This document shows, piece by piece, positions 1 through 64,000 of a stretch of DNA of 64,000 nucleotides; within the stretch, counting starts at the first letter, position 1, and each line of letters starts with the position of its first letter. The notes below the pieces were generated by a model, which did no database searches, was not told the DNA's origin, and was given only the letters and a program-made list of their open reading frames with translations. The DNA comes from a virus (Duplodnaviria; Caudoviricetes). A program made the position numbers and the translations under genes. The stretch lies in the IMG/VR virus record IMGVR_UViG_3300008259_002461; one strand, given 5' to 3'.

Positions 1-2
1 CC

Positions 3-230
3 GCTGATGGCAACGATGCAGATGTAGAGCGAGCAATTGAGCAGGGCATGAATGTTGCGGCAGTGTTCGATGAGATCCCCGCAGAGTACAAGGGTCGTCC
101 TGTGTTCAATGCAGACGAAACAGACCTGCGCTTCCTAGATCCCAAAGGTGCGGTGCTGGGCTTAAAGGCCAAAGGTCGTGCTAAGAAGGACTACACGGGG
201 TTCGTAATCCGCCTCAAAGCCGTAGCATAA
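3..230 (+). CDS. GP88-family phage protein, C-terminal part (5' truncated by window edge)
   Basis: Frame is open from base 3 to TAA at 228-230. The motif DETDLRFLDP..VLGLKAKGRAKKDYTGFV resembles phage gene-product-88 proteins. Confidence 0.55.
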   Translation, partial: ADGNDADVERAIEQGMNVAAVFDEIPAEYKGRPVFNADETDLRFLDPKGAVLGLKAKGRAKKDYTGFVIRLKAVA

Positions 231-245
231 ACGGTTAAAAAGAGG

Positions 246-274
246 TTGACAGCCTCACCCAAAGACAGTATAAT
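246..274 (+). promoter_or_regulatory. sigma70-type early promoter
   Basis: TTGACA(246-251)-17 nt-TATAAT(269-274), A-rich upstream, AAGGAG RBS before ATG 305. Confidence 0.9.
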
Positions 275-304
275 TAACGCTTAAACAGTAACAAGGAGCT
301 CCTA

Positions 305-688
305 ATGCCTAAAGCAAATTATGATCGTTTCGCCAGCTTTGATCTCAACGAAGCCTGTGATCACTTTGACTGTACCGATCAGAAAGCCTGGAAGAAGATC
401 CGTCCATTCATCGTAGCAGACGGAACAGACTACGAGACTGTGATGACAGAAGCCTTTGACTTCTACGATATCTCTGAAGAAGAGTTTGAAGCATTTGACG
501 CAGGTGTCAAGTATGCCCTGAGCAAGATGAACATTGCCTTTGAAAAGGCAGGCGTGGAGCTTCAGATATGTGAAGTAGACTTGGTAGATGCCCAGGGCTT
601 TATGATGGTTCGTTGCGATGACGAGCCCGAGGACTTCGTTAAGCGAGCCCTTAAGAAGCCCGTCCAGCAGGTAGACAGCTGGGTATAA
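305..688 (+). CDS. hypothetical early protein (127 aa, acidic)
   Basis: ORF with AAGGAG RBS directly behind a consensus promoter. Confidence 0.75.
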   Translation: MPKANYDRFASFDLNEACDHFDCTDQKAWKKIRPFIVADGTDYETVMTEAFDFYDISEEEFEAFDAGVKYALSKMNIAFEKAGVELQICEVDLVDAQGFMMVRCDDEPEDFVKRALKKPVQQVDSWV

Positions 689-727
689 GTGTGGCATAAA
701 AACAACACTAAAACGGCTAGAAAAAGG

Positions 728-756
728 TTGACAACCCTAGCCCAATTTGCTATACT
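728..756 (+). promoter_or_regulatory. sigma70-type early promoter
   Basis: TTGACA(728-733)-17 nt-TATACT(751-756) with TGn extension, AAGGAG RBS downstream. Confidence 0.9.
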
Positions 757-786
757 ATAGGCTAAGTTAAACAAAAGGAGCGACAC

Positions 787-1134
787 ATGACAGTAGAAAC
801 TTTCAACGCAGAACTAGTCCAAGACGCATGCAACCAAGCCCAACTGGCTGCTCGTAAAGCCGCTAAGGCATTCTACGATCAATATGGCGATCGTGACGCC
901 TGTGGCTTTGCTTGGGTAGATGTATACGGTGTTCGTTCAAACAGCCGCTTGGGCAAGACACTTCAGACGTTTGGCTTCCGCAAGAGCTACACAGGATCCT
1001 TGCAGTTATGGAACCCAAGTGGTGCAGGTGTGCAGAGTGTTAGTGTACTAGAAGCTGGCGCTGAAGCATATGCAAAGGTGCTCAAAGAGCAGTTGGGCTT
1101 AGAGAAGTGCTATGCAGGTAGCCGCTTAGATTGA
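787..1134 (+). CDS. conserved phage hypothetical protein (CGFAWV motif)
   Basis: ORF with promoter and RBS. The DACGFAWV...EAGAEAYAKVL pattern is typical of a phage early hypothetical family. Confidence 0.75.
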   Translation: MTVETFNAELVQDACNQAQLAARKAAKAFYDQYGDRDACGFAWVDVYGVRSNSRLGKTLQTFGFRKSYTGSLQLWNPSGAGVQSVSVLEAGAEAYAKVLKEQLGLEKCYAGSRLD

Positions 1135-1145
1135 TTAAAAAGAGG

Positions 1146-1174
1146 TTGACAGGGCACCCAAAGCCCTGTATAAT
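1146..1174 (+). promoter_or_regulatory. sigma70-type early promoter with internal inverted repeat
   Basis: TTGACA(1146-1151)-17 nt-TATAAT(1169-1174). ACAGGGC(1149-1155) and GCCCTGT(1163-1169) form an inverted repeat. Confidence 0.9.
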
Positions 1175-1206
1175 CATTACATGTTCAACAGTAAGAGGGT
1201 ACACAA

Positions 1207-1476
1207 ATGAAAGCACTAGAGAACTTTATTGCACAGAAGAATCATTGGAACAGCTTCTTCAAGGGCACACAGTATGAGATCACTACAGCAAAGGGCCGTC
1301 AGGCTGTAGCGGATATGATTGACTCAGCACTGAGCCCAGAGAACTTAACCTGTGATGGTGAGCTGCCTAGAGCAGAAGTTAATCGTCGCTACAAAGAACT
1401 AATGACTGCGGCCAAGCAGTTGAAGAAGCTGGACCCAGCTGTTACGTTCTACGAGTACGATGCGGAGGTAGCGTAA
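1207..1476 (+). CDS. hypothetical early protein (89 aa)
   Basis: ORF behind promoter with GAGGG RBS; stop overlaps the next start (TAATG). Confidence 0.75.
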   Translation: MKALENFIAQKNHWNSFFKGTQYEITTAKGRQAVADMIDSALSPENLTCDGELPRAEVNRRYKELMTAAKQLKKLDPAVTFYEYDAEVA

Positions 1477-1670
1477 TGGGTACGCCTTTGTATATGGATA
1501 TGAGCTGTGCTGTGCGCTTGGTGCAGGAGTATGCAGAGATACACACAGCAGGCGATGTGCTGGCTGCACTACAGGACATGGAGTGCTGTTACGATGACTT
1601 GGACAAAGAGGACAGGGTAGCCTACAGCATGTTCATGGCAGCAGGGCGCAAGATGTTTGCTCCGGCGTAA
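1476..1670 (+). CDS. hypothetical early protein (64 aa)
   Basis: GGAGG RBS and TAATG coupling to the upstream ORF. Confidence 0.7.
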   Translation: MGTPLYMDMSCAVRLVQEYAEIHTAGDVLAALQDMECCYDDLDKEDRVAYSMFMAAGRKMFAPA

Positions 1671-1699
1671 GAGATATATAGATATAGCTGTATAGTTTT

Positions 1700-1757
1700 A
1701 TCCCCCAGTCACTGGCCCTGCAACACGCTTGGGATCCTCACTGGGGGATTTCTTTTG
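1700..1757 (+). terminator. long stem-loop / likely intrinsic terminator ending the early cluster
   Basis: ATCCCCCAGT(1700-1709) pairs with ACTGGGGGAT(1740-1749); 30-nt loop; followed by TTCTTTT. Confidence 0.55.
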
Positions 1758-1993
1758 AAAAATATTTCGACGGTCGGGGCATAGAAAATAAAAAAAATTT
1801 CTCGAGGGGTGGGGGGCTTATATATTAAAAGTGTTGCTAAAAAGCCACAGTCCTTAAGCCAAATTTTTTACCGCTTTTTAAAAACACACCGAGTCTAAAT
1901 CACCACCTCACTTCTGTAAGTACTTCTATATAAAAAAATGCGCGACCAATTTTTTTACTCACAGGACCCATTTCGGGTACGCTAAGTCTATTC

Positions 1994-2020
1994 AAAGAAA
2001 AAGCCCTACGAATAGAGCTT
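1994..2020 (-). terminator. intrinsic terminator (UUCG loop)
   Basis: Minus strand AAGCTCTA-TTCG-TAGGGCTT followed by TTTCTTT. Confidence 0.75.
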
Positions 2021-2069
2021 AAGGTTGCGGGCATGTCCCGTATAGATGTTCAACAGTGATCAAACTTGA

Positions 2070-2141
2070 TTAGTTTGGTGGATTCTCACAGTGACATAGT
2101 TTTGCTTGGGGTTTGTGATCCAAATACTCTACAGTATACAT
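2070..2141 (-). CDS. putative 23-aa peptide MYTVEYLDHKPQAKLCHCENPPN (not in ORF track)
   Basis: GGAGG RBS 5 nt before ATG, TAAATA motif at 2180-2185 upstream, UUCG terminator downstream. Confidence 0.4.
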   Translation of the reverse strand: MYTVEYLDHKPQAKLCHCENPPN

Positions 2142-2284
2142 AGTAACCTCCAATACACAGTTCTAGTTCTGTGTACAAGTATTTACAATAAATCTATACA
2201 TTCTTGCTTGATATAGGCCACATCTACTCTCAGTAAAAACGCTAAGTACTTCCCTAAATTTTTTTGCGCAGTATTTTTTTTTGA

Positions 2285-2764
2285 CTACAGACTCTGAACT
2301 CTGCTAGCAATGTCTGAACTCACAGCACCCACTATCTTATTGTGATCAGCATTTATTTGCACGGGCGTTCCGCCCTGTGGTTTGTAGGGTGGCAACCCCT
2401 TAGAGCGTAGTATACCATCCAATTCTTGCTGTTGATAGTAGTTAACATATGAACCCTGTATAGTGCCTTCCAATCTGTTCAGTGTTGTTGGATAAGCAGC
2501 TATGAGTATACTCAACACGGGCTGTAACTGCGGATTCAACTGCATAACTGTGGCTGCACCAGCACTATAGCCAATCAATACCAATTGTTTAGGCTGTTGC
2601 TTCTTTACTAGCTCTAGTGCCCTAACACCCTGTGTGTGATCCAGTATTGTACCGTTTAATTTTTGTGTAAGTTGTGCTAGAGCACCGTTACCTTCAGCAC
2701 CGTGCGCTAGCCCTTTAAATGCTATTACCATTGGAGCTTGAGCTAGTATTTCATATAATTTCAT
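2285..2764 (-). CDS. alpha/beta-hydrolase-like protein (GxSxG)
   Basis: LVLIGYSAGAAT nucleophile elbow and C-terminal His (ADHNKIV). Start set at MKLYEI (2764), 5 nt after TAAATA at 2770-2775. Confidence 0.65.
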   Translation of the reverse strand: MKLYEILAQAPMVIAFKGLAHGAEGNGALAQLTQKLNGTILDHTQGVRALELVKKQQPKQLVLIGYSAGAATVMQLNPQLQPVLSILIAAYPTTLNRLEGTIQGSYVNYYQQQELDGILRSKGLPPYKPQGGTPVQINADHNKIVGAVSSDIASRVQSL

Positions 2765-2861
2765 GTTAATATTTATTTTGTACGCACATACATATTCTAA
2801 ATTTTTGCACACTAGAACCTATTTCGATATATAGTGTATAACACCTCTTAAGGATCCGCTC

Positions 2862-3017
2862 ATGCACATACTGTATACTCTATTGCTAGGAACGCTGTTA
2901 GCTGTGCTATTATCTAGCCCTCTGCTAGGATTAGCTGTTGCTGTTATTACTGTTCTACAACTAGTACGACTAGCTTGGCAGTGTAGAAACGATCCTTGGG
3001 ATCCATCATTATACTAA
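2862..3017 (+). CDS. small hydrophobic membrane protein (51 aa; not in ORF track)
   Basis: TAAGGA RBS; translates MHILYTLLLGTLLAVLLSSPLLGLAVAVITVLQLVRLAWQCRNDPWDPSLY. Confidence 0.55.
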   Translation: MHILYTLLLGTLLAVLLSSPLLGLAVAVITVLQLVRLAWQCRNDPWDPSLY

Positions 3018-3025
3018 GGAACACC

Positions 3026-3196
3026 ATGGACTACGATCACAACATTATTCTAACACCCAAAGGGCAGTATGTCTACAATCCAGACAATGACTGCTACTGT
3101 AGATTATACACTGAGCAAGATCTAACTCATTGGAGTAAGTTTGGATGGCTCTACATCATCCTGGTCTTGGCTGCGCTCTGTTATAGTGTAACTTAG
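3026..3196 (+). CDS. small protein with C-terminal TM helix (56 aa)
   Basis: AAGGA RBS before ATG 3026; hydrophobic tail FGWLYIILVLAALC. Confidence 0.55.
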   Translation: MDYDHNIILTPKGQYVYNPDNDCYCRLYTEQDLTHWSKFGWLYIILVLAALCYSVT

Positions 3197-3331
3197 GCTT
3201 CTGCAAGTTAGATCTGCGTCAGGCCCAGGCTGCATTATGGCCATTTGCTCTACGCATTCATACTGTGTAGTGTACGTACCTAAATTCACTGTTGCAGTTG
3301 CAGTGAGCATTGTTAATATCCATACCAACAT
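3122..3331 (-). CDS. putative small secreted protein (69 aa)
   Basis: AAGGA RBS, upstream TAAATA, signal-like N-terminus, two Cys. Overlaps the 3' end of the convergent ORF by 75 nt. Confidence 0.4.
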   Translation of the reverse strand: MLVWILTMLTATATVNLGTYTTQYECVEQMAIMQPGPDADLTCRSLSYTITERSQDQDDVEPSKLTPMS

Positions 3332-3375
3332 ACGTGTTCCTTTGTGTAATAAAAATTATTTAGTAATACTCTAAC

Positions 3376-3582
3376 ATGCGACACTACTGCATATACACTA
3401 GCCAACTCACAGCCACAGTACTAAAAGATCTAGAACTGTATGGTGTACCATTTGAACTACATCTGAATCGCACACGCTTTTGGCTGGATGTAGACACAGT
3501 GCCTGCTCATGCATTGGTTTATATCAAGTACAGTCGCGTACTGCACGATATAAGCCATGAACCTATTACACCTGGCTGTTAA
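3376..3582 (+). CDS. hypothetical protein (68 aa)
   Basis: Plausible globular composition (ELHLNRTRFWL); no competing long ORF. Confidence 0.55.
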   Translation: MRHYCIYTSQLTATVLKDLELYGVPFELHLNRTRFWLDVDTVPAHALVYIKYSRVLHDISHEPITPGC

Positions 3583-3919
3583 AACGTCATCTTTTTGTGA
3601 ATCGCTATTTGCGGGGTATTCTATAGCTATGCAAATAGCCTACAGTGGTGGTTGTGCAGTTTCAGCTATTATATATGAGGGCTTGTACTATGTGTTATCT
3701 GCGCTGTCGGTACCGCAAATTTTTTGCGTTGTACCGCTTCGCGGCTCTAGCGTTTACCGCTGCGCTCCGCGCTACACGAACAGGGCTACGAAGATGGCCG
3801 CTAGTGCCAGCAGTAAAACAGCGAACTCAGTCATCTGTGAACTGTCCCCAAATGATCAGTAGTGCTGCCAGTGCCACAATGATTAAACTGCCAATTTCCA
3901 CGGGTGTCATGATTGCTCC

Positions 3920-5497
3920 TTAGTCACGCAGGGTTATCTGTGTGCTTGCTACTATGGTTCCTGCGATACTGCCTGTGCGCAGATTCACTGTGATGGTTTC
4001 GTTGCCCTCAGTGACCCCATCAAATGTAACTGCTGTAGAAAACGATCCCGCAGAGTCCGTGATGATGAATGAACCTGAAGTGGTCACTAGGTCAGTGCTG
4101 GTTGTGGTCCAGTACAGCTGGGTATTGTTGGGTACATCGGTGGTGTTTACACGGAATACTATGGTGTCGCCTTCGTAGGCATAGTCCACCGTCCTGGGTC
4201 GGACCGCAAACTGCACATGCCCCGCAGTACCAGAACTGCCCGCTGGAAATGCGCTAGCCAGTGTGCCCGAAGCTCCTGCAAGTGCTTGTGTTCTGCGATA
4301 CACAGCCATGCGACCCGTGGGTGAACCACCTGTGGTAAAATCTGAGATTATAGCTGTCCAAGGTGAGCTCTGTGCGGTGGCTGCTCCTGAGGCATTTTGG
4401 CTGGCTGCGAAGCTGACTATCACAGCATTGTTGGCTGAGGTAGTCACGCTGGGTGCTGTGGCCGTGCTGGTGCCAGCGGCCGTGCCCACCGCGCCAATAC
4501 TGTCCCATTCTGCGTTCCTAAATCCCAAGGTAATCATGGCAGCACTCTGCACACCATCCCACGACACGAATTGGCTTCTGTCCGCATCTCCTGTGACAGC
4601 GGTCTTATAAGCCACCACTAGATTAGGTGGTGTTTGTGTGTCCAGGATCTCAGTCCAAGCGAACTGCCCTGTACCGCCCACAAAGGTATTTTGTGGTCCG
4701 GCAGAGTTGCCCGACACTAATATCGCCAATAGGTCGTCAGCTCGTATGGAAGAGCTCAAGGTAAATGAATTGAAGCCGCTACTCAAATTGTTGCGGGTTG
4801 AACCAGCATCATAATAAATTATTCCAGGTTCTACAGAGTATGTGGGTACTAGGATATTCAAGCTCTCACCGATCACAAAGTTGGTTGAATTTCCCGTGTC
4901 GTCCACTTCTACATAGGTGCTGGTGCGAGCGGTGATCGCGGTGATTGTGGTGCGTGTTCCTGACGTTCTGCCTTCGATGGTTCTGGGCACACTTGGATTC
5001 GATGCAAACACACCGTTGATCTGCATGCTGGTTCCACCAATAATTGAGCGCACGGTGGTGGCTGTGTCATTGTCATCTAACCAAAGCGTTGTGGTAGGAT
5101 CGTTGCTGGTATCGTTGACAAGGGCACTAGCACTGGCACTGAGTGTGCTGGTACCTGCACTGTCTGTGGCTGCAAGAGTTATTGTAAAGACGTCTGTACC
5201 TTCTGTAAGCCCGTCGTTGGCTATACCAAATGTTGCAGAGCCAGTGTTTGAGTTTATAGTTATAGTACCAGTTAATGATCCTGAGCTTAGATCACCACTG
5301 CTGACGCCTGTCACGGTATAGCCCACTGTAACACCATCAGTTACTCGCAGTGTGGTCACTGTGGCTGTGATAGTGGTACCCTCGTTGGTAGTAGTGGGTG
5401 CCAAACTGATACCTAAATATTCAGGCGCAGTTTCAGGGCTGGTATAAGTAATAGTGCCCAACAACAGTTGGCTGGTTAATGAAGCTAATCTTGGCAT
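3920..5497 (-). CDS. Thr/Ser/Gly-rich beta-sandwich virion/adhesin-like protein (525 aa)
   Basis: Repeated NEG/EGD..T..T Ig/Calx-beta-like segments at both ends; TAAATA 4 nt upstream of ATG. Confidence 0.65.
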   Translation of the reverse strand: MPRLASLTSQLLLGTITYTSPETAPEYLGISLAPTTTNEGTTITATVTTLRVTDGVTVGYTVTGVSSGDLSSGSLTGTITINSNTGSATFGIANDGLTEGTDVFTITLAATDSAGTSTLSASASALVNDTSNDPTTTLWLDDNDTATTVRSIIGGTSMQINGVFASNPSVPRTIEGRTSGTRTTITAITARTSTYVEVDDTGNSTNFVIGESLNILVPTYSVEPGIIYYDAGSTRNNLSSGFNSFTLSSSIRADDLLAILVSGNSAGPQNTFVGGTGQFAWTEILDTQTPPNLVVAYKTAVTGDADRSQFVSWDGVQSAAMITLGFRNAEWDSIGAVGTAAGTSTATAPSVTTSANNAVIVSFAASQNASGAATAQSSPWTAIISDFTTGGSPTGRMAVYRRTQALAGASGTLASAFPAGSSGTAGHVQFAVRPRTVDYAYEGDTIVFRVNTTDVPNNTQLYWTTTSTDLVTTSGSFIITDSAGSFSTAVTFDGVTEGNETITVNLRTGSIAGTIVASTQITLRD

Positions 5498-5506
5498 ACA
5501 CTATTT

Positions 5507-6037
5507 ATGAACAAATTATTATCTGAACAATATCGCAAGGTACTAGAACAGGAACACGCTGACTCCGAGTGGGGAGTCACTGGGTGGGGCCAAGCACCTC
5601 ACGTACACAAGATCATGGCGCAAGAAGGTCTGGGTACACTACTGGACTATGGTAGTGGTCATGGTAGACTAGGACATTGGTTTGCTAAGAACGCACCTGA
5701 AATAGATCTAAGAGAATATGAACCGGGAATACCCGAACGTGCTGCTATGCCTAACCCTGCTGAGATGGTGGCTTGCATAGATGTAATGGAACACATAGAG
5801 CCAGAGTGTGTGATTGCTGTGCTGGATCATATCCAAAGTTTAGCACAGCGTAGAGTCTATTTTAACATCAGTATGCGACTTGCTGGCCGAATTCTTAATG
5901 ATGGGCGTAACGCACATCTAACTATACAACCTCAAAAATGGTGGACAGCTCTGCTTAGGGAACGCTGGAATGAAACTGGTTTTTCTCTAGCTAAAGATAA
6001 AACCAATCTTACTTGGATAGGCTCATTCCGAGCCTAG
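5507..6037 (+). CDS. class I SAM-dependent methyltransferase
   Basis: LLDYGSGHG motif I; CIDVMEHI motif. Confidence 0.85.
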   Translation: MNKLLSEQYRKVLEQEHADSEWGVTGWGQAPHVHKIMAQEGLGTLLDYGSGHGRLGHWFAKNAPEIDLREYEPGIPERAAMPNPAEMVACIDVMEHIEPECVIAVLDHIQSLAQRRVYFNISMRLAGRILNDGRNAHLTIQPQKWWTALLRERWNETGFSLAKDKTNLTWIGSFRA

Positions 6038-7441
6038 GTTATTTAAGAACTGTCGCAGTTTAGTTGAGTCTACATCAGCTTTGATTTTTGGTGCCGCTAC
6101 ACCTTCATCGGGTGCTTCAGCAATAACACCTGCGCTCTTACGCTGTAGTGCAGCCACAATAGAACTAGCTGAGCCATTGCTTGATGATTGCGATCCAGAC
6201 TCATCCTGTTCGCAGTCTATAATACGCAGTGTGTCTACATCAAACTCTAGATCAACCTTAGATCCTACACCACTTGATGAACGTGTCTTCATAAGCTGAA
6301 TCTGATAACGTCCACGTTCACGCATAGCACGACTTGTAAAGATACCAATCACATTGTCTGCTGTTTGAATCTTAGATAAGCCACCGCTGATCATGCTGTG
6401 ATCAAATTCAATTTCTTCAACGGCACTACGATTCAACTGCGATGCTGTTACAAATACTGTGCGCAGTTCCATAGCCAAGTTGCGCAGTTCTTCTGACACA
6501 TACTTGTCCTTGATAAACAAGTTCTCTGCACTTACCTTAACACCATTGGGCATCAGCAAGTCCAAATAGTCAATTAGTAGTACGTCAATTCTGCGATTGG
6601 TCTTGATCTCATACTCTTTAACATATGAACGTATGTCGTTGGGTGTCTTGCCTGATGGCATGTACTTGACTTGAAACGCACCGCTCTTCTTACCAATCAT
6701 CTTAACCTTCATTTCAACATCGTCAATGTTCTTAAAGATGTCTCGAGTAGTAACGCCTGTGATCATACTGTCCACACGCATACTGACCAAGTTCTCTGAA
6801 AGTTCGAATGTTAAGTACAGCACATTGAGTCCTGCCTGCGCCCAGTTAACACCAAGGTTAGCCAAGAACAAACTCTTACCTGCACCCGAACCGCCTGCAA
6901 AGATATTCAACTCACCTCTGTTGAATCCGCCAAACAGTTTCTTGTCAAGACTGGCCCAGCCTGTGCTCACTTGTCCGTTCTTGTCTTTGATGGCCTCTAG
7001 TCGACTTCTAGGATCAGCAAAGTAGTCAGTGCCCAGATCTTTCTGAAGTCCAATCTGTACAGCCTTCTTAACTAGATCTTCTACAGGACCATATTCGCCC
7101 TTTTCAAGTAGGTCTGCGCTTTTAAGGATTGCGGCTTCTAGTGCTTTGTGTCTGCTAAAGGTTTCGAACTCTACGAGTAACCAATCATAGTGTTCCTCAC
7201 GGAGTTCACCTGGATGGTGCAGATCTGTTTTCGCTGCCGCATTGATCATGTCAAAGGTTGGCATGGCGTTGTGTTCTGTAACATAGTCGTTCAAAAACTT
7301 AGCCGCGGACTGCAACCTTCTATCAAAAAATTCTGGATTAAAAACTGTTTGACAACGGATAAAGCTCTCAGCATCCATCATCATCATTTCTAGATATACT
7401 TTTTGTATATCGTAACTGTAGTCTGTATTTTGTCTAGTCAT
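6023..7441 (-). CDS. gp41: replicative DNA helicase (T4 gp41/DnaB-like)
   Basis: Walker A GGSGAGKS, Walker B LLIDYLDL, TASQLNR. Start placed at MTRQ (7441), 6 nt after TATACT. Confidence 0.93.
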   Translation of the reverse strand: MTRQNTDYSYDIQKVYLEMMMMDAESFIRCQTVFNPEFFDRRLQSAAKFLNDYVTEHNAMPTFDMINAAAKTDLHHPGELREEHYDWLLVEFETFSRHKALEAAILKSADLLEKGEYGPVEDLVKKAVQIGLQKDLGTDYFADPRSRLEAIKDKNGQVSTGWASLDKKLFGGFNRGELNIFAGGSGAGKSLFLANLGVNWAQAGLNVLYLTFELSENLVSMRVDSMITGVTTRDIFKNIDDVEMKVKMIGKKSGAFQVKYMPSGKTPNDIRSYVKEYEIKTNRRIDVLLIDYLDLLMPNGVKVSAENLFIKDKYVSEELRNLAMELRTVFVTASQLNRSAVEEIEFDHSMISGGLSKIQTADNVIGIFTSRAMRERGRYQIQLMKTRSSSGVGSKVDLEFDVDTLRIIDCEQDESGSQSSSNGSASSIVAALQRKSAGVIAEAPDEGVAAPKIKADVDSTKLRQFLNNLGSE

Positions 7442-7445
7442 TGTA

Positions 7446-8930
7446 TTAGTATACACTCACTCCGTAGTGTAGAGCAAATTCTTTTGCGTCATTTTCATTA
7501 TTAACCATTGGCTTGCCTTTGATATTGAGACTGGTGTTCAATAACATTGGACAGCCTGTGAGTTTGTACCATTCTTCTAGTAAAGATCTAAGTCCCGGAT
7601 TGTCTTGCTGAGTTACCGTTTGTACTCTACTGGTGCCGTCTGCATGCACAATAGCAGGATACAGATCTGGACGCTTGCAACGTGCTGTGAATTGCATGTA
7701 AGGCCCTACAGGCCCGTCAAAATATTCATGGGCATGTTCTGCTAATATCACAGGTGCAAACGGTCTAAACTTTTGTCTTTGCTTGATAGCGTTTACTCTA
7801 TCTTTAATGTCTGCGCCACGAGGGTCAGCAAACAAACTGCGGTTACCAAGAGCACGAGGGCCATACTCGGCCTTGCCATTTGCAACACCAACAATGCCGG
7901 TTGCTTTAAGTTCTGTAATAAGTTTTTTAACAGGGTATTCTCCTTCTATTTCATAACCTAGATAAGGTCCAGGCCAAGCTATCCAATTGTTTTGTTTAGC
8001 TAATACTGCGCCCACTGCGCTGCCTGCATCGCCCGGATTAGGCATGATCCAAACATTGTCAAAGTAATTGTAGGCTAAATGATTGGCTGCACAATTTAGA
8101 GCACATCCGCCCATTAGAACTAGATTCTTGCTAGGAGTTCTTGCGGCGGCCCAGCGTAGTATATTATCTAACACTTCTTCATAGACTCTCTGCGTTGCGG
8201 CTGCTATGTCATACATGTCCTGTTCTGTAGTCAGTTCAGGACGCCATTCTTTACAGCCTTTGTGAAAGTTTTGTGTAAAGTGTACAAAGGGATACTCGTC
8301 CTCTTTAGGAAAAAGTTCGTCCTCAAAATTAATAACGACCATTCTGCGTACTTCGTTGTAGAATCTATTTGAGTCACCGTAAGCAGCCATACCCATGAGA
8401 ATATATTCTTCTTCATTGGGTTTAAGTCCTATTCTTTGAGTCATTGCCGAATACCACAGTCCTACTGAATGCGGATACCCCTGCGTTAGAACTTTCTTAA
8501 GAACCCTGCCCTTTGCCTTCCATACTGTGAGGGTTTCCCATTCTCCAATGCTGTCCACACATACCACAGTAGCGTCCCTAAAGCCGCTAGTATAATAGCC
8601 AGCGGCAGCATGACTATGATGGTGATCAACATAGCTGATAGGAACGTTAATCCCAAAATTACTAAGATACTTTTTAATATTATTTTCTGCATAATTCCAT
8701 CCTTGTCCGGCAAAGAATTGCCTAAATGTTTTCTTTAAAGGACGCTCATACCAAACAACATTATCAGGCAGTCCATATTTTTTTGCTGCATTAATTAATT
8801 CGTGATTGAGATGCGGATCATTTTTAATTCCGCTGTATCGTTCCGCTTGACTAGCAAACACCAGATTGTTGTCATTGAACACAGCCAAAGCTGCATCGTG
8901 ACTGTTAGCACTTATACCCCATGTAATCAT
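7446..8930 (-). CDS. carbamoyltransferase (NodU/CmcH family)
   Basis: SHDAA, QAERYS, HHxSHAAAG, DSIGE, GGCALNC, GDAGSAVG, EYGPRALGNRS, FRPFAP, LLNTSLN motifs. Confidence 0.95.
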   Translation of the reverse strand: MITWGISANSHDAALAVFNDNNLVFASQAERYSGIKNDPHLNHELINAAKKYGLPDNVVWYERPLKKTFRQFFAGQGWNYAENNIKKYLSNFGINVPISYVDHHHSHAAAGYYTSGFRDATVVCVDSIGEWETLTVWKAKGRVLKKVLTQGYPHSVGLWYSAMTQRIGLKPNEEEYILMGMAAYGDSNRFYNEVRRMVVINFEDELFPKEDEYPFVHFTQNFHKGCKEWRPELTTEQDMYDIAAATQRVYEEVLDNILRWAAARTPSKNLVLMGGCALNCAANHLAYNYFDNVWIMPNPGDAGSAVGAVLAKQNNWIAWPGPYLGYEIEGEYPVKKLITELKATGIVGVANGKAEYGPRALGNRSLFADPRGADIKDRVNAIKQRQKFRPFAPVILAEHAHEYFDGPVGPYMQFTARCKRPDLYPAIVHADGTSRVQTVTQQDNPGLRSLLEEWYKLTGCPMLLNTSLNIKGKPMVNNENDAKEFALHYGVSVY

Positions 8931-9037
8931 TTGTATATGAACGGATCCCGTTTACGTAGTTCTTTTAATCTTTTACGTGTTTGTAATTTTCGATAAGGCA
9001 ACATTATAAAGTGCCAAATAATTTTTAATAAAACCAT
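8927..9037 (-). CDS. 36-aa basic peptide (…RKRDPFIYK), not in ORF track
   Basis: Translates MVLLKIIWHFIMLPYRKLQTRKRLKELRKRDPFIYK. Its stop overlaps the carbamoyltransferase ATG (ATGA) and it fills the primase-carbamoyltransferase gap. Confidence 0.65.
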   Translation of the reverse strand: MVLLKIIWHFIMLPYRKLQTRKRLKELRKRDPFIYK

Positions 9038-10020
9038 TTTTTTGCTCTCAGTCTAATTTTTAATGGAGATGTTTCTGCTGCGGTCACAATGCTGTATAGA
9101 GTATATAGTTTTCCATATTCCAGCACAGCATCATTCACATCTTTAATACCCGGCTTCCACTCCGGCATGCTTACTCCCCAACCGTATTCGATCGCTTGTT
9201 CTACTAATTTGCTACCTGCCTGATCTCGGTCTGGGAGAACTATTATATCTTTATTTAATCTGTTAATTAACAGTGCCTGTTGATCTTTGATTTCACTGCC
9301 CAATAGTGCAATGCCGTCAATGTGGATAGCATCTATAGGGCCTTCTGTTAGGATACAAAATGCTTTGTCGTATCCTTGGCTATCTAAGTTGAATACATAG
9401 CCAGGCTGTTGCTCACTTAAATATTTTGGATTTTTGTTAGGTTGAATAGTTCTAGCTGTCCAACCTACAATAGCATCTTCGTAATAGAACGGTACTATCA
9501 ATCGATCTCTATAACCCATACTAGGACTCCAATAAAACTTGTAGTCTTCAAGATATAGATTTCGGCTCTGCATATATGCAACTACATCTGTTAAATGTTT
9601 ACTTACTGAATTAGATGCAGTAAGATAATCTGCAATATTAACAGCATCGTCAGGCAAAGGTACTGCATGAAATACCGGTATGTTAACTAATTTTTGTTGA
9701 ACATTTATGCCTTCATTTTCTTGCATAACTGCAATAGCTAATTTGTTAATGGTATCATCGGGTACGCCTAACCAAACTAATAACCGTCGAAGGCCTTTGC
9801 TTACATTGCGACCTGGTTGCCAAGACGCTTTGAATCCGCAATTAAAACAATGATAGCTTACTCCGCCATCTGGATTTGCAATTAAACCGCCACGCTGTCG
9901 AGTGTCAGCACCTTGTCCATTATGATGACAACAAGGTGCGTTGAATGACGTCCAACCACTAGGCGTATGCTTACGCTTAGGCGGCAAGAATTGTGTTACA
10001 ACTTCAGCGACTTTACTCAT
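9025..10020 (-). CDS. gp61: DNA primase (T4 gp61-like)
   Basis: N-terminal Zn ribbon (APCCH…HCFNCG) and TOPRIM TEGPIDA…DRDQAG. Confidence 0.9.
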   Translation of the reverse strand: MSKVAEVVTQFLPPKRKHTPSGWTSFNAPCCHHNGQGADTRQRGGLIANPDGGVSYHCFNCGFKASWQPGRNVSKGLRRLLVWLGVPDDTINKLAIAVMQENEGINVQQKLVNIPVFHAVPLPDDAVNIADYLTASNSVSKHLTDVVAYMQSRNLYLEDYKFYWSPSMGYRDRLIVPFYYEDAIVGWTARTIQPNKNPKYLSEQQPGYVFNLDSQGYDKAFCILTEGPIDAIHIDGIALLGSEIKDQQALLINRLNKDIIVLPDRDQAGSKLVEQAIEYGWGVSMPEWKPGIKDVNDAVLEYGKLYTLYSIVTAAETSPLKIRLRAKKWFY

Positions 10021-10025
10021 ACTAT

Positions 10026-10054
10026 ATTATAGCAGATCTAGTCGTAGAAGTCAA
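10026..10054 (-). promoter_or_regulatory. sigma70-type promoter for primase operon (leaderless geometry)
   Basis: TTGACT-17 nt-TATAAT; ATG begins 5 nt after the -10 box. Confidence 0.8.
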
Positions 10055-10864
10055 TTAGTTGCGAATTAATACTTTGGTAATTTTTCCTGTAGGATTTGTA
10101 GATGCTTTAAGTCGGACGTAACTAAACACACCGTTAAAGTTTATTGGTACAGGCTCTGACTCAGTTCCGTCAAACGTCAATGTTGCAATATCTGCCCAAT
10201 ACGTTCCAACTTCAATCTGATTATCCAGCGTTGCTTGCACCGTAACAGTGCCTACATATCCGGTTGAGTATACTACTGCTGTGTGTAGTGCTTCGTTACC
10301 ATTTATTGTAGGTTGTGCATCAGATGAGTCAGTAACCCAATAATTGTTATTTTCTATGTGCCAAACTAGCAACTCTTCACTGTTTGCAGGTGCTGGAAAT
10401 GCATCTGAACTTATTTTCATAATACTGCTATTACCAAAATGTTCGTTAGCATATGTTAACGATTTTGCACCAGTGTTGTCAACTAGATAGATACTGTAGT
10501 TTAAAAATTGATCTTTAACATTTAGTAGATCGTTTTCAGTTATAGTGACTGTAAATAATCCCTTATTAGTAATAACTGTACTATCGGTTTCTTGTAGAAC
10601 AATGCAGTCTCTTTCTATTATCATATTTTTGTTTTCGTCAAATGCTACAAACTTAGGAGTAAGTTCTTCAATACTTGTGACGGGCTTTTGCTCAGCATTA
10701 AGCAACTTAAATTGTAAGACATTATCTATGCCTTTGTATACTTGTATTTGTCTTTGATACACTGGTCTATACTCCGTAACGAAAGCCCTCTCTAGCCGAG
10801 TGGGGTCCACATTGGCTATGATATTGATTCTATTATTGACTAAATATCTTGGGGTAAACTGCAT
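10055..10864 (-). CDS. hypothetical, probably late/virion beta-rich protein
   Basis: 269-aa ORF with TAAATA 4 nt upstream; beta-strand-rich, BppU-like N-half. Confidence 0.7.
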   Translation of the reverse strand: MQFTPRYLVNNRINIIANVDPTRLERAFVTEYRPVYQRQIQVYKGIDNVLQFKLLNAEQKPVTSIEELTPKFVAFDENKNMIIERDCIVLQETDSTVITNKGLFTVTITENDLLNVKDQFLNYSIYLVDNTGAKSLTYANEHFGNSSIMKISSDAFPAPANSEELLVWHIENNNYWVTDSSDAQPTINGNEALHTAVVYSTGYVGTVTVQATLDNQIEVGTYWADIATLTFDGTESEPVPINFNGVFSYVRLKASTNPTGKITKVLIRN

Positions 10865-10882
10865 ACACTATTTATCGAGAAC

Positions 10883-11254
10883 ATGCTAACTAAAGATATA
10901 CAAGAAAACTTTCCATTTATAAGCGTTGTTAATTACGGCGGCAACGAATACGTTGGTATTATAATTAATCAAGACCAGTATGTAACGTCTATGTACGTTT
11001 ACACGTCAATTCGTTCTGTTGAAGAAAAACAACAGTTTATTGAATTAGGCGAAGCATGGTGGTGGGAATCAAATCGTATGATTCCTATTAATATATTTCT
11101 CAGACAGGAAATGGATGCGTTTCGTTATTCATTAATGACTATGAATACTAAAGATGTTAGGGTAACAATAGGACCCTGTGTTAATCTTAATAATCTAACA
11201 CTAAAGCGAGTAAAGCGCAAAAACGTACAGTTAGTTAGGCGTCCGAAGCGTTAA
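10883..11254 (+). CDS. conserved hypothetical protein
   Basis: 123-aa ORF (WWWESNRMIPINIFL); TAAATA at 10841-10846. Confidence 0.7.
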   Translation: MLTKDIQENFPFISVVNYGGNEYVGIIINQDQYVTSMYVYTSIRSVEEKQQFIELGEAWWWESNRMIPINIFLRQEMDAFRYSLMTMNTKDVRVTIGPCVNLNNLTLKRVKRKNVQLVRRPKR

Positions 11255-11801
11255 GCTGCTCACACAGTAAATTCATGTGTACAACAACAGCCATTGCATA
11301 ACTTACTGCATGGGCCTTCTTAAAGTAGTATTCATCATTCTCCGGCTTCTTCCAAATCTCCGACATAATTGTCGTCCACGATTTCCCAATCAGATATCGT
11401 TTCGCTGGGCGTATCATAGCTAGGACGGCAGCTAATTGTTCCAGTGAAGTAGGGCAGGTCTTCCTCAGAATTTCCCCATGGCCTGCTAAATGAAATAATA
11501 GATTTACGAATTCGTCTTCCTGCAATAAATTCCATAATGGCTCCTTTTTCATTAAAGCAACTAAATGTTCTTCATCACGAATACTTTTATATATGCTTAC
11601 GTTTAGAAAATCAAGTTTAAAATATCCACGTTCTTCTGCCTCTTTGTAATCTATCGTAGATAGATTATCAATTGGATTGTGTGGAATTTCAGTAACATAG
11701 ACTCCTGTGTTGTGTTTCTTGTTTGAATCAAGTTTAGCAACACGATGTTTTAATTTATCCAAAATTAAAGTTCTGTCAGCAAAGTCTATGTCAATATCCA
11801 T
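11235..11801 (-). CDS. minimal DNA polymerase III alpha (DnaE/family C) palm-fingers fragment
   Basis: DIDIDF, KHNTGVYV, FKLDFL, LAMIRP and YFKKAHAVSYA align in order to DnaE DFDVDF, HAGGVVI, KFDFL, ALFRPG and FNKSHSAAY. Confidence 0.8.
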   Translation of the reverse strand: MDIDIDFADRTLILDKLKHRVAKLDSNKKHNTGVYVTEIPHNPIDNLSTIDYKEAEERGYFKLDFLNVSIYKSIRDEEHLVALMKKEPLWNLLQEDEFVNLLFHLAGHGEILRKTCPTSLEQLAAVLAMIRPAKRYLIGKSWTTIMSEIWKKPENDEYYFKKAHAVSYAMAVVVHMNLLCEQLNASDA

Positions 11802-12214
11802 CAGAGTTTACCTTCAGCCCTAAGTTGTGCTCTAATCTGTGTAGCACTAATGTTATGGATGTCTTCTCCAAGATCGTGCTGAGTAAATGTATAACCAACG
11901 CCTCGGCCATAACTAATATCTACAATGTTAGGAACTAACATTATAATATATTCTTCTCCGTAGGTAAAGCCTGCTTCATTTAGCCCAATAATAATATTGC
12001 TTTTTACTGTTTGAAAATCAAATGGATTGTCGTCTTGCTTGGTTGTGGTTCTGCTTTGTCCCGCATCCTGGCCAACAATACCGCCGACGTCTCGGACCAT
12101 AATGCAGACCTGTCCAGTTTCTAATAGACATTTCTTAAACAGTCCTGTATGACCGGCATGCCAAGGTTGCCAACGGCCTAGCATCTGTGTAGTAGGTTTT
12201 TTTGAATCAAACAT
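11801..12214 (-). CDS. HxGH nucleotidyltransferase (cytidylyl/adenylyltransferase-like)
   Basis: LGRWQPWHAGH signature and C-terminal ISATQIR. Confidence 0.85.
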   Translation of the reverse strand: MFDSKKPTTQMLGRWQPWHAGHTGLFKKCLLETGQVCIMVRDVGGIVGQDAGQSRTTTKQDDNPFDFQTVKSNIIIGLNEAGFTYGEEYIIMLVPNIVDISYGRGVGYTFTQHDLGEDIHNISATQIRAQLRAEGKL

Positions 12215-12413
12215 TATTTCTTTCCCATTTAATTAAGTTCCATATTCTTTCGTGCATATAATACAGTATTGTATTAATAACCATCTGTGTCATTCCAATT
12301 ACACCTGAAATTGCTAAATTACCTGTCAGTAAGTATGCTATTAAAAATGTTGCAGTTGATCCTGTTATTCGCCATGTAACAGTCTTAACAATACTTCTTT
12401 TATTTGTTTCCAT
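12207..12413 (-). CDS. DUF2061-like small membrane protein
   Basis: RSIVKTVTWRITGS…LYYMHERIW pattern. Confidence 0.8.
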   Translation of the reverse strand: METNKRSIVKTVTWRITGSTATFLIAYLLTGNLAISGVIGMTQMVINTILYYMHERIWNLIKWERNNV

Positions 12414-12825
12414 TTTTCATGTACGCTTTTACAACTTCCATTAGCTGTAGGTGTGTGTCTGTAAACCATTTGCTAACGTGATAGTTGCAATGATTAGGTT
12501 TTTCAAACATCTTATTAGTATCTTCATATCTACCCTTTTCAATAGTGTCCATCCATACAGTAAAGTCTGCATTGAATTCTTTGCGAGCGTTCTCAGTAGG
12601 ACATACAAAATCTGCTACAGCAATCTTGCCCGCCTTGACTACACCGTCTGCTAAAAATTTCATTCGCATAGCTTGCCGCATACGGCCTTCGGGACTAAAA
12701 TCCCAATCGTCGTATTCTGTTCGAACAGCATCGGCATTGAGCCATATACCGCCAATTAATTGTGCGAATGGTTCTGCAAGGGTGCTTTTACCGCTGCCTG
12801 GCAAACCAAAAATTAATATTTTCAT
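12400..12825 (-). CDS. cysC: adenylylsulfate (APS) kinase-like P-loop kinase, short form
   Basis: GLPGSGKSTLA, LNADAVR, AVADFVCP, KMFEKP. Confidence 0.75.
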   Translation of the reverse strand: MKILIFGLPGSGKSTLAEPFAQLIGGIWLNADAVRTEYDDWDFSPEGRMRQAMRMKFLADGVVKAGKIAVADFVCPTENARKEFNADFTVWMDTIEKGRYEDTNKMFEKPNHCNYHVSKWFTDTHLQLMEVVKAYMKNGNK

Positions 12826-13511
12826 AGATTACTTTCTTTCGTTATTTCTTTGACAAGCTCAACATCTGCTGGACTTTTTCTAAAACGCATAGCCCAATGT
12901 TCTGGACTCATAATATGGTATACTAGTGATAACTGTTCATCGTTAAATTTACTTAGCATGTCCTTACCAGTCTTGGAATTCAATATGAGCCAAGGACTAA
13001 TCTTTCCATCTTTGATGTGCCATACTGCTCGATTTAACCCTACATGTTGAAAGTAGTGATTCCAAGGTGCAGGAGGGTTTTCGTCTGCCCATTCCATCAT
13101 TGTGGTAATTGATCTTTCTAGCGCAGTCTCTACGCCTTCTTTCATTATTAAATCAATTGCATATGCTTCATATAAAGATTCTTTACACCAGTCGTCTAGT
13201 CTAACTCCACTCTTTACAATGTAATTAACATACTTTTCAGGATACAGTGGTTTTACATTACTTAGAAAACTACCGAATTTTACAAACGCATTATAGTATG
13301 AACTTTTACAAAACTCTTCATAGGTCTTGTCTTTTTTAGAACCAGCACTAAGTTTGTAAAATTGATTAAACGCATAAAAACCTAGCTGTACTCTTTTTTC
13401 AGATCTCTGTAGATGCCTACGTTTTTGCTCACACATGTGTACAGCCAAAGTTTTTTCTTTGGTATATCCTGTTCCACAGTACTCGCATACATAGGGTTTA
13501 GAGTTCGACAT
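12822..13511 (-). CDS. hypothetical protein with N-terminal C2H2-type zinc finger
   Basis: CEYC…AVHMC; start placed at MSNSKPY (13511). Confidence 0.7.
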   Translation of the reverse strand: MSNSKPYVCEYCGTGYTKEKTLAVHMCEQKRRHLQRSEKRVQLGFYAFNQFYKLSAGSKKDKTYEEFCKSSYYNAFVKFGSFLSNVKPLYPEKYVNYIVKSGVRLDDWCKESLYEAYAIDLIMKEGVETALERSITTMMEWADENPPAPWNHYFQHVGLNRAVWHIKDGKISPWLILNSKTGKDMLSKFNDEQLSLVYHIMSPEHWAMRFRKSPADVELVKEITKESNL

Positions 13512-13959
13512 CTTTTTTATCCAACCCGTATTCGTCTGCAAGGGCAAGGAGTTCTTTTTTTGTAGATATTCTAGCAAGTAATTCTACCTCATCTGTTTTC
13601 ATGTTAGGATAAATTTGTTGTAAGAGCTTAACACTTTTAGAATTGCTTTGACCTTTTTGTTTAAAGCCAATCCATTCATGGTACTCAATTTTACCAGTGT
13701 TACCTGCTACACACATCAGCTGCCATTGCAGTTTAGGATGCTTGGTGCCTAGCACACTAAAGTTTTTATTATAATACTCATTAGTTTTAAACACAGCAAG
13801 TTCTTGTTTTTCTCTAGGTCCTTTAACTGCGCTAACATATCTATTCAGCAGCCAAAAACTAATCTGTTTACGTTCTTCTGGAGACAGCTCATCCCAAACG
13901 GATTTGCCGTTCATGTCAATGGCTGCTAGTATATCTTTTAATGGTAATTTATCACTCAT
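13498..13959 (-). CDS. putative clamp-loader small subunit (gp62-like)
   Basis: Size and the LKDILAAID…FWLLNRYVS pattern resemble gp62-type proteins; replication-module context. Confidence 0.55.
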   Translation of the reverse strand: MSDKLPLKDILAAIDMNGKSVWDELSPEERKQISFWLLNRYVSAVKGPREKQELAVFKTNEYYNKNFSVLGTKHPKLQWQLMCVAGNTGKIEYHEWIGFKQKGQSNSKSVKLLQQIYPNMKTDEVELLARISTKKELLALADEYGLDKKDVEL

Positions 13960-13965
13960 AACTAT

Positions 13966-13995
13966 ATTATACTATATGTTGCATTATAATGTCAA
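13966..13995 (-). promoter_or_regulatory. sigma70-type promoter (leaderless geometry)
   Basis: TTGACA-18 nt-TATAAT; ATG 6 nt downstream. Confidence 0.75.
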
Positions 13996-14007
13996 ATAAT
14001 TGTAGGA

Positions 14008-14271
14008 TCATTTTATTTCTTTTATAGTGTAGTAAGTCACTATTAACTTATCTAAAAGTTTTTTGAGGGTAGGATATTCTAAAGAAAGTTCACATAACTC
14101 TTTCCATTCAGAATAAGATATTAAGTCGCCTTGAGCATGAACTACACTACTTGGGTCTCCGCCTATAATCCATCTAGGTTCTACATTGTGAGGCGGATCT
14201 CTATAACGTGCATACACTACGCCATCAGAACGTTCATATATTAACGCTTGACCTTGAATTAATTTACCCAC
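14008..14271 (-). CDS. hypothetical protein
   Basis: Likely GTG start at 14271 overlapping the cupin stop; LIYERSDGVVYARY…RWIIG. Confidence 0.6.
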   Translation of the reverse strand: MGKLIQGQALIYERSDGVVYARYRDPPHNVEPRWIIGGDPSSVVHAQGDLISYSEWKELCELSLEYPTLKKLLDKLIVTYYTIKEIK

Positions 14272-14617
14272 TTTTAGATCCTGATGTGCGTCGAACAATA
14301 TCATTGTGATTAAATTCTGCCCAATACAATTCAAATGCAATACCGTCTTCGATGCCTTCGAACTGATGAAATTTGCCTGGTTTAATTTGTGTAAAATCTC
14401 CCGGTCCTAGAATTGTTTCGTCAACTAGTCCTTGATCGTCTTGCCATACTCGTACTAGCATTTTGCCCGACTCTACAAAAAACCCGTTCCATTTGTATTC
14501 ATGCTGGTGTTCAGAACATTTATAGTTTGCACGAAACTCAATGCGATGAAATTCTAGTACACCATTAGCGTGAATTAATTCTGTTTGTCCCCAAACTTTT
14601 CCTGCTTTAATAGACAT
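14264..14617 (-). CDS. cupin-domain protein (sugar isomerase-like)
   Basis: KVWG, CSEHQH…FFVESG and GKFHQF cupin motifs. Confidence 0.8.
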   Translation of the reverse strand: MSIKAGKVWGQTELIHANGVLEFHRIEFRANYKCSEHQHEYKWNGFFVESGKMLVRVWQDDQGLVDETILGPGDFTQIKPGKFHQFEGIEDGIAFELYWAEFNHNDIVRRTSGSKSG

Positions 14618-14625
14618 ATTATTCC

Positions 14626-15132
14626 TTACATTAAATTAGTATAATCAATTAGTTCACTCTGTCTTGATATTTCTTTAACAAAGAATGCACACAGTGGTGC
14701 TGGGCCTGTAGTGATAGGTACACTTAATAGTTGTCCGTTACGCATCTTTGGAAAGTACCATTTAACGTCGTTATAAAAATTAACAACTTTTATAGTGCCA
14801 AATTCAAATTTAAAACTGCTTAATGGATTAAACAAGAACGATTGAAATCCTCTATCGTTTATACTTGTTAGTGGCAATACTTCTAAATCATTTCCGCACT
14901 CACTATCTCCTACTGCAACACTCCAATCAATAGGCATAGTTATTTCATGTCCGTTAATTTCTAGTACCATTGCAGGTGCATTAAACGATTCTATAAAGAT
15001 TAAAGGCACAAAGAAAAAATCAGGATTTTTAGGATCCGAATTATCTAGCACACTAAATCGTATATCGTCTTCTATTTCATTTGGTAAATTATTCATTGAA
15101 AAACAATGATTGTCAAGCGTTAGTATTCTCAT
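14626..15132 (-). CDS. conserved hypothetical protein
   Basis: 168-aa ORF in operon after uvsW. Confidence 0.7.
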   Translation of the reverse strand: MRILTLDNHCFSMNNLPNEIEDDIRFSVLDNSDPKNPDFFFVPLIFIESFNAPAMVLEINGHEITMPIDWSVAVGDSECGNDLEVLPLTSINDRGFQSFLFNPLSSFKFEFGTIKVVNFYNDVKWYFPKMRNGQLLSVPITTGPAPLCAFFVKEISRQSELIDYTNLM

Positions 15133-15135
15133 ATT

Positions 15136-16599
15136 TTAGTTCCAGTCAATTTTTTCTATAGTAAATGGGTATTGGGCTTCTTTATAAAACTTTTTTCTTT
15201 CTGTCAAGTGTTTCTTCGCATACTTGCAGCTCGATGTGATGTCCCAGATTTGTACGAAGTCTTTGTCTTCAGCTTTTCGCACACCTCGTCCAATACTTTG
15301 GATAACTCTAACAAAGCTCTTTCCGGGCTCCAAAAGAACCAAATTAAAAATACGAGGAATATTAATACCCACAGCGGCCACACCATAAGTCGCCACAATA
15401 ACCTTATCAGTAGATTCTTTAATTTCGTCATAATGTTCTTTCCTGTCATTTAATTTTACTCCGCCACTGATAAAAACACTATTAGGTATTAGTTCTACTA
15501 ATTGTTTTCCTGCATCAATTCTATCAACTAGGATCAGCGTATTGCCACTGTCTTTAATTTTAGTACATAGTTTGGCAATATAAGCTATTCTGTCTTTGTC
15601 TGAGACTAGATATTTGAGCTCGCTTTGATAATCGCGAAACTCTGGTAAATCTATAAGTTGACAAATATTCACATGGCACTGTGCTAGTACGCCTTTGTCT
15701 TGTAGTTCTTTTGCTGTAATCTGCCCTATCACTGGGCCAATACTAGCATGCAGTGATTCAAATTCAAATTTTTCTTTAGGCACTGTGCCGGTTAATCCCC
15801 AGCGAATAGGTGCATTACGTAGATTGCGTGTAAGTAAGTTTTTAAGAACTTCTGCTTTAGCTTGATGAACTTCGTCAATAATTACACAGCTTACACCTTC
15901 TAAGAATTCTGCTAGTCCTAGAACGCCACTGCCGTCTTTAAATTTCTTATCTAATATGTTTAGACTTTGCCATGTGCATATAGTATGTGTCTTGCCTAAT
16001 TCTTTTCTATCACCAAAGTATACCCCAACATTAAGACCGCAGTTCTTATAGTCTTCTTCTGTTTGTGTTACAAGACTCTTGTTAGGTACAATTACTAAAC
16101 TACGTCCATAAGGTTCAACCAAGTGACTTAATGTTGCTGTAGTAATAGTTTTGCCTGCACCTGTTGCAATCTGTTGCAAACTCTGCGGATTGGCAAGAAA
16201 ACTGTTAATTGCTTCTACTTGATAGTCTCTTAAAACTATTGGTTGACCTGCGGCAGGATGACCTACTGGCCAGCACACATTTTGATCGGCCCAATAATTT
16301 TCAGTTACTGGTTCAAAATTAAGTGCTATAGTTTGTCTTAGGTCTTCAATGTGGGCAATTTCAACGCCGCTGTTATTCAATATTTCTAATATAGTTTCTA
16401 GATGATTAACGTATCCAGTACCGCCTATACCAAAGAACGCAACTTTGCCGTCCCATCTGCCTAACTTATATTGCGGCATATATCTAGCATAGGGTACATC
16501 GAATTTTAAAGCATTAGCTAACTTTCTACGTATTTCAACGGATAAGCCTTCTATTTTTAAATTTACTTCATCTTCGATAATTAATTTACAAGTTGTCAT
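15136..16599 (-). CDS. uvsW: UvsW-like SF2 DNA helicase
   Basis: LRDYQ, ATGAGKT, IIDEVH, LTGT, QSIGRGVR. Confidence 0.92.
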   Translation of the reverse strand: MTTCKLIIEDEVNLKIEGLSVEIRRKLANALKFDVPYARYMPQYKLGRWDGKVAFFGIGGTGYVNHLETILEILNNSGVEIAHIEDLRQTIALNFEPVTENYWADQNVCWPVGHPAAGQPIVLRDYQVEAINSFLANPQSLQQIATGAGKTITTATLSHLVEPYGRSLVIVPNKSLVTQTEEDYKNCGLNVGVYFGDRKELGKTHTICTWQSLNILDKKFKDGSGVLGLAEFLEGVSCVIIDEVHQAKAEVLKNLLTRNLRNAPIRWGLTGTVPKEKFEFESLHASIGPVIGQITAKELQDKGVLAQCHVNICQLIDLPEFRDYQSELKYLVSDKDRIAYIAKLCTKIKDSGNTLILVDRIDAGKQLVELIPNSVFISGGVKLNDRKEHYDEIKESTDKVIVATYGVAAVGINIPRIFNLVLLEPGKSFVRVIQSIGRGVRKAEDKDFVQIWDITSSCKYAKKHLTERKKFYKEAQYPFTIEKIDWN

Positions 16600-17849
16600 T
16601 CAATAATATCCATATCCCTAATCATAAATCTACTAGGCGTTTCATCATAATGAATTATTAAATCACTAGATTCAATAAAATTTAACACTTTACCATTTGG
16701 TCTAAAACTGTCTAGAAGCAACACAGCACTAGGACGCCAGTTCAATCTGATTAACGGCTTAGGGAGTTTTGTAGTATCAGTATAAACTATTTTAGTTTTA
16801 TTGTCAACTATATTATTTAAATTGTTACGTTTAATATAATTATTGAATTCTCTTCCTTCTTCGTTATTTTCCATTCTAAAAACTACGCTAGAAAGATCGG
16901 AAGGCACTACACCGTCAAACGCTCTGTGTATTTTTTGAAGCTGTTCTAGCTGACAACCTGTAGGCAATATTACTAACAACGGAAATCTGTATAGATCTAA
17001 TACAGCTTCTACTATTTGGTTTATATTGTATTTTTTATTACTAATGAACACTTGGAATTTAGTACGCAGAGCAATTTTTTTTGCTAGATAAGTTACGTTG
17101 TTTAAGCTACTGTCTACGTCTTGTTGGTCAAAATATTTAAGACCATATTGTTCTTTTCTGTCTACATAAATTAAAAGATTATCTGTACTGGGTTCTCCTA
17201 CAGAACTAATCATATATTCAACTGATCGTTTGTCAAGATTTTTTAATTTAAAATTATAAACTCCTGGAATATAATTTTCTTTATTGCTATCTATGATTAC
17301 TAATTTTTCGTATTGTTCTAGAAGTTGCGGATCTATATCAAAGTTTTTATCTTTAAATTGGTTTACTACATTAAACAGATTTTTTTCAGTGCATCTAAAA
17401 TAGTGTTCGTGCGATCCTTTTTCATGATAATAATCAGCGCCAGCAACTGAAGAAATTTCTTCAACTAACACTATAGTTTTTTTCGCAAATGGAAATCTAA
17501 TTTTTATCCAGGGAATCTTTTTAGTATCAATACTGTTAAATGATTTTTTTCTTTCTAGATCTTCTATAACAGTTATCGTTTTAGTTCTATCTATTATTCG
17601 AAGCGGCATGCGTAGTGTCACTAGTGCTAACTCTAAATCAGTAAATCCCTGTGTTATAAACTGATCTTTATAAAGCACAAGTTTTTCTTTGAGAAGATCA
17701 TATTGTCTGTCTGTAAGGGGGATACTTTTGTACACTTGTTTAGCTATGCTTTGCAAGATGGTTACATCTTTTGCTTCGAGCTGAAACGTGCCACCGGTTT
17801 TGTGTCCGGTTAATAATTCAAGATAGTCTTCAATAGTACGTTGATTCAT
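16596..17849 (-). CDS. hypothetical protein (417 aa)
   Basis: Long ORF coupled to uvsW. Confidence 0.75.
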   Translation of the reverse strand: MNQRTIEDYLELLTGHKTGGTFQLEAKDVTILQSIAKQVYKSIPLTDRQYDLLKEKLVLYKDQFITQGFTDLELALVTLRMPLRIIDRTKTITVIEDLERKKSFNSIDTKKIPWIKIRFPFAKKTIVLVEEISSVAGADYYHEKGSHEHYFRCTEKNLFNVVNQFKDKNFDIDPQLLEQYEKLVIIDSNKENYIPGVYNFKLKNLDKRSVEYMISSVGEPSTDNLLIYVDRKEQYGLKYFDQQDVDSSLNNVTYLAKKIALRTKFQVFISNKKYNINQIVEAVLDLYRFPLLVILPTGCQLEQLQKIHRAFDGVVPSDLSSVVFRMENNEEGREFNNYIKRNNLNNIVDNKTKIVYTDTTKLPKPLIRLNWRPSAVLLLDSFRPNGKVLNFIESSDLIIHYDETPSRFMIRDMDIIE

Positions 17850-17855
17850 ACTACA

Positions 17856-17884
17856 ATTATAACAGACTATAACCGTTCTGTCAA
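17856..17884 (-). promoter_or_regulatory. sigma70-type promoter for uvsW operon (leaderless geometry)
   Basis: TTGACA-17 nt-TATAAT with TGn; ATG 6 nt downstream. Confidence 0.85.
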
Positions 17885-18709
17885 GTGTTTAAAAGGTAAT
17901 CCCTGTGAAATTTCTTGAATAGTAAATTCTGTCCAAGCTATGTCATTTAACCACTGTTGTCTATCAAACATTTGTGGAACCTCAATATCTGCTAGAGAAT
18001 GATTAGCTACAGGAAACGCTAGACTAGCAGGCCCAGTAAACACTGGGTATCCGTTTATAACAGCACGTATACCGGGATTTGAAGTCCAACTTACAACAGC
18101 ATGAGCATTATCAAATGGTATATCATAATCGTCGTATGTACCTGCTCGTTTTATAGGCATTTGTTTAATTACGTTTTTAAATTTATGTTCTACAGCAAGT
18201 ATTGGACATCTAGGATGGGGCCTAATTACTATTTTTCTATCAGTGTATTTTCTAAGTTCTGCAATAATTTCAGTGAACCATTGACTTGCGTTAGGCATAT
18301 TTTGCCATTGTAAACTTTGATCGTGTTGCCCGCATATCAATATGTGACTGCCCTGTGTTCTCCAAGGTTTTAAATTTAATCCTAATAAATTAGCGCGAGT
18401 ATCATCATTGCCTGTACTAAAGAACGATTCTTTGTTAATTCCGTTTAATCCAACTTTCCAAGTAGTGCCTCGACGTATTCCGCCAACTTCTAATACAATA
18501 ACAGATTTACCAGTTGAGCGAGCAGTATCCCATATCAGTTTATTTTTACTCATTTTGCCGCTCCACAGCACACTCCAAATTACATCTACGTCTGCGTTTG
18601 ATTCGTTTTCGTAGACTGTGTGACCTGCTTTAATTAGACTGTGTTTGAACGCATCAAACACAGGTTTTGAATTAAGAGCTCCGTATTGTGTCCAAAGACT
18701 AAACTTCAT
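17867..18709 (-). CDS. KpsC/KpsS-like (capsule-type GT-B) glycosyltransferase, paralog 1
   Basis: HILICGQH, IRPHPR, AVVSWTSNPGIRAVINGYPVF. Confidence 0.6.
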   Translation of the reverse strand: MKFSLWTQYGALNSKPVFDAFKHSLIKAGHTVYENESNADVDVIWSVLWSGKMSKNKLIWDTARSTGKSVIVLEVGGIRRGTTWKVGLNGINKESFFSTGNDDTRANLLGLNLKPWRTQGSHILICGQHDQSLQWQNMPNASQWFTEIIAELRKYTDRKIVIRPHPRCPILAVEHKFKNVIKQMPIKRAGTYDDYDIPFDNAHAVVSWTSNPGIRAVINGYPVFTGPASLAFPVANHSLADIEVPQMFDRQQWLNDIAWTEFTIQEISQGLPFKHLTERL

Positions 18710-19424
18710 CTTTTAAATTTGTTTCAAGATTTTGAAAATCAATTGCGTCTTTTAAGCCTGCTTTGTAATGAGAAAGATATGGTGAAAGCACACTTCTTGA
18801 TATTGGTGTTTTGTGATCAGCCGGATTTAGGTTAAGCATTTTGTAACCCCTTGCCTCCATAAGATCTACAGTTTTTCCGTAAACTTCTCCGTCGTAGAAT
18901 CTTCTTAAACCAGTAACTCTATCGTGGTAGTATATGTCTTTGTATGTATCACAAAAGTCTTTGTATCCTGGATGTGTAGTATTAAGGATAAAAAAACCTG
19001 TTTCGCAACTGTGATATTTTGTTCCGTCAACAACGTGCCATACTGAGAAATGACTACTTAATACATCGTCCGGAGCAATAAGATCTAATAACTGTGATGG
19101 CATTTCTTCATGAAATACTATGTCAGCGTCTAACCAAATAATTCTGTCTGCTTCCACATTATCCATGGCGTGAATTATACTAAATCCCTTTTTAGCAAAT
19201 GTTTTAACCCTGTCATTAGTATGTCGTTGCTGAAATGAGTTGTATTGGATTCCTAAATTCCATCCCATAGAAGTAATAGTTTTTACTTTAATTTCAAATT
19301 CATCTTCATTATAAACATACAATGGTGTAATAGTTGAAAAATATTTTTTATAACTTTTTAACATAGTTCTACCGCAATGGTTATAATAAGCTTCGTTCAT
19401 ACTTGTAATTGCAGCGTATTTCAT
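18699..19424 (-). CDS. GT-A glycosyltransferase-like (DxD)
   Basis: FAKKGFSI…IIWLDAD…CETGFFILN; GGAG RBS before MKYAA (19424). Confidence 0.7.
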   Translation of the reverse strand: MKYAAITSMNEAYYNHCGRTMLKSYKKYFSTITPLYVYNEDEFEIKVKTITSMGWNLGIQYNSFQQRHTNDRVKTFAKKGFSIIHAMDNVEADRIIWLDADIVFHEEMPSQLLDLIAPDDVLSSHFSVWHVVDGTKYHSCETGFFILNTTHPGYKDFCDTYKDIYYHDRVTGLRRFYDGEVYGKTVDLMEARGYKMLNLNPADHKTPISRSVLSPYLSHYKAGLKDAIDFQNLETNLKDEV

Positions 19425-20236
19425 ATATTTCTCCAATATGGTTCTGTTCGTGGTCTTAGAAGATCTTTAGATAAACTTTTACCTTGTTTTTTTCTTCCGC
19501 CTTTAAGATGATCTAGATATGCACCCCATGGTGAATTAATTAAAGGATGCCCTTCACCCTTTACTAATCCTTTTGCCCAATCTAAAGAATTAATAGTTAT
19601 GCTTTTTAATACTTCGTAGAATACAAAACTATCGTGCCACTCGTCCATTTTAAATATTCCGTTTTCAGCATCTTGATAAACTTTTTCAAATTCAAATAGA
19701 AATTTTCTACCTGCATCACTTTTTAAATTAATACTATATAAACCGCACTCGGGCCACTTACGTTCTCGACCAATATAACATATGTCTTTGTCAACTGGAA
19801 TTAATCTATCTAGTTGTGCTAGAGTAATAGGGCTATGACAAAACATGTCTGCATCCATCCATATTAATACATCTGCATCAGTATTTTCTGCGGCATGAAA
19901 AATTGAATAGACTTTATGACTAAATCTTATTGCGTCCCATTTAAATCCCTTCCAACTATCTTTTCTAGTAGCTTGTCTTTCTTTACTAACATCGCCATTG
20001 GCTTTAGGCACATCTTTCCATTTCTCTTTAAAAGCTACAAGTTTAGGAACTGACGAATGAAGATCATGCAACTGTATTCTATGATGATAATTTGTAATTT
20101 TTGGATTACAGTCTTCTGGATATAACATAAGTGTTACTTCACTTGGCCAGTTAAGCATATAACTGTCAATCATACGCTGTGCATATTGCGTTAATCCTGC
20201 GTTATGAAAGGTAGTTACAACAGCAAATTTTCTCAT
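19421..20236 (-). CDS. GT-A glycosyltransferase-like (DxD)
   Basis: RFSHKVYS…LIWMDAD…ECGLYSIN…WHDSFVF; start MRKF (20236). Confidence 0.72.
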   Translation of the reverse strand: MRKFAVVTTFHNAGLTQYAQRMIDSYMLNWPSEVTLMLYPEDCNPKITNYHHRIQLHDLHSSVPKLVAFKEKWKDVPKANGDVSKERQATRKDSWKGFKWDAIRFSHKVYSIFHAAENTDADVLIWMDADMFCHSPITLAQLDRLIPVDKDICYIGRERKWPECGLYSINLKSDAGRKFLFEFEKVYQDAENGIFKMDEWHDSFVFYEVLKSITINSLDWAKGLVKGEGHPLINSPWGAYLDHLKGGRKKQGKSLSKDLLRPRTEPYWRNI

Positions 20237-21144
20237 AGGTAATCCTTTATTATATTCCAAGCAACACCTGACTGTAAGTCTTTAAAGTTAAAATGACACA
20301 TTGATATCTTTTCAATCCAAGGTTGTCTATCAGGCATTAGCGGATTTTCAATCAATGACAGGTGTGTGTTAGCAATATCAAATGCTTGACTAACTTTAGG
20401 ATTAGGGTCTGTAACAAATACAGGAATGCCTTCAATTGCTGATGCAACTCCTGGACTACTATTGTAGGTTACAGTAGCCCATGCATATTTAAAGTCGTCT
20501 AATATATTTTCATTACTACTAATTTTTACATTAGGATGATTTAATTTAAGGTATTGTCTAGCTCGTTTGTCGCCTGGATGTGCTCTAACAATTATAGGCC
20601 TATCAGTATATTTTCTTAATTCGTTAATAGTTTGATCACACCATTTCATTACATCTAGACCGGCCATGCTCCATCCGCCGTTTCTTTGTAAACAAATTAA
20701 TATATGAGCTCCTAGTAATCTCCAAGGATGCAATTCAAGCCCGATATCTTTTTTAATTTGTTGCCAACGACTGGAGTCAACATTATTAGTAAAATAATTA
20801 CCAGTAGTTGGAAATACATCATCAAGACTAAAACGAAGATATGTGTTAATGTTTTTAGGATCTTTATATAAAAACAAATTACTATCTATTGCAATAGTAT
20901 GTTTACCAATTCTTCTCTGAGATTCTATTATCTTCTTTCTAAACATCAAATGCGGAGCAGTGCCGCTATCTGCGTGTACCCACCCTTGCATCACTGCTAG
21001 GTCAGAAGGCTCCCATGTCATTGTTTCAACTTCTGTACTTAGGCCGTCCTGAACTCCAAGATGAAAATTTCTTAGTACATCTCGTTTTTCTAATTTTGTA
21101 TTGTTAGCAGGTATACCTGCGTAGTAAATTCTAACAGTTTTCAT
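20233..21144 (-). CDS. KpsC/KpsS-like glycosyltransferase, paralog 2
   Basis: HILICLQR, VRAHPG, TVTYNSSPGVASAIEGIPVF. Confidence 0.6.
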   Translation of the reverse strand: MKTVRIYYAGIPANNTKLEKRDVLRNFHLGVQDGLSTEVETMTWEPSDLAVMQGWVHADSGTAPHLMFRKKIIESQRRIGKHTIAIDSNLFLYKDPKNINTYLRFSLDDVFPTTGNYFTNNVDSSRWQQIKKDIGLELHPWRLLGAHILICLQRNGGWSMAGLDVMKWCDQTINELRKYTDRPIIVRAHPGDKRARQYLKLNHPNVKISSNENILDDFKYAWATVTYNSSPGVASAIEGIPVFVTDPNPKVSQAFDIANTHLSLIENPLMPDRQPWIEKISMCHFNFKDLQSGVAWNIIKDYL

Positions 21145-21907
21145 TCATTAGTATTCTATATGCTGTGCCATTTTTTAATTCGTCTAGATGAAATTGGCCA
21201 TATGCTAAATGACATGCCCATTTATATACTTTATCTATATCATGCACTGATGGCGTTTCAATTAGGCTTAAATCTTTATCGCTTACAGGATCGGCCGCTG
21301 TTGGTGCAAGAGTAAATGCTGGCACTCCATATAATACACTTTCTACAGCAGCTATACTTTGATAAGTTACTAGAGCATGACAATTATCTAAATCTTCAAA
21401 TATTGTTTTTGTTAATCGGTGTTGTCTAACTGCTTTGTCTCTGATCACTATAGGACGATCAGTATATTTTTTAATTTCTTCAACAGTATTTTTAACCCAA
21501 ACATCACGATCTATACCATAAAATTTACATGGTTTTTCTGACGGTGTTACTAATAATATATGTTTGCCTCGCTTAGATTTTTCTATAGTATAATCTAATT
21601 TTCTCCAGCGATCGTCTGGTCTATCTATAATTTGTCCATGCTGAACATCATTCTTAACAATGCGATGCCATTGTTTCCAACCATAAGGATTAGATGGAGA
21701 TTTGTAGTTTCCTACATATCCGCTGTCCATAAAATAAAAAGGATGGTTTGTTTCCCAGCACTGGTGTATAAGTTTTCGTTTACCCATACTCCTAATTAAT
21801 ATTGGATTAGAACCAAAGTCTGTGTCATAATCTTGCGTAGGCAAATTTGCACCACGTGCAAACATATTAATATATTCGTCGTCGAGATTTTTACTTAGAC
21901 AAATCAT
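21131..21907 (-). CDS. KpsC/KpsS-like glycosyltransferase, paralog 3
   Basis: HILLVTPS, LVTYQSIAAVESVLYGVPAF; start uncertain (21907 or 21976). Confidence 0.55.
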   Translation of the reverse strand: MICLSKNLDDEYINMFARGANLPTQDYDTDFGSNPILIRSMGKRKLIHQCWETNHPFYFMDSGYVGNYKSPSNPYGWKQWHRIVKNDVQHGQIIDRPDDRWRKLDYTIEKSKRGKHILLVTPSEKPCKFYGIDRDVWVKNTVEEIKKYTDRPIVIRDKAVRQHRLTKTIFEDLDNCHALVTYQSIAAVESVLYGVPAFTLAPTAADPVSDKDLSLIETPSVHDIDKVYKWACHLAYGQFHLDELKNGTAYRILMNENC

Positions 21908-22577
21908 GTTGCTGACAGTGTTCTGTATATACTCGTTCTCTATGCCACTCGTTACAGAAATTTCCTTTGTCGGCAAATTCGTGAAAGCAAGGAGTTCCTA
22001 ATGTATAATGTACTAACTTAGCATTGGGATTATATTCATATTCAATGTCTAGCCAATTCCATTCTTTAGGTAATTCGCCTATGCGGGTTTCATCTAACCA
22101 CGAGAAACGGTGGAGGAAACTGCCTTTGGATCGCTGGATAAATTCAGGGGTAAGTTTCCTGTTGTGAAGGCTAGCACAATTCCACAGAATAACACTAGAC
22201 CAATTTTTTCGAGGATAGTCTTCATTTTTTGCTCCTAAATATTTAACAGGCATTTTAGTTTTGTAGTCGTGTTTGACTACCTGTACATCTTTGTTTTCGT
22301 CTTTTAAAGACCACAGTTCTGCAATGTCGCCACGTACAATCATATCACCGTCGATAAAAATTGCATGCCCTTCCCATTTCATTAAGTACGGTACTAAAAA
22401 TCTTGTGTATATAAAATGATTACTACCGTCTGTATGAGTTTCTGTATAATCTTTAAAAAGATTTAATGCTACAGGAATAATAGCTACAGGCTTAGAGGAA
22501 TTTCTTATAATACTGTTTGCACAGGTATGATAAGCAATAGCTTCCCTAGGATCATAGCCTATAAAAACTGGAATCAT
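21891..22577 (-). CDS. GT8-like glycosyltransferase
   Basis: VFIGYDPRE, FIYTRFLVP, IFIDGDM, KNWSSVILWN, LVHYTLGTP. Confidence 0.85.
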   Translation of the reverse strand: MIPVFIGYDPREAIAYHTCANSIIRNSSKPVAIIPVALNLFKDYTETHTDGSNHFIYTRFLVPYLMKWEGHAIFIDGDMIVRGDIAELWSLKDENKDVQVVKHDYKTKMPVKYLGAKNEDYPRKNWSSVILWNCASLHNRKLTPEFIQRSKGSFLHRFSWLDETRIGELPKEWNWLDIEYEYNPNAKLVHYTLGTPCFHEFADKGNFCNEWHRERVYTEHCQQHDLSK

Positions 22578-23338
22578 TTTCTTTCTATGTCCTCTTCTTC
22601 GCAACGATCGCCGTATTGTATTTCAATAAGTTTTAAAGGTTCATTAGATGGATTACATAATTGATGCCATTCTGTTTTTTTAATATGTAGGCTTTGGTGT
22701 TTATGAAAAACTCCATACAGTTCTTGGTCTGAACTTTTATTAATAGTATAAACTTCTGCTGTTCCTTCTGCTACAAACCAGTGTTCTGCACGATCTTGAT
22801 GTCGCTGCATACTTAAACATTGTCCAGGGTCAACTGTTAATTCTTTAACTTTTACTTCTCTATTGTTTTCGTGTAATATTCGATAATATCCCCATTTGCG
22901 TTCAGTCTTAGGAGCTTTCCATTCTTGCAATATCCACGAGCTAGAGTTCTTTTTATCTTCGCCGCCTACACCAAATACAAATTCTAAATTATTATCAACT
23001 ACATCCATTTCTGGAATGTTCTTTGCTGTTCTATCACCGCCATTAGCAAATATTAATTTTGCATCAGGATAGTGTGCCCGAACTTGATGTATAAAATGTT
23101 TAGCAGATCCGTCTGAATCGTCAAATGTAAAAACTTCGTCGACCATTGACAGATTATTAATAATGCAGAGCCTTTCATTCCATGGCATGAATGCTGCACC
23201 CTTTTTACGCACTAACCACTCATCTGAATTAAGGCCGACTATTAGAACATCGCCAAGAGTTTTTGCTGCTTTAAAGTATGCTATGTGGCCGCTATGAACT
23301 GGATCAAAGCCTCCTGTAACTAACACAATTTTTGTCAT
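22574..23338 (-). CDS. cytidylyltransferase (RfaE/TagD-like) fused to type II mannose-6-phosphate-isomerase cupin
   Basis: N-half TGGFDPVHSGH…GLNSD…NGGDR…KNSSS; C-half RKWGYY…LSMQRHQDRAEHW…IEIQYG. Confidence 0.9.
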   Translation of the reverse strand: MTKIVLVTGGFDPVHSGHIAYFKAAKTLGDVLIVGLNSDEWLVRKKGAAFMPWNERLCIINNLSMVDEVFTFDDSDGSAKHFIHQVRAHYPDAKLIFANGGDRTAKNIPEMDVVDNNLEFVFGVGGEDKKNSSSWILQEWKAPKTERKWGYYRILHENNREVKVKELTVDPGQCLSMQRHQDRAEHWFVAEGTAEVYTINKSSDQELYGVFHKHQSLHIKKTEWHQLCNPSNEPLKLIEIQYGDRCEEEDIERK

Positions 23339-23916
23339 AAGATATTAAATCCTTTATAATTATTCTTCCATGATTCATAGTCTGTCTGAGTAAAATCTAT
23401 AGTGTCTTTTACAAACCATGTTTCAAATATATCCGTTGGACTGTTGCCTACATACACATTTTCAACAGCAACTTTATATCCAACAGCCTGCAAATAATCC
23501 CTTGCTATTTTATCATATTCGCCAGTTGACTGATATGCATCATGTTCAAAAGTTATACATTCAAATGTAAATCCTTCTTCTATAACTTTTTTTAATGCAA
23601 GGAATGTATTATGCGGAGGTTCGATATCGCAACTTAAATATCCAATATTTTTAGTTAGTCCAATTTTTGTAGCTGCTTGACTATAATTGAATGTTAGTGC
23701 GTTATCCCAAAATACTTTATTTTTTCTAGTTGACTTATCCCATTTCTTTTTATGAGTAAGATCTAGTTCTATACTAAATCCTAAAAATTGATGTCCTTCT
23801 AAAAGGAATGTATTGCTCATTCTAGTAGGCGAATTTGCACCAATTTCTATATAAGATTTGTTTTTGCAAATCTGTAATGCAAACCTATCTTGCATTGACT
23901 GACTTCCCTGCTTCAT
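23335..23916 (-). CDS. FkbM-like SAM methyltransferase
   Basis: YIEIGA…SNT…YLSCDIEP…ITFEHD. Confidence 0.7.
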   Translation of the reverse strand: MKQGSQSMQDRFALQICKNKSYIEIGANSPTRMSNTFLLEGHQFLGFSIELDLTHKKKWDKSTRKNKVFWDNALTFNYSQAATKIGLTKNIGYLSCDIEPPHNTFLALKKVIEEGFTFECITFEHDAYQSTGEYDKIARDYLQAVGYKVAVENVYVGNSPTDIFETWFVKDTIDFTQTDYESWKNNYKGFNIL

Positions 23917-24662
23917 AGCAATTCTTCTTTCGTTATCTTTTCGCCTTTGGCATACAATGCTTTATTTTTAGGATCAACCCAATGACGCATATATTCTTTT
24001 AGTTCAGTGTGCATGAAAGGAGTTATGTGATTTATAGCAGATCCAAGATGATTTGTTTTAGCACCTTGTGCTTCTGCAAGTTTAACTCCATTGGCCCAAG
24101 CACCTGTTTCCATGAACCTATGACAATTCATTATTTCTAATGTAGTGTGAGCTTTTCTATAATAATCAATAACTATATTTTTTAAAGGATGCTTCATATT
24201 CAATATAAAAAATCCTGTTTCTGCTTCTCTATACTTTGCTTTGCCACCTGCAGGTATATCTACGCTAAGAGTGTTATTATCTAACAAATTATAGAAAAAA
24301 TCTAAAGGTATATCTTTTAGTGTAATAACATCACTGTCTAGCCAAATAAAAATATCATCATTAAATTCTTCAAGCGCACTAAGAACAACGTGTCCTTTCA
24401 TCCAAAATTTCTTACGACATATTACTTTTGGATTATCTGTGTGCCCTTCAACTAGATCTACAAAATTTTGAAATCTAGGGTTAATTTTAAAAAAATCTTT
24501 AATAATTAATCTATCTGACTGCTCTTCAGGAACAAAGTTTTCTGCCCAAAGTTCCATTTTTATTTCTTTGGGCCAATGCTTTAAAAACGTTGTAATTGAC
24601 TCTTTACCGATAAGGTCGTAATAGGGCCTGTGCTGTGAGGTTATAACTCGAATAGATCGCAT
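23913..24662 (-). CDS. GT-A glycosyltransferase-like (DxD)
   Basis: FWMKGHV…FIWLDSD…AETGFFILN; paralogous to 18699-19424. Confidence 0.7.
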   Translation of the reverse strand: MRSIRVITSQHRPYYDLIGKESITTFLKHWPKEIKMELWAENFVPEEQSDRLIIKDFFKINPRFQNFVDLVEGHTDNPKVICRKKFWMKGHVVLSALEEFNDDIFIWLDSDVITLKDIPLDFFYNLLDNNTLSVDIPAGGKAKYREAETGFFILNMKHPLKNIVIDYYRKAHTTLEIMNCHRFMETGAWANGVKLAEAQGAKTNHLGSAINHITPFMHTELKEYMRHWVDPKNKALYAKGEKITKEELL

Positions 24663-24691
24663 GAAATTCCTTTTGCCATTAACTGCTACTA

Positions 24692-24707
24692 TTATTTAGC
24701 TAAATAA
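24692..24707. promoter_or_regulatory. perfect 16-bp palindrome containing back-to-back TAAATA late-promoter motifs
   Basis: TTATTTAGCTAAATAA lies between the divergent arms of the glycan island. Confidence 0.7.
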
Positions 24708-24711
24708 ATTT

Positions 24712-25572
24712 ATGAAGAATATTGTGTTGACCGGTCATAAAGGCTTCATAGGAAGTCACTATTACAATAAAATCAAAGAGAATTTTAATGTTTCTACATT
24801 TGATTTAAAAGAGGGTAAAAATCTTTGCTTGCAAGAAGTAACCGCTACTGCGCCCGATTGTGACGTTGTTGTGCATATGGCTGCAACCAATGGAACTAAG
24901 CTGTTCTATGAGATCCCAACAGAAGTTGCATTTAACAATACTTTGCCAACTTTTAATTTAATTAATCGTTATAAAGAAACAAATACTAAATTTGTTTTTA
25001 CTAGCACTTGTGAAATATTTAATGGAGCAATTGACGCTGGACTATATCCTGTGCCCACAGACGAAAAAGTTCCTGTGATGTTTAATGACATTACAAATCC
25101 TAGATGGAGCTATAGTATACCAAAAGCACTGGGCGAAAACCTAGTAGCCAACTCAGGACTAGATTGGTTAGTAATACGTTATTTTAATATATATGGTCCA
25201 GGGCAGATTGATCATTTTATTTCAGAATTTGTTGATCGTGTAAGCAAAGGTGAATACTATATCAAAGGCAATGATACTCGTAGTTTTTGCTATGTAGACG
25301 ATGCTGTTGAAATAACACATCAATTAATCATGAATCATAAAAATTCTATAGTCAATGTAGGAAGACAAGAAGAAAATAATATAGCAGACGTTGCTAGAAT
25401 AATTATGGACTTAATGGGCGTGGATCCCAATAAGTTAGAAATATTACCTGGCCCAAAAGGTAGTGCAAAACGTAGATGTCCTGACACTGTATTAATGCAA
25501 AAATTAACAAATTTTAAAAATTATACATCTCTTAGAGATGGACTAAAAACAACTGTAGAGAGTTTATTATGA
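24712..25572 (+). CDS. NAD-dependent nucleotide-sugar epimerase/dehydratase (extended SDR)
   Basis: TGHKGFIGS, YSIPK (YxxxK), RYFNIYGP, RSFCYVDD. Confidence 0.92.
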   Translation: MKNIVLTGHKGFIGSHYYNKIKENFNVSTFDLKEGKNLCLQEVTATAPDCDVVVHMAATNGTKLFYEIPTEVAFNNTLPTFNLINRYKETNTKFVFTSTCEIFNGAIDAGLYPVPTDEKVPVMFNDITNPRWSYSIPKALGENLVANSGLDWLVIRYFNIYGPGQIDHFISEFVDRVSKGEYYIKGNDTRSFCYVDDAVEITHQLIMNHKNSIVNVGRQEENNIADVARIIMDLMGVDPNKLEILPGPKGSAKRRCPDTVLMQKLTNFKNYTSLRDGLKTTVESLL

Positions 25573-26360
25573 AAGTAGGAATAATTGGAGTAGGCGCTGT
25601 TGGCAGTGCATGTAGAAAAGGTTTTGAATTATTAAGCCACGAAGTTAAAGTACACGATCCTAAATTTAATACTAAAATAGAGGACGTTATTGATACAGAC
25701 ATTGTATACGTTTGTGTACCAACTCCAGAAAGCGAAGATGGTAGTTGTGACCTAAGTATTGTAAGACAAACTATAAATGAATTAGAAAAATTAGCATATG
25801 CGGGTGTTGTTGCATTAAAATCAACTAGCGTTCCTGGAACAACAGAAGAGCTAATAAGCAAAACTAATCTTAGAATATGCTTTGTTCCTGAATTTCTACG
25901 AGAAAGAAGTGCAGTAGAAGATTTTGTAGTCAATCACGATTTACTTGCTGTAGGATGTCATTCAACAGATGTGTTTGACGTAGTTGTTGCAAGTCACGGA
26001 TTTTTTCCTAAGAATAAAGTTATGCTTACTCCTACCGAAGCTGAAATACTAAAATACTACTCTAATGTGTTTAATGCTACACGAATTGTATTTGCAAATG
26101 CAATGTATGAAATCTGTCAAGCACTAGATGCAGACTACGATAAAATTAAAGATACATATCTAATTCGAAAAACTGCTAGTCCTGACTATCTAGATTGCAA
26201 TGAAAGAATGCGAGGGTATGGCGGCATGTGTTTGCCTAAAGATACAAAGGCCATTGACTCTTTAATTAAAAAATTAAATTTAAATTTAAAATTATTTGAA
26301 GCAGTTGACCAAGATAATACAAAGTTTAAAAAAACAGTATTTCCTGGAATGCGTCCGTGA
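25569..26360 (+). CDS. UDP-glucose/GDP-mannose 6-dehydrogenase, short (no C-terminal domain)
   Basis: GVGAVG, VCVPTP, KSTSVPG, PEFLRE, GYGGMCLPKD. Confidence 0.9.
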   Translation: MKVGIIGVGAVGSACRKGFELLSHEVKVHDPKFNTKIEDVIDTDIVYVCVPTPESEDGSCDLSIVRQTINELEKLAYAGVVALKSTSVPGTTEELISKTNLRICFVPEFLRERSAVEDFVVNHDLLAVGCHSTDVFDVVVASHGFFPKNKVMLTPTEAEILKYYSNVFNATRIVFANAMYEICQALDADYDKIKDTYLIRKTASPDYLDCNERMRGYGGMCLPKDTKAIDSLIKKLNLNLKLFEAVDQDNTKFKKTVFPGMRP

Positions 26361-27964
26361 ATCCAAAAATTCTTTTAGTATATCCTAATCTTCCTTTAAT
26401 GATGGCTCCTGCTATCAGCATGGGGATTTTTAATGCAATATGCAAAAATGAAGGATGTGCAGTTGAAATTTTTGAAACTACACAGTACAGTGATGCATAC
26501 TCTAATCGTCACATACGCATGACAGAAATTGGCGCTAATCGTCCTAACAAAGATGACGAAGTCAAAGATATGTTTCATATTCAGCCAACTAGTGAAATTG
26601 TTCCAAACTTTATAAATCATGTAAAAACTTTCAAACCTGACTTAATTTTAATGGGTGTGCAAGAAGATGTTTGGGGCATGTCTTTAACGCTGTTAGATGC
26701 AATTAAAGATTTAAATGTTGATCATATCCTTGGCGGAGTGTTCCCTACAAGTGCTCCGCAGATAGTTTTAGGCAATCCTTTAGTAAAACGTATAGGTATG
26801 CACGAAGGTGAAAATATTGTGCTAGAAGCCATAAATTGCCTTAAAAATGGTGATAGTCTAGATACTGTTGCAGGCACATGGTGGAAGGATCGATTTGGAC
26901 TTGTTCATAAGAACCCCTTGCCTCAACTCTGCGACATTACTAAGGTAACACCTGACTTTACTTGTTTTGCTGATTATCGCTGGCAACGCCCTATGGGTGG
27001 AAAAATCTTCAAAAGAGCAGTATCAATGGAGACTTATAGAGGGTGTCCCTATAACTGCACATACTGCAATAGTCCTAACACAAGAAACTTTTCTAAGGCG
27101 GCTGGTACTGGCAACTTCATGCGGCGCAAGTGTGTTAAGACCATTGAGAGAGATTTACTCTACTACAAAGAGCTTTATGAGCCTGACCTTATAATGTTCC
27201 AAGATGACAGCTTTTTGGCCAGGCCGAAACGTGAAATCTTTGAATTTTGCGAGATGTGGAGCAAGTACAAAATACCATTTTGGTTCAACACTAGAATTGA
27301 GAACTGTGCTCCTGATGTACTGGCTGCACTCAAAGAAGCGGGTGTGTATCGTATGACATTTGGTCTTGAGAGTGGTAATGAGGAATATCGATCAACAGTG
27401 CTAAAACGTGCAGTGACCAACAAAAAGTACCTAGAATACTTTGATTATATCAATGAAAGCAACATACCATACAGCCTTAATGTAATCATAGGTATGCCGT
27501 TTGAAACTCGGAGCATGGTGCTTGAAACTGCTGACATGATAAGAGCCAGCAAGGGGTATGACGGTTTAACCATTTCGATGTTTCAACCATACCATGGTAC
27601 AGATTTGAGGGCCATGGCAGTAGAAAATGGATTTTTACCTGAAAATTTCATCAATGGTCAAGACAGCTCTGAGATGGGTGGTGGCTACCTCGATTCGTGG
27701 GCTCTTCGGATGCCACAGCCTTACCTTCAGCCTAATGAAGTGAAAGCACTCACTCGAACCTTTGCTCTTTATGCTCACTTTGGTCGCGAGCACTATGATG
27801 AAATTTACCGTGCAGAGACGGATGATGAGGTGTATAAACGCCTAATGACCCAGTACCAACATGAATTCTTTGGGGATATTCAGCAAGGCGGCGCAGACCG
27901 GATTAACTCCAAGTACTGCGCCGTGCATGATGCATCAAGCACCTATAACTTTGTAACTGCTTAG
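26357..27964 (+). CDS. cobalamin-dependent radical SAM enzyme
   Basis: N-terminal B12-binding fold (KPDLILMG, ILGGVFPT, EGE); RGCPYNCTYC (CxxxCxxC); FGLESG. Confidence 0.9.
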   Translation: MNPKILLVYPNLPLMMAPAISMGIFNAICKNEGCAVEIFETTQYSDAYSNRHIRMTEIGANRPNKDDEVKDMFHIQPTSEIVPNFINHVKTFKPDLILMGVQEDVWGMSLTLLDAIKDLNVDHILGGVFPTSAPQIVLGNPLVKRIGMHEGENIVLEAINCLKNGDSLDTVAGTWWKDRFGLVHKNPLPQLCDITKVTPDFTCFADYRWQRPMGGKIFKRAVSMETYRGCPYNCTYCNSPNTRNFSKAAGTGNFMRRKCVKTIERDLLYYKELYEPDLIMFQDDSFLARPKREIFEFCEMWSKYKIPFWFNTRIENCAPDVLAALKEAGVYRMTFGLESGNEEYRSTVLKRAVTNKKYLEYFDYINESNIPYSLNVIIGMPFETRSMVLETADMIRASKGYDGLTISMFQPYHGTDLRAMAVENGFLPENFINGQDSSEMGGGYLDSWALRMPQPYLQPNEVKALTRTFALYAHFGREHYDEIYRAETDDEVYKRLMTQYQHEFFGDIQQGGADRINSKYCAVHDASSTYNFVTA

Positions 27965-28416
27965 AGCGAAGCGTCTTCCATACCGGCAACTCTGAGCTTA
28001 ACTACGTTGGTAATTTGCCATTGTTTCTGGTCTAATGCCTTCAAAACACCAAGCCATTTGTTACGAACAAGTGCAAACTCATTAATAATCTTTTCGTAGT
28101 CAACTACGTCACTTTCACCGTCAACATACTTCTCAACATCTCGACTGCTTAGTGCTCGTTGATAATTTTCTAGATATTTCTTAAAGTAAGAACTACGCAG
28201 TCTACGTAGTTCTATGTTCATATACTCTAAAATTGCCTCAATTTCTTGAAGTTGGTTGAATCTTTGTTCAACAATGCCGGGCATCTCTGCTGCGGCACGT
28301 TCAACATTGCCTTTGAGCTTAACTTCTTGTCGAGCCTGTACTAGTTCGTTTTCAAAATGCATAACTGCATCAGGAATCTTTGAAATATCACGAGATACTT
28401 CTGAATACCAACCCAT
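27961..28416 (-). CDS. uvsY: recombination mediator UvsY
   Basis: ALSSRDVEKYVDGE…LDQKQWQITN; adjacent to uvsX; start MGWY (28416). Confidence 0.8.
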   Translation of the reverse strand: MGWYSEVSRDISKIPDAVMHFENELVQARQEVKLKGNVERAAAEMPGIVEQRFNQLQEIEAILEYMNIELRRLRSSYFKKYLENYQRALSSRDVEKYVDGESDVVDYEKIINEFALVRNKWLGVLKALDQKQWQITNVVKLRVAGMEDASL

Positions 28417-28417
28417 A

Positions 28418-28648
28418 CTAGTCCCAATCCATTTCTTCGTCAAGCACTCCGTCACTGTCTAATTCTAGATAGTAATTAATTGCTTGATCGAGATAGGCAC
28501 AACTGCCTATTGCCGAAGTTAACGTTTCTTCTGGTACACCGTAATCAGCACAGAGGTCGATAAATCTTTCAGCGGCTGCTTCTAGATTTTTCTTTTCTAT
28601 GTACTCTTTAAATGTACCCCAGATATCAACGATTTGACTTTCATCCAT
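28418..28648 (-). CDS. small acidic hypothetical protein
   Basis: GAGGAG RBS; fills the uvsX-uvsY gap. Confidence 0.7.
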   Translation of the reverse strand: MDESQIVDIWGTFKEYIEKKNLEAAAERFIDLCADYGVPEETLTSAIGSCAYLDQAINYYLELDSDGVLDEEMDWD

Positions 28649-28653
28649 TAGTT

Positions 28654-29724
28654 TCACTCCTCAGTAAACTCTTCGTTACCTACTACAGCTTCTGAGTTAT
28701 TTACCAATGTGACCATTTTTTCATTGTACTCTGACATAATCAAATCAAGTTTAGGACCGTCCCACTGCTTGCGATAATCAATATGTTCTTTACCAGACAT
28801 GTCAACATACTTAAGACGATTGCCTTGTTTAACTAACAAGCCCTTTTTCTCAAATAATTCAACTAGTCCACTGTAAGGATTCATTCCAGTCTCGTATGGA
28901 ATTTTGACCTGCACCCCTTCAAAAGGTTTAGCATAACGAGTCTTCATTACTTTACAACCAGCACGAATGCCCATTACGTCTGAGATCTTATTGCCATCTT
29001 CATCTTCTTTAAGTTTAAGTTTTTTCATAGCAACTACAATACTTGAAGCATAAATGAAGCCTTGACCACCTGAAATTTTATCGTCGGGGTCAAACATGTC
29101 TTGACTTGCATACGTGTGATTAGTACAGACTAATCCAACGTTAGCATTACCTAGCATGTTAACAGTGTTACGAACTAATGAAGTTAGTGCCTTAGGCTTA
29201 CGGCCCATGTCACCTTTCATGTCACCTGCTTCAAACTGGTTAACATCAGTAGGTGTTAACAACATACCTAGTGAATCAATTACAAACAATACTTTAGGTC
29301 GATCTGCTTCGTCCATTGCTTTATAATCTTTCATGAACGTCGAAATAGTTTTTGCTACATCGTCGATCATTGCCATATTAAGTTTAAGCAACTTTTCTTC
29401 GCTGGTATCAACGCCAAGTGCGTGTAACCAACTTTCATCAAGAGCATTTTCTGAATCAATTAAAACTACAAAAATGCCCTGAGCTTGTGCATCTTTTACA
29501 ATATTACCTGAACAGAAATATGATTTTCCTGCACCGCTCTCACCTGCAAACACAGTTACCTTACCTAGCGGTACGCCTTTATGAAAGTCGCCGCTGATGA
29601 GGAAATTTAATGCGTATGATCCTGTTGAAATCCAATCAGTGGGATCATTAAATCCAGCACTCACGCCTGAGATACTTTTAGTTAAGTCCTTACGGAACTT
29701 ACTAACATCAAAAGATTTAGCCAT
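28654..29724 (-). CDS. uvsX: RecA-like recombinase UvsX
   Basis: STGS, GESGAGKS, IDSENA, VIDSLG, GGQGFIYASS. Confidence 0.95.
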   Translation of the reverse strand: MAKSFDVSKFRKDLTKSISGVSAGFNDPTDWISTGSYALNFLISGDFHKGVPLGKVTVFAGESGAGKSYFCSGNIVKDAQAQGIFVVLIDSENALDESWLHALGVDTSEEKLLKLNMAMIDDVAKTISTFMKDYKAMDEADRPKVLFVIDSLGMLLTPTDVNQFEAGDMKGDMGRKPKALTSLVRNTVNMLGNANVGLVCTNHTYASQDMFDPDDKISGGQGFIYASSIVVAMKKLKLKEDEDGNKISDVMGIRAGCKVMKTRYAKPFEGVQVKIPYETGMNPYSGLVELFEKKGLLVKQGNRLKYVDMSGKEHIDYRKQWDGPKLDLIMSEYNEKMVTLVNNSEAVVGNEEFTEE

Positions 29725-29748
29725 ATTTTTCTCCTATTAAGCCAAGAT

Positions 29749-29782
29749 GGTAAAGCATGTACTTGCGTACAGAGGCCTTACC
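29749..29782 (-). other. intergenic RNA hairpin between gp32 and uvsX (GCAA tetraloop)
   Basis: Minus strand GGTAAGGC-ctc-TGTAC-GCAA-GTACA-t-GCTTTACC; no U-tract. Confidence 0.5.
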
Positions 29783-29790
29783 TATTCTAA

Positions 29791-30759
29791 TTAACCGTTG
29801 TTTTGTCTTGAACGGATCATTGCTAGAATGTCCTGTGCGTTGCCGCCTGCGGCTTGTTTAGGTTCTGCTTTTGGAGCAGGAGTTGCCGTTTTTACAGGAG
29901 CACTAACTGGCTCGTCATCTGGGTCTGGAGTAACTGCTGATGGTGCAACAGGATCGCCAGTCTTAGAACTCATTCCGGCTGGGCGGAAGTATTGTCCCCA
30001 ACGTTGCATGTCAAATGCTTCACCATCTACTGATGCTTCAAACATTTCTTTCATGACCTTAAGCTCTACATCGCCTGGTTTCTTAGGCAAATAGTCGCTC
30101 ATGTTAAACAACCCATTAGTATTAACTGCTGACATTTCTGCGTCAGTTAACGGACGCTCACGACGTGCCCAACTTGAAGTTGAGTAGTCAGCGTAGCCAC
30201 CTTTTGAAGTCTTGTTAAGACGGAAATCTACACCGTGTGTGAAGTCAGTTGGCAATTCTTCCATGTCTGGATCCATCAATGCTTGTTTGATGATCTGGAA
30301 GATCTGAGGACCAATGATAAATCGTCGAATTGGATTCTCTGGTGTCTTGTCATCGGAGATTGGGTTGTCGACTACAAACCCTTGGAAGATGTAACTCTTT
30401 TTCTTCCAGTACTTACGACCCATGTCTTCAAGAGTTGGATCTTTGAACCACGCACGAACCTCGTTAAGGATTGGACAGCTTTCACCATACATTTCCATAC
30501 AAGGTACTTGTACTTGTACAGGACGTGAATCTGTCTCGCCTTTAACTCCCGCGAACGGAAGTTTAATCATGAGACGCTCTGCCCAGAAAAATGTATTATT
30601 GGTGTTACCATCTGGAACGAAACGAAGCGTTGCGCTTTGTCCTTCTTTCATGTTCCAAAACGGATAGATTGCGTTGTCGCCGCCTGAACTTTGATTGTTA
30701 CCGCTTGCACGGCCTTCTTGCTCTTTGAGCTTTGCTCTAATTTCTGATAATGATGCCAT
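29791..30759 (-). CDS. gp32: single-stranded DNA-binding protein (gp32-like)
   Basis: IYPFW…LRFVPD, VPCMEMYGESCPI, WKKKSYIFQGFV, IGPQIF, KTSKGGYADY. Confidence 0.9.
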   Translation of the reverse strand: MASLSEIRAKLKEQEGRASGNNQSSGGDNAIYPFWNMKEGQSATLRFVPDGNTNNTFFWAERLMIKLPFAGVKGETDSRPVQVQVPCMEMYGESCPILNEVRAWFKDPTLEDMGRKYWKKKSYIFQGFVVDNPISDDKTPENPIRRFIIGPQIFQIIKQALMDPDMEELPTDFTHGVDFRLNKTSKGGYADYSTSSWARRERPLTDAEMSAVNTNGLFNMSDYLPKKPGDVELKVMKEMFEASVDGEAFDMQRWGQYFRPAGMSSKTGDPVAPSAVTPDPDDEPVSAPVKTATPAPKAEPKQAAGGNAQDILAMIRSRQNNG

Positions 30760-30819
30760 AGTATGTGCCTCCTATAAATTTGCCTATGTGCTTTGTGCCT
30801 TTAATGTAGCACTGTGTAT

Positions 30820-30849
30820 ATAATAACACAATGTTACTTACCTTGTCAA
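30820..30849 (-). promoter_or_regulatory. sigma70-type promoter of gp32-uvsX-uvsY
   Basis: TTGACA-18 nt-TATTAT with TGn; GGAGG RBS before ATG 30759. Confidence 0.65.
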
Positions 30850-30889
30850 GTTATTTTCTTGAAAAAACCTGACTAAAAAATCATCTAGC

Positions 30890-32911
30890 TTATCTTAAGC
30901 CAGCCAATTCTTTCATTCGTTGAAATTCAGGATCGAACTGTTGCGGTGACTGTTCCATTTGAAATTGTTCAAATGTTTGATTAATCCGTTCTATAAACTG
31001 CTTGGCTGGTTCTATGAACGACTCGCCATAATCTTTTTCGATAGCAGTAAGAACAGCAGTTTCACCTTTGGGGAACGTACCTGTGTTTCTGTCATATAAA
31101 GAGAGAACAAACTCTGTGACTGGCACTTTCTTCTCAAGGGTGATTTGGTCGTCACCATTAGGATGTGGAACCTTGTCGCCTTTCTTTTTGCCTTGCATTT
31201 TTGCTTGTTGTACAGCATGTGCGTATGCGTTGCCTTCTTTTTTAACAAGTCCTGCTTTTTCAAACGCTGCATCAGTCTCAGGACCTCCCATACTTGCTCC
31301 TGTTTTTCCATCTTTTATAGTGAGATACTTAGCCGGAGTTCTAGCTATAGCAGAACCGTTGTCTTGCTTGTTAAGTATGTAATGTGTCTTACTTTGTGTA
31401 TCTAGTACTGCTTTTCTTGTAGCACCAAATGCTTCAATAGAAGTTAACATAAATCCATTGCCTAAATCTTGTTGTCCAGTATCTTCTTTGGTATCATCAC
31501 CTGATGATAATGCGCCTGCTTCTAAATCTTCAGCCCATGATTCAAAATCTTGGAATGCACCTTTGATTCTTTCAAGAGTTGATTTAACATCGTTGCCTTT
31601 GCCTTTGTCATGATCAATGCTATCTACTTGCATATTAGCAGTACCTTTAAGACCAAACTTCTTTGCAATCTGTTGTACTTCTGGAGTCTCTGGTAAGCGT
31701 TTTTCTTTAACGTAAGAATATAAACACTCTAGTTCATTGCCGTTACACGAAGCTAAAACTCTTCCAGCGGCTGTCTTGTCGCGTGTTTGAGTAACAATGT
31801 GTTTTGCTAATATGGTTTTAGCATCTTCTTCTTCTTTACTACCAAATATTGCATCACCGATTGCGCCAGCTGCTTGTCCAACACCTGATTTAAATTTGTC
31901 CCAAGTTGGGCCTTCACCTAATAAGTCATCTGGACCCAGTTCTTTTGCTTTCGTATGTTCGCTTACTAGTCTATAAATGTATGGAAATACATCTTTAAGT
32001 TCTTCATTAAATTGACGAATAGTTAATTGGTCAATCCAATTTTCTGCAACATCGCTAGGTACTTCTTCCATCACAGGCACTGTGAATCCAGCAACTGCTT
32101 CTTTATAATATGTTTCTCTTTGTAGTCCGTGTATGGCAGATTTTACTGTAACAATTCTTTCATTAACTGCATCTAGATAATCACTAAGACCTTCTGCCAT
32201 TACACTTGAACGACCCATGTATGTTTTAAATTTCTTTAGCTTAGATAGTTCTTCGGATAAACTTGTAATGTGTGATCCAAAGTCATCAAATGGCTTGCCA
32301 CCTTCGCCTACATGACGAGCCATTGCTCTTGCTCCGTTTAAGTGACGGTATGGATATTTGAATCTTTCACCTTCGGAGCTTTCAATATAGATGCTTTCAA
32401 TGTGCTGTGTTCTACCAGCTGGCATCACTTGATTAATAGGTTGGCTATGTTTTATAGCTAGTCGAGCATTGCCGACATCTTGGTAACTAGTTCTACTAGT
32501 ACCATACATTTTAGATTCTACCATTGTATCTTCTCCGGTCCGGTTTGTTGCGAGAAATTTATAATCTCTTTTATCTAGATTTGATTTTGTAATATTGCGA
32601 GTATCAAAATTTAGCAAACGCTTTCTGCTAAATTGACGTAATTCTTTTAAAAATTCATACCAATGTTGACGTGTTGCTGTATCTTCGTTTTCAGCAAAAT
32701 CATCACTGTACATTACTGATATAGTTTTTTCGTCAAGACTAACACTTACTTTACCTAGGCTTCTATCACCTTCTTTATAATCAAAATCAAAGAAACGAGC
32801 CTCTTTTGGAACGTTAGTTACCTCACCGCTATCATTACCAATAGTGATGGTGGGGAATCTTCCTCTAATCTTGTTGAATAATTCGTCTGCTATAAAATCT
32901 AGATTTTTCAT
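30890..32911 (-). CDS. conserved hypothetical late protein (673 aa), possibly head/internal
   Basis: TAAATA 6 nt upstream; follows terminase; acidic with a variable Gly/Ala-rich middle. Confidence 0.75.
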   Translation of the reverse strand: MKNLDFIADELFNKIRGRFPTITIGNDSGEVTNVPKEARFFDFDYKEGDRSLGKVSVSLDEKTISVMYSDDFAENEDTATRQHWYEFLKELRQFSRKRLLNFDTRNITKSNLDKRDYKFLATNRTGEDTMVESKMYGTSRTSYQDVGNARLAIKHSQPINQVMPAGRTQHIESIYIESSEGERFKYPYRHLNGARAMARHVGEGGKPFDDFGSHITSLSEELSKLKKFKTYMGRSSVMAEGLSDYLDAVNERIVTVKSAIHGLQRETYYKEAVAGFTVPVMEEVPSDVAENWIDQLTIRQFNEELKDVFPYIYRLVSEHTKAKELGPDDLLGEGPTWDKFKSGVGQAAGAIGDAIFGSKEEEDAKTILAKHIVTQTRDKTAAGRVLASCNGNELECLYSYVKEKRLPETPEVQQIAKKFGLKGTANMQVDSIDHDKGKGNDVKSTLERIKGAFQDFESWAEDLEAGALSSGDDTKEDTGQQDLGNGFMLTSIEAFGATRKAVLDTQSKTHYILNKQDNGSAIARTPAKYLTIKDGKTGASMGGPETDAAFEKAGLVKKEGNAYAHAVQQAKMQGKKKGDKVPHPNGDDQITLEKKVPVTEFVLSLYDRNTGTFPKGETAVLTAIEKDYGESFIEPAKQFIERINQTFEQFQMEQSPQQFDPEFQRMKELAGLR

Positions 32912-32923
32912 ATGTTGTATTTA

Positions 32924-34504
32924 TCAATAGTTGGTGCTAATGAATATCGGCATCGGCGGCTCGTAATCTTCAAAATTGTCTGTTTGATTAAAGGTGTTAT
33001 ACACTCTAGGATCCCAATCTTTGAGCACATCTATCATACGTATGGACAATAACGTAGCACTAACCAAGTCATCGCTTTGTCCTAATTTAGCTTGGTAGGA
33101 ACTACCTGTAGCAATAAAGTTCTTAAACTCAGAAATTAGAGGTTTAGAATTAACTTCTAATTTATCATTTTCAACCATTGTTTTTAATCTACTACAGGCT
33201 GTAATTTTTGCAGAATGTGTAGTATTAAATCCTTTACGGAATTTACGCACATGGCCTTTACGTATAGGTTCTGATACAAAAAGTCCTGGAATATTTTCTT
33301 CTCCAAAATCGTTAATTACAATTAGTGCTGCTTCGCCTATTCCGTTGTTTTCTACACTCCAGTAAATACCTGTAGAATTTTTAGTTTCGGATTCGATATA
33401 TTTGCATATGTCTGCTAAAATTCTTATCTGACCAGGGATAGCAGTAGTATTGTGTTGCCACTCAGCTACTTGCTTATATGTAGGTAATTCTATAACTTGT
33501 ATAGCTGCATTATTTCCTCCGGTACCCATTGACGGGTCAAGTGCAACGCAATAGGTATTATCGCTTGTGGGCTTTTTATACCAACGAGTTTGGCCCATAT
33601 TAAGAATAGGACTTTTACCGTCTAATGATGCAAGTTTAATACTGCTAATCAGTGTTTCATCAAATACTAAGAATTCACAGCCGTACTCTCGACGGAATCT
33701 TTCTTCACCAATTCTACCAATTTCTTCATCGCGCCATTTGTCGTCTCTATCAGGGTGTTCACTCCAGTGACATGTAAATGCGTGAAACCCGTTAATGCCC
33801 ACGTCTGATTCATTGCCATATTCGTCAAACTTTTTATCAGCATCTTTCCAAATTGTAGCAAATGTATCTTCGTCTGAGTTTGGAGTTGAAGTAATAATTG
33901 CTCTACCACCAGTTGCAAGTGTTGGTGATATTGACGTCCAAAACTCGTCTGCAATGTTAGGAGCAACGAATGCAAACTCGTCGCAGTATAAGAGTGATAT
34001 AGACATACCGCGACCGGTATTACCTGTAGTAGTAGCACTTACAATACGACTACCGTTTTCAAATTCAATACTGCCTTTGTTATAATTGATAACACCTGCT
34101 CTAATGTGATCTGGACATAATTCGTACACATAGCGTATACGCTGCATAATTTCTTGAGCACCTGTATATTTGTGTGCTGCAATAAGAATTGTTTGATCAG
34201 GATGGAACATTGCGAACCACGCAAGATACACCGCGGCACAAGTAGTCTTTCCAGTCTGACGAGGTAACATGTTAACGTTGAATCTATAATTGTGATAAGA
34301 TTCCATTAACCTTTCTTGATATTCGTACGGATCAAATAATAATTTGCCTTTTACCGGGTGCTGAATATATGCAAAGTTTTTTGCAAAATAAAGATAGCCC
34401 GTATCGGAGTCCATACACTTTAACAAATCTTCAATTTGATTTTCAGTATATGTTTCTTTTTTATTAGCTTTTTTGGTTAATACGCCGTCTAGTGATTTAC
34501 TCAT
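32924..34504 (-). CDS. gp17: terminase large subunit
   Basis: FDPYEYQ, PRQTGKT, YCDEFAF, ITSTPN, RREYGCEF, LDPSMG, DDLV. Confidence 0.96.
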   Translation of the reverse strand: MSKSLDGVLTKKANKKETYTENQIEDLLKCMDSDTGYLYFAKNFAYIQHPVKGKLLFDPYEYQERLMESYHNYRFNVNMLPRQTGKTTCAAVYLAWFAMFHPDQTILIAAHKYTGAQEIMQRIRYVYELCPDHIRAGVINYNKGSIEFENGSRIVSATTTGNTGRGMSISLLYCDEFAFVAPNIADEFWTSISPTLATGGRAIITSTPNSDEDTFATIWKDADKKFDEYGNESDVGINGFHAFTCHWSEHPDRDDKWRDEEIGRIGEERFRREYGCEFLVFDETLISSIKLASLDGKSPILNMGQTRWYKKPTSDNTYCVALDPSMGTGGNNAAIQVIELPTYKQVAEWQHNTTAIPGQIRILADICKYIESETKNSTGIYWSVENNGIGEAALIVINDFGEENIPGLFVSEPIRKGHVRKFRKGFNTTHSAKITACSRLKTMVENDKLEVNSKPLISEFKNFIATGSSYQAKLGQSDDLVSATLLSIRMIDVLKDWDPRVYNTFNQTDNFEDYEPPMPIFISTNY

Positions 34505-34518
34505 GTGTTTATTTACTC

Positions 34519-34546
34519 AAAAAAATGGGCTCCGGAGAGCCCATTT
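34519..34546 (-). terminator. intrinsic terminator
   Basis: AAATGGGCTC-TCCG-GAGCCCATTT plus T-tract; the terminase TAAATA (34510-34515) follows immediately. Confidence 0.85.
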
Positions 34547-34565
34547 GAGTGCTATCTATAATAGC

Positions 34566-35438
34566 TTATTTTTTGGTATTATCAAATTTCTTACCACCTT
34601 CAACACCCCAAGTTCCAGTCTTAGACTTTTTCTGCTCTGGAGCGCCTTTTTTCTCAGCAGCAGATCTAGACTTAGCATCTGATTTTGGTTCAGCATGTGG
34701 CTCATCACTGTAACGCTTTGGATTTTCTGTATGCTTAGTAACGCCCTTCTTTGAACGATCAATCTCGCCACCTGTAGAAGATTTTTCTTCTTTTACTTTT
34801 TTAGCAAATGGATTAACACCCTTTTTAGGTGCAGCGCCTTTCTTATCAGATACAGCTTTTTTCATTGGCTCTTTTTTGTTGCCATCTTTGTCCATATCTA
34901 AGAAATCTGGTTTTGCTTTCTTTTCTTTGAGTGCAGCCCATAAACGTTCTTTGATACTTTCTACTGCCATTGGGTTATCTCCGCCTGCAGCCGGCTTAAA
35001 CATTTTCTTTTGCCCGTTAATACCGCCGCTAAGATCCTTAGTCATATATTTTGTATCACTATATTTTTCATCTGGGGCATTAGAAAATTCTTCTTCTTCC
35101 ATTTCCGCATTATCCATAGCCAATGCCATTGGCATAGTCTTTGCTGGCATTGGCATTGACATCGACGAGCTATCTAGTCCAGCACTTTTTAACAAACTCA
35201 TTAGTTCGTCAACATTTTCTTTGCCGCTTGCATTTAAGCTAATGTTCATACTAACTGGAGTGCCTTCACGTTGCGGCATGCCGCCCATTGTGCCTGGCAT
35301 AGTGCCGCATTCAGCTACTTGTACTTTGTCAAAAGATTCAAGGATTTTTTTCATCGCGCCTGCTTCTTTTTGTGCGGTACCTTTAATAGTTCCTTTTTCA
35401 ATGCCATTAAGAGTGGCGAGTAGTTTATTCATATCCAT
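34566..35438 (-). CDS. Lys/Met-rich low-complexity hypothetical (probable internal head protein)
   Basis: 290 aa with DFLDMDKDGNKKEP (DxDxDG) and charged repeats. Confidence 0.7.
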   Translation of the reverse strand: MDMNKLLATLNGIEKGTIKGTAQKEAGAMKKILESFDKVQVAECGTMPGTMGGMPQREGTPVSMNISLNASGKENVDELMSLLKSAGLDSSSMSMPMPAKTMPMALAMDNAEMEEEEFSNAPDEKYSDTKYMTKDLSGGINGQKKMFKPAAGGDNPMAVESIKERLWAALKEKKAKPDFLDMDKDGNKKEPMKKAVSDKKGAAPKKGVNPFAKKVKEEKSSTGGEIDRSKKGVTKHTENPKRYSDEPHAEPKSDAKSRSAAEKKGAPEQKKSKTGTWGVEGGKKFDNTKK

Positions 35439-35440
35439 AA

Positions 35441-35998
35441 TTAGTTTCCTATGACGCTAGTTGCGTTTTCTTTAGTATCCATCTGTTTGCTCTTACCGCT
35501 AGTAACTGCACCCGCAGGTTCTACGTTTCTTTCTTTACGAGCAATTTCTAATTCTTTTAATAGATCCATCACTCTATTTTGACCAACATTAGGTTGGGCA
35601 CTTTCACCGCCCATATCTTGTTTAGTTAACAAAGGTTCGTAAGGTTCATTTTCTTTAATATTTTGTTGTCTTTCTAGAGGATCATTTTCACCTCTAATTA
35701 CCCAGCGATTTTTTGCAATCATGCAGTTGTCTGCTAGGTAGTGTTGTAACACGTGACTTGTTGTGGGATAGTTAACTTCGGCTTCAAACATATGAACTTC
35801 CATATTTTGCATCTGTGGAAAATCTAATGGAGTTTCTTGAATAGGTGTACGTTTTGGTGCTGACAGTTTAACTAGTTCAAATTTTTCTAGGTTGCGCTTC
35901 ATACTATCCGCAAATCCTTCGGGTAGATCACCTGCTACCTTAATTAGAAACTTGTAGGTCTTTTTAGACTCTGTTAAAAAATCTTTAAAATTCTTCAT
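35441..35998 (-). CDS. hypothetical late protein
   Basis: Starts MKNFKDFLTES, typical of protease-processed head proteins. Confidence 0.7.
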   Translation of the reverse strand: MKNFKDFLTESKKTYKFLIKVAGDLPEGFADSMKRNLEKFELVKLSAPKRTPIQETPLDFPQMQNMEVHMFEAEVNYPTTSHVLQHYLADNCMIAKNRWVIRGENDPLERQQNIKENEPYEPLLTKQDMGGESAQPNVGQNRVMDLLKELEIARKERNVEPAGAVTSGKSKQMDTKENATSVIGN

Positions 35999-36019
35999 CG
36001 TGTGCAATCCCATTGTTTA

Positions 36020-36523
36020 TTATTTATCATTACTCATGCCTTTGAGCCGTTCAATTAAGCTATTACGGTCAGTAACAACAAACCCTTTTCCGTCAATTAT
36101 TCCGCTATCGTTGTTATCTTCTTTATCTAATTTTTCTTTTTTAAGCTGTAATTCAACCATTTTTAACTTCTTGTCAATCTTAGCTACTTTAGCGTCAAGA
36201 CTGGTCTTAAGCATATTGCCTGCTACTTCAAATACCCTACCACTGTATCTTGCCTCTACATTCATACCTAGATCCATTAGATCTTCATAAGCGTCAAGAG
36301 CTCGTTGAGCAATATCATTTAGTTCAGTATCAGCCATGTCGCCTAACCCTTGAACCTGTGGTAATGCGCTGGCAATTTTGTCAAATTCAGCTATGTCGCG
36401 TTTAGTATTTTCTTGTTCAACTACTGCTGCTTCTTTAACTCTCTTTTTTTCAGCAGACCGCACGTTATCTACTATTTCTTTAGATTCTGGCAAGTTTAAT
36501 AATTCTTCTAATTTTTTAGTCAT
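36020..36523 (-). CDS. putative terminase small subunit (gp16-like)
   Basis: Helical ARYSGRVFEVAGNML…FVVTDRNSLIE pattern parallels gp16; packaging module; TAAATA at 36553-36558. Confidence 0.55.
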   Translation of the reverse strand: MTKKLEELLNLPESKEIVDNVRSAEKKRVKEAAVVEQENTKRDIAEFDKIASALPQVQGLGDMADTELNDIAQRALDAYEDLMDLGMNVEARYSGRVFEVAGNMLKTSLDAKVAKIDKKLKMVELQLKKEKLDKEDNNDSGIIDGKGFVVTDRNSLIERLKGMSNDK

Positions 36524-36568
36524 ACAAGATTTCCATTAAGTGCTACTATTATTATTTAGCTTTAATTA

Positions 36569-37213
36569 TTAAAACGTATATTCAAAATTTTTAAAATCTT
36601 CTTGAAAAAAATCGTACACAAAATCTTTAGTTTTTTGACTTTTGTAATAGTGTCGATAATCGTCCATCCTAGTAATGTTTATTTCTGGAAAATCTAATCT
36701 AGTATAAAACCAATCTTCCATTATTTTAAAATCGTTTTCTAATGTTTCGTATTTAAAGATTGTAGTTACATATTTTGTATACTCAGTAAGACTGTTGTCT
36801 ACTACCCAAAATTTTCTATGATCTTCAATACACTCTAATAGCCATTGCTCAAACGTTAATGACGTAAAATAATCCTGGGCTCTAACTGCTTCAATTCTTT
36901 GTTTTTCCCATTGCAAAATTTCTTGGTCAGTAATTAACTCAATTCTTTTTTGATCAACTTGTCTAAGAGCGTTAGCTTGATAATAAGAAAATGTACTTAC
37001 TACACGATCGTAAGGATTTCTAATTATTGTAAATGTTTCGCCAAGCGGTATGTTTTGAGAAATTAAATCTGAGGCACTTGCATGCATATTAAACAATACT
37101 GTTTGCTTATCGTGATGACGTATCCATTGGGTAAGACTTTGGCCTGCTGTCTTTGGTATATGTATGAATGTTTTTAGCGTATTATTTTTATCTCGAAACT
37201 GACAAGTTGACAT
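36569..37213 (-). CDS. sulfotransferase (Sulfotransfer_2 family)
   Basis: FIHIPKTAGQS (5'-PSB) and IIRNPYDRVVS (3'-PB). Confidence 0.9.
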   Translation of the reverse strand: MSTCQFRDKNNTLKTFIHIPKTAGQSLTQWIRHHDKQTVLFNMHASASDLISQNIPLGETFTIIRNPYDRVVSTFSYYQANALRQVDQKRIELITDQEILQWEKQRIEAVRAQDYFTSLTFEQWLLECIEDHRKFWVVDNSLTEYTKYVTTIFKYETLENDFKIMEDWFYTRLDFPEINITRMDDYRHYYKSQKTKDFVYDFFQEDFKNFEYTF

Positions 37214-37650
37214 TATTTTTTTCTACCTTGATGAAACATATCTCCCTCGTTTATAATTCTAAACTTAATGCCCTGTTGTTTACACCAAGCATATGCCGCT
37301 TCCCATTTAGCCTGATTAACTACCCATGCTGCTTGATTATGTCGACTTTTGCCAACCTTTTCTATTAGAGTTTGATTAGCTGGTTTAACTTCTATAAGTT
37401 CAACAAATTGTTTTCCTGATCTATCTCCATACGAAATAAAAAAATCAGGTACATATATTGTGTATTTTCCAGTTAAAGGGTTTCGATAAGGAATCTGTAC
37501 AGCTTCGCTGGCCCATTTTGTAATTGAAGGATGCTCGTCGCACATTTTCATAAAAGCAAATTCCCAACTGCTTCTGTAAGTTGGGGTTCGCGTGCCTATA
37601 TATTTTTCAGGGTTTTTTAGAGCAAATTTTCCCTGGGCAAACTTTGACAT
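37213..37650 (-). CDS. gp4: head completion nuclease (gp4 / TnsA-like PD-(D/E)xK)
   Basis: KYIG…YRSSWE, WASE, YVPDF, IEVKP, NQAKWEAA. Confidence 0.9.
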   Translation of the reverse strand: MSKFAQGKFALKNPEKYIGTRTPTYRSSWEFAFMKMCDEHPSITKWASEAVQIPYRNPLTGKYTIYVPDFFISYGDRSGKQFVELIEVKPANQTLIEKVGKSRHNQAAWVVNQAKWEAAYAWCKQQGIKFRIINEGDMFHQGRKK

Positions 37651-37651
37651 A

Positions 37652-38026
37652 TTATATTAAAATATTTCTACGTTCTGCTTTATCGGCAACGATTTCGCGT
37701 TTAAAACCCAGTGTGCTGGTTCTTTTTCTATTATAGTTAAGTACTTCTGCTACTACTACACTTAGTTGTAGATCTTGAAGACCTTTAAGTGTTTCAATTA
37801 ATCTAAAAACTTTAATATTATCTAATTTTGCTTGTTGTAGCAGAACTATTGCAACTGATGTTGCAGCACTGGTATCAAAATTTCGACTTTCAAAAAATGC
37901 AACTACAGTATCTAAATCGTTAGACGAAACATTAATTGGTTTTGTAAAGTATCTATCAAAATAAAGATTAACTTCTTTATCTGAACGTTTAGTTACTGGT
38001 TGAATTGGTAAATTTGAATTTGTCAT
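37652..38026 (-). CDS. hypothetical protein
   Basis: 124-aa ORF in late operon. Confidence 0.7.
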   Translation of the reverse strand: MTNSNLPIQPVTKRSDKEVNLYFDRYFTKPINVSSNDLDTVVAFFESRNFDTSAATSVAIVLLQQAKLDNIKVFRLIETLKGLQDLQLSVVVAEVLNYNRKRTSTLGFKREIVADKAERRNILI

Positions 38027-39357
38027 TCTATTGCTTTGTCTTTATAAATTTGTTTACGAGCATCAGGTAATGTTTGCCACGACTGTATATAATTATTAAC
38101 GCCACCCACTGCACCGCTAGTTAAATAGTCTCTTTTATATAGCTGAATTGCTGCCGCTTCTAATGCTAATGGATTTTCTAAAAGTTCTTGTCTTGAAAAC
38201 TGAGTAACTACAATAGCACCTGAGGCTGTTGCTCCGGACCCTGTTGCATTAGTGCCAGTAGCCGGTGTAGATCCGCTGATTGACGAAGCTGTAGTAGTTT
38301 GATTACTGCCGCCTGATCCGTTATTTTTAGGGAATGATGAATTAGCAACACCGCTTACATCTATACCTGCAATATCGCCAATAGCATCTTTAACTATGTT
38401 GTATCCTTCTTGTCTTAAACCTTCAGATGTTAGACCTTCAAGGCTTCTTATAAACTGAAACGCTGCTAGGCCTGCTTCTAATGGACTTTGAAATGTTGAC
38501 TTGCCGGAAATAAAATCATAAAGGTCTGCGCCTGCTCCAAAAAGTCCGTCAATGCCTAATTTTCCGCCCCCTAGTAACGATATTGGAGAAGGTTGTCGAT
38601 CGTAATGAGTTGGGCCGCCGAAGCCTGTTGGACTACCGTCGGCTCCAGCCTTAACTAATCCTCTAGTGTAATGCACAGCTTCGTATGCAACGCTTATAGA
38701 ATTTTGCATAGTAGTGTTACCATCTGCGCTGTCCACGCTGTCGTGTGACCATGTTGTAATTATTGGATTAACAATAGTATATGTTGTGTAAGATTTTCTA
38801 GAAAGTTGACTTATTTCTATACTTTGAAAAAACGGTACTGAGATATCATTATCTAAACCATATTTGTATTGGTTAAATCCAGTGCCTCTGTAAGTATTAT
38901 CGCCACTGCCTGCTTTATTATATGCGCCAGGAATTCTTCCGTAGCTTGCATCAGCAAAATAATATCTATAATATGCTTCTAGTAGTGCAGTAGTTACACC
39001 GTAGTTGTCGTCGTGAAACGCGATGTTAATAGGATCATAAGTTATAGAAGTATGTACGTTCTTTTTTCTATTATACTTGTTTTTAGTTTCAACATTAGCT
39101 GAAAATTTAGGTAAGTCTGCACTTTTAACTAACATGCCTATTTCTAAATTGTGTTTGTCTGCTAATTCAGGCAATATAGTTCTTACAATTGGATCTAGCT
39201 TAAAATACACATGAAAAAGAAACTTTTGTTTAGGTGCAAATTTTAATTTGCCGTCAATAAACAGGCGACTTGCATGTTGCCAAGAGGCCATATTTCCCTT
39301 GGGACCTAAAATCCCTGAAACTAAGTTGTCTAAAAATCCGTTAGATGTAGCTGGCAT
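38023..39357 (-). CDS. tail-tube-fold baseplate protein (gp48/gp54-like)
   Basis: PK.KFLFHV, LPKF, QYNRK-like, YDPINIAFHDD tube-like motifs; follows gp19. Confidence 0.65.
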   Translation of the reverse strand: MPATSNGFLDNLVSGILGPKGNMASWQHASRLFIDGKLKFAPKQKFLFHVYFKLDPIVRTILPELADKHNLEIGMLVKSADLPKFSANVETKNKYNRKKNVHTSITYDPINIAFHDDNYGVTTALLEAYYRYYFADASYGRIPGAYNKAGSGDNTYRGTGFNQYKYGLDNDISVPFFQSIEISQLSRKSYTTYTIVNPIITTWSHDSVDSADGNTTMQNSISVAYEAVHYTRGLVKAGADGSPTGFGGPTHYDRQPSPISLLGGGKLGIDGLFGAGADLYDFISGKSTFQSPLEAGLAAFQFIRSLEGLTSEGLRQEGYNIVKDAIGDIAGIDVSGVANSSFPKNNGSGGSNQTTTASSISGSTPATGTNATGSGATASGAIVVTQFSRQELLENPLALEAAAIQLYKRDYLTSGAVGGVNNYIQSWQTLPDARKQIYKDKAIE

Positions 39358-39395
39358 AATAATATTTATCTATTGTAATTAAGTGATCGGATAAT

Positions 39396-39420
39396 AAAAA
39401 AGGAGCCGAAGCTCCTTTTT
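39396..39420. terminator. intrinsic terminator, bidirectional, UUCG loop
   Basis: AAAAAA-GGAGC-CGAA-GCTCC-TTTTT. Confidence 0.9.
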
Positions 39421-39442
39421 GTAGTTAAAATCATAACTAGAT

Positions 39443-40069
39443 TTAAGTGCCGCCGCCGGTAATTAATGTACCTAAACCGCGTCCTACAGCAGTGCCAATA
39501 CCAGTACCCTGCGGTGTTTGGATAGCATTGTCGTATTGTATTTCTAATGTAATTGTAACAGGTTCGTTGGTTGCATATGACAACGTATTGTAGTTAGCAT
39601 TAGTAACAAAACAACCATACAACTCAAAAGTTTCTAGCACGTTTGGTGTGTTAGCACCGTTACCACCGTCTAGAATTTCAATACGTGTTGTAAACTTATA
39701 ATCTTGACCGCTTGCCGCACTAGATTGTTCGTAAAAGTCAAATTGTTTCTGTAACTGTTCGCCAACAAGTTTTTGAACTGCGTTATTAACATCTTCACGC
39801 AAGTTAAGTGTAATTGGCGCCCAAGTGTGTTTCCCAGCTAGATATGCTTTAGAGTTATATGCATGAATTTCCATTGGTTCAAATGAAACCGTTGGTCTAG
39901 TAATATCTACAACCTGCTTTGTTAATTCAGTTGTCGGCGTTGATACACCAAAGTTTTCCAGTGACACCCTGAAGCGGTACTGGAGCTTGGGCATCAACAG
40001 ACCCTGTGTGCTAGCGGAGTCTCCGCTAGCAAGTGGCACAGTAATTTTTGATAGTGTTGAAATTGCCAT
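39443..40069 (-). CDS. gp19: tail tube protein
   Basis: MPKLQYRFRV, YLAGKHTW, YGCF, IQYDNA; downstream of sheath with TAAATA and AGGAG. Confidence 0.85.
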   Translation of the reverse strand: MAISTLSKITVPLASGDSASTQGLLMPKLQYRFRVSLENFGVSTPTTELTKQVVDITRPTVSFEPMEIHAYNSKAYLAGKHTWAPITLNLREDVNNAVQKLVGEQLQKQFDFYEQSSAASGQDYKFTTRIEILDGGNGANTPNVLETFELYGCFVTNANYNTLSYATNEPVTITLEIQYDNAIQTPQGTGIGTAVGRGLGTLITGGGT

Positions 40070-40103
40070 TTAACTTGCTCCTAATTCGTTAGTATTTATC
40101 ATA

Positions 40104-43100
40104 TTATAGGCCCGCTATTTCTCCGGTATTCTTTAAGCGCAATGGAATGTAGATAAACTCAATTGCCTTAACTGGCTCAATTGCGACATCAACATAAAGT
40201 TCATTGCGGTCAATTCTGTTTGGAGTATTATTAGATTCGTCACATACAACTAAGTAGTCGTAAATGGCTCTCTGACCAACTAGTTCAAGTAATAAGCTCT
40301 CAACTGCTCCTTTAATTTCGTCTCTTGTGATCTTATCGTTAGGTTCAAAAATGTATGGTTTAGCTAATAACGTTAATTGACTACGTAGGTATACTACTAA
40401 ACGTGCTACGTTAATACGATCTAAAGCACTTGCATTTCTAGCGCGAGTTTTTTGACCAAAGTTTACCAAGCCAGCGCCAGCAATTGTAGTAATAGGATTA
40501 ACAGCGTTAGTATACAGTGTATCGCGCTGTCCTTCGTTTAGAGTTACGCTTACAAATTCACCTTCACTGTTAATATAACCAGTTGAACTTGCATTAGTAA
40601 TTCCGCCACGTCTTGTACCAGCTGGTGCAAACCATGGATTAGACACATTGTCGCTTAGTGCAATAGTGCGTAACATCATGTGACTTGGTGGTACAACAAT
40701 ATTATTACCAAAGTTATCGCTAGTAAAGCCCCATGGATAGAACACTGCAAGATATTCATCTCTTGTTGCTAAACCTTCGTCGTTGTCTTCAGCTACTTGT
40801 TTTACGTTAGTTGCCCATTCGTTTAATGTTGTAGCATTAGATTGTAATCTTGCAGGTGGATCACCTAATACAAATCCTGATAATCCACGATCATAGTTAA
40901 GGCTAACTAATTCACCAATTAGCTCTGGATATCCAGGTGCTGAAAGTATGTTAAAGATTCTTGAATCGTCATCACGTATGTCATCGTTGTTATTGATAAC
41001 AGCTTGCATAGCCTGTAATACAACTTTACGTTGTGCCTTGCGACCAAAGCTACCAGAACCATCATTTTGATTACCACTTTCTGTTACCCAACGATGTGGA
41101 TAATAGTTTCTCATGTCAGCATCTGCTAAACGTGTATTTTTATCGCCTGTGTTAATGTAGTTGCGAACAAATTTCTTAACATTAAATCCTGAACGGCGTA
41201 GATTCCATAGCAACATACCTTTTGGATACAATGCAGGATCTGGACAATCTGGATCAATATAGGCACTGCCTAGTAAATCTACTATTTCTGCCTTTGCGCT
41301 TGATTCGCCAGTTAAACTGTAACGTGCATCAGCAAATAATACACCGTTTTCTGTTGTTTGATCAGCTGAATCTAGTAACTCCCAGCGATCTGTTACTTCT
41401 CTATATTTGTAAACTGTAGGATAATTTTCTAAATCACTAGTATCAATCCATAAATCGCCAGTAACTAGATCAGTACCGTCGCTCTGTTTAGTTGGCTGTG
41501 TTGCACTTATAATAGGACCGCCAGGACTTGTTTTTGCAGTGTCTAATACATTATAGTAAGGACTTGCATCAATACCAGCTGCACCGGCAAACTGATATCC
41601 TACCCAAGTAGTTCCGTTGTGTACAAGAATGTCAACTTCATCGACAATAGAATTGTACCACAATGTACCATCTTCAGCTAATGTTGTAGGAGCATTTGAT
41701 CCAGGTGTATAAGATAATGGTCTCCAGTTAGTTAGTCTATATTCTTGTGGACTAGTTGCGCCGTTAGTGCCAGACTCGTATACAACATTTGGTGTTCCGG
41801 TGTTAGCGTCAACAAATGGACTAATACCTAACTGTGTAAAAATTCCAGCATTAGTTGACTGTCCTTCTACTAGACGAATTTCGCCGCCACGACTGTGTTT
41901 AATTAAAATTCTATTTGTACTGTCTACTTCAGCGGTTACAAATGGAACACCTGCTGAAGTAATAGCTTGCGCAACTGCATTAGCATCAGATGGAGCATCT
42001 TCTATATTTGCGTTTGCAATTAAAATTGTTACAGGTGTTGAAAATGCTGAACTTCCAGGTTCTGTTGCAGAAATAGTTAGATTGTAGCCAGCACCAGCAG
42101 TGTCAGTTAATCCAGTAATGATTCCTGATCTAATAGTAGTAGCACCAACCGCGTGTCTTCTATAAATTTTAAATGTTGCTAAAGGATTTGTATCTCCTGC
42201 CACGTTACTTTGAATAAACAATGCACCAATTGAAAGATTCTGTCCACCACCAATTCTGTCAAGTTCAAATATTGCTTGTTCAGCAGTTGGATAAATTGGT
42301 GCTTCAATGCTTTCAAATAATCTTGTTTCAGTATTCCAAAGTTTCACTCTCCAGCGAGCACCTGCGTTTGGTTCAGTAGTCTTGATCCATACAGAGCCTG
42401 TAGGACGTGGATTAGTGTCAGTTTCTTTAAAAGCAGGAACTTGTGTATGTTTTGCAATGTGCAATGATGGAGGATAAAAAGTCTTAGTTGATTGACTTTC
42501 AGTTAAAATCCCCATAGATACTAGAGCAGCTCCAGAACCGCCTTTAGATAGAACTACAGCGCCGGACAATGTTGAATCAGGACCTGATACTGCGCCGTCA
42601 CTGTAAATTACAAGTCTATTATCTTCTACACCAGCAGTAATGCCATTAATATTAAGATTATTAATTGTAGTAGCTAGCCCGGTCATAGTCATACCGCCAG
42701 TTACAGTAACGATACTGTCATTAATTAAGAATGTACCGCCTGACAGTGTTGGATTTGCTACAGTAGCTTTAACTGTTGGCCAACTAGTTCTCCATTCATC
42801 GCTACCAACTTCGACCCAGGTGCCGCTCTTATTTCTGTACCAGAATGTATTTAAGTTAGAAACAGCAACAACTGCATAATCACCAATTTGACCAATTGAA
42901 CCTAGTGGAGCGCCAGGATTAGATAATGTGCCAGTAACTTGTACAACTTCTGTCAGTACCAAAGGAACCTTATTTGTAAAGCTCTGTCCACCAGTTACAG
43001 TTATAGGATTGCTATTCCACTCTTGAATACCAAATTGAGATGTTTGTGTATCTAACCAATAAGTTCCAGCAGCAGGATCTGCTGACGGTACTGAAGAACT

Positions 43101-43463
43101 TGGTCTTAGAAGATTTAAATCAATAGGAGCTCTAACTACCCAAGCTCTGTTGCTTACTCCTAAGAATGAATAAGCTGCTTGCAGACCGTACTCATTTAGT
43201 TCACTACCGTGAATAGGATTATTATTAGAATCAATTTGAAACAACGGATCACCGAACGTGTCAGCTAAATCACGCTGTGAGGTTAGCAGGAATGGTTTAC
43301 CTGCATTTTGTGCTAGTGTGCCCTGAGCTACGCCTGATCCTGAAGCGTTAGTTTTGTTCTCAGCACTAGCAACGAATATAACTGGGGTTGTACCTGGTTC
43401 AGCTGGAGTGTAGAAACTTTCGTCTACAACGCTAACCTGTACGCCTGGTGATGTTAAAGCCAT
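40104..43463 (-). CDS. gp18: tail sheath protein (1119 aa, enlarged)
   Basis: LTSPGVQVSVVDES, VPPSH, WFAPAG, RDTLYTNAVNPI, GQKT, LDRINVARL, FEPND. Confidence 0.95.
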   Translation of the reverse strand: MALTSPGVQVSVVDESFYTPAEPGTTPVIFVASAENKTNASGSGVAQGTLAQNAGKPFLLTSQRDLADTFGDPLFQIDSNNNPIHGSELNEYGLQAAYSFLGVSNRAWVVRAPIDLNLLRPSSSVPSADPAAGTYWLDTQTSQFGIQEWNSNPITVTGGQSFTNKVPLVLTEVVQVTGTLSNPGAPLGSIGQIGDYAVVAVSNLNTFWYRNKSGTWVEVGSDEWRTSWPTVKATVANPTLSGGTFLINDSIVTVTGGMTMTGLATTINNLNINGITAGVEDNRLVIYSDGAVSGPDSTLSGAVVLSKGGSGAALVSMGILTESQSTKTFYPPSLHIAKHTQVPAFKETDTNPRPTGSVWIKTTEPNAGARWRVKLWNTETRLFESIEAPIYPTAEQAIFELDRIGGGQNLSIGALFIQSNVAGDTNPLATFKIYRRHAVGATTIRSGIITGLTDTAGAGYNLTISATEPGSSAFSTPVTILIANANIEDAPSDANAVAQAITSAGVPFVTAEVDSTNRILIKHSRGGEIRLVEGQSTNAGIFTQLGISPFVDANTGTPNVVYESGTNGATSPQEYRLTNWRPLSYTPGSNAPTTLAEDGTLWYNSIVDEVDILVHNGTTWVGYQFAGAAGIDASPYYNVLDTAKTSPGGPIISATQPTKQSDGTDLVTGDLWIDTSDLENYPTVYKYREVTDRWELLDSADQTTENGVLFADARYSLTGESSAKAEIVDLLGSAYIDPDCPDPALYPKGMLLWNLRRSGFNVKKFVRNYINTGDKNTRLADADMRNYYPHRWVTESGNQNDGSGSFGRKAQRKVVLQAMQAVINNNDDIRDDDSRIFNILSAPGYPELIGELVSLNYDRGLSGFVLGDPPARLQSNATTLNEWATNVKQVAEDNDEGLATRDEYLAVFYPWGFTSDNFGNNIVVPPSHMMLRTIALSDNVSNPWFAPAGTRRGGITNASSTGYINSEGEFVSVTLNEGQRDTLYTNAVNPITTIAGAGLVNFGQKTRARNASALDRINVARLVVYLRSQLTLLAKPYIFEPNDKITRDEIKGAVESLLLELVGQRAIYDYLVVCDESNNTPNRIDRNELYVDVAIEPVKAIEFIYIPLRLKNTGEIAGL

Positions 43464-43574
43464 TCTGTATCTCCTGTTGGAATTGGTTTTTCTTGTATAT
43501 ATTTACCATAAAAGGTACAAAACAGGCTTTATAACAGTTCAAAAAAGGGGTGAAAAAGGTGAGGTAAATACACT

Positions 43575-43910
43575 ATGCGACCATTATGTCAATGCGGCCA
43601 ACGACCCGCAGCAATAAATTATAAAAAAGAAGGTAAAACCTTCTATAGAAAGAAATGCGAGGTATGTTTACGCCACGGAGTAAACCACGGTGTACCAAAA
43701 TGGAAACAGTCGGGCTATGAGAAAAAAAATTATTGTGAAAAATGCGGATTTAAAAGCAAGCACCTAGAACAGTTTAATGTTTTTCATGTAGACGGAAAGT
43801 TAGAAAACTGTCGTCCTAGCAATTTAAAAACAATATGTGCAAACTGTCAACGTGTGCTTCAAAAAGAAGGCGTTAAATGGAAGCAGGGCGACCTTCGACC
43901 AGACTTTTAG
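43575..43910 (+). CDS. small Zn-binding HNH endonuclease-like protein
   Basis: CQC…CEVC…CEKC…FHVDG…N…NLKTICANC; TAAATA 4 nt upstream. Confidence 0.75.
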   Translation: MRPLCQCGQRPAAINYKKEGKTFYRKKCEVCLRHGVNHGVPKWKQSGYEKKNYCEKCGFKSKHLEQFNVFHVDGKLENCRPSNLKTICANCQRVLQKEGVKWKQGDLRPDF

Positions 43911-44505
43911 TCCTAGCAAACAATTGCTCTATTGTTCCGTTGTTGTCTAATTCGTAATCAAATTCAGTTCCTACCCATGCAGTTTCGCTAGCATGTATTT
44001 TTAAATGTTTTAATTCTTGTGCAGCCAAATTATGCCCTTGATTAGCAGATACAGCTAGGTTATACCAAGCAGGTAACTCTCCTCTTTTAACCAAAACAAT
44101 TTTTCCGCCAGAGTCTTTGATACTTTTGATTTCGTTTGGGAACCGACAGTCGCTTATAACCACATTATCTTTGCTATTGCGCAGTTTGTTCTCTAACGAT
44201 GCAATCCATATATCATCGTGAAAGCTTCTTCGACAAACTTCTGTGCCCCAATATTGCAGAACCCAGCGAGGAGTTAGTGTAGGTATTGCTAATCGTTCTG
44301 CCCACCACGGATCTACCTGTTCGCGCCACTCGCGAGCCTCTTTAGTTCGACCTTCAAGCATGGTACGATCCCAGCCAAACACTGCGGCGACCGCATCCTT
44401 TAGAGTTGATGCAAAACTTTCTCTTCTAAATTCATGAAAATTAACTAGATAGTCTGCAACAGTATCTTTGCCCGACCCAATAAAACCGCAAATACCAATA
44501 ATCAT
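43873..44505 (-). CDS. gp1: deoxynucleoside monophosphate kinase
   Basis: GFIGSGKDT, RWVLQYWGTE, ISDCRFPNE. Confidence 0.9.
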   Translation of the reverse strand: MIIGICGFIGSGKDTVADYLVNFHEFRRESFASTLKDAVAAVFGWDRTMLEGRTKEAREWREQVDPWWAERLAIPTLTPRWVLQYWGTEVCRRSFHDDIWIASLENKLRNSKDNVVISDCRFPNEIKSIKDSGGKIVLVKRGELPAWYNLAVSANQGHNLAAQELKHLKIHASETAWVGTEFDYELDNNGTIEQLFARTKSLVEGRPASI

Positions 44506-44525
44506 ATAGCCTCCGTAGATGCTAT

Positions 44526-44554
44526 ATGTTACTTTATTTTTACAGTAAAGTCAA
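44526..44554 (-). promoter_or_regulatory. sigma70-type promoter for dNMP kinase
   Basis: TTGACT-17 nt-TAACAT; GGAGG RBS. Confidence 0.7.
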
Positions 44555-44561
44555 ATGATAA

Positions 44562-45320
44562 TTAACCAATTATAAAGCCGTAGCCGTTACCACCTGATAC
44601 TGCGGTTGCTACTTCTGTCTCTAATTTTTCCATTTCGGCTTGTGCTTCTGACTTGAGAGTGTCACCGTTGAGTTGACTGCCGCCCTGTGGTCCAGAAATA
44701 GTTGCAAATTTAGACCTTGCTTCACCTAGCATGTACTTGCAGGCTGCAAGCGTGTAGTCTTTAAGCCATTGTTTGGCCATATAGTCTTCGAGCAGTTGAC
44801 TATCTGGACGATAATTGTGTACATACAACATTAGTGTTTCGTCTGCTCGTGGACGTTGTAAAATAACTAATTTTTTAGTCACTGCGTTCCATCTAAATTC
44901 AATAAAACTACCAAACATACGTCCTACTAGTTCTTGGTACTGACTAAAAAAATCATATGTGGCTAATCCGCCCATGTTCGATGAACTTAGCAGGTATGTA
45001 TTTGTATAAGCTAAGTTAAATGGTTCAAAAATTGTGCCGCCATCGCCGCTGCCTGACCTACTGCCTACGCTTCTACGGAAAATTTGTCTAACTTCCATAA
45101 CTTCGTTGGGTAGTGTGTACTCGTTCTGATCAATCACAGTATTCATAAAGATATAACTATCCTCAACTGAGCCATCACTACGTTGGCGATAACGGGTGAG
45201 TGCTTTTGTCAGCCCTGTTTCGTAATGTACTGGGTCTAGTTCGACATCAACCATCCCACCGCCAAGCATAGCGTAGACATAGTCAAAAACTTCTTGTTTT
45301 TGTGTTTTTAAATCAGCCAT
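44562..45320 (-). CDS. gp13: neck protein (gp13-like)
   Basis: LGGGMVDVEL, ARSKF, LNGDTLKSEA; start MADLK (45320) with GGAG RBS. Confidence 0.8.
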   Translation of the reverse strand: MADLKTQKQEVFDYVYAMLGGGMVDVELDPVHYETGLTKALTRYRQRSDGSVEDSYIFMNTVIDQNEYTLPNEVMEVRQIFRRSVGSRSGSGDGGTIFEPFNLAYTNTYLLSSSNMGGLATYDFFSQYQELVGRMFGSFIEFRWNAVTKKLVILQRPRADETLMLYVHNYRPDSQLLEDYMAKQWLKDYTLAACKYMLGEARSKFATISGPQGGSQLNGDTLKSEAQAEMEKLETEVATAVSGGNGYGFIIG

Positions 45321-45336
45321 ATAGTTCTCCGTACAG

Positions 45337-45357
45337 TATTTATCGTAGCGATAAATA
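45337..45357. promoter_or_regulatory. divergent late-promoter pair in a 9-bp inverted repeat
   Basis: TATTTATCG-TAG-CGATAAATA between gp13 and gp14. Confidence 0.75.
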
Positions 45358-45362
45358 TACAC

Positions 45363-46463
45363 ATGCCAAGATTATCCTTATACAAGCCTGAAAAAGGCAA
45401 AGATTACGAGTTTCTAGATAGACAAATTCTAGAAATGTTTACCGTTGGCGGTACTGATATCCTAATACACAAGTATATAGGTACAGATGACGGTACTACT
45501 GTAAAAGATGAAACACAGATTCAAGATGTTATGTTTGGTGAAAACCGTGATAGACGTTATGACCCTGATATTTACACCCATAGAGCAATCTATAACGTAC
45601 AAGATTTAGATTTTAACCTAAGTCAGTTTGGGTTATTTTTAAGTAACGACACACTGTTTATGACTATACATATTCGCAGTAGTGTAAAAACACTAGGGCG
45701 CAAAATTATGTCTGGTGACGTGATTGAATTACCTCATTTAAAAGATGAATATGCTCTTAACGATTATTCAATGGCGCTAAAAAGATTTTATGTTGTTGAA
45801 GAAGTCACAAGAGCAGCCGAAGGTTTTAGTCAAACTTGGTATCCACACTTGTATAGACTAAAACTTAAACAAATTTACGACGGGCAAGAATATAAAGACA
45901 TCCTTGATTTACCTGCAGACGAAGAAGCACCCGGTGGACCTAATCTAAGAGATTTTCTTAGTACATATGAAAGAGAAATGCAGATCAACGATGCTATTCT
46001 TGAAGAAGCTATTAGTGAAACACAACAAAGCGGTTACGACACTAGTCATTTTTTTACACTACAAGCAGATAGCACTGGTAAAACTGAATTAACACAAGTT
46101 CAAAATCCCGAAGGGTTTAGCGAAATGGCTAAGCCTGATCGACCGGGCTATCAAGGTTATCTTATTGGTACACTTGCTCCTAACGGAGAAGTATTTGGAC
46201 ATGGTATTGCATTTCCTAGTACACCGCAAGATGGTGATTATTTTTTAAGAACAGATTTTTTACCTAACAGGTTGTTCAAATATAAAAACAGTCGTTGGAA
46301 TAAGGTGCAGGACCTACGCCGTGCAGATATGATTAGTGCGGACACTGCAAATAATCAGAAGGGTGATTTTATTAACAACAGTTCTACATCAACAGTGGCA
46401 GGAGAAACGTTTGATCAACGACAATCTCTGTCAAAAGCACTTAGACCCAAGGCAGATAATTAA
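45363..46463 (+). CDS. gp14: neck / head-closure protein (gp14-like)
   Basis: FNLSQFGLFL, GDVIELPH, FYVVEEV; neck-module position. Confidence 0.75.
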   Translation: MPRLSLYKPEKGKDYEFLDRQILEMFTVGGTDILIHKYIGTDDGTTVKDETQIQDVMFGENRDRRYDPDIYTHRAIYNVQDLDFNLSQFGLFLSNDTLFMTIHIRSSVKTLGRKIMSGDVIELPHLKDEYALNDYSMALKRFYVVEEVTRAAEGFSQTWYPHLYRLKLKQIYDGQEYKDILDLPADEEAPGGPNLRDFLSTYEREMQINDAILEEAISETQQSGYDTSHFFTLQADSTGKTELTQVQNPEGFSEMAKPDRPGYQGYLIGTLAPNGEVFGHGIAFPSTPQDGDYFLRTDFLPNRLFKYKNSRWNKVQDLRRADMISADTANNQKGDFINNSSTSTVAGETFDQRQSLSKALRPKADN

Positions 46464-48109
46464 TGCAACATTTTTACGATGCTCAGATAAGACGTTATCT
46501 AACACAAATTGTTAGAATGATGAGTAACTTTAGTTATAAAGACGGCAAAGGTCGTTTAGTTCGTATTCCTGTAATGTACGGCGATTTAACTAGACAGGCT
46601 GCAAGTGTTATAAGTCAAAATTCAGAAAATAAAATTCCTAGTGCTCCAAGAATGGCTGTGTATATTACAGGACTAGAGATGGATAGAACTAGGACCGGTG
46701 ATAGTAGTTATGTTAACAAAGTTAATATTAGAGAGCGAGCGTTTGATAACTCAGGTAACGAATATTTAAAAACTGAAGGTAAAAATTACACAGTTGAAAG
46801 GTTAATGCCAACGCCTTATATATTAACTGTCAATGTTGACATATGGTCAACAAATACTGATCAAAAATTACAGATCATGGAACAGATATTAATGCTGTTT
46901 AATCCTAGTTTAGAAATACAGACCACTGACAATTATATTGACTGGACCAGCCTCAGTGTTGTAAATTTAGAAAGTATTACTTTCAGTAGTAGAACTATTC
47001 CCGCAGGTACAGAAAGTGAAATTGATATTGCTACATTAAATTTTACAACTCCTATATGGCTTACACCTCCAGCTAAAGTTAAGAAGCTCGGTGTCATTAC
47101 AAATATTATCACAGCTATATTTGCAGACAATGGTTTAGAAATTAACATGGACGACAGTGTATTTGCTGAAAGCCTTGTTAAGGAAGCAGTTATTGTAGAC
47201 GAGGACGGTGAGTTGACAACTACTACACGCAACGGAACCAGAGAAGGCATGACTTTTGAAACAGGCATTGTAGCATCAAGTCACAGAAACTACGACCTTG
47301 TGTTTTTAAATGGAGTTGCAAAACTTCTAGGAAGAGGTACAATTGGTGCAGAAACTTGGACAGGTTATTTAAAAGCTATTCCTGAAGTATTTGAGTCAGG
47401 CATAACTGAATTAAGATTACAACGTCGAGATAATTACGGTGACATTGTTGGTACTGTAAGTATTAATCCTCTCAATGAACGTGAACTGATAGTTAATCTA
47501 GATCCAGACACACTGCCTACTGATACTACAATTAACGGACCTAATGGTGCAAGAAGTAAAATTGATTATATTATAGATCCGTTGAAGTTTGACCCTAGAG
47601 GAATACTAACAGAAAGTCCAAGAATATTGTTATTAGGCAATGTTGGTCATACTTACAAACAACGTATTGTAACCACTACCAAAACTATGTTAATAGACAC
47701 AGGTGTGCCGTTTGAAGATGTTAGAGGTATTCGAGTATTAGTAAACGGCAACGAAGTGAATACTACAACTGAAACATGGAGTGATTCATCCAATGACTCA
47801 GAAACTTATAAAATTAAATTTCCTGCACTGTTGAACATTGGTGCAATAATTGATTACGAAATATATCTAGACGAAGACGGTCCTGATGCTTGGAAGAATC
47901 TAGATGGATCTGACTTTGCTGCGTTTGCAAATGATATAGTAGAGTGGGACGGTTCTCGTTGGCACATAGTATTTGATGCTTCTGCAACATCAACTGTTAC
48001 TTATACAACCAATTTAAACACAGGTACTCAATATAAATGGCAAGACAAAGAATGGGTGTTGTCATTTGAAGGAGAATATCCAGACGGTACTTGGAGATTA
48101 GCATACTAA
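46463..48109 (+). CDS. gp15: tail terminator / sheath stabiliser (gp15-like) with C-terminal extension
   Basis: HFYDAQIRRY, IPVMYG, PRMA, PTPY, QIMEQILMLFNP. Confidence 0.8.
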   Translation: MQHFYDAQIRRYLTQIVRMMSNFSYKDGKGRLVRIPVMYGDLTRQAASVISQNSENKIPSAPRMAVYITGLEMDRTRTGDSSYVNKVNIRERAFDNSGNEYLKTEGKNYTVERLMPTPYILTVNVDIWSTNTDQKLQIMEQILMLFNPSLEIQTTDNYIDWTSLSVVNLESITFSSRTIPAGTESEIDIATLNFTTPIWLTPPAKVKKLGVITNIITAIFADNGLEINMDDSVFAESLVKEAVIVDEDGELTTTTRNGTREGMTFETGIVASSHRNYDLVFLNGVAKLLGRGTIGAETWTGYLKAIPEVFESGITELRLQRRDNYGDIVGTVSINPLNERELIVNLDPDTLPTDTTINGPNGARSKIDYIIDPLKFDPRGILTESPRILLLGNVGHTYKQRIVTTTKTMLIDTGVPFEDVRGIRVLVNGNEVNTTTETWSDSSNDSETYKIKFPALLNIGAIIDYEIYLDEDGPDAWKNLDGSDFAAFANDIVEWDGSRWHIVFDASATSTVTYTTNLNTGTQYKWQDKEWVLSFEGEYPDGTWRLAY

Positions 48110-48122
48110 GATAATTATTAGT

Positions 48123-48554
48123 ATGAGTGATATAGTTTGTAGTGGTGCATTATTCTATGCACTAAATTCTAAACGTTTTTTGTTCTTACATAGAGCCCGA
48201 GGAAAACAGGGCAATATGTGGGGCCTTGTAGGCGGCACTAACGAAGGTGCAGAAACTCCCTGGGAAGGTCTTAAGCGAGAAATTGTTGAAGAAATTGGTT
48301 CTGTAGAGATTAAGAAAACAATACCTTTAGAAACATTTATTTCTAACGATAATAAATTTAGTTTTCACACATACTTGTGCGTTGTAAAAGAAGATTTTAT
48401 CCCTAAACTAAATGAAGAACATGACGGGTATGCTTGGGTATCATTTTCTCAATGGCCAAAACCTCTGCATCATGGGTTGCGAAACACTCTTCAGAATAAA
48501 ACAAATCTAGCTAAACTACAAACTGTATTTCAAGTCATTGATTTAATTAATTAA
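48123..48554 (+). CDS. Nudix hydrolase
   Basis: Exact Nudix box GTNEGAETPWEGLKREIVEEIG. Confidence 0.93.
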   Translation: MSDIVCSGALFYALNSKRFLFLHRARGKQGNMWGLVGGTNEGAETPWEGLKREIVEEIGSVEIKKTIPLETFISNDNKFSFHTYLCVVKEDFIPKLNEEHDGYAWVSFSQWPKPLHHGLRNTLQNKTNLAKLQTVFQVIDLIN

Positions 48555-48555
48555 T

Positions 48556-48822
48556 ATGCTATCACTTAAAGATTCAGAAAGTTTTCAACGCGAATATTTG
48601 TTGTATAAAGCAGCTATAGAAAATATTGAAGTAGAATCTGCTCGAGAACGGGGTTTTTCTTTATTGGCCAAATTACGTGACTATTGCAATCTAATTGACG
48701 AAGGCCATAACTCGCGTAACAACGGAAATATAGATCCTAGGGCACTGCGAGATAATATTTTAGAACTAGTTGAGATTAGAAAAGAACTAACACAACTAGC
48801 AAAAGATTCTAAAATTAAATAG
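48556..48822 (+). CDS. hypothetical helical protein
   Basis: 88-aa ORF after Nudix. Confidence 0.6.
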   Translation: MLSLKDSESFQREYLLYKAAIENIEVESARERGFSLLAKLRDYCNLIDEGHNSRNNGNIDPRALRDNILELVEIRKELTQLAKDSKIK

Positions 48823-49657
48823 TTGACAATCTCTTAACTGTTATTGCACCAACCATCGGTGTAAAGCTAGGACACTGATACCTATAATTTCCAGAAATTG
48901 TTTCTGGTACTCTCCAATACAATGTACCACTGTCTTTATTTTGAGCAGCACTGCCTGTGGATACAGTTCCGTCTATAGCTACATGAACGAGTCCAGTGTT
49001 ATAAGCTACTCCAGTAGGATCTTGTATTTGAAAAGGCAAACTAGGTATTGCAGCTAAATGAAATGCTATAGTAGCTCCCGCCAAGGCATATATTGTAGGA
49101 TTGTTACCTGAGTAATGACTGTTGAATGTGTATGCTGTAGTACCTACATTATCAACACGCAACGTTGCCATTGCTGGTTCGTAGACTTGATCAATTGTTA
49201 TATTTGCTGTATCTACGTCTGCTAGATTAGCAAACGATGTGGACTCTGCAAAAGAATTACTAATTGTTATATTTCCATCTGCATCTGTTGCTGTTTCAAT
49301 ACCAGCGCCGCCTATAAACTGTACTGTTTCTCCTTGGCTAATAGGTATTTGTGCAGAATCGTCAGCAGCAATACTGAACACATTTGATAAATTTAAATTT
49401 GCATTAAATGTAATTGAATCAGTAACAGGATTTGTAGTTATAGAGATATTATTCCCTGCAATTAAATCTAACACATGTGATGTAGAGTCTGCAATAATAC
49501 TTGGTTGACCATTAGTTGATATAATTCCAAATGCATTATTAGCCTGTGACAGTGTAGAGAAACTTACATTCCATGCAGTGCCGTCATAGACCCAAGTAGA
49601 GTTACCAGATGTGTATACTGCGTTAGTTTGTGGATTGCTTGGAAAATTTAATGCCAT
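48815..49657 (-). CDS. tail-fibre-associated protein
   Basis: MALNFPSNP…TWVYDGTAW N-terminal module; cupredoxin-like C-terminus; start 49657. Confidence 0.7.
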   Translation of the reverse strand: MALNFPSNPQTNAVYTSGNSTWVYDGTAWNVSFSTLSQANNAFGIISTNGQPSIIADSTSHVLDLIAGNNISITTNPVTDSITFNANLNLSNVFSIAADDSAQIPISQGETVQFIGGAGIETATDADGNITISNSFAESTSFANLADVDTANITIDQVYEPAMATLRVDNVGTTAYTFNSHYSGNNPTIYALAGATIAFHLAAIPSLPFQIQDPTGVAYNTGLVHVAIDGTVSTGSAAQNKDSGTLYWRVPETISGNYRYQCPSFTPMVGAITVKRLSTI

Positions 49658-49668
49658 TTGATATCCTA

Positions 49669-50772
49669 TTATGCGTAAGTAGTTAAACTGCCTAGTACAG
49701 TCCAAGCAGAATCAGCTCTAATCAAAGTAAAACTAACTACATCAATTTGATTTGCTGTTCCAGCGGGCACTGTGCCGCCTTGATATTTTATTGTTTGCGT
49801 AACACCGTTAATTTGTATTGTAGAAGGAACTCTTGGAGTAGCTCCTTGAACTAAAATTAATACAGCAGAATTTGTTCTGTTGTTTGTTGTTGGAACATTT
49901 GTAAAATTAGCAGTAAAATTTGCATCTATACTTGTATGATAGAATATAGCACCTGTAGAATAATCATGTTCTACAACTCCGGTCGCGTCTACTTTTGAAT
50001 TAAAAACTTCGCTAGTTTGTTGAATGATTGTTAAACCAGACAACGTAGTATCTGTAAAAGTAGAATCAGTTAAGATGTTACTTATTGATGTGTCAACATA
50101 TGTTTTGACTGCCCCTTCAGTTGGAACCGCTGAATTACTAGCGTCAACTAATCCCGAGTCTATAGAAAATTCATCAATAGCTACTCCTAGGGTAAATCCT
50201 AGAGCTCCTATTTGTGTGAGTGTTATTTCCGCAGTAACACTTAACGTGCCGTCTGGGCTTACTGATAGACCTACACCAGGTTTTACAATTCCAGCTACTT
50301 GACTAGTTGCAATTCCTGGTATTGTTGGCTTATTTGATAAGTCACTGTAATTTCCAGACAACGCCACTACAGATAATGTAGGAAGTGTGACTGGCGGAAC
50401 AGCTGGCTGGATCCATTGCGAACTAGTTCCATCATTAACATATACGTATAGATAACCGTTAGTAGTATTTAACCATAAATTACCGTTGCCGGGGGTGGCG
50501 GGTACTGTTGTGCTTACAGAAATTGATGTTCCGCCGCCACTGCCACCGCCTACACCAGCTGAAGCTGCTTTGGCAGCAAATACACTATTAGATATATTGG
50601 ATAAATCTGTCTTAGCAATTTCAAAGCCACCACGATCTCGCCCACTAAATACTCGCAAGCTGTTAGTAGCACGATTAAAGAAAACTTCGCCGCTAGACCC
50701 CACATTTCGATCTAAAAAATCGTCTGCTCTAGGTATAATACGGATCCTATCTACTACAGGTGTTGTTGACAT
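49669..50772 (-). CDS. tail fibre-like protein
   Basis: Mtd-like N-terminus (GEVFFN…LRVFSG), GNLWLNT repeat, C-terminal NFTANFTNVP…DVVSF domain; TAAATA upstream. Confidence 0.7.
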   Translation of the reverse strand: MSTTPVVDRIRIIPRADDFLDRNVGSSGEVFFNRATNSLRVFSGRDRGGFEIAKTDLSNISNSVFAAKAASAGVGGGSGGGTSISVSTTVPATPGNGNLWLNTTNGYLYVYVNDGTSSQWIQPAVPPVTLPTLSVVALSGNYSDLSNKPTIPGIATSQVAGIVKPGVGLSVSPDGTLSVTAEITLTQIGALGFTLGVAIDEFSIDSGLVDASNSAVPTEGAVKTYVDTSISNILTDSTFTDTTLSGLTIIQQTSEVFNSKVDATGVVEHDYSTGAIFYHTSIDANFTANFTNVPTTNNRTNSAVLILVQGATPRVPSTIQINGVTQTIKYQGGTVPAGTANQIDVVSFTLIRADSAWTVLGSLTTYA

Positions 50773-50844
50773 GTTTAGTCCTCTATGTAGTATTTATTTC
50801 GGACTGAGATCGTTTTTGATAACTATATTGCATTTTACGTATAA

Positions 50845-52470
<1,626 letters not shown>

Positions 52471-53043
52471 TTAGGGTACCCAATTAAAGTTAATAACTAG
52501 TCTATGGTCGTGTGCAATTGGGCTTGTACTAGAGTGATAAGTTAAGCCGTCAAAAATAACTAATCTATCTGCCTTAGGTGATACTGTTTGATCAACAGTA
52601 AATTTTTTATTTTTGCTCCACTCGTAACTTGACACACTTAAACTTTGATCTCGTTTTTCTTTATAAAATATTGTATCACCGTCACTGTCGTTTACATAGT
52701 AAAGAGCTGTCATGTGGCCGTCGTCCCAATCTACATGAGGTTCATGAATAATTGGATATGGAGTTCTTGTAGTAAAGCCTGCTCTGATTCTAATTAATTT
52801 ACTGAGCGACATTTGACTTTCGTACAGTGCCTTAATTAATATCGATTGTGCTAGAGACATTAACGGATTCATAATCTCATTATTATTGTACATCATCAGC
52901 ACCCATGACGGGTCATAAGGTTGTATTCTGTTGTCAAATTGATTATATGCAGTATTTCTTAAATAGAACCAAGGTTGGTCAAGCATTAAATTTTCTAAAT
53001 AGGATGCATTTGCTGGTGAAGTTACGTTGTCTATAACTTTCAT
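52471..53043 (-). CDS. 2OG-Fe(II) oxygenase
   Basis: PHVD…LYYVNDSDGDT…YHSS…R. Confidence 0.85.
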   Translation of the reverse strand: MKVIDNVTSPANASYLENLMLDQPWFYLRNTAYNQFDNRIQPYDPSWVLMMYNNNEIMNPLMSLAQSILIKALYESQMSLSKLIRIRAGFTTRTPYPIIHEPHVDWDDGHMTALYYVNDSDGDTIFYKEKRDQSLSVSSYEWSKNKKFTVDQTVSPKADRLVIFDGLTYHSSTSPIAHDHRLVINFNWVP

Positions 53044-53071
53044 ATCGTGTCCTTTACGTCAAACAAGCTGG

Positions 53072-53081
53072 TAAATATTTA
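53072..53081. promoter_or_regulatory. overlapping bidirectional TAAATA (palindrome TAAATATTTA)
   Basis: Lies between the divergent ORFs starting at 53043 and 53083. Confidence 0.6.
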
Positions 53082-53082
53082 T

Positions 53083-53832
53083 ATGATATTCAATAGCCCC
53101 GAAATAAAAATTAAATTTAAAACTTTTGATCCATTTGTTTTAAAAAATCTAGCACCACTATCTGCTCAAAAAAAATATCCTTCATGGTTTAAAGATACAC
53201 CACCATTTAGCGGCGGTGGCGCCATATCAACAAACTTTGAGCCTATTCTAGCTCCAACTATTCGACGATGTCCAGCAATAAATGATTATTTTTCAACTGG
53301 TGTAACTATACCTAACTGGACCGATTTAGAATTTTTTATTGACGGACCTAAAAAGTCAATGGAATGGCGTTACTCAAATAATTACACTTCTATGGAATTA
53401 GTACAGCCGCACGATTCTAGTCAGTTTCCGCAATTAGCAAACAAGTACCTTCATGCAAAAATTGTAAGTCCGTGGATAGCTGAATGTAATTCTGACATAA
53501 AATGGTTTTTAACTAAGCCTAGTTATTTTTCTGAGTTTGATGATCAGGATGTGTTGTTCTGTGACGGAGTTGTTCAATTTTACAACAACTTTGTAACTAA
53601 TGTAAACTTATTTTTTCCTATTAGAGATCAATCCTATACTGTGAAATTTTCAGCAGGTGAGCCTTTTCAGAAGTATATTCCGCTTACAGAAAAGACGGTA
53701 AATATTACTACTGAATATTGTACCCAAGAGTATTATGACCTCGCAGCACTAAAAGGAAGAAAAATTTCCTACCATCTGGGAAAACTATACAATATTTTTA
53801 AAAGAAATAACCGCAAGGAGAGAGAAAAATGA
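53083..53832 (+). CDS. hypothetical beta-rich protein (DUF6065-like)
   Basis: TIRRCPAI…IPNW…KIVSPW…AGEPF pattern; start MIFNSP. Confidence 0.65.
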   Translation: MIFNSPEIKIKFKTFDPFVLKNLAPLSAQKKYPSWFKDTPPFSGGGAISTNFEPILAPTIRRCPAINDYFSTGVTIPNWTDLEFFIDGPKKSMEWRYSNNYTSMELVQPHDSSQFPQLANKYLHAKIVSPWIAECNSDIKWFLTKPSYFSEFDDQDVLFCDGVVQFYNNFVTNVNLFFPIRDQSYTVKFSAGEPFQKYIPLTEKTVNITTEYCTQEYYDLAALKGRKISYHLGKLYNIFKRNNRKEREK

Positions 53833-54200
53833 GTACCACAAGAATAGTCAACGGCGTAGAATACACAATACCGCCAGGAACAGAACATATATGGACTGTG
53901 CCAGAAGAAGTAGTAGTAACTGCTCCTAGAGATGAAGTAACTGTAATTGATGCAATCAACGGTCTAAGAGTGCAGGCTATAGTTCGAAATCAAAATGAAG
54001 CAAGAATACTTGCGTTAACAGATCAATTAGCTAGTATTTGGCAAAACTTTGTAGACACTACAATTACCAAAGCTGAATTAACAACACAGGTTGGTAATTT
54101 TAGAAACACTGAACTAGAAAATACAGAAGGTGTTGATAATATAACTGTTCAATTTTTTGAAACAGTAATTCTTAAAATGTTAAGCGAAAGCAATCCATGA
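53829..54200 (+). CDS. hypothetical protein
   Basis: AAGGAG RBS; coupled to the halogenase. Confidence 0.65.
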   Translation: MSTTRIVNGVEYTIPPGTEHIWTVPEEVVVTAPRDEVTVIDAINGLRVQAIVRNQNEARILALTDQLASIWQNFVDTTITKAELTTQVGNFRNTELENTEGVDNITVQFFETVILKMLSESNP

Positions 54201-55795
54201 TAAAGCCAGTTAAAAAAATTATAATAGTAGGCGGCGGCAGCGCAGGTTGGATGAGTGCCGCTGCATTAATAAAAGCATATCCTGAAAAAGAGATTGTTGT
54301 AATTGAAAGTCCAAATGTTCCAATCGTAGGCGTAGGAGAAAGCACACTTGGCGGAATTAATGACTATTGTAAATTTTTAGAAATTGACGAAAAAGATTTC
54401 ATGACATTTACTGATGCAAGTTATAAAATGAGCATCAAGTTTACTGACTTTTACGAAAAAGATGCAGGTGGATTTCATTATCCGTTTGGAAGACCATTAA
54501 CACAAGGTACTATTAACGGAATGAATGATTGGCTCGTTAAAAAAGCACTATATCCAGATACTCCAATCGGTGATTATGTAAACTGCTTTTTTCCGGCCGC
54601 TGCTCTATGGGATCATAACAAGTTTGCGTTAAACAACTACGGACTTTTTGATAACTACGAACCAGACAATGATGTAGCATATCATTTTGATGCAACAAAA
54701 TTTGGTGCTTGGCTTAGAGAAAGATATTGCAAGCCTAGAGGTGTAAAACACATACCTACTACTGTAATAGATATTAAAGTAAACGAAAATGGTGTAGAAA
54801 AACTTGTACTTGAGTCAGGCGATGAAATTTCTGCTGATTTATATGTTGACTGTACTGGCTTCAAAAGTATTCTGTTAGCAGGCGCTCTAAAAGAAGAGTT
54901 TGTATCATATAGTAATATGTTGCCAAACAATAAAGCTATAGCAACTCGAATTCCATATAAAGATAAAGAAAAAGAATTAGAACCATTTACTAATAGTACA
55001 GCTATTGGCAATGGATGGGTATGGAATATTCCTAGTTGGGAACGCTTAGGTACAGGATATGTATATAGTGATAAATTTATTACTCCAAAAGATGCTAGAG
55101 AAGAATTTAAACAACATCTAATGAGCGATAAAATGGTAGTGCCTAGAACTAGAGAAGAAGTTGATGCTCTCGAGTTTAACGATATTAGTATGCGTGTTGG
55201 AATTCACAAAAGAACTTTTGTAAAAAATGTTGTTGCTATTGGATTATCTGCAGGATTTATTGAACCACTAGAATCAAATGGCTTGTATACTGTACACGAG
55301 TTTTTATTTAAATTAATTAAAACACTTGAGCGTCCAGCAATTACCCAATGGGATAAAGATGTATACAATGCAGCAACATTTGGTATGTGGAGAAATTTTG
55401 CACAATTTGTTGCAATGCACTACGCATTAAGTATCAGGGACGATACAGAATATTGGAAGGCTAATGCTAATCGAGTTTATTCTCCAGGCATGCCGTCATT
55501 AGAGCCAGAAACTGCTATAGGATTTTATAAACTTCAAGGCGCAAAAATGTTTGAGTACGGTCATGATTCAGACATAGCAGGAATTAATTGGATTAGTGTA
55601 GGAATGAATTATTTTGTTTCTGATAAGACAACTGTAACTCTTAGACAAAATTTAAGAAGAGAAAATTTTAGAATTACTTACGACCCTATTTTTAGAATGT
55701 GGGAAGAAAGAAAAGCTCGCTGGAATGAAAGTGCAAAAAATTACGGAAGTCTTTATCAATATTTAAAAGACAACATTCATAAAGGACAAGAATAA
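54197..55795 (+). CDS. flavin-dependent (tryptophan-type) halogenase 1
   Basis: GGGSAG, GVGEST, ASYK (catalytic Lys), WVWNIP, FIEPLESNG. Confidence 0.93.
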   Translation: MIKPVKKIIIVGGGSAGWMSAAALIKAYPEKEIVVIESPNVPIVGVGESTLGGINDYCKFLEIDEKDFMTFTDASYKMSIKFTDFYEKDAGGFHYPFGRPLTQGTINGMNDWLVKKALYPDTPIGDYVNCFFPAAALWDHNKFALNNYGLFDNYEPDNDVAYHFDATKFGAWLRERYCKPRGVKHIPTTVIDIKVNENGVEKLVLESGDEISADLYVDCTGFKSILLAGALKEEFVSYSNMLPNNKAIATRIPYKDKEKELEPFTNSTAIGNGWVWNIPSWERLGTGYVYSDKFITPKDAREEFKQHLMSDKMVVPRTREEVDALEFNDISMRVGIHKRTFVKNVVAIGLSAGFIEPLESNGLYTVHEFLFKLIKTLERPAITQWDKDVYNAATFGMWRNFAQFVAMHYALSIRDDTEYWKANANRVYSPGMPSLEPETAIGFYKLQGAKMFEYGHDSDIAGINWISVGMNYFVSDKTTVTLRQNLRRENFRITYDPIFRMWEERKARWNESAKNYGSLYQYLKDNIHKGQE

Positions 55796-55796
55796 T

Positions 55797-56429
55797 ATGT
55801 TGGTTAACAATATTTTTGCTGGAAGGCTTGAACCGTCAGCTACTGTAGGCGGGTGCATAGATATTTTTGAAAATGCTTGGCCTGAGCCAGAGTTAACTAT
55901 TGCAAGGATTGAACAAGAGTGTTCAAATATTAATTCAGGTGTTGGTTGGAGTAGAGCAGGAACCGTAGGTCAAGGGCATCGACAACAAGCTCGTACTAAT
56001 TTAGGGTTAGGTATTACCTTAGGCGGCGAATCTGTTGATAGTCAAACTATGAAAGACATACACAATCAAATGTATTTTCTTTTATTAGCATCTACAATTC
56101 CGTATACTGAACGATATGAAATGAATGAATACTTGTATCATGAACCGTACCAAGCATTAAAATATAGAGACGGTGAAGAATATAAAGCACATTACGACGG
56201 TGGAACTCAATCAGGTAGATGTATTAGTGCAGTCGTATATCTCAACGACGAATACGAAGGTGGACACATTGAGTTTCCTAATTTTAAAATTAAGATAAAA
56301 CCTCAAAAAGGTATGTTGATTTTATTTCCATCTAATTTTGCGTATAAACATGTTGCACATCCTGTAACACAAGGAACAAAATATAGTCTAGTTACTTGGA
56401 TTCACGATCGTCCAATTCAAGGAATGTAA
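55797..56429 (+). CDS. 2OG-Fe(II) oxygenase, prolyl-4-hydroxylase-like
   Basis: YKAHYD…YLNDEYEGG…HVAHPV…KYSLVTW. Confidence 0.9.
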   Translation: MLVNNIFAGRLEPSATVGGCIDIFENAWPEPELTIARIEQECSNINSGVGWSRAGTVGQGHRQQARTNLGLGITLGGESVDSQTMKDIHNQMYFLLLASTIPYTERYEMNEYLYHEPYQALKYRDGEEYKAHYDGGTQSGRCISAVVYLNDEYEGGHIEFPNFKIKIKPQKGMLILFPSNFAYKHVAHPVTQGTKYSLVTWIHDRPIQGM

Positions 56430-56431
56430 CA

Positions 56432-57079
56432 ATGACTAATGCGGATCTTTTTCAAAAAAATAAGTATGTGCAAGTTAATAATGTATTGTCGCCCGAGCTG
56501 ATCAATATAGCAACTACCTATGCGTTATTAGATGAAAGAAATGATCTATCATTAGAGGAAGGCGACTCTCCACAAATTCATAATTCGCATAGCAAGTATG
56601 CTGATACGTTAATAGAAGCTTTTTTATTGTATCTGCATCCTATGATGGAAGAAAATACAGGTCTTAAGTTACATCCAACCTATTCGTATTATAGAGTTTA
56701 CAAACCTGGCGCTGATTTAGTAAAACACATCGATCGTCCTAGTTGCGAAATTTCTACTACAGTTACCTTAGGTTTTGATTATAAGGGTGCTGATTACGAA
56801 TGGCCTATATTTGTTGGCGATGCTAGATGTGCTATGCAGCCAGGTGATCTTGTAATTTATAGAGGCTGTGAAGTAGAACATTGGCGCGAAGTATTTGATG
56901 CTCCGACTAATTCGTTTCATGTGCAATTTTTCTGTCATTATGTTGATGCTAACGGACCGTATGCAGATTTTAAGTTTGATAAAAGACCGTTTATTGGATA
57001 TGATAAAGAAGGTAAATTAAACAAAACTGTTTCCAAACATTATTTTCCAAACAAAAAATATTTGACATTTACAGGATAG
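56432..57079 (+). CDS. 2OG-Fe(II) oxygenase (PKHD-type)
   Basis: YSYYRVY…LVKHIDRPSCEIS…EHWRE; start MTNA (56432). Confidence 0.85.
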   Translation: MTNADLFQKNKYVQVNNVLSPELINIATTYALLDERNDLSLEEGDSPQIHNSHSKYADTLIEAFLLYLHPMMEENTGLKLHPTYSYYRVYKPGADLVKHIDRPSCEISTTVTLGFDYKGADYEWPIFVGDARCAMQPGDLVIYRGCEVEHWREVFDAPTNSFHVQFFCHYVDANGPYADFKFDKRPFIGYDKEGKLNKTVSKHYFPNKKYLTFTG

Positions 57080-57080
57080 T

Positions 57081-57644
57081 ATGATAGAAGTATTTGATAA
57101 TATTCTATCCGCCGAAGAGTGTGATCACATAGAGCAGTTTTTAAGAGATCCAAAATTTCCTTGGTTTTTATCTATAGGACACAATCATTGTACAACAGAT
57201 TTTGATAATATTAAAAAAAATTCAAACTCTTGGTCTGGTGAAGCACTGTTACTTACACATGTATTTTATCTTGATAAATTAAAAAATTCTGATAATTATC
57301 TATTGTCAGATTTTATATTAAATAGATTCTTAGATCGTTCTAAAATTCAATTTACAGAACTATTTAGATCTAAAGCAAATCTACAACCAGCATCGCATAA
57401 TGCTAATCAAATATATACAACTCCACACATTGATGGTAATAGTGACCATAAAGTCCTAATATATTATGCCAACAACTGCGACGGAGATACGTTTATTTTT
57501 AATGATCATGCTACAGGATCTATACTAAAACAAGTTACTCCTAAAAAGGGAAGATTTTTATTATTTGATGGAAATCTATATCACGCTGCTGGCTTTCCAA
57601 GCGAATCAAATTTTAGACTTAATGTAAATTTTAATTTAATATGA
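57081..57644 (+). CDS. 2OG-Fe(II) oxygenase
   Basis: PHID…YYANNCDGDT…YHAAG…R. Confidence 0.85.
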   Translation: MIEVFDNILSAEECDHIEQFLRDPKFPWFLSIGHNHCTTDFDNIKKNSNSWSGEALLLTHVFYLDKLKNSDNYLLSDFILNRFLDRSKIQFTELFRSKANLQPASHNANQIYTTPHIDGNSDHKVLIYYANNCDGDTFIFNDHATGSILKQVTPKKGRFLLFDGNLYHAAGFPSESNFRLNVNFNLI

Positions 57645-58231
57645 TACACGGTAAAATAGAAGATTTTATTGGCATTTACGAAAATGCTGTTAGTGCAGAA
57701 CATTGCAATGCTATGATCAACTACTTTGAAAGTCTTAGAGACTATAATCTTGTTATTGATCAAGATCAATATACTACACAAGCTACTGTAAGAAAAGACG
57801 AATCAGTATTTTTATGCCACCCTGATGTAATAACATTGCCTAAAGGTTCACCTATTATTTTTCCGTTTGCAGACGCATTATGGAAATGCTACGAAGATTA
57901 TACTAAAGAGTTTGAAATGCTAAGAACTGCTGCCAAACACGGTTTTTATATGTTGCGTATACAGCGAACTGATAAAGGCGGAGGCTTTCATAATTGGCAT
58001 TTTGAAAATACTGGAAATGAAACATCAAATAGATTAGTCACATTTATGATGTATCTTAACGATGTAGAAGAAGGAGGTGAAACAGAATTCCTTTATCTCC
58101 ATAAAAGAATAAAACCTAAAGCAGGTACTATGCTAATATGGCCGTCTACCTATACACACACGCATCGAGGAAATCCTCCGCTAAGTGGAACAAAGTATAT
58201 TATAACAGGATGGTTAACATACTTTGAATAA
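57641..58231 (+). CDS. 2OG-Fe(II) oxygenase, P4H-like (HxE)
   Basis: WHFE…YLNDVEEGGETEF…THRGNPP…KYIITGW. Confidence 0.9.
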   Translation: MIHGKIEDFIGIYENAVSAEHCNAMINYFESLRDYNLVIDQDQYTTQATVRKDESVFLCHPDVITLPKGSPIIFPFADALWKCYEDYTKEFEMLRTAAKHGFYMLRIQRTDKGGGFHNWHFENTGNETSNRLVTFMMYLNDVEEGGETEFLYLHKRIKPKAGTMLIWPSTYTHTHRGNPPLSGTKYIITGWLTYFE

Positions 58232-58237
58232 GTTAAT

Positions 58238-59800
58238 ATGATTCATATAGATAAAAATTTTAAATTTGTAATTGTAGGCGGAGGTAGTGCTGGATGGATT
58301 TCTGCACTATTTGTTCGTGCAAACTTTCCTGATAGTCAGATCACTGTTATACAAAGTAGCGAAATAGGAATACTTGGAGCAGGTGAAGGTACTACTCCTC
58401 ATATTATAGATTTTTTAGATGAAATTGATGTTCCTGTAAGCAGACTAATCAAGGATGCAAAAGCAGTTTTAAAAAGCGGTATTAAATTTTCTAATTGGAA
58501 CGGTGATAGAAAATACTACTACCATTCGTTTATGGATAACCCAGAGTTGGATCATACTATATTCAGCGAATTAAAGCACACAAAGTTACCATTATTAGAT
58601 CTCGAAGTGATTGCTAACGGAGGATCATTAGATGACATAGGTTTTAATTCAGCAGCGTCTGATAGAAATTGTGTGAGATTTATTCCTAATCCATCTGCTA
58701 CTAACAAAGATTTAGATCCTATACTACACTTTACTAGATTAGGAAGAACTGCGCTTCATTTTGATGCTAACTTACTAGCATCGTGTCTTGAAAATATAGG
58801 CAGGTCAAGAGGCATTAATGTCATAGACGGCATTGTTACAAACTTTACTACTACAGACAGTGGACATATTACATCAGTTAATATTGATTCAAAAAAGATT
58901 GAATGCGATTTTGTGTTTGATTGTTCGGGCTTTAAGAGATTAGCCATTGGTAATTTGTATAAAACGCCATGGAAAAGTTACAAAGAGTATTTGCCTGCAA
59001 AGCGAGCAATGCCATTCTTTATTCCAAATAACTCACAAATAATTCCTCCTTACACAGATTCAACCGCTATGAAATGGGGATGGATGTGGAAAATTCCAGT
59101 TCAAGGCAGATTTGGTTGCGGATATGTTTATGATAGCGATAGAGTTTCTGATGAAGATGCCAAAGCAGAACTAGATCAAGAAATAGGTATTGAGGTTGAA
59201 GTGCCTAGGATATTAAACTTTGAACCAGGTAGATTTGAAAAAATATATGAAAAGAATTGTTTAGCTATTGGACTAAGTTCGGGCTTTATAGAACCGTTAG
59301 AGGCTACCTCTATATGGACGTCATTGATGATGCTGAATGCATGGATAGAAAATCCGGCGGCCATAACACATAACGATCAGACTGCTAGAGATAAAGTTAA
59401 TCAACGGCATTGTGACATGAACGATAACACTCTAGGATTTGTTTATTTTCATTATATCACAAAAAGGGATGACACTACGTTTTGGAGTAATTTCACTAAA
59501 GACAATAAGATTCCAGCATCGTTGCATAAGTTATTAGAAGAATCAAAACACACAATACCTAGTTATGATATGTTTTCTAACATAGGTCTAGACTGGGCTG
59601 CAAAGAGCTTTTTAGCATGCGGTAATGGACAAAAGTTTTTTAATCCTGATCATGCTAAAAAAATATTTGATGCTTACTATAATGGTAAAAGAAAAGACGA
59701 TTATGATCTATTAAAGTATCAGTACTTTAGAAATATTAATTTAAATTTAACAACATTAATAGATCACTATTCTTTTATAGAATATATGAGAAATAATTAA
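58238..59800 (+). CDS. flavin-dependent halogenase 2
   Basis: GGGSAG, GAGEGT, AVLK, WMWKIP, FIEPLEATS. Confidence 0.92.
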   Translation: MIHIDKNFKFVIVGGGSAGWISALFVRANFPDSQITVIQSSEIGILGAGEGTTPHIIDFLDEIDVPVSRLIKDAKAVLKSGIKFSNWNGDRKYYYHSFMDNPELDHTIFSELKHTKLPLLDLEVIANGGSLDDIGFNSAASDRNCVRFIPNPSATNKDLDPILHFTRLGRTALHFDANLLASCLENIGRSRGINVIDGIVTNFTTTDSGHITSVNIDSKKIECDFVFDCSGFKRLAIGNLYKTPWKSYKEYLPAKRAMPFFIPNNSQIIPPYTDSTAMKWGWMWKIPVQGRFGCGYVYDSDRVSDEDAKAELDQEIGIEVEVPRILNFEPGRFEKIYEKNCLAIGLSSGFIEPLEATSIWTSLMMLNAWIENPAAITHNDQTARDKVNQRHCDMNDNTLGFVYFHYITKRDDTTFWSNFTKDNKIPASLHKLLEESKHTIPSYDMFSNIGLDWAAKSFLACGNGQKFFNPDHAKKIFDAYYNGKRKDDYDLLKYQYFRNINLNLTTLIDHYSFIEYMRNN

Positions 59801-60387
59801 TGATTGTAAATAACGTTCTTTCTACTAACGATTATAACAACTTATACAATCTAGTATCGGGCGTAAACTTCCCGTGGTATTATCAACCTGATATAGCATT
59901 TAGAGGGTTTGATGAGCCTGTGCAAGATCCACGTATGTTTCCTAGTCATGGTTTTACTCATGTAGTATGGGATTGTGATCAAGGAAAAGTATCAGATGTT
60001 TTGCAATTTGTAGCACCAATTATTGAAAGTTTTCAAAAACAACTTGGTGTTAAAATTAATAATTTTTTAAGAATAAAAATAAATTTACAAACACCAATTA
60101 TTGGATATACTAACGATCACTATAATGGCCCGCATATTGATAGATTTGATCCGCACAAAACACTCATCTATTATCTTAATGACAGTGACGGTGATACTTT
60201 CATTTTTAATAAAGAATACAATCCTAACGATAAATCAACTTGGCATCCAGTTAGTCCGGATATTAAAGAAAGAGTTACTCCAATTGCAAATTCTTTATAT
60301 TTTTTAGAAAACGGATTCACTTATCATTCAGGAAGCAATCCAGTTAATAGTCCAAGAAGAATCACAATTAATATCAATTACAACTAA
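59800..60387 (+). CDS. 2OG-Fe(II) oxygenase
   Basis: PHID…YYLNDSDGDT…YHSG…RR. Confidence 0.85.
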   Translation: MIVNNVLSTNDYNNLYNLVSGVNFPWYYQPDIAFRGFDEPVQDPRMFPSHGFTHVVWDCDQGKVSDVLQFVAPIIESFQKQLGVKINNFLRIKINLQTPIIGYTNDHYNGPHIDRFDPHKTLIYYLNDSDGDTFIFNKEYNPNDKSTWHPVSPDIKERVTPIANSLYFLENGFTYHSGSNPVNSPRRITININYN

Positions 60388-60977
60388 TGGCAAATTTAAT
60401 AATAGATAGATGGTTTTCAAATCCGGTATGGGAAACTGATCTAAATTTAAACAATGACGAACTTATAGCATATGCTTACGAGCTAAAATCAAAGAAAGAC
60501 GGAATACATAAATCTAATAGAGAAGGGTGGCAATGTTCTGATATTGAAAATCCACCTAACTCTTATTTAAATTTAATAGAATCAATAAACAACACGCTGG
60601 TCGATGTGCATCGATCAATGGGATTAAAAATAGAATATCCATCATATGTTAAAGGCAGTTGGATTAATATTAATCCATATGGCAGTTACAATCTTAGACA
60701 CCTGCATCCAAGAAGTTTATTCAGTGGAGTATATTATCCTAAAGTTCCAGAAGGCGAATGTGGTGATTTAATTTTTTATAGAGATCATGTAATGCTCAGT
60801 TACTTACCAAATCATATTGTAGAAAATTGGAATGATATGACTAGTGGAACAACTGTATATAAAGCAAGGACAGGAATGCTTTTAATTTTTCCTAGTTGGT
60901 TAGAACATTCTGTTACTACTAACCTTACTAGTGAAGATAGGATTTCAATAAGTTTTAATACTAACTACGACTATTAA
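60387..60977 (+). CDS. putative 2OG-Fe(II) oxygenase (HxH type)
   Basis: WININ…HLHP…FSGVYY…IFPSWLEHSV…RISISFN. Confidence 0.85.
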   Translation: MANLIIDRWFSNPVWETDLNLNNDELIAYAYELKSKKDGIHKSNREGWQCSDIENPPNSYLNLIESINNTLVDVHRSMGLKIEYPSYVKGSWININPYGSYNLRHLHPRSLFSGVYYPKVPEGECGDLIFYRDHVMLSYLPNHIVENWNDMTSGTTVYKARTGMLLIFPSWLEHSVTTNLTSEDRISISFNTNYDY

Positions 60978-61378
60978 ATAGACGTTTTTCCTCTAGTCAG
61001 CACACCGTAGTTTTTATCGTTAAATTTGTCCATAAATCTAAAGTGTGCATCTTTAGAATATGGAATTTTTAATTCGTCTATTCTTTCTAATACTTGAGGT
61101 TGTACGAATCTTCCATAGAACGCTTCTAGATCTTCACCCCAGTTATGTCGTATGATATAATATTCTGCATAAGGGCACCAAGCTGCATATACTGCTGTGC
61201 CGCCGCCTCGTTCTATGATAACTTCCCATATTTCAACATCTTCGATTTCCATAATCCTGTCGTAGCTCCAATCAGGACTAGGTGGTAAAACTATTTTATC
61301 TGAGTCCATGTTATTATCATTCCACACTTCGTCATTAAAATCTTCAAAAATATTCTTAGTTGTCTTAAACTGAGGCAT
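60974..61378 (-). CDS. hypothetical protein
   Basis: 134-aa ORF (WEVI…VYAAWCPYAEYYII) in the halogenase-3 operon. Confidence 0.7.
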   Translation of the reverse strand: MPQFKTTKNIFEDFNDEVWNDNNMDSDKIVLPPSPDWSYDRIMEIEDVEIWEVIIERGGGTAVYAAWCPYAEYYIIRHNWGEDLEAFYGRFVQPQVLERIDELKIPYSKDAHFRFMDKFNDKNYGVLTRGKTSI

Positions 61379-61574
61379 TATCTGTTAGATCCTTTATCGA
61401 TAAATTAAGTTTTTTCCAGCTATGTTTTCCTTCGGTAGCATGCCCAGTATAAAGTTCTCCAGTTTCTTGATCAATTAAGATCCATTTCTCTGGACACTTA
61501 GTTACTACTGTAAGTGTTATTGCAGATTCTAATTCTGCAACTTTTTTACTGTTTTTTAATTTTCTTACCTTCAT
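61365..61574 (-). CDS. small hypothetical protein
   Basis: TKCPEKWILIDQETGELY; operon context. Confidence 0.7.
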   Translation of the reverse strand: MKVRKLKNSKKVAELESAITLTVVTKCPEKWILIDQETGELYTGHATEGKHSWKKLNLSIKDLTDNASV

Positions 61575-61583
61575 TACAGATAC

Positions 61584-63011
61584 CTATTGATAATTTGTAG
61601 TAATATGTTTTAGAAAGTCTGTTTCAGCAATGTGATACATGTTAGATTCTATTAGATCTTTGTGCGCCGATTCAGGATTAAGTAAGTCAAGTCCTGCCAT
61701 ACTCCAATTCCATAAGCCAATTGCAGGTGCACCAAAATTATTAGCTATTTCAAAATAACTTACTAACTTATTTTTTGATCGAGTAATAATATTATCAGCG
61801 AACGGACTAACAATATTGTTTTCTTTTATATGGCGCCAGAATGGAGTATCTGCTCTAGTGCCTTGGTAGTGCATAGAAACAAAGTCTAGATTAAGATCAT
61901 AAAAATGTGCAGTTCGCGTGTTATATGAATCTTGATTTTCTATTAGGTTTGTAGTTTTAAGATCACTTGATAAGAAGTCATTAATAAACAATAGTAGTTG
62001 AGCAATAGTAGTATGGATACTTGTAGCTTGTAGCGGTTCAACAAAACAACTTGCTAGTCCTAAGGACAATACATTTTTTTCCCAGAACTTTTCTGATCTG
62101 CCTGGGTCAAAATTTATTATCTTAATAGGAGTAATTTCTCTTCCAAGTAACTGCTCCACTTCAAGTTTAGCATCTTCTGCTGATATAAAATTATTGTTGT
62201 AAACATAACCGCATCCTCGTCGAGTTTGTAAAGGTATGTCCCACATCCAACCAGATGACAGTGCCGTAGCATCAGTCCAAGGTTTTATTTTATCATTTTG
62301 AGTATAGTCTAAAAGAAATGGCATTGCAGTATTGCAGGGCAAATACTTACTGTAGGACTTCCATCCTACATTTAATTTTTTCATTAGAATTTTATTAAAG
62401 CCGCTGCAATCAATAAAAAATTCTGATTCAATTTTTCTACCATCATCTAGAACTACTGATTGTATATGTCCGTTTTGAGGATCAAGCACACAGTCTTTAA
62501 CTATAGCGTCAATGTGTGTGATGTTATCTTTTATGCAGCGTTCTTTAAAAAACTTTCCAACTTTGTGTGCATTAAAATGAAACGCATTAAACACATTGTA
62601 GTTTCTTTCTACTTCGTAGTCTAGACCTATTTTAGAAGCGATATGAGCTTTGTCTTTACCAAACTTGTGCAGTACATATTTAAACACATGATCATTCATT
62701 CTACCAGCTGAAGGACTGCCGTCTAGGGGTGTAAAAAATGAAGTATTATCACCTAACCAATTATTAAATTTAATACCAATTTTGTTAGTTGCATCACAGT
62801 AGTCTACAAACTCTTGTAGATTAATGTCAGTTTTGAAATATCTTCCAGCTAAGAGATCAGTGAAGAATCCTGTAGATCCTTCTCCGGCACCAATAATGCC
62901 AATTTCACTTGATTCAATTACTGTAATTTTGTGTATGTTTGGCTGCGACTTACTTATACAATAAGCCGCTAGCCAACCGGCTGTGCCGCCGCCAACGATT
63001 GTTATATTCAT
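61584..63011 (-). CDS. flavin-dependent halogenase 3 (EPLQ variant)
   Basis: GGGTAG, GAGEGS, ATNK, WMWDIP, FVEPLQATS. Confidence 0.9.
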   Translation of the reverse strand: MNITIVGGGTAGWLAAYCISKSQPNIHKITVIESSEIGIIGAGEGSTGFFTDLLAGRYFKTDINLQEFVDYCDATNKIGIKFNNWLGDNTSFFTPLDGSPSAGRMNDHVFKYVLHKFGKDKAHIASKIGLDYEVERNYNVFNAFHFNAHKVGKFFKERCIKDNITHIDAIVKDCVLDPQNGHIQSVVLDDGRKIESEFFIDCSGFNKILMKKLNVGWKSYSKYLPCNTAMPFLLDYTQNDKIKPWTDATALSSGWMWDIPLQTRRGCGYVYNNNFISAEDAKLEVEQLLGREITPIKIINFDPGRSEKFWEKNVLSLGLASCFVEPLQATSIHTTIAQLLLFINDFLSSDLKTTNLIENQDSYNTRTAHFYDLNLDFVSMHYQGTRADTPFWRHIKENNIVSPFADNIITRSKNKLVSYFEIANNFGAPAIGLWNWSMAGLDLLNPESAHKDLIESNMYHIAETDFLKHITTNYQ

Positions 63012-63056
63012 ACTTTAATTTATGCTGCATGTTAGATCAAATCTAACAAAAGTGAA

Positions 63057-64000
63057 TTAAGTATTTCTGTATCGAATTACAACGACTCCAGGGCCGCCGT
63101 CACCACTTTGTGTGTTACTCCAATATCCGCCACCACCGCCTGCACCTGAATTTGTAGCGCCTGATTGTCCTGCAACTGAGCCTGTTCCGCCCTCACCTCC
63201 ACCAAACGCATTTAAACTTCCACCGTGAGCGCCTGCAAGTCCGTAATGACCGTAGTTACCTGGGGCGTGTGTACCTGCGCCACCACCGCCAGCATATCGA
63301 GTAAGAGTTCCTGTTACTTGACTTGCTAGGCCAGCACCACCTGTGCCCATTTCGTTACCACTGCTTGTTGGTTTACCAGACGATCCAGCACCGCCTCCAC
63401 CACCACCGCAGTGAATGGTAGTAGAACCTGCTGCCCAGCCAAAGCCGCCACCGTGAGCACCAAAGCCGCCAGGGTGACCTTGACCTGCTATACCGCTGCC
63501 ATATCCATTGCCTTCCATGGAAATATGATCGTTATTGTTTCCTGTAGGCGTACCTTGAAGTGTAGCATTTGGCATTCCTGCTAACCAAGGATGGTTAGTT
63601 CCTTGATTTCCGTGACCGCCGGGCGCTTGTGGCCACCAACCGCCCTCACCTCCTGCTCCTGGTGTGTGTCCGCCAGGGCCACCGCCACCACTACCACCGT
63701 TATTCAATCGTATTACTGAATGTCCAGAAGTATATGAACTACCTCTACCGCCGCCGATAGCATTGTACTGCTGAGGTATTCCTGCTCCTACTACACTAGA
63801 AGGATTTCCTGGGTTTTGATTGTTAGCATTATGCTGTGTTTCTCTTGAGCCGCCTGCGCCTACGTTAATGGTATAGTTGCCTGCGGGCAAACTGGCCTGC
63901 GATTCATATATCATTCCGCCTGCGCCACCACCACCACCAATTTGTGCACCACCACCACCACCGGCAACCATTAGTACTTCTACCTGTCCTGGATATGTCA
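63057..64000 (-). CDS. glycine-rich tail-fibre/adhesin-like protein, C-terminal part (5' truncated)
   Basis: Frame is open to the window edge (…TYPGQVEVLMVAGGGGG…YAGGGGAG…GGPGVVVIRY), a Gly-rich domain typical of phage fibres. Confidence 0.8.
   Translation of the reverse strand, partial: TYPGQVEVLMVAGGGGGAQIGGGGGAGGMIYESQASLPAGNYTINVGAGGSRETQHNANNQNPGNPSSVVGAGIPQQYNAIGGGRGSSYTSGHSVIRLNNGGSGGGGPGGHTPGAGGEGGWWPQAPGGHGNQGTNHPWLAGMPNATLQGTPTGNNNDHISMEGNGYGSGIAGQGHPGGFGAHGGGFGWAAGSTTIHCGGGGGGAGSSGKPTSSGNEMGTGGAGLASQVTGTLTRYAGGGGAGTHAPGNYGHYGLAGAHGGSLNAFGGGEGGTGSVAGQSGATNSGAGGGGGYWSNTQSGDGGPGVVVIRYRNT

Follow-up and report, generated by a model that had tools for sequence, protein, structure and literature searches.

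The gene at 11235..11801 on the minus strand of the 64-kb stretch of viral DNA analysed here (hereafter the window) encodes a 188-aa protein. Very probably this is the C-terminal one of the two subunits that make up a minimal, intein-free family-C nucleotidyltransferase, most likely a short-patch polymerase acting at the replication fork alongside a family-B polymerase (PolB). Family-C polymerases are the replicases of bacteria, and their origin is still argued. Only the nucleotidyltransferase core and one finger element are kept in the phage enzyme and the active site is split between two small proteins, so that it represents this core in its smallest natural form. The gene, whose coordinates include the stop codon, belongs to phrog_11778 and encodes the Mg2+-binding part of a split DNA polymerase III (Pol III) alpha subunit, in which the catalytic aspartates reside (hereafter the C-half); the other part, with the GRGS motif, is referred to as the N-half.

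Working from the sequence alone, the first-pass annotation had recognized in this gene one half of a split, miniaturized nucleotidyltransferase and had predicted the C-terminal motif of a partner that it had not seen. Both deductions are correct; the reading as half of a split family-C enzyme is borne out by sequence profiles, by the predicted fold, and by the presence of a partner gene in relatives, and its value here is confirmatory. It is not new, because a "minimal, split DNA polymerase III alpha" has already been described from group 2.2 jumbo phages, which also have a family-B polymerase, and has been proposed as a model of the ancestral family-C form (Iyer et al., 2021; Viruses 13:63, PMC7824862), and because the PHROGs contain the same enzyme. 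Both halves are already named there, the C-half as phrog_11778, and in some JGI annotations. The present analysis maps the enzyme residue by residue onto DnaE, fixes the exact point at which it is divided between the two genes, and adds a natural fusion of the halves, their co-occurrence in all 10 of the phage records compared, a linkage to primase and helicase genes, and the presence of the C-half in a 141-kb phage. Literature searches, extending to work after 2021, found no experimental study of the split enzyme, which, with its putative activity, is of more interest as a biochemical target than as a discovery.

Conserved Motifs of the C-Terminal Half

All of the motifs listed in the first-pass annotation occur in the 188-aa open reading frame (ORF) where it had placed them, and each has a counterpart in Escherichia coli DnaE. 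On the minus strand of the window, DIDID (residues 2-6; 11784..11798) corresponds to DnaE D401/D403/D405, the structural alignment opening at DnaE 401; KHNTG (residues 29-33; 11703..11717) to K510-H511-A-G-G514; KLDFL (residues 62-66; 11604..11618) to K553-F-D555-F-L, which includes the third catalytic aspartate; IRP (residues 130-132; 11406..11414) to F638-R639-P640; and FKKAHAVSY (residues 160-168; 11298..11324) to F756-N-K758-S-H760-SAAY. The catalytic triad of the phage protein is D2/D4/D64, aligning to DnaE D401/D403/D555. GRGS is absent from the 188-aa polypeptide and is carried in relatives by a separate protein.

An exhaustive HMMER search for the C-half returned 419 representative homologues, 69 of which were taken into an alignment. 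These share only 30-60% identity with the 188-aa protein; D2, D4, D6, K62, D64, R131, and P132 are invariant among them, and H30, G33, K161, and H164 are nearly invariant. The family is represented in 96 phage records, nearly all of them from jumbo phages. The window protein is at most 52% identical to the copy of any isolated phage and 78% identical to that of the nearest complete metagenomic genome, a 357.6-kb IMG/VR contig rated 100% complete. Like other members of phrog_11778, it is a stand-alone chain of about 190 aa that opens with DxDxD, carries the third aspartate, and has none of the other Pol III domains.

Homology to Family-C Polymerases

Direct searches were empty, so that only profiles and structure reach DnaE. 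The 188-aa protein alone had no Pfam match at E-values up to 10, which places it below every Pfam threshold, and a phmmer search with it against the PDB found nothing. It matches phrog_11778, annotated as "DNA polymerase," with an E-value of 4.7e-64 (residues 1-182 on profile positions 7-194 of 197), and weakly matches the PHROG of a 1190-aa polymerase. When the profile of the 69 homologues was searched against the PDB, only Pol III alpha chains were matched (best E-value 2.2e-5), with K62/D64 falling on E. coli K553/D555, R131-P132 on FRPG, and FKKAHA on FNKSHS. Alignment of the C-half profile with E. coli DnaE by hhalign gave an E-value of 3.3e-5, and 30 of the 69 homologues matched PF17657 (DNA_pol3_finger) at E <= 0.01.

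The AlphaFold2 model of the protein has a pLDDT of 96.4, and the top 15 Foldseek matches to it are all family-C polymerases. VIA-align placed 180-185 of the 188 residues on DnaE or PolC with Z 9.0-9.5 and an rmsd of 3.2-4.3 Å, spanning residues 401..784 of E. coli DnaE, 420..811 of Mycobacterium tuberculosis DnaE1, 462..838 of the Taq enzyme, and 972..1358 of PolC; the best unrelated chain reached Z 3.3. The predicted model thus superimposes on the DnaE palm, a check that had been proposed with the first-pass annotation, and the likeness of the protein to DnaE is beyond chance.

The annotation had further termed the enzyme PolC-type. Assignment to family C stands, while the choice of PolC over DnaE does not follow, because the two match equally well structurally and the phage protein is no nearer to PolC than to DnaE. 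PolC of G. kaustophilus (3F2B/3F2C) is aligned over 181-184 residues on 972..1296/1358 with Z 9.4, but its thumb and fingers are complete, its N terminus bears an OB domain, and a DnaQ exonuclease is inserted in its PHP domain; the phage protein has none of these.

Regions Retained and Lost Relative to DnaE

The extent of the reduction is evident when E. coli DnaE, read from MG1655, is used as a ruler for spacings. The distance from DxDxD to K-H-x-x-G is 22 residues in the phage protein compared with 104 in DnaE, and therefore the thumb is missing; that from R-P to F-x-K-x-H is 28 residues compared with 116, and therefore a finger subdomain is missing; and the chain ends at residue 188, equivalent to about residue 784 of 1160 in DnaE, the last ~375 residues being absent. 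What is left is the second half of a Pol-beta-like palm, with the metal-binding residues D2/D4(/D6) and D64 together with K62, and one helical finger element (R131-P132, K161/K162, and H164). The thumb is shrunk to a short turn, ~88 finger residues are gone, and nothing remains past DnaE ~784. In DnaE, the thumb and fingers hold the primer-template DNA, and the deleted finger segment presumably carries arginines that contact the incoming dNTP in the Taq ternary complex. In the nomenclature of Lamers et al. (2006), the piece that is kept would be the "middle finger," and those that are lost the index, ring, and little fingers.

Compared with the solved DnaE structures (E. coli, 2HNH; Taq, 2HPI/3E0D; M. 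tuberculosis DnaE1, 5LEW), the phage protein shares the aspartate triad, the K553 equivalent, R-P, and the FNKSH motif, and it has the fold of palm part 2 together with a single finger element. It differs in length (188 aa compared with ~1160), in beginning at the equivalent of D401, in having the GS loop on another polypeptide, and in lacking the PHP, thumb, finger-segment, clamp-binding, OB, and tau-binding domains. The absences that the first-pass annotation had listed (PHP domain, GRGS, thumb, OB, and clamp-binding domain) accordingly hold within the polypeptide, to which that of the tau-binding domain can be added. Absence of the PHP domain is apparent from both halves: the C-half starts at the equivalent of DnaE 401, and the N-half extends no further back than DnaE ~269-279.

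The N-Terminal Half

A partner gene supplying GRGS and a (F/W)x(R/E)FL end had been predicted. It is not inside the window: a six-frame scan of the 64 kb for G[RK]G[SA] produced only a glycine-rich ORF near 63749, a phmmer search with the N-half of phage 121Q gave a best E-value of 0.75, and a maximum-sensitivity hmmsearch with the N-half profile gave a best E-value of 1.4, the positive control for the latter being the C-half profile, which recovered the 188-aa ORF at 4e-79. Relatives do encode such a gene. Exactly one match to PF07733 above the cut-off is present in each of 10 large phage records that carry the C-half (121Q, Ettore, Atu_ph07, SCTP-2, RAS14, Slickus01, and four large IMG/VR contigs, among them the complete 357.6-kb genome), in ORFs of 168-184 aa (~170-185 aa) that lie 11 to ~208 kb from the C-half gene. 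The N-half is also about as abundant as the C-half in metagenomes, where it forms ~7900 clusters at 90% identity.

In these relatives, the N-half (~173 aa) carries the GRGS triphosphate-binding loop. Most copies terminate in ...GVGRGSS...(W/I/V)(R/N/K)EFL(R/K)-stop, with one copy being six residues longer, and G-R-G-S-S is invariant. Alignment by hhalign places the N-half on DnaE 269-393 with 93% probability. Folded alone, it gives a model of moderate confidence (pLDDT 74.7) in which residues 77-173 superimpose on DnaE 279-393 with Z 10-11.6, and the first ~76 residues are of low confidence (pLDDT 53-65) and have no structural match. E. coli DnaE reads GRGSGAGS...FERFLN at 361-393, followed by PERVSMP-DFDVDF; in DnaE numbering, the N-half ends ~7 residues before DxDxD, where the C-half starts, and the break between the genes therefore falls in the 7-residue loop that connects the GS-loop helix with the first catalytic strand.

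The exhaustive HMMER search also yielded a single natural fusion of both halves, the 375-aa metagenomic protein P0238 from a 2.4-kb ENA contig, in which a 10-residue linker stands between ...EFIK and DFDID and the PF07733 match crosses the junction. No longer or fused relatives were found by word search. A further protein, P0206 (1386 aa, 21 stretches), whose only Pfam matches are to unrelated families, was taken to be repetitive and unrelated and was dropped.

Co-folding of the two halves, which had been suggested as a check, was carried out with both proteins from the genome of one relative and passed its controls, scoring 0.91 where the best of three controls scored 0.00; in the benchmark, 58 of 80 solved complexes attained this mark, compared with 2 of 110 mismatched pairs. 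At least 97% of the contacts agree between runs, the pLDDT of the partner is at least 91, and N-half residues 134-147, which include the GRGS loop, touch C-half residues 1-8. Because the GRGS-DIDID contact occurs within a single chain in the solved structures of DnaE and PolC, this result may reflect likeness to them and need not testify independently to binding.

Comparison With Other Split Polymerases

A family-C polymerase encoded in two pieces has a well-known parallel in the cyanobacterial Ssp and Npu DnaE, where two distant genes produce chains with split-intein ends that are spliced into a full-length protein. The phage enzyme resembles these in being encoded by two distant genes, but the split site is elsewhere and the phage halves have no intein sequence. 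Since the N-half stops after EFL(R/K), the C-half starts with M-D-I-D, and no intein is present, assembly of the phage enzyme would have to be non-covalent. The split Pol III alpha of group 2.2 jumbo phages, on the other hand, is of the same family as the window protein, and its architecture is that of the enzyme in the relatives compared here: it consists of a stand-alone C-terminal Mg2+-/template-binding piece and a distant N-terminal NTP-binding piece, lacks PHP and other Pol III domains, and is found with PolB alongside. No essential difference from it was found.

Genomic Context

The window is from a T4-core myovirus. Among the proteins that it encodes are a T4-type terminase, gp15, the tail sheath, UvsW, and UvsX/RecA, as well as a gp32-like protein, a primase of the Toprim type, and a helicase of the gp41/DnaB type. 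The C-half gene is situated in a replication module whose upstream edge is occupied by the UvsW-type helicase gene (15136..16599, minus strand). Convergent with it is a small conserved gene of phrog_11637 (123 aa; 10883..11254, plus strand), an arrangement shared with 121Q, Ettore, Atu_ph07, SCTP-2, Slickus01, and a further relative, G001. Downstream follow genes for a 269-aa protein that weakly matches a structural protein of the virion (10055..10864, minus strand), a DnaG/Toprim-type primase (9025..10020, minus strand), and, at the end of the conserved block, a gp41/DnaB-type replicative helicase (6023..7456, minus strand). The block comprising the C-half, phrog_11637, the ~270-aa protein, primase, and helicase is common to the window, 121Q, Ettore, Atu_ph07, SCTP-2, and Slickus01. 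G001 keeps this order up to the primase, the limit of the stretch examined, and in RAS14 the linkage to primase and helicase was not seen within 5 kb of the C-half. In the window, primase and helicase are separated by an inserted carbamoyltransferase gene. The genome of Slickus01 measures 141 kb, extending the occurrence of the C-half to a phage of that size.

Directly upstream of the C-half in the window is a cassette of kinase, DUF2061, and HxGH-transferase genes. The corresponding slot in G001 holds a different ORF (peptide-deformylase-like, as assigned by eye), and the cassette is therefore regarded as cargo. For the same reason the HxGH nucleotidyltransferase-like gene was rejected as a candidate partner, though it is translationally coupled to the C-half.

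A separate PolB had been anticipated by the first-pass annotation. Every relative examined encodes a family-B polymerase, which is sometimes divided into two or three pieces; a Pfam search of ~40 ORFs of the window, including every ORF of more than 400 aa, found none there.

Proposed Mechanism and Alternative Functions

In the mechanism that we favor, the C-half and N-half would associate non-covalently, without splicing, and the GRGS loop would pack against the DIDID strand, thereby rebuilding one Pol-beta-like active site. The resulting heterodimer of ~360 aa, comparable in size to Pol beta, would add nucleotides to a 3'-OH and may work at the phage fork, alongside the family-B replicase, as a distributive polymerase for short patches of DNA; candidate tasks are primer extension, gap filling, and recombination-dependent synthesis. 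A role at the fork is considered the most likely because the gene is fixed beside those for primase and replicative helicase. The catalytic positions of both halves are under strong selection, and the enzyme is linked to the phage primosome. Template-directed synthesis is nevertheless not assured in an enzyme that has lost its thumb and the larger part of its fingers, a loss that casts real doubt on template-directed and processive synthesis by the heterodimer. A second polymerase, moreover, is not obviously needed, since phages of this group already have PolB.

An unlikely, though not negligible, alternative is that the heterodimer is neither a second replicase nor a repair polymerase, but an enzyme attached to the primosome that cooperates with the neighboring primase and helicase. 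There it might extend RNA primers in the manner of Pol alpha for hand-off to PolB, or act as a non-templated transferase on 3' ends. Were this so, it would be the first C-family active site shown to function with no thumb, with few of the fingers, and with a catalytic center assembled from two polypeptides.

It is also conceivable, if rather improbable, that the same split enzyme acts as a non-templated or otherwise specialized nucleotidyltransferase instead of a template-directed DNA polymerase, for example in 3'-end tailing, in the capping or extension of primers with unusual nucleotides, in the synthesis of signalling nucleotides, or in a step of DNA modification. Non-templated transferases make wide use of the Pol-beta-like fold, and such an activity would be compatible with the loss of the thumb and ~88 finger residues, with the complete PolB of relatives, and with the translational coupling of the window gene to a cargo cassette that encodes kinase-like and HxGH nucleotidyltransferase-like proteins. 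That cassette is, however, not conserved, being different in G001, whereas the link to primase and helicase is; the finger motifs that are retained (R-P and FKKSHA) are specific to DnaE and are not found superfamily-wide; and no particular alternative substrate is indicated. The conserved site beside primase and helicase argues mildly against the non-replicative roles that the first-pass annotation had entertained.

It is highly improbable that the protein is a catalytically idle fragment that, without a partner, inhibits the Pol III holoenzyme of the host or serves as a decoy for it. The small size of the protein and its lack of a GRGS loop would suit a decoy, but such a role is unlikely because the catalytic residues are invariant: the three aspartates, K62, and R-P persist unchanged through 69 homologues of low overall identity, as does GRGSS in the N-half. 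Both genes, moreover, occur together in 10 of 10 records and have a natural fusion. The surfaces by which DnaE binds beta, tau, and epsilon are located in its PHP domain and C-terminal domains, and the 188-aa protein has none of them.

Gene Boundaries and Integrity

The ORF at 11235..11801 is a real, complete gene. It is the only ORF at the locus in the ORF listing and its translation, and begins with ATG. This start codon overlaps the stop codon of the unrelated upstream gene by one base (TGATG), and at the other end the 3' ends of the polymerase gene and the convergent 123-aa gene overlap by 20 nt; with unrelated genes abutting both ends, neither side leaves space for the gene to continue in another frame. 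The suspicion voiced with the first-pass annotation, that the ORF might be an artefact in which a piece of a full-length dnaE had been severed by frameshift, assembly error, or pseudogenization, is excluded by these boundaries, the convergent neighbor being itself conserved, by the recurrence of the identical 188-aa protein on no fewer than 23 separately assembled contigs, and by homologues of equal length that number in the thousands, with no longer relatives in the word search. In metagenomes, the C-half forms more than 8000 clusters at 90% identity with the same length of 185-195 aa.

Forms and distribution of the split polymerase

The two halves of the minimal Pol III alpha, the N-half bearing the GRGS motif and the C-half that supplies the catalytic aspartates, occur naturally fused as a single chain of 375 aa in the metagenomic protein P0238, encoded at 1066-2193 (+) of a 2.4-kb ENA metagenome contig (L096); of the 150 top-ranked representatives, this protein alone is fused. 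Both halves are also carried, together with a two-piece family-B polymerase (PolB), by the Alishewanella phage Slickus01 (L101), and since its genome of 141,644 bp lies well below the 200-kb limit for ‘jumbo’ phages, the split enzyme is not confined to jumbo genomes. In several phages with the split enzyme, the Pfam DNA_pol_B match to PolB is spread over two or three distinct open frames, examples being Ettore (88.8-92.6 kb), Atu_ph07 (212.3-213.7 kb), and Slickus01 (3.6-5.1 kb; all in record coordinates), and this layout of reading frames suggests that the PolB genes of these three phages are split or interrupted.

Genes surrounding the polymerase half

Downstream of the polymerase half (the C-half gene of the window) lies a small convergent gene (10883-11254, +; phrog_11637, E 3e-33), the two overlapping at their 3' ends. 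The convergent arrangement is retained in the phages 121Q, Ettore, Atu_ph07, SCTP-2, and Slickus01 and in the related large genome G001, suggesting that the two genes are linked functionally or in their regulation. Directly upstream of the polymerase half, and translationally coupled to it, is a three-gene cassette (11801-12825, -) encoding an APS-kinase-like P-loop protein (12400-12825, -), a DUF2061 membrane protein (12207-12413, -), and an HxGH nucleotidyltransferase-like protein (11801-12214, -) that matches the C-terminal part of phrog_10255. Because a different ORF, peptide-deformylase-like by eye, occupies this slot in the closest complete relative (G001), it is a variable cargo position. 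In 121Q and Ettore, the primase gene directly neighbours that of the gp41/DnaB-type helicase, whereas in the window a carbamoyltransferase gene (7446-8930, -; Carbam_trans_N, E 1e-41; Carbam_trans_C, E 7e-52) is inserted between the two.

Metabolic and accessory genes elsewhere in the window

A cluster for sugar-nucleotide and glycosyltransferase functions spans 17867-26360 on both strands and encodes a capsule-synthesis-like protein, two GT8 glycosyltransferases, a cytidylyltransferase/mannose-6-P-isomerase-type cupin fusion, an NAD-dependent epimerase/dehydratase, and a UDP-glucose/GDP-mannose dehydrogenase; it is followed by a radical-SAM protein gene (26357-27964). Three full-length genes of the FAD-dependent tryptophan-halogenase family (54197-55795, +; 58238-59800, +; 61584-63011, -; PF04820, E 1e-93 to 1e-100) all lie inside 9 kb, interleaved with several ORFs of ~190-230 aa, and are uncommon cargo in a phage. 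The window also carries a phage-encoded GroEL-type chaperonin (50881-52470, +; Cpn60_TCP1, E 2e-76). A putative GroES-like ORF, recognized by eye, lies two genes away from the gene for the polymerase N-half in both 121Q and G001.

What the first reader, a model, noticed from the sequence alone, without database searches (positions are those of the whole stretch)
52471..64000. Seven 2OG-Fe(II) oxygenases and three flavin halogenases next to a Pro-Gly/Trp/His-rich fibre gene: a candidate virion protein-tailoring system
Seen: ~10.5 kb made almost wholly of oxidative tailoring enzymes in alternating halogenase-oxygenase order, with a bidirectional TAAATA at 53072. There is no NRPS/PKS, precursor-peptide transporter or flavin reductase in the window. 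It is flanked by fibre genes and GroEL on one side and a Gly-rich fibre domain on the other. That domain carries many X-Pro-Gly motifs (NPG, GPG, TPG, APG, HPG) and a GGWWPQ…HPW insert. Established: P4H-type enzymes hydroxylate X-Pro-Gly; FDHs halogenate Trp/Tyr-type rings, including on peptides; a cyanophage FDH (VirX1) is an active iodinase with unknown natural substrate. Inference: the island hydroxylates and halogenates receptor-binding or fibre proteins, possibly creating hydroxyl acceptors for the glycan island. That would be an undescribed combinatorial PTM system for host range or stability.
Basis: partly seen in the sequence, partly recalled or inferred. Interest (0 to 1): 0.8.

Follow-up and report, generated by a model that had tools for sequence, protein, structure and literature searches.

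The report
Halogenase-oxygenase island beside phage fibre genes
A freshwater jumbo phage carries a late-promoter operon of three halogenases and seven iron/2-oxoglutarate oxygenases; this cluster type is known from cyanophage Syn9, and its repeated placement beside glycine-rich tail-fibre-tip genes suggests, without proving, what these abundant viral enzymes act on.

Summary
Window 52471-63011 holds three VirX1/PrnA-type flavin halogenases and seven Fe/2OG oxygenases. It also holds a dUTPase-fold protein with a conserved Cys and three small ORFs. A Gly_rich_2 fibre gene follows and runs off the window.

The island is not a new kind. It is a member of the Syn9-type dioxygenase-halogenase cluster described by Iyer et al. 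2010, including the gp43-type Cys protein (hhalign 98.9%). This scan has already reported the same island type on at least seven other genomes.

The virion-tailoring reading is partly supported.
- A TAAATA motif, 10-fold enriched upstream of genes, precedes the virion genes and the island.
- Two oxygenases are collagen-P4H-like by sequence and one is PHD-like by fold.
- Glycine-rich ORFs lie within 10 kb of 32/80 halogenase loci, against 3/76 control loci.
- In all 6 whole records with a halogenase+2OG array, Gly_rich_2 genes abut it. They do not where the halogenase is solitary.
- Island-adjacent Gly-rich proteins carry 3.4-fold more Pro-Gly.
- H3 lies between the Gly-rich gene and a small protein predicted to bind it.

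Against it: no modification has been shown, Trp is not enriched, other Gly_rich_2 phages lack the enzymes, and fibre regions are hypervariable. The secondary-metabolite reading (Iyer) remains a live rival.

The parts
48815..50772 (-). Two tail-fibre-type genes (296 and 367 aa) on the left flank
   Evidence: phrog_677 (baseplate wedge tail-fibre connector, 3e-20) and phrog_9851 (tail fibre, 2e-9). They are absent at this position in relatives L003-L006.
50881..52470 (+). Phage GroEL (Cpn60)
   Evidence: PF00118, E 2e-76. It stays next to the island in L001-L006.
52471..53043 (-). O1, a small 2OG-Fe(II) oxygenase (phrog_274 type, HVD...H)
   Evidence: phrog_274 1e-38; PF13759/PF13640 below cut-off.
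53072..53083 (.). Divergent pair of late-type TAAATA motifs: 53072-53077 (+), 5 nt before the ATG at 53083, and 53076-53083 (-), TATAAATA, 33 nt before O1
   Evidence: Sequence. The motif is 10-fold enriched upstream of genes and precedes TerL, sheath and fibre genes.
53083..53832 (+). U261, a dUTPase-fold protein with an invariant Cys (RCPAIND); Syn9 gp43 family
   Evidence: AF2 pLDDT 81.6 with weak dUTPase/dCTP-deaminase fold matches. hhalign to Syn9 gp43 98.9%, E 4e-17, and to S-CREM1_70 98.5%. Invariant residues C75, D93, H122 and K138.
53829..54200 (+). U123, a small ORF of unknown function, kept only in close relatives
   Evidence: No Pfam or PHROG family. 48-60% identical in L002-L006.
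54197..55795 (+). H1, a VirX1-like flavin-dependent halogenase
   Evidence: PF04820 3e-100. Full-length match to VirX1 (6QGM), 1e-99. GGGSAG, the Lys of YKMS, WVWNIP and FIEPLES are all kept.
55797..56429 (+). O2, a collagen-type prolyl-4-hydroxylase-like oxygenase
   Evidence: PF13640 4e-18. The profile hits B. anthracis P4H 1e-13, PBCV-1 P4H 1e-10, CrP4H and PHD2. H132, D134, H185 and K195 are conserved.
56432..57079 (+). U227, the seventh 2OG oxygenase (PHD/PPHD-like fold); its PHROG is mislabelled 'ferrochelatase'
   Evidence: HID...H triad. AF2 pLDDT 86.6; best matches are P. putida PPHD and PHD2, TM 0.56-0.61. It is fused to a halogenase-like domain in L011 and L012.
57081..57644 (+). 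O3, a 2OG oxygenase (phrog_274 type)
   Evidence: phrog_274 6e-36; PF13640 7e-4; HID...H.
57641..58231 (+). O4, a P4H-like oxygenase (HFE...H)
   Evidence: PF13640 1e-16; sequence.
58238..59800 (+). H2, a flavin-dependent halogenase
   Evidence: PF04820 2e-94; GGGSAG, WMWKIP, FIEPLEA.
59800..60387 (+). O5, a 2OG oxygenase (clusters with O1/O3, the phrog_274 type; not itself scanned against PHROGs)
   Evidence: PF13640 2e-5. It falls in the same BLAST family as O1 and O3. HID...H.
60387..60977 (+). O6, a PF13759 oxygenase-like protein (HLH...H)
   Evidence: PF13759 2e-22. Its only PDB relatives are uncharacterised proteins 3bvc and 2rg4.
60974..61378 (-). U134, a small partner or chaperone candidate of the Gly-rich fibre protein
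   Evidence: It sits immediately downstream of Gly-rich genes in L003, L004, L006, L008, L012, L029, L038 and L069. The complex model supports binding: score 0.69, best control 0.00.
61365..61574 (-). U69, a small ORF
   Evidence: Matches the C-terminus of phrog_4098, 2e-12.
61584..63011 (-). H3, a flavin-dependent halogenase lying between the Gly-rich gene and U134, on the same strand
   Evidence: PF04820 4e-93; GGGTAG, WMWDIP, FVEPLQA. There is no TAAATA in the 45-nt gap to the Gly-rich gene. It is absent in L003, L004 and L006 and relocated in L005.
63057..64000 (-). C-terminal 313 aa of a Gly_rich_2 fibre-tip protein (the gene runs off the window)
   Evidence: PF21722 8e-13; phrog_2295; sequence. 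Full-length orthologues of 398-407 aa have a MATLKNLTVNDTG N-terminus.

Best explanation
The island is a Syn9-type dioxygenase-halogenase tailoring cluster. It is carried by an uncultured freshwater jumbo phage related to PA5oct and Atu_ph07.

Anatomy:
- A divergent pair of late-type TAAATA promoters sits at about 53075.
- Leftward it drives O1. Rightward it drives an 11-gene operon with no real gaps: U261, U123, H1, O2, U227, O3, O4, H2, O5, O6.
- The third halogenase, H3, lies on the other strand in the same transcription direction as the Gly_rich_2 fibre gene. It sits between that gene and U134, the gene's predicted binding partner.

Inferred function: the enzymes are made together with the virion proteins and act on newly made Gly_rich_2 fibre-tip proteins before or during folding.
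- The P4H-like (O2, O4) and PHD-like (U227) oxygenases hydroxylate prolines in X-Pro-Gly loops.
- The other oxygenase families oxidise further side chains.
- The VirX1-type halogenases, fed reduced flavin by host reductases, halogenate exposed aromatic side chains.

Shown: gene content, catalytic motifs, fold assignments, the promoter motif, conservation, and genomic coupling to the fibre genes. Inferred: late timing, operon structure, and above all the identity of the substrate.
For: 1. Membership of the known cluster. There are three halogenases and seven oxygenases in at least four families, plus the gp43-type dUTPase-fold Cys protein, as described in PMC2938197.

2. Purifying selection. 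The whole island is kept at 60-88% amino-acid identity in at least five IMG/VR contigs.

3. Protein-hydroxylase affinities. The O2/O4 profile hits B. anthracis P4H (1e-13), PBCV-1 P4H (1e-10), CrP4H, C-P4H and PHD2. U227 matches PPHD/PHD2 by fold.

4. Late-type motif. TAAATA occurs upstream of 19/79 genes against 1.9 expected. It precedes TerL, sheath and fibre genes as well as the island.

5. Coupling to Gly-rich genes.
- Gly-rich ORFs lie within 10 kb in 32/80 halogenase loci against 3/76 GroEL control loci (Fisher p 2e-8).
- The same holds in 15/28 halogenase clusters at 70% identity.
- Median distance from halogenase to the nearest Gly-rich ORF is 1.7 kb.
- The two gene types interleave in L021-24, L029, L051, L069 and L074.

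6. Whole-record searches. PF21722 genes abut the array in Syn9, Sf-CH11, S-CREM1, P-RSM6 and two IMG/VR contigs (6/6). They do not abut it where the halogenase is solitary: S-B64 and P-SSM2 are not adjacent, and S-MbCM6 has no PF21722 gene.

7. Pro-Gly density is 3.4-fold higher in island-adjacent Gly-rich proteins than in other PF21722 proteins (cluster-level p 8e-4; observed/expected 1.11 against 0.61).

8. No scaffold-building or export gene recurs in 81 loci. The recurrent neighbours are more oxygenases, methyl- and carbamoyltransferases, fibre chaperones (PF16778, PF13884) and fibre proteins.

9. A halogenase-like domain is fused to U227 in L011 and L012, so halogenase and hydroxylase work on one pathway.

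10. U134 is modelled to bind the Gly-rich domain.
- Score 0.69; best of 3 controls 0.00.
- That mark was reached by 58 of 80 solved complexes and 2 of 110 mismatched pairs. The counts hold only roughly, because my own alignments were used.
- The runs share at least 77% of contacts, and partner pLDDT is at least 74.
- H3 is therefore embedded in a fibre-plus-partner gene unit.

11. Literature.
- VirX1 has a large open active site and no known natural substrate (PMC8407142).
- A 2OG oxygenase was detected in a cyanomyovirus virion preparation (PMC12801897).
Against: - No chemical evidence exists for hydroxylated or halogenated virion proteins in any phage of this group.
- Five of five other PF21722 loci have no oxygenase or halogenase nearby, so the fibre fold does not need the enzymes.
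- Trp and His are not enriched once related sequences are collapsed (p 0.096 and 0.63).
- The Gly-rich proteins of L029, L051 and L069 have 0-4 Pro-Gly despite several P4H-like neighbours.
- Fibre-gene regions of T4-like phages are known hypervariable regions (PMC2984593), so co-location could reflect a permissive insertion site and shared descent.
- The background set for the Pro-Gly test is narrow: 9 clusters, chosen by likeness to one query.
- Solitary halogenases in S-B64 and S-MbCM6 sit among replication or photosynthesis genes.
- To my knowledge, no flavin halogenase is known to act on a large protein.
- The roles of the dUTPase-fold protein and of five of the seven oxygenases are unexplained.
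Confidence: 0.38

Rival explanations
1. Secondary-metabolite reading (Iyer et al. 2010). The halogenases and oxygenases successively modify a free amino acid, indole or other host metabolite into a halogenated, hydroxylated small molecule during infection. The location beside fibre genes is only a permissive insertion site.
For: - This is the published interpretation of the Syn9 cluster (PMC2938197).
- All characterised close relatives of H1 act on free Trp or on small aromatics; VirX1 does so in vitro.
- The multiple unrelated oxygenase families resemble small-molecule pathways such as cephamycin.
- Carbamoyl- and methyltransferases recur in the islands.
- Solitary halogenases occur in non-fibre contexts.
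- Fibre regions are hyperplastic.
- Trp is not enriched in the neighbouring fibres.
Against: - No scaffold-building enzyme (NRPS, PKS, ATP-grasp), carrier protein or exporter recurs in 81 loci or in the window.
- O2, O4 and U227 belong to clades whose solved members are protein prolyl hydroxylases.
- The promoter motif is shared with the virion genes.
- Arrays abut Gly_rich_2 genes in 6/6 whole records across two distant phage groups.
Confidence: 0.3
2. The enzymes modify proteins, but not the Gly-rich fibres. Candidate targets are host translation factors or ribosomal proteins (as PPHD acts on EF-Tu), or other virion and assembly proteins.
For: - U227's best structural match is P. putida PPHD in complex with EF-Tu.
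- P4H/PHD-type families act on diverse proteins.
- The enzymes are absent from most Gly_rich_2 loci.
- Several linked Gly-rich proteins have few Pro-Gly.
Against: - A late-type promoter fits host takeover poorly.
- This reading does not explain the repeated adjacency to and interleaving with Gly_rich_2 genes, nor the Pro-Gly excess.
Confidence: 0.15
3. Generic auxiliary-metabolism roles proposed for cyanophage 2OG oxygenases: drawing down 2-oxoglutarate under nitrogen stress, or AlkB-like nucleic-acid repair.
For: - Proposed in PMC3037559.
- ALKBH7 appears among the fold matches of U227.
- A NUDIX gene and a dUTPase-fold gene are linked to the island.
Against: - This phage is not a cyanomyovirus: TerL is 55% identical to PA5oct.
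- Seven diverged paralogues held in an operon with three halogenases are not needed for a 2OG sink.
- There is no AlkB or TET Pfam match.
- A halogenase fused to an oxygenase points to a shared substrate.
Confidence: 0.07

Closest known systems
Syn9/Syn10-type cyanophage dioxygenase-halogenase cluster (Syn9 gp41-gp54; Iyer, Abhiman, de Souza and Aravind 2010, PMC2938197)
   Same: Tandem Trp-halogenase-type genes, many distantly related classical 2OG dioxygenases, and the gp43-type dUTPase-fold protein with a conserved Cys (hhalign 98.9%). The cluster lies directly after Gly_rich_2 'tail fiber assembly' genes (gp38, gp39).
   Different: The host phage is a freshwater PA5oct/Atu_ph07-like jumbo phage, not a marine Kyanoviridae. 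There are three halogenases rather than two. No JmjC/MINA-type member was detected. One halogenase lies inside the fibre-gene unit. GroEL sits on the flank.
VirX1, the iodinating flavin halogenase of cyanophage Syn10 (PDB 6QGM)
   Same: H1 aligns over its full length (1e-99; tblastn gives about 36% identity to the Syn10/Syn9 copies). The GxGxxG, Lys, WxWxIP and EPLES motifs are kept.
   Different: Halide preference and substrate were not tested here. H2 and H3 are only 29-31% identical to H1, and H3 reads EPLQA in place of EPLES.
Collagen-type and viral prolyl 4-hydroxylases (B. anthracis P4H 5HV0; PBCV-1 P4H 5C5T; Chlamydomonas P4H 2JIG)
   Same: O2 and O4 match by profile, and O2 keeps His, Asp, His and a Lys at +10 (O4 reads HxE). 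Those enzymes hydroxylate proline in extended Pro-rich or X-Pro-Gly peptides. PBCV-1 P4H is a virus-encoded case with viral proteins as proposed substrates (cited in PMC9301287).
   Different: The proposed substrate is a polyglycine-rich fibre-tip domain, not a collagen triple helix or a (Pro-Ala-Pro-Lys)n repeat. No activity has been shown.
Bacterial operons pairing dioxygenases and sulfotransferases with collagen-like or tail-collar proteins (Iyer et al. 2010)
   Same: Dioxygenases are co-encoded with glycine-rich or fibre-like proteins that are proposed as their substrates, and the hydroxyl groups are then decorated. This window also holds a sulfotransferase, an APS-kinase-like gene and a carbamoyltransferase.
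   Different: Those operons use beta-hydroxylase and PhyH families and have no halogenases. Here the decorating enzymes lie elsewhere in the window.
T-even gp37/gp38-type fibre tip with accessory chaperone or adhesin (own knowledge, not tested)
   Same: A distal fibre protein gene is followed by a small partner gene. The domain is glycine-rich with variable loops. U134 is modelled to bind it.
   Different: No sequence relation to gp38 or gp57 was found. The partner family is unnamed.
Peptide halogenases of RiPP pathways (MibH, SrpI; own knowledge)
   Same: They are flavin halogenases that act on ribosomally made peptides rather than on free Trp.
   Different: Those act on short leader-bearing precursor peptides inside RiPP clusters. 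No conserved precursor, leader or protease is present here.

Membership tests
Syn9-type dioxygenase-halogenase cluster (Iyer et al. 2010) | Two or more Trp-halogenase-type flavin enzymes with an intact Rossmann motif and the catalytic Lys | tested here: met
   H1, H2 and H3 match PF04820 at 1e-93 to 1e-100. GxGxxG, the Lys and WxWxIP are present in all three.
Syn9-type dioxygenase-halogenase cluster (Iyer et al. 2010) | A tandem array of several classical 2OG dioxygenases that are only distantly related to one another | tested here: met
   Seven oxygenases fall in at least four families: O2/O4 (PF13640), O1/O3/O5 (phrog_274 type), O6 (PF13759) and U227 (PHD-like fold).
Syn9-type dioxygenase-halogenase cluster (Iyer et al. 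2010) | [quoted passage not shown] | tested here: met
   hhalign of the U261 profile against Syn9 gp43 gives 98.9%, E 4e-17, with the CP(G/A)I motif aligned. Fold matches to dUTPase and dCTP deaminase are weak but consistent.
Syn9-type dioxygenase-halogenase cluster (Iyer et al. 2010) | A JOR/JmjC (MINA/No66-type) member such as Syn9 gp49. This is a variable component, not required in every copy. | tested here: not met
   No JmjC or Cupin_4 Pfam match in any island ORF at E <= 0.01. S-CREM1 has one. I treat it as accessory.
Flavin-dependent tryptophan-type halogenases (PF04820) | The active-site Glu of the EPLES motif | tested here: inconclusive
   H1 reads FIEPLES, H2 FIEPLEA and H3 FVEPLQA. 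I could not fix which Glu is the catalytic one from the data held, so the status of H3 is open.
Flavin-dependent tryptophan-type halogenases (PF04820) | A partner flavin reductase that supplies FADH2 | tested here: not met
   None was found among about 75 window ORFs or the recurrent island families. Host reductases commonly serve (own knowledge), so this does not exclude activity.
Collagen-type prolyl 4-hydroxylases (PF13640) | The His-x-Asp...His iron triad plus a Lys 10 residues after the distal His that binds 2OG | tested here: met
   O2 family: H132 invariant, D134 nearly invariant, H185 and K195 invariant. O4 has HxE.
Collagen-type prolyl 4-hydroxylases (PF13640) | Hydroxylation of peptidyl proline in X-Pro-Gly or PPII peptides | not testable with these tools
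   Needs an enzyme assay or virion mass spectrometry.
RiPP biosynthetic cluster | A conserved short precursor peptide with a leader, plus a protease or exporter | tested here: not met
   No small ORF is conserved across the 81 loci: U123 occurs in 7 loci only. No peptidase or ABC exporter recurs.
NRPS/PKS-type secondary-metabolite cluster | A scaffold-building synthetase or carrier protein | tested here: not met
   None in the window or among the recurrent island families.

The most novel reading that the evidence does not exclude
Phages of at least two distant lineages (marine Kyanoviridae and freshwater PA5oct-like jumbo phages) use a combinatorial enzyme array to hydroxylate and halogenate the loops of their own glycine-rich receptor-binding fibre tips. 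This would be the first halogenated virion protein and the first flavin halogenase acting on a large protein. It would give VirX1-type halogenases and the very abundant viral P4H/2OG 'auxiliary' genes a natural substrate.
Probability: 0.25. Interest if true: 0.85.

Novelty: new member of a known kind. Interest (0 to 1): 0.5.

Why it matters
2OG-Fe(II)/P4H genes and prnA-like halogenases are among the commonest 'auxiliary' genes of aquatic phages. P4HA was found at 62% of Baltic water stations, and its use was called cryptic (PMC9301287). VirX1 is an established biocatalyst with no known natural substrate.

If the arrays tailor the fibre tips, these genes are virion-maturation genes, not metabolic ones. 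Host recognition would then depend on chemistry that the fibre sequence alone does not show. That would matter for host-range prediction and for the ecology of iron, oxygen and halides in infection.

The cultured carriers (Syn9, P-RSM6, S-CREM1, Sf-CH11) make the question directly testable by virion mass spectrometry.

Tried and rejected
- A megablast of the island against 50,697 phage records found nothing. No whole genome is held for the window.
- The T4 late consensus TATAAATA occurs once, against 8.3 expected. The shorter TAAATA is the real motif.
- The sigma-70 and terminator scans were at shuffle level.
- The U261 and U227 profiles found no PDB relatives by sequence, so folds were used instead. 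O5 against the PDB gave only spurious Kelch repeats.
- tblastn of the Gly-rich protein against phages failed because of the low-complexity filter. The single-protein scan found only close relatives.
- U261 has no BLAST-level hit in cultured cyanophages. Only the profile comparison found gp43.
- Metatranscriptome run X20 holds identical contigs on 53818-54712 and 58480-58630. These are Logan contigs of an RNA library that may hold DNA, so they do not show transcription, timing or strand.
- I considered a complex job of an enzyme with the Gly-rich domain. I dropped it as uninformative for transient enzyme-substrate pairs and spent the job on U134 instead.
- I considered Fe/2OG halogenases (HxA/G triad). 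None of the seven has that motif.
- I considered a nucleotide or DNA-modification role, prompted by the dUTPase fold and the NUDIX neighbour. There is no further support.

Full report
**What is there**

The window comes from an uncultured T4-superfamily jumbo phage.
- Its large terminase is 55% identical to that of Pseudomonas phage PA5oct. Its gp15-like protein is closest to those of Atu_ph07 and PA5oct.
- No whole genome is held.
- Contigs of a freshwater run and a crustacean-associated run, laid on the window, include pieces with no differences.

From 52471 to 63011 the ORFs are as follows:
- O1 (minus strand), then on the plus strand U261, U123, H1, O2, U227, O3, O4, H2, O5 and O6.
- U134, U69 and H3 on the minus strand.
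- Then the C-terminal 313 residues of a PF21722 Gly_rich_2 protein that runs off the window.

**The enzymes**

Halogenases:
- H1, H2 and H3 are PF04820 halogenases (E 1e-93 to 1e-100).
- H1 aligns end to end with VirX1 (1e-99). It keeps GxGxxG, the Lys, WxWxIP and EPLES.
- H2 and H3 are 29-39% identical to H1 and to each other. H3 reads EPLQA.

Oxygenases:
- Six ORFs match 2OG-Fe(II) families.
- The seventh, U227, has no Pfam hit and its PHROG carries a misleading 'ferrochelatase' label.
- U227 has an HID...H triad. Its AF2 model (pLDDT 86.6) matches the EF-Tu prolyl hydroxylase PPHD and HIF prolyl hydroxylase PHD2 at TM about 0.6.
- The O2/O4 profile finds B. anthracis P4H (1e-13), the PBCV-1 viral P4H (1e-10), algal and human collagen P4H, and PHD2. 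It conserves His, Asp, His and a Lys at +10.
- None of the seven has the HxA/G motif of Fe/2OG halogenases.

U261:
- It is a beta-barrel protein (pLDDT 81.6) with weak but consistent dUTPase/dCTP-deaminase fold matches and an invariant Cys.

**It is a known kind of cluster**

Iyer et al. 2010 (PMC2938197) described the Syn9 cluster. [quoted passage not shown]
- The U261 profile matches Syn9 gp43 at 98.9% (E 4e-17) with the CPGI motif aligned. It also matches the equivalent S-CREM1 gene.
- The annotated Syn9, Sf-CH11, S-CREM1 and P-RSM6 regions show the same gene set.

The window is therefore a new member of that cluster type, in a different phage lineage and habitat. A note from this scan led me to the paper, which I then read myself. 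The same scan has reported this island type on at least seven other genomes.

**Conservation**

- The whole island is kept at 60-88% amino-acid identity, in the same order, in at least five IMG/VR contigs.
- H3 is absent from three loci (L003, L004, L006) and relocated in L005.
- The number of small oxygenases varies.
- Across 80 viral loci found with H1, the halogenase almost always travels with PF13759-type (47 loci), U227-type (39), P4H-type (37) and phrog_274-type (30) oxygenases, and with U261 (28).
- In L011 and L012 a divergent halogenase-like domain is fused to U227 in one 641-658 aa protein. This ties halogenation and hydroxylation to one pathway.

**Expression signals**

- T4's TATAAATA is depleted: 1 site against 8.3 expected.
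- TAAATA is the most enriched hexamer in the 60 nt upstream of genes: 19/79 genes against 1.9 expected.
- It lies 5-8 nt before the ATG of the terminase and other virion-module genes, and 19-37 nt before the sheath and fibre genes.
- It forms the divergent pair at 53072/53076. The real U261 start is the ATG at 53083, as its relatives show.
- The ten plus-strand genes overlap or abut, so one operon is likely.
- H3, U69 and U134 follow the Gly-rich gene on the minus strand with no TAAATA between them.
- Late timing is inferred, not shown.

**Link to the fibre genes**

1. Forward test. ORFs with at least 28% Gly per 150 residues occur within 10 kb in 32/80 halogenase loci, against 3/76 control loci found with the neighbouring GroEL. 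One of those three control loci also has a halogenase. Fisher p is 2e-8. The figure is 15/28 after collapsing halogenases at 70% identity, and the median distance is 1.7 kb.

2. Gene maps. The maps show Gly-rich genes at the island edge or interleaved with halogenase and P4H genes. Each is followed by a small gene: U134, f15, or a PF16778 or PF13884 fibre chaperone.

3. Whole-record searches with PF21722.
 - Its few genes abut the array in Syn9, Sf-CH11, S-CREM1, P-RSM6 and two long IMG/VR contigs (6/6).
 - Where the halogenase stands alone, they do not. In S-B64 and P-SSM2 the PF21722 genes lie far away, and S-MbCM6 has none.

4. Reverse test. Five of five other PF21722 loci have no oxygenase or halogenase. 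The enzymes are therefore an optional addition to such fibres.

5. Composition.
 - Island-adjacent Gly-rich proteins have 3.4-fold more Pro-Gly than other PF21722 proteins. After clustering at 50% identity, p is 8e-4, and observed/expected is 1.11 against 0.61.
 - Trp (p 0.096) and His (p 0.63) do not differ.
 - The Gly-rich proteins of L029, L051 and L069 are counter-examples, with few Pro-Gly.

6. Complex model.
 - U134 is modelled to bind the Gly-rich domain through its ERGGG strand.
 - The score is 0.69 and the best of 3 controls is 0.00.
 - That mark was reached by 58 of 80 solved complexes and 2 of 110 mismatched pairs. The counts hold only roughly, because my own alignments were used.
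 - The runs share at least 77% of contacts, and partner pLDDT is at least 74.
 - The model supports binding but does not show it.

**Weighing**

These results favour enzymes that act on ribosomally made protein at the time of virion assembly, with the adjacent Gly_rich_2 fibre tips as the most likely target. Hydroxylation of X-Pro-Gly is the best-supported step. Halogenation of the fibres is weaker.

Two further points bear on the rival metabolite reading.
- The absence of any recurrent scaffold-building or export gene weakens the de novo metabolite reading. It does not weaken modification of a free amino acid or host metabolite.
- Co-location could still reflect a hyperplastic fibre region and shared descent (PMC2984593).

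I put the fibre-tailoring reading at about 0.38, the small-molecule reading of Iyer et al. at 0.30, other protein targets at 0.15 and generic 2OG or repair roles at 0.07.

**Verdict**

- It is a new member of a known kind.
- Its value is that it sharpens a testable answer to what viral halogenases and P4H-type 'auxiliary' genes act on. Cultured carriers allow virion mass spectrometry.

Noticed in passing
window-wide; e.g. 5502, 10869, 24701, 32918, 34510, 39363, 43565, 45352, 53072: The TAAATA motif usually lies only 5-8 nt before the ATG, so late mRNAs would be leaderless or nearly so. The full T4 late consensus TATAAATA is depleted (1 site against 8.3 expected).
   Followed up: partly
L011:7347-9269 and L012:10646-12619: A divergent halogenase-like domain (GVGSAG, degenerate WxWxIP) is fused to a U227-type PHD-like oxygenase in a single 641-658 aa protein.
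   Followed up: partly
window 48123-48554 (+): A NUDIX hydrolase gene (PF00293, 2e-15) sits between gp15 and the island region. It keeps that position next to gp15 in 24 of the halogenase loci.
   Followed up: no
window 7446-8930, 12400-12825, 36569-37213; loci L030, L033, L035-37, L058, L061-62, L065, L070: Carbamoyltransferase genes lie inside the halogenase/oxygenase islands of at least 11 related loci. The window itself has a carbamoyltransferase, an APS-kinase-like gene and a sulfotransferase elsewhere. These could decorate hydroxyl groups, as Iyer et al. proposed for bacterial collagen-like proteins.
   Followed up: no
L045-L050, L054, L060 (e.g. L060:2763-3329, L049:3309-3839): In one sub-group of loci the halogenase is followed by AhpC/TSA peroxiredoxin and CMD-family genes. 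A trypsin-like protease lies just upstream, and a methyltransferase and a weak sulfotransferase-like gene lie close by.
   Followed up: no
window 61584-63011 (-): H3 reads FVEPLQA where H1 has FIEPLES. This may be a Glu-to-Gln change at the active-site Glu position, and the gene is dispensable in three close relatives.
   Followed up: partly
window 60387-60977 (+): O6 (PF13759) has His-Leu-His in place of the usual HxD/E. Its only solved relatives are two uncharacterised structural-genomics proteins (3bvc, 2rg4).
   Followed up: no
window 60974-61378 (-); loci L169-L173: Gly_rich_2 genes in unrelated phages are also each followed by a 110-130 aa ORF. U134's conserved ERGGG strand is modelled to join the glycine-rich sheets, which suggests a general fibre-tip partner family without a name.
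   Followed up: partly
window 44001-64000: Contigs of a 2025 freshwater run and a crustacean-associated run, laid on this stretch, include pieces without differences. The index also lists lake-water runs and runs labelled 'fungus', so the phage seems widespread in fresh water.
   Followed up: partly
window 63407-63946: DNA contigs of other samples skip or replace 260-540 bases inside the Gly-rich gene. The fibre-tip loops therefore vary by indels between strains.
   Followed up: no
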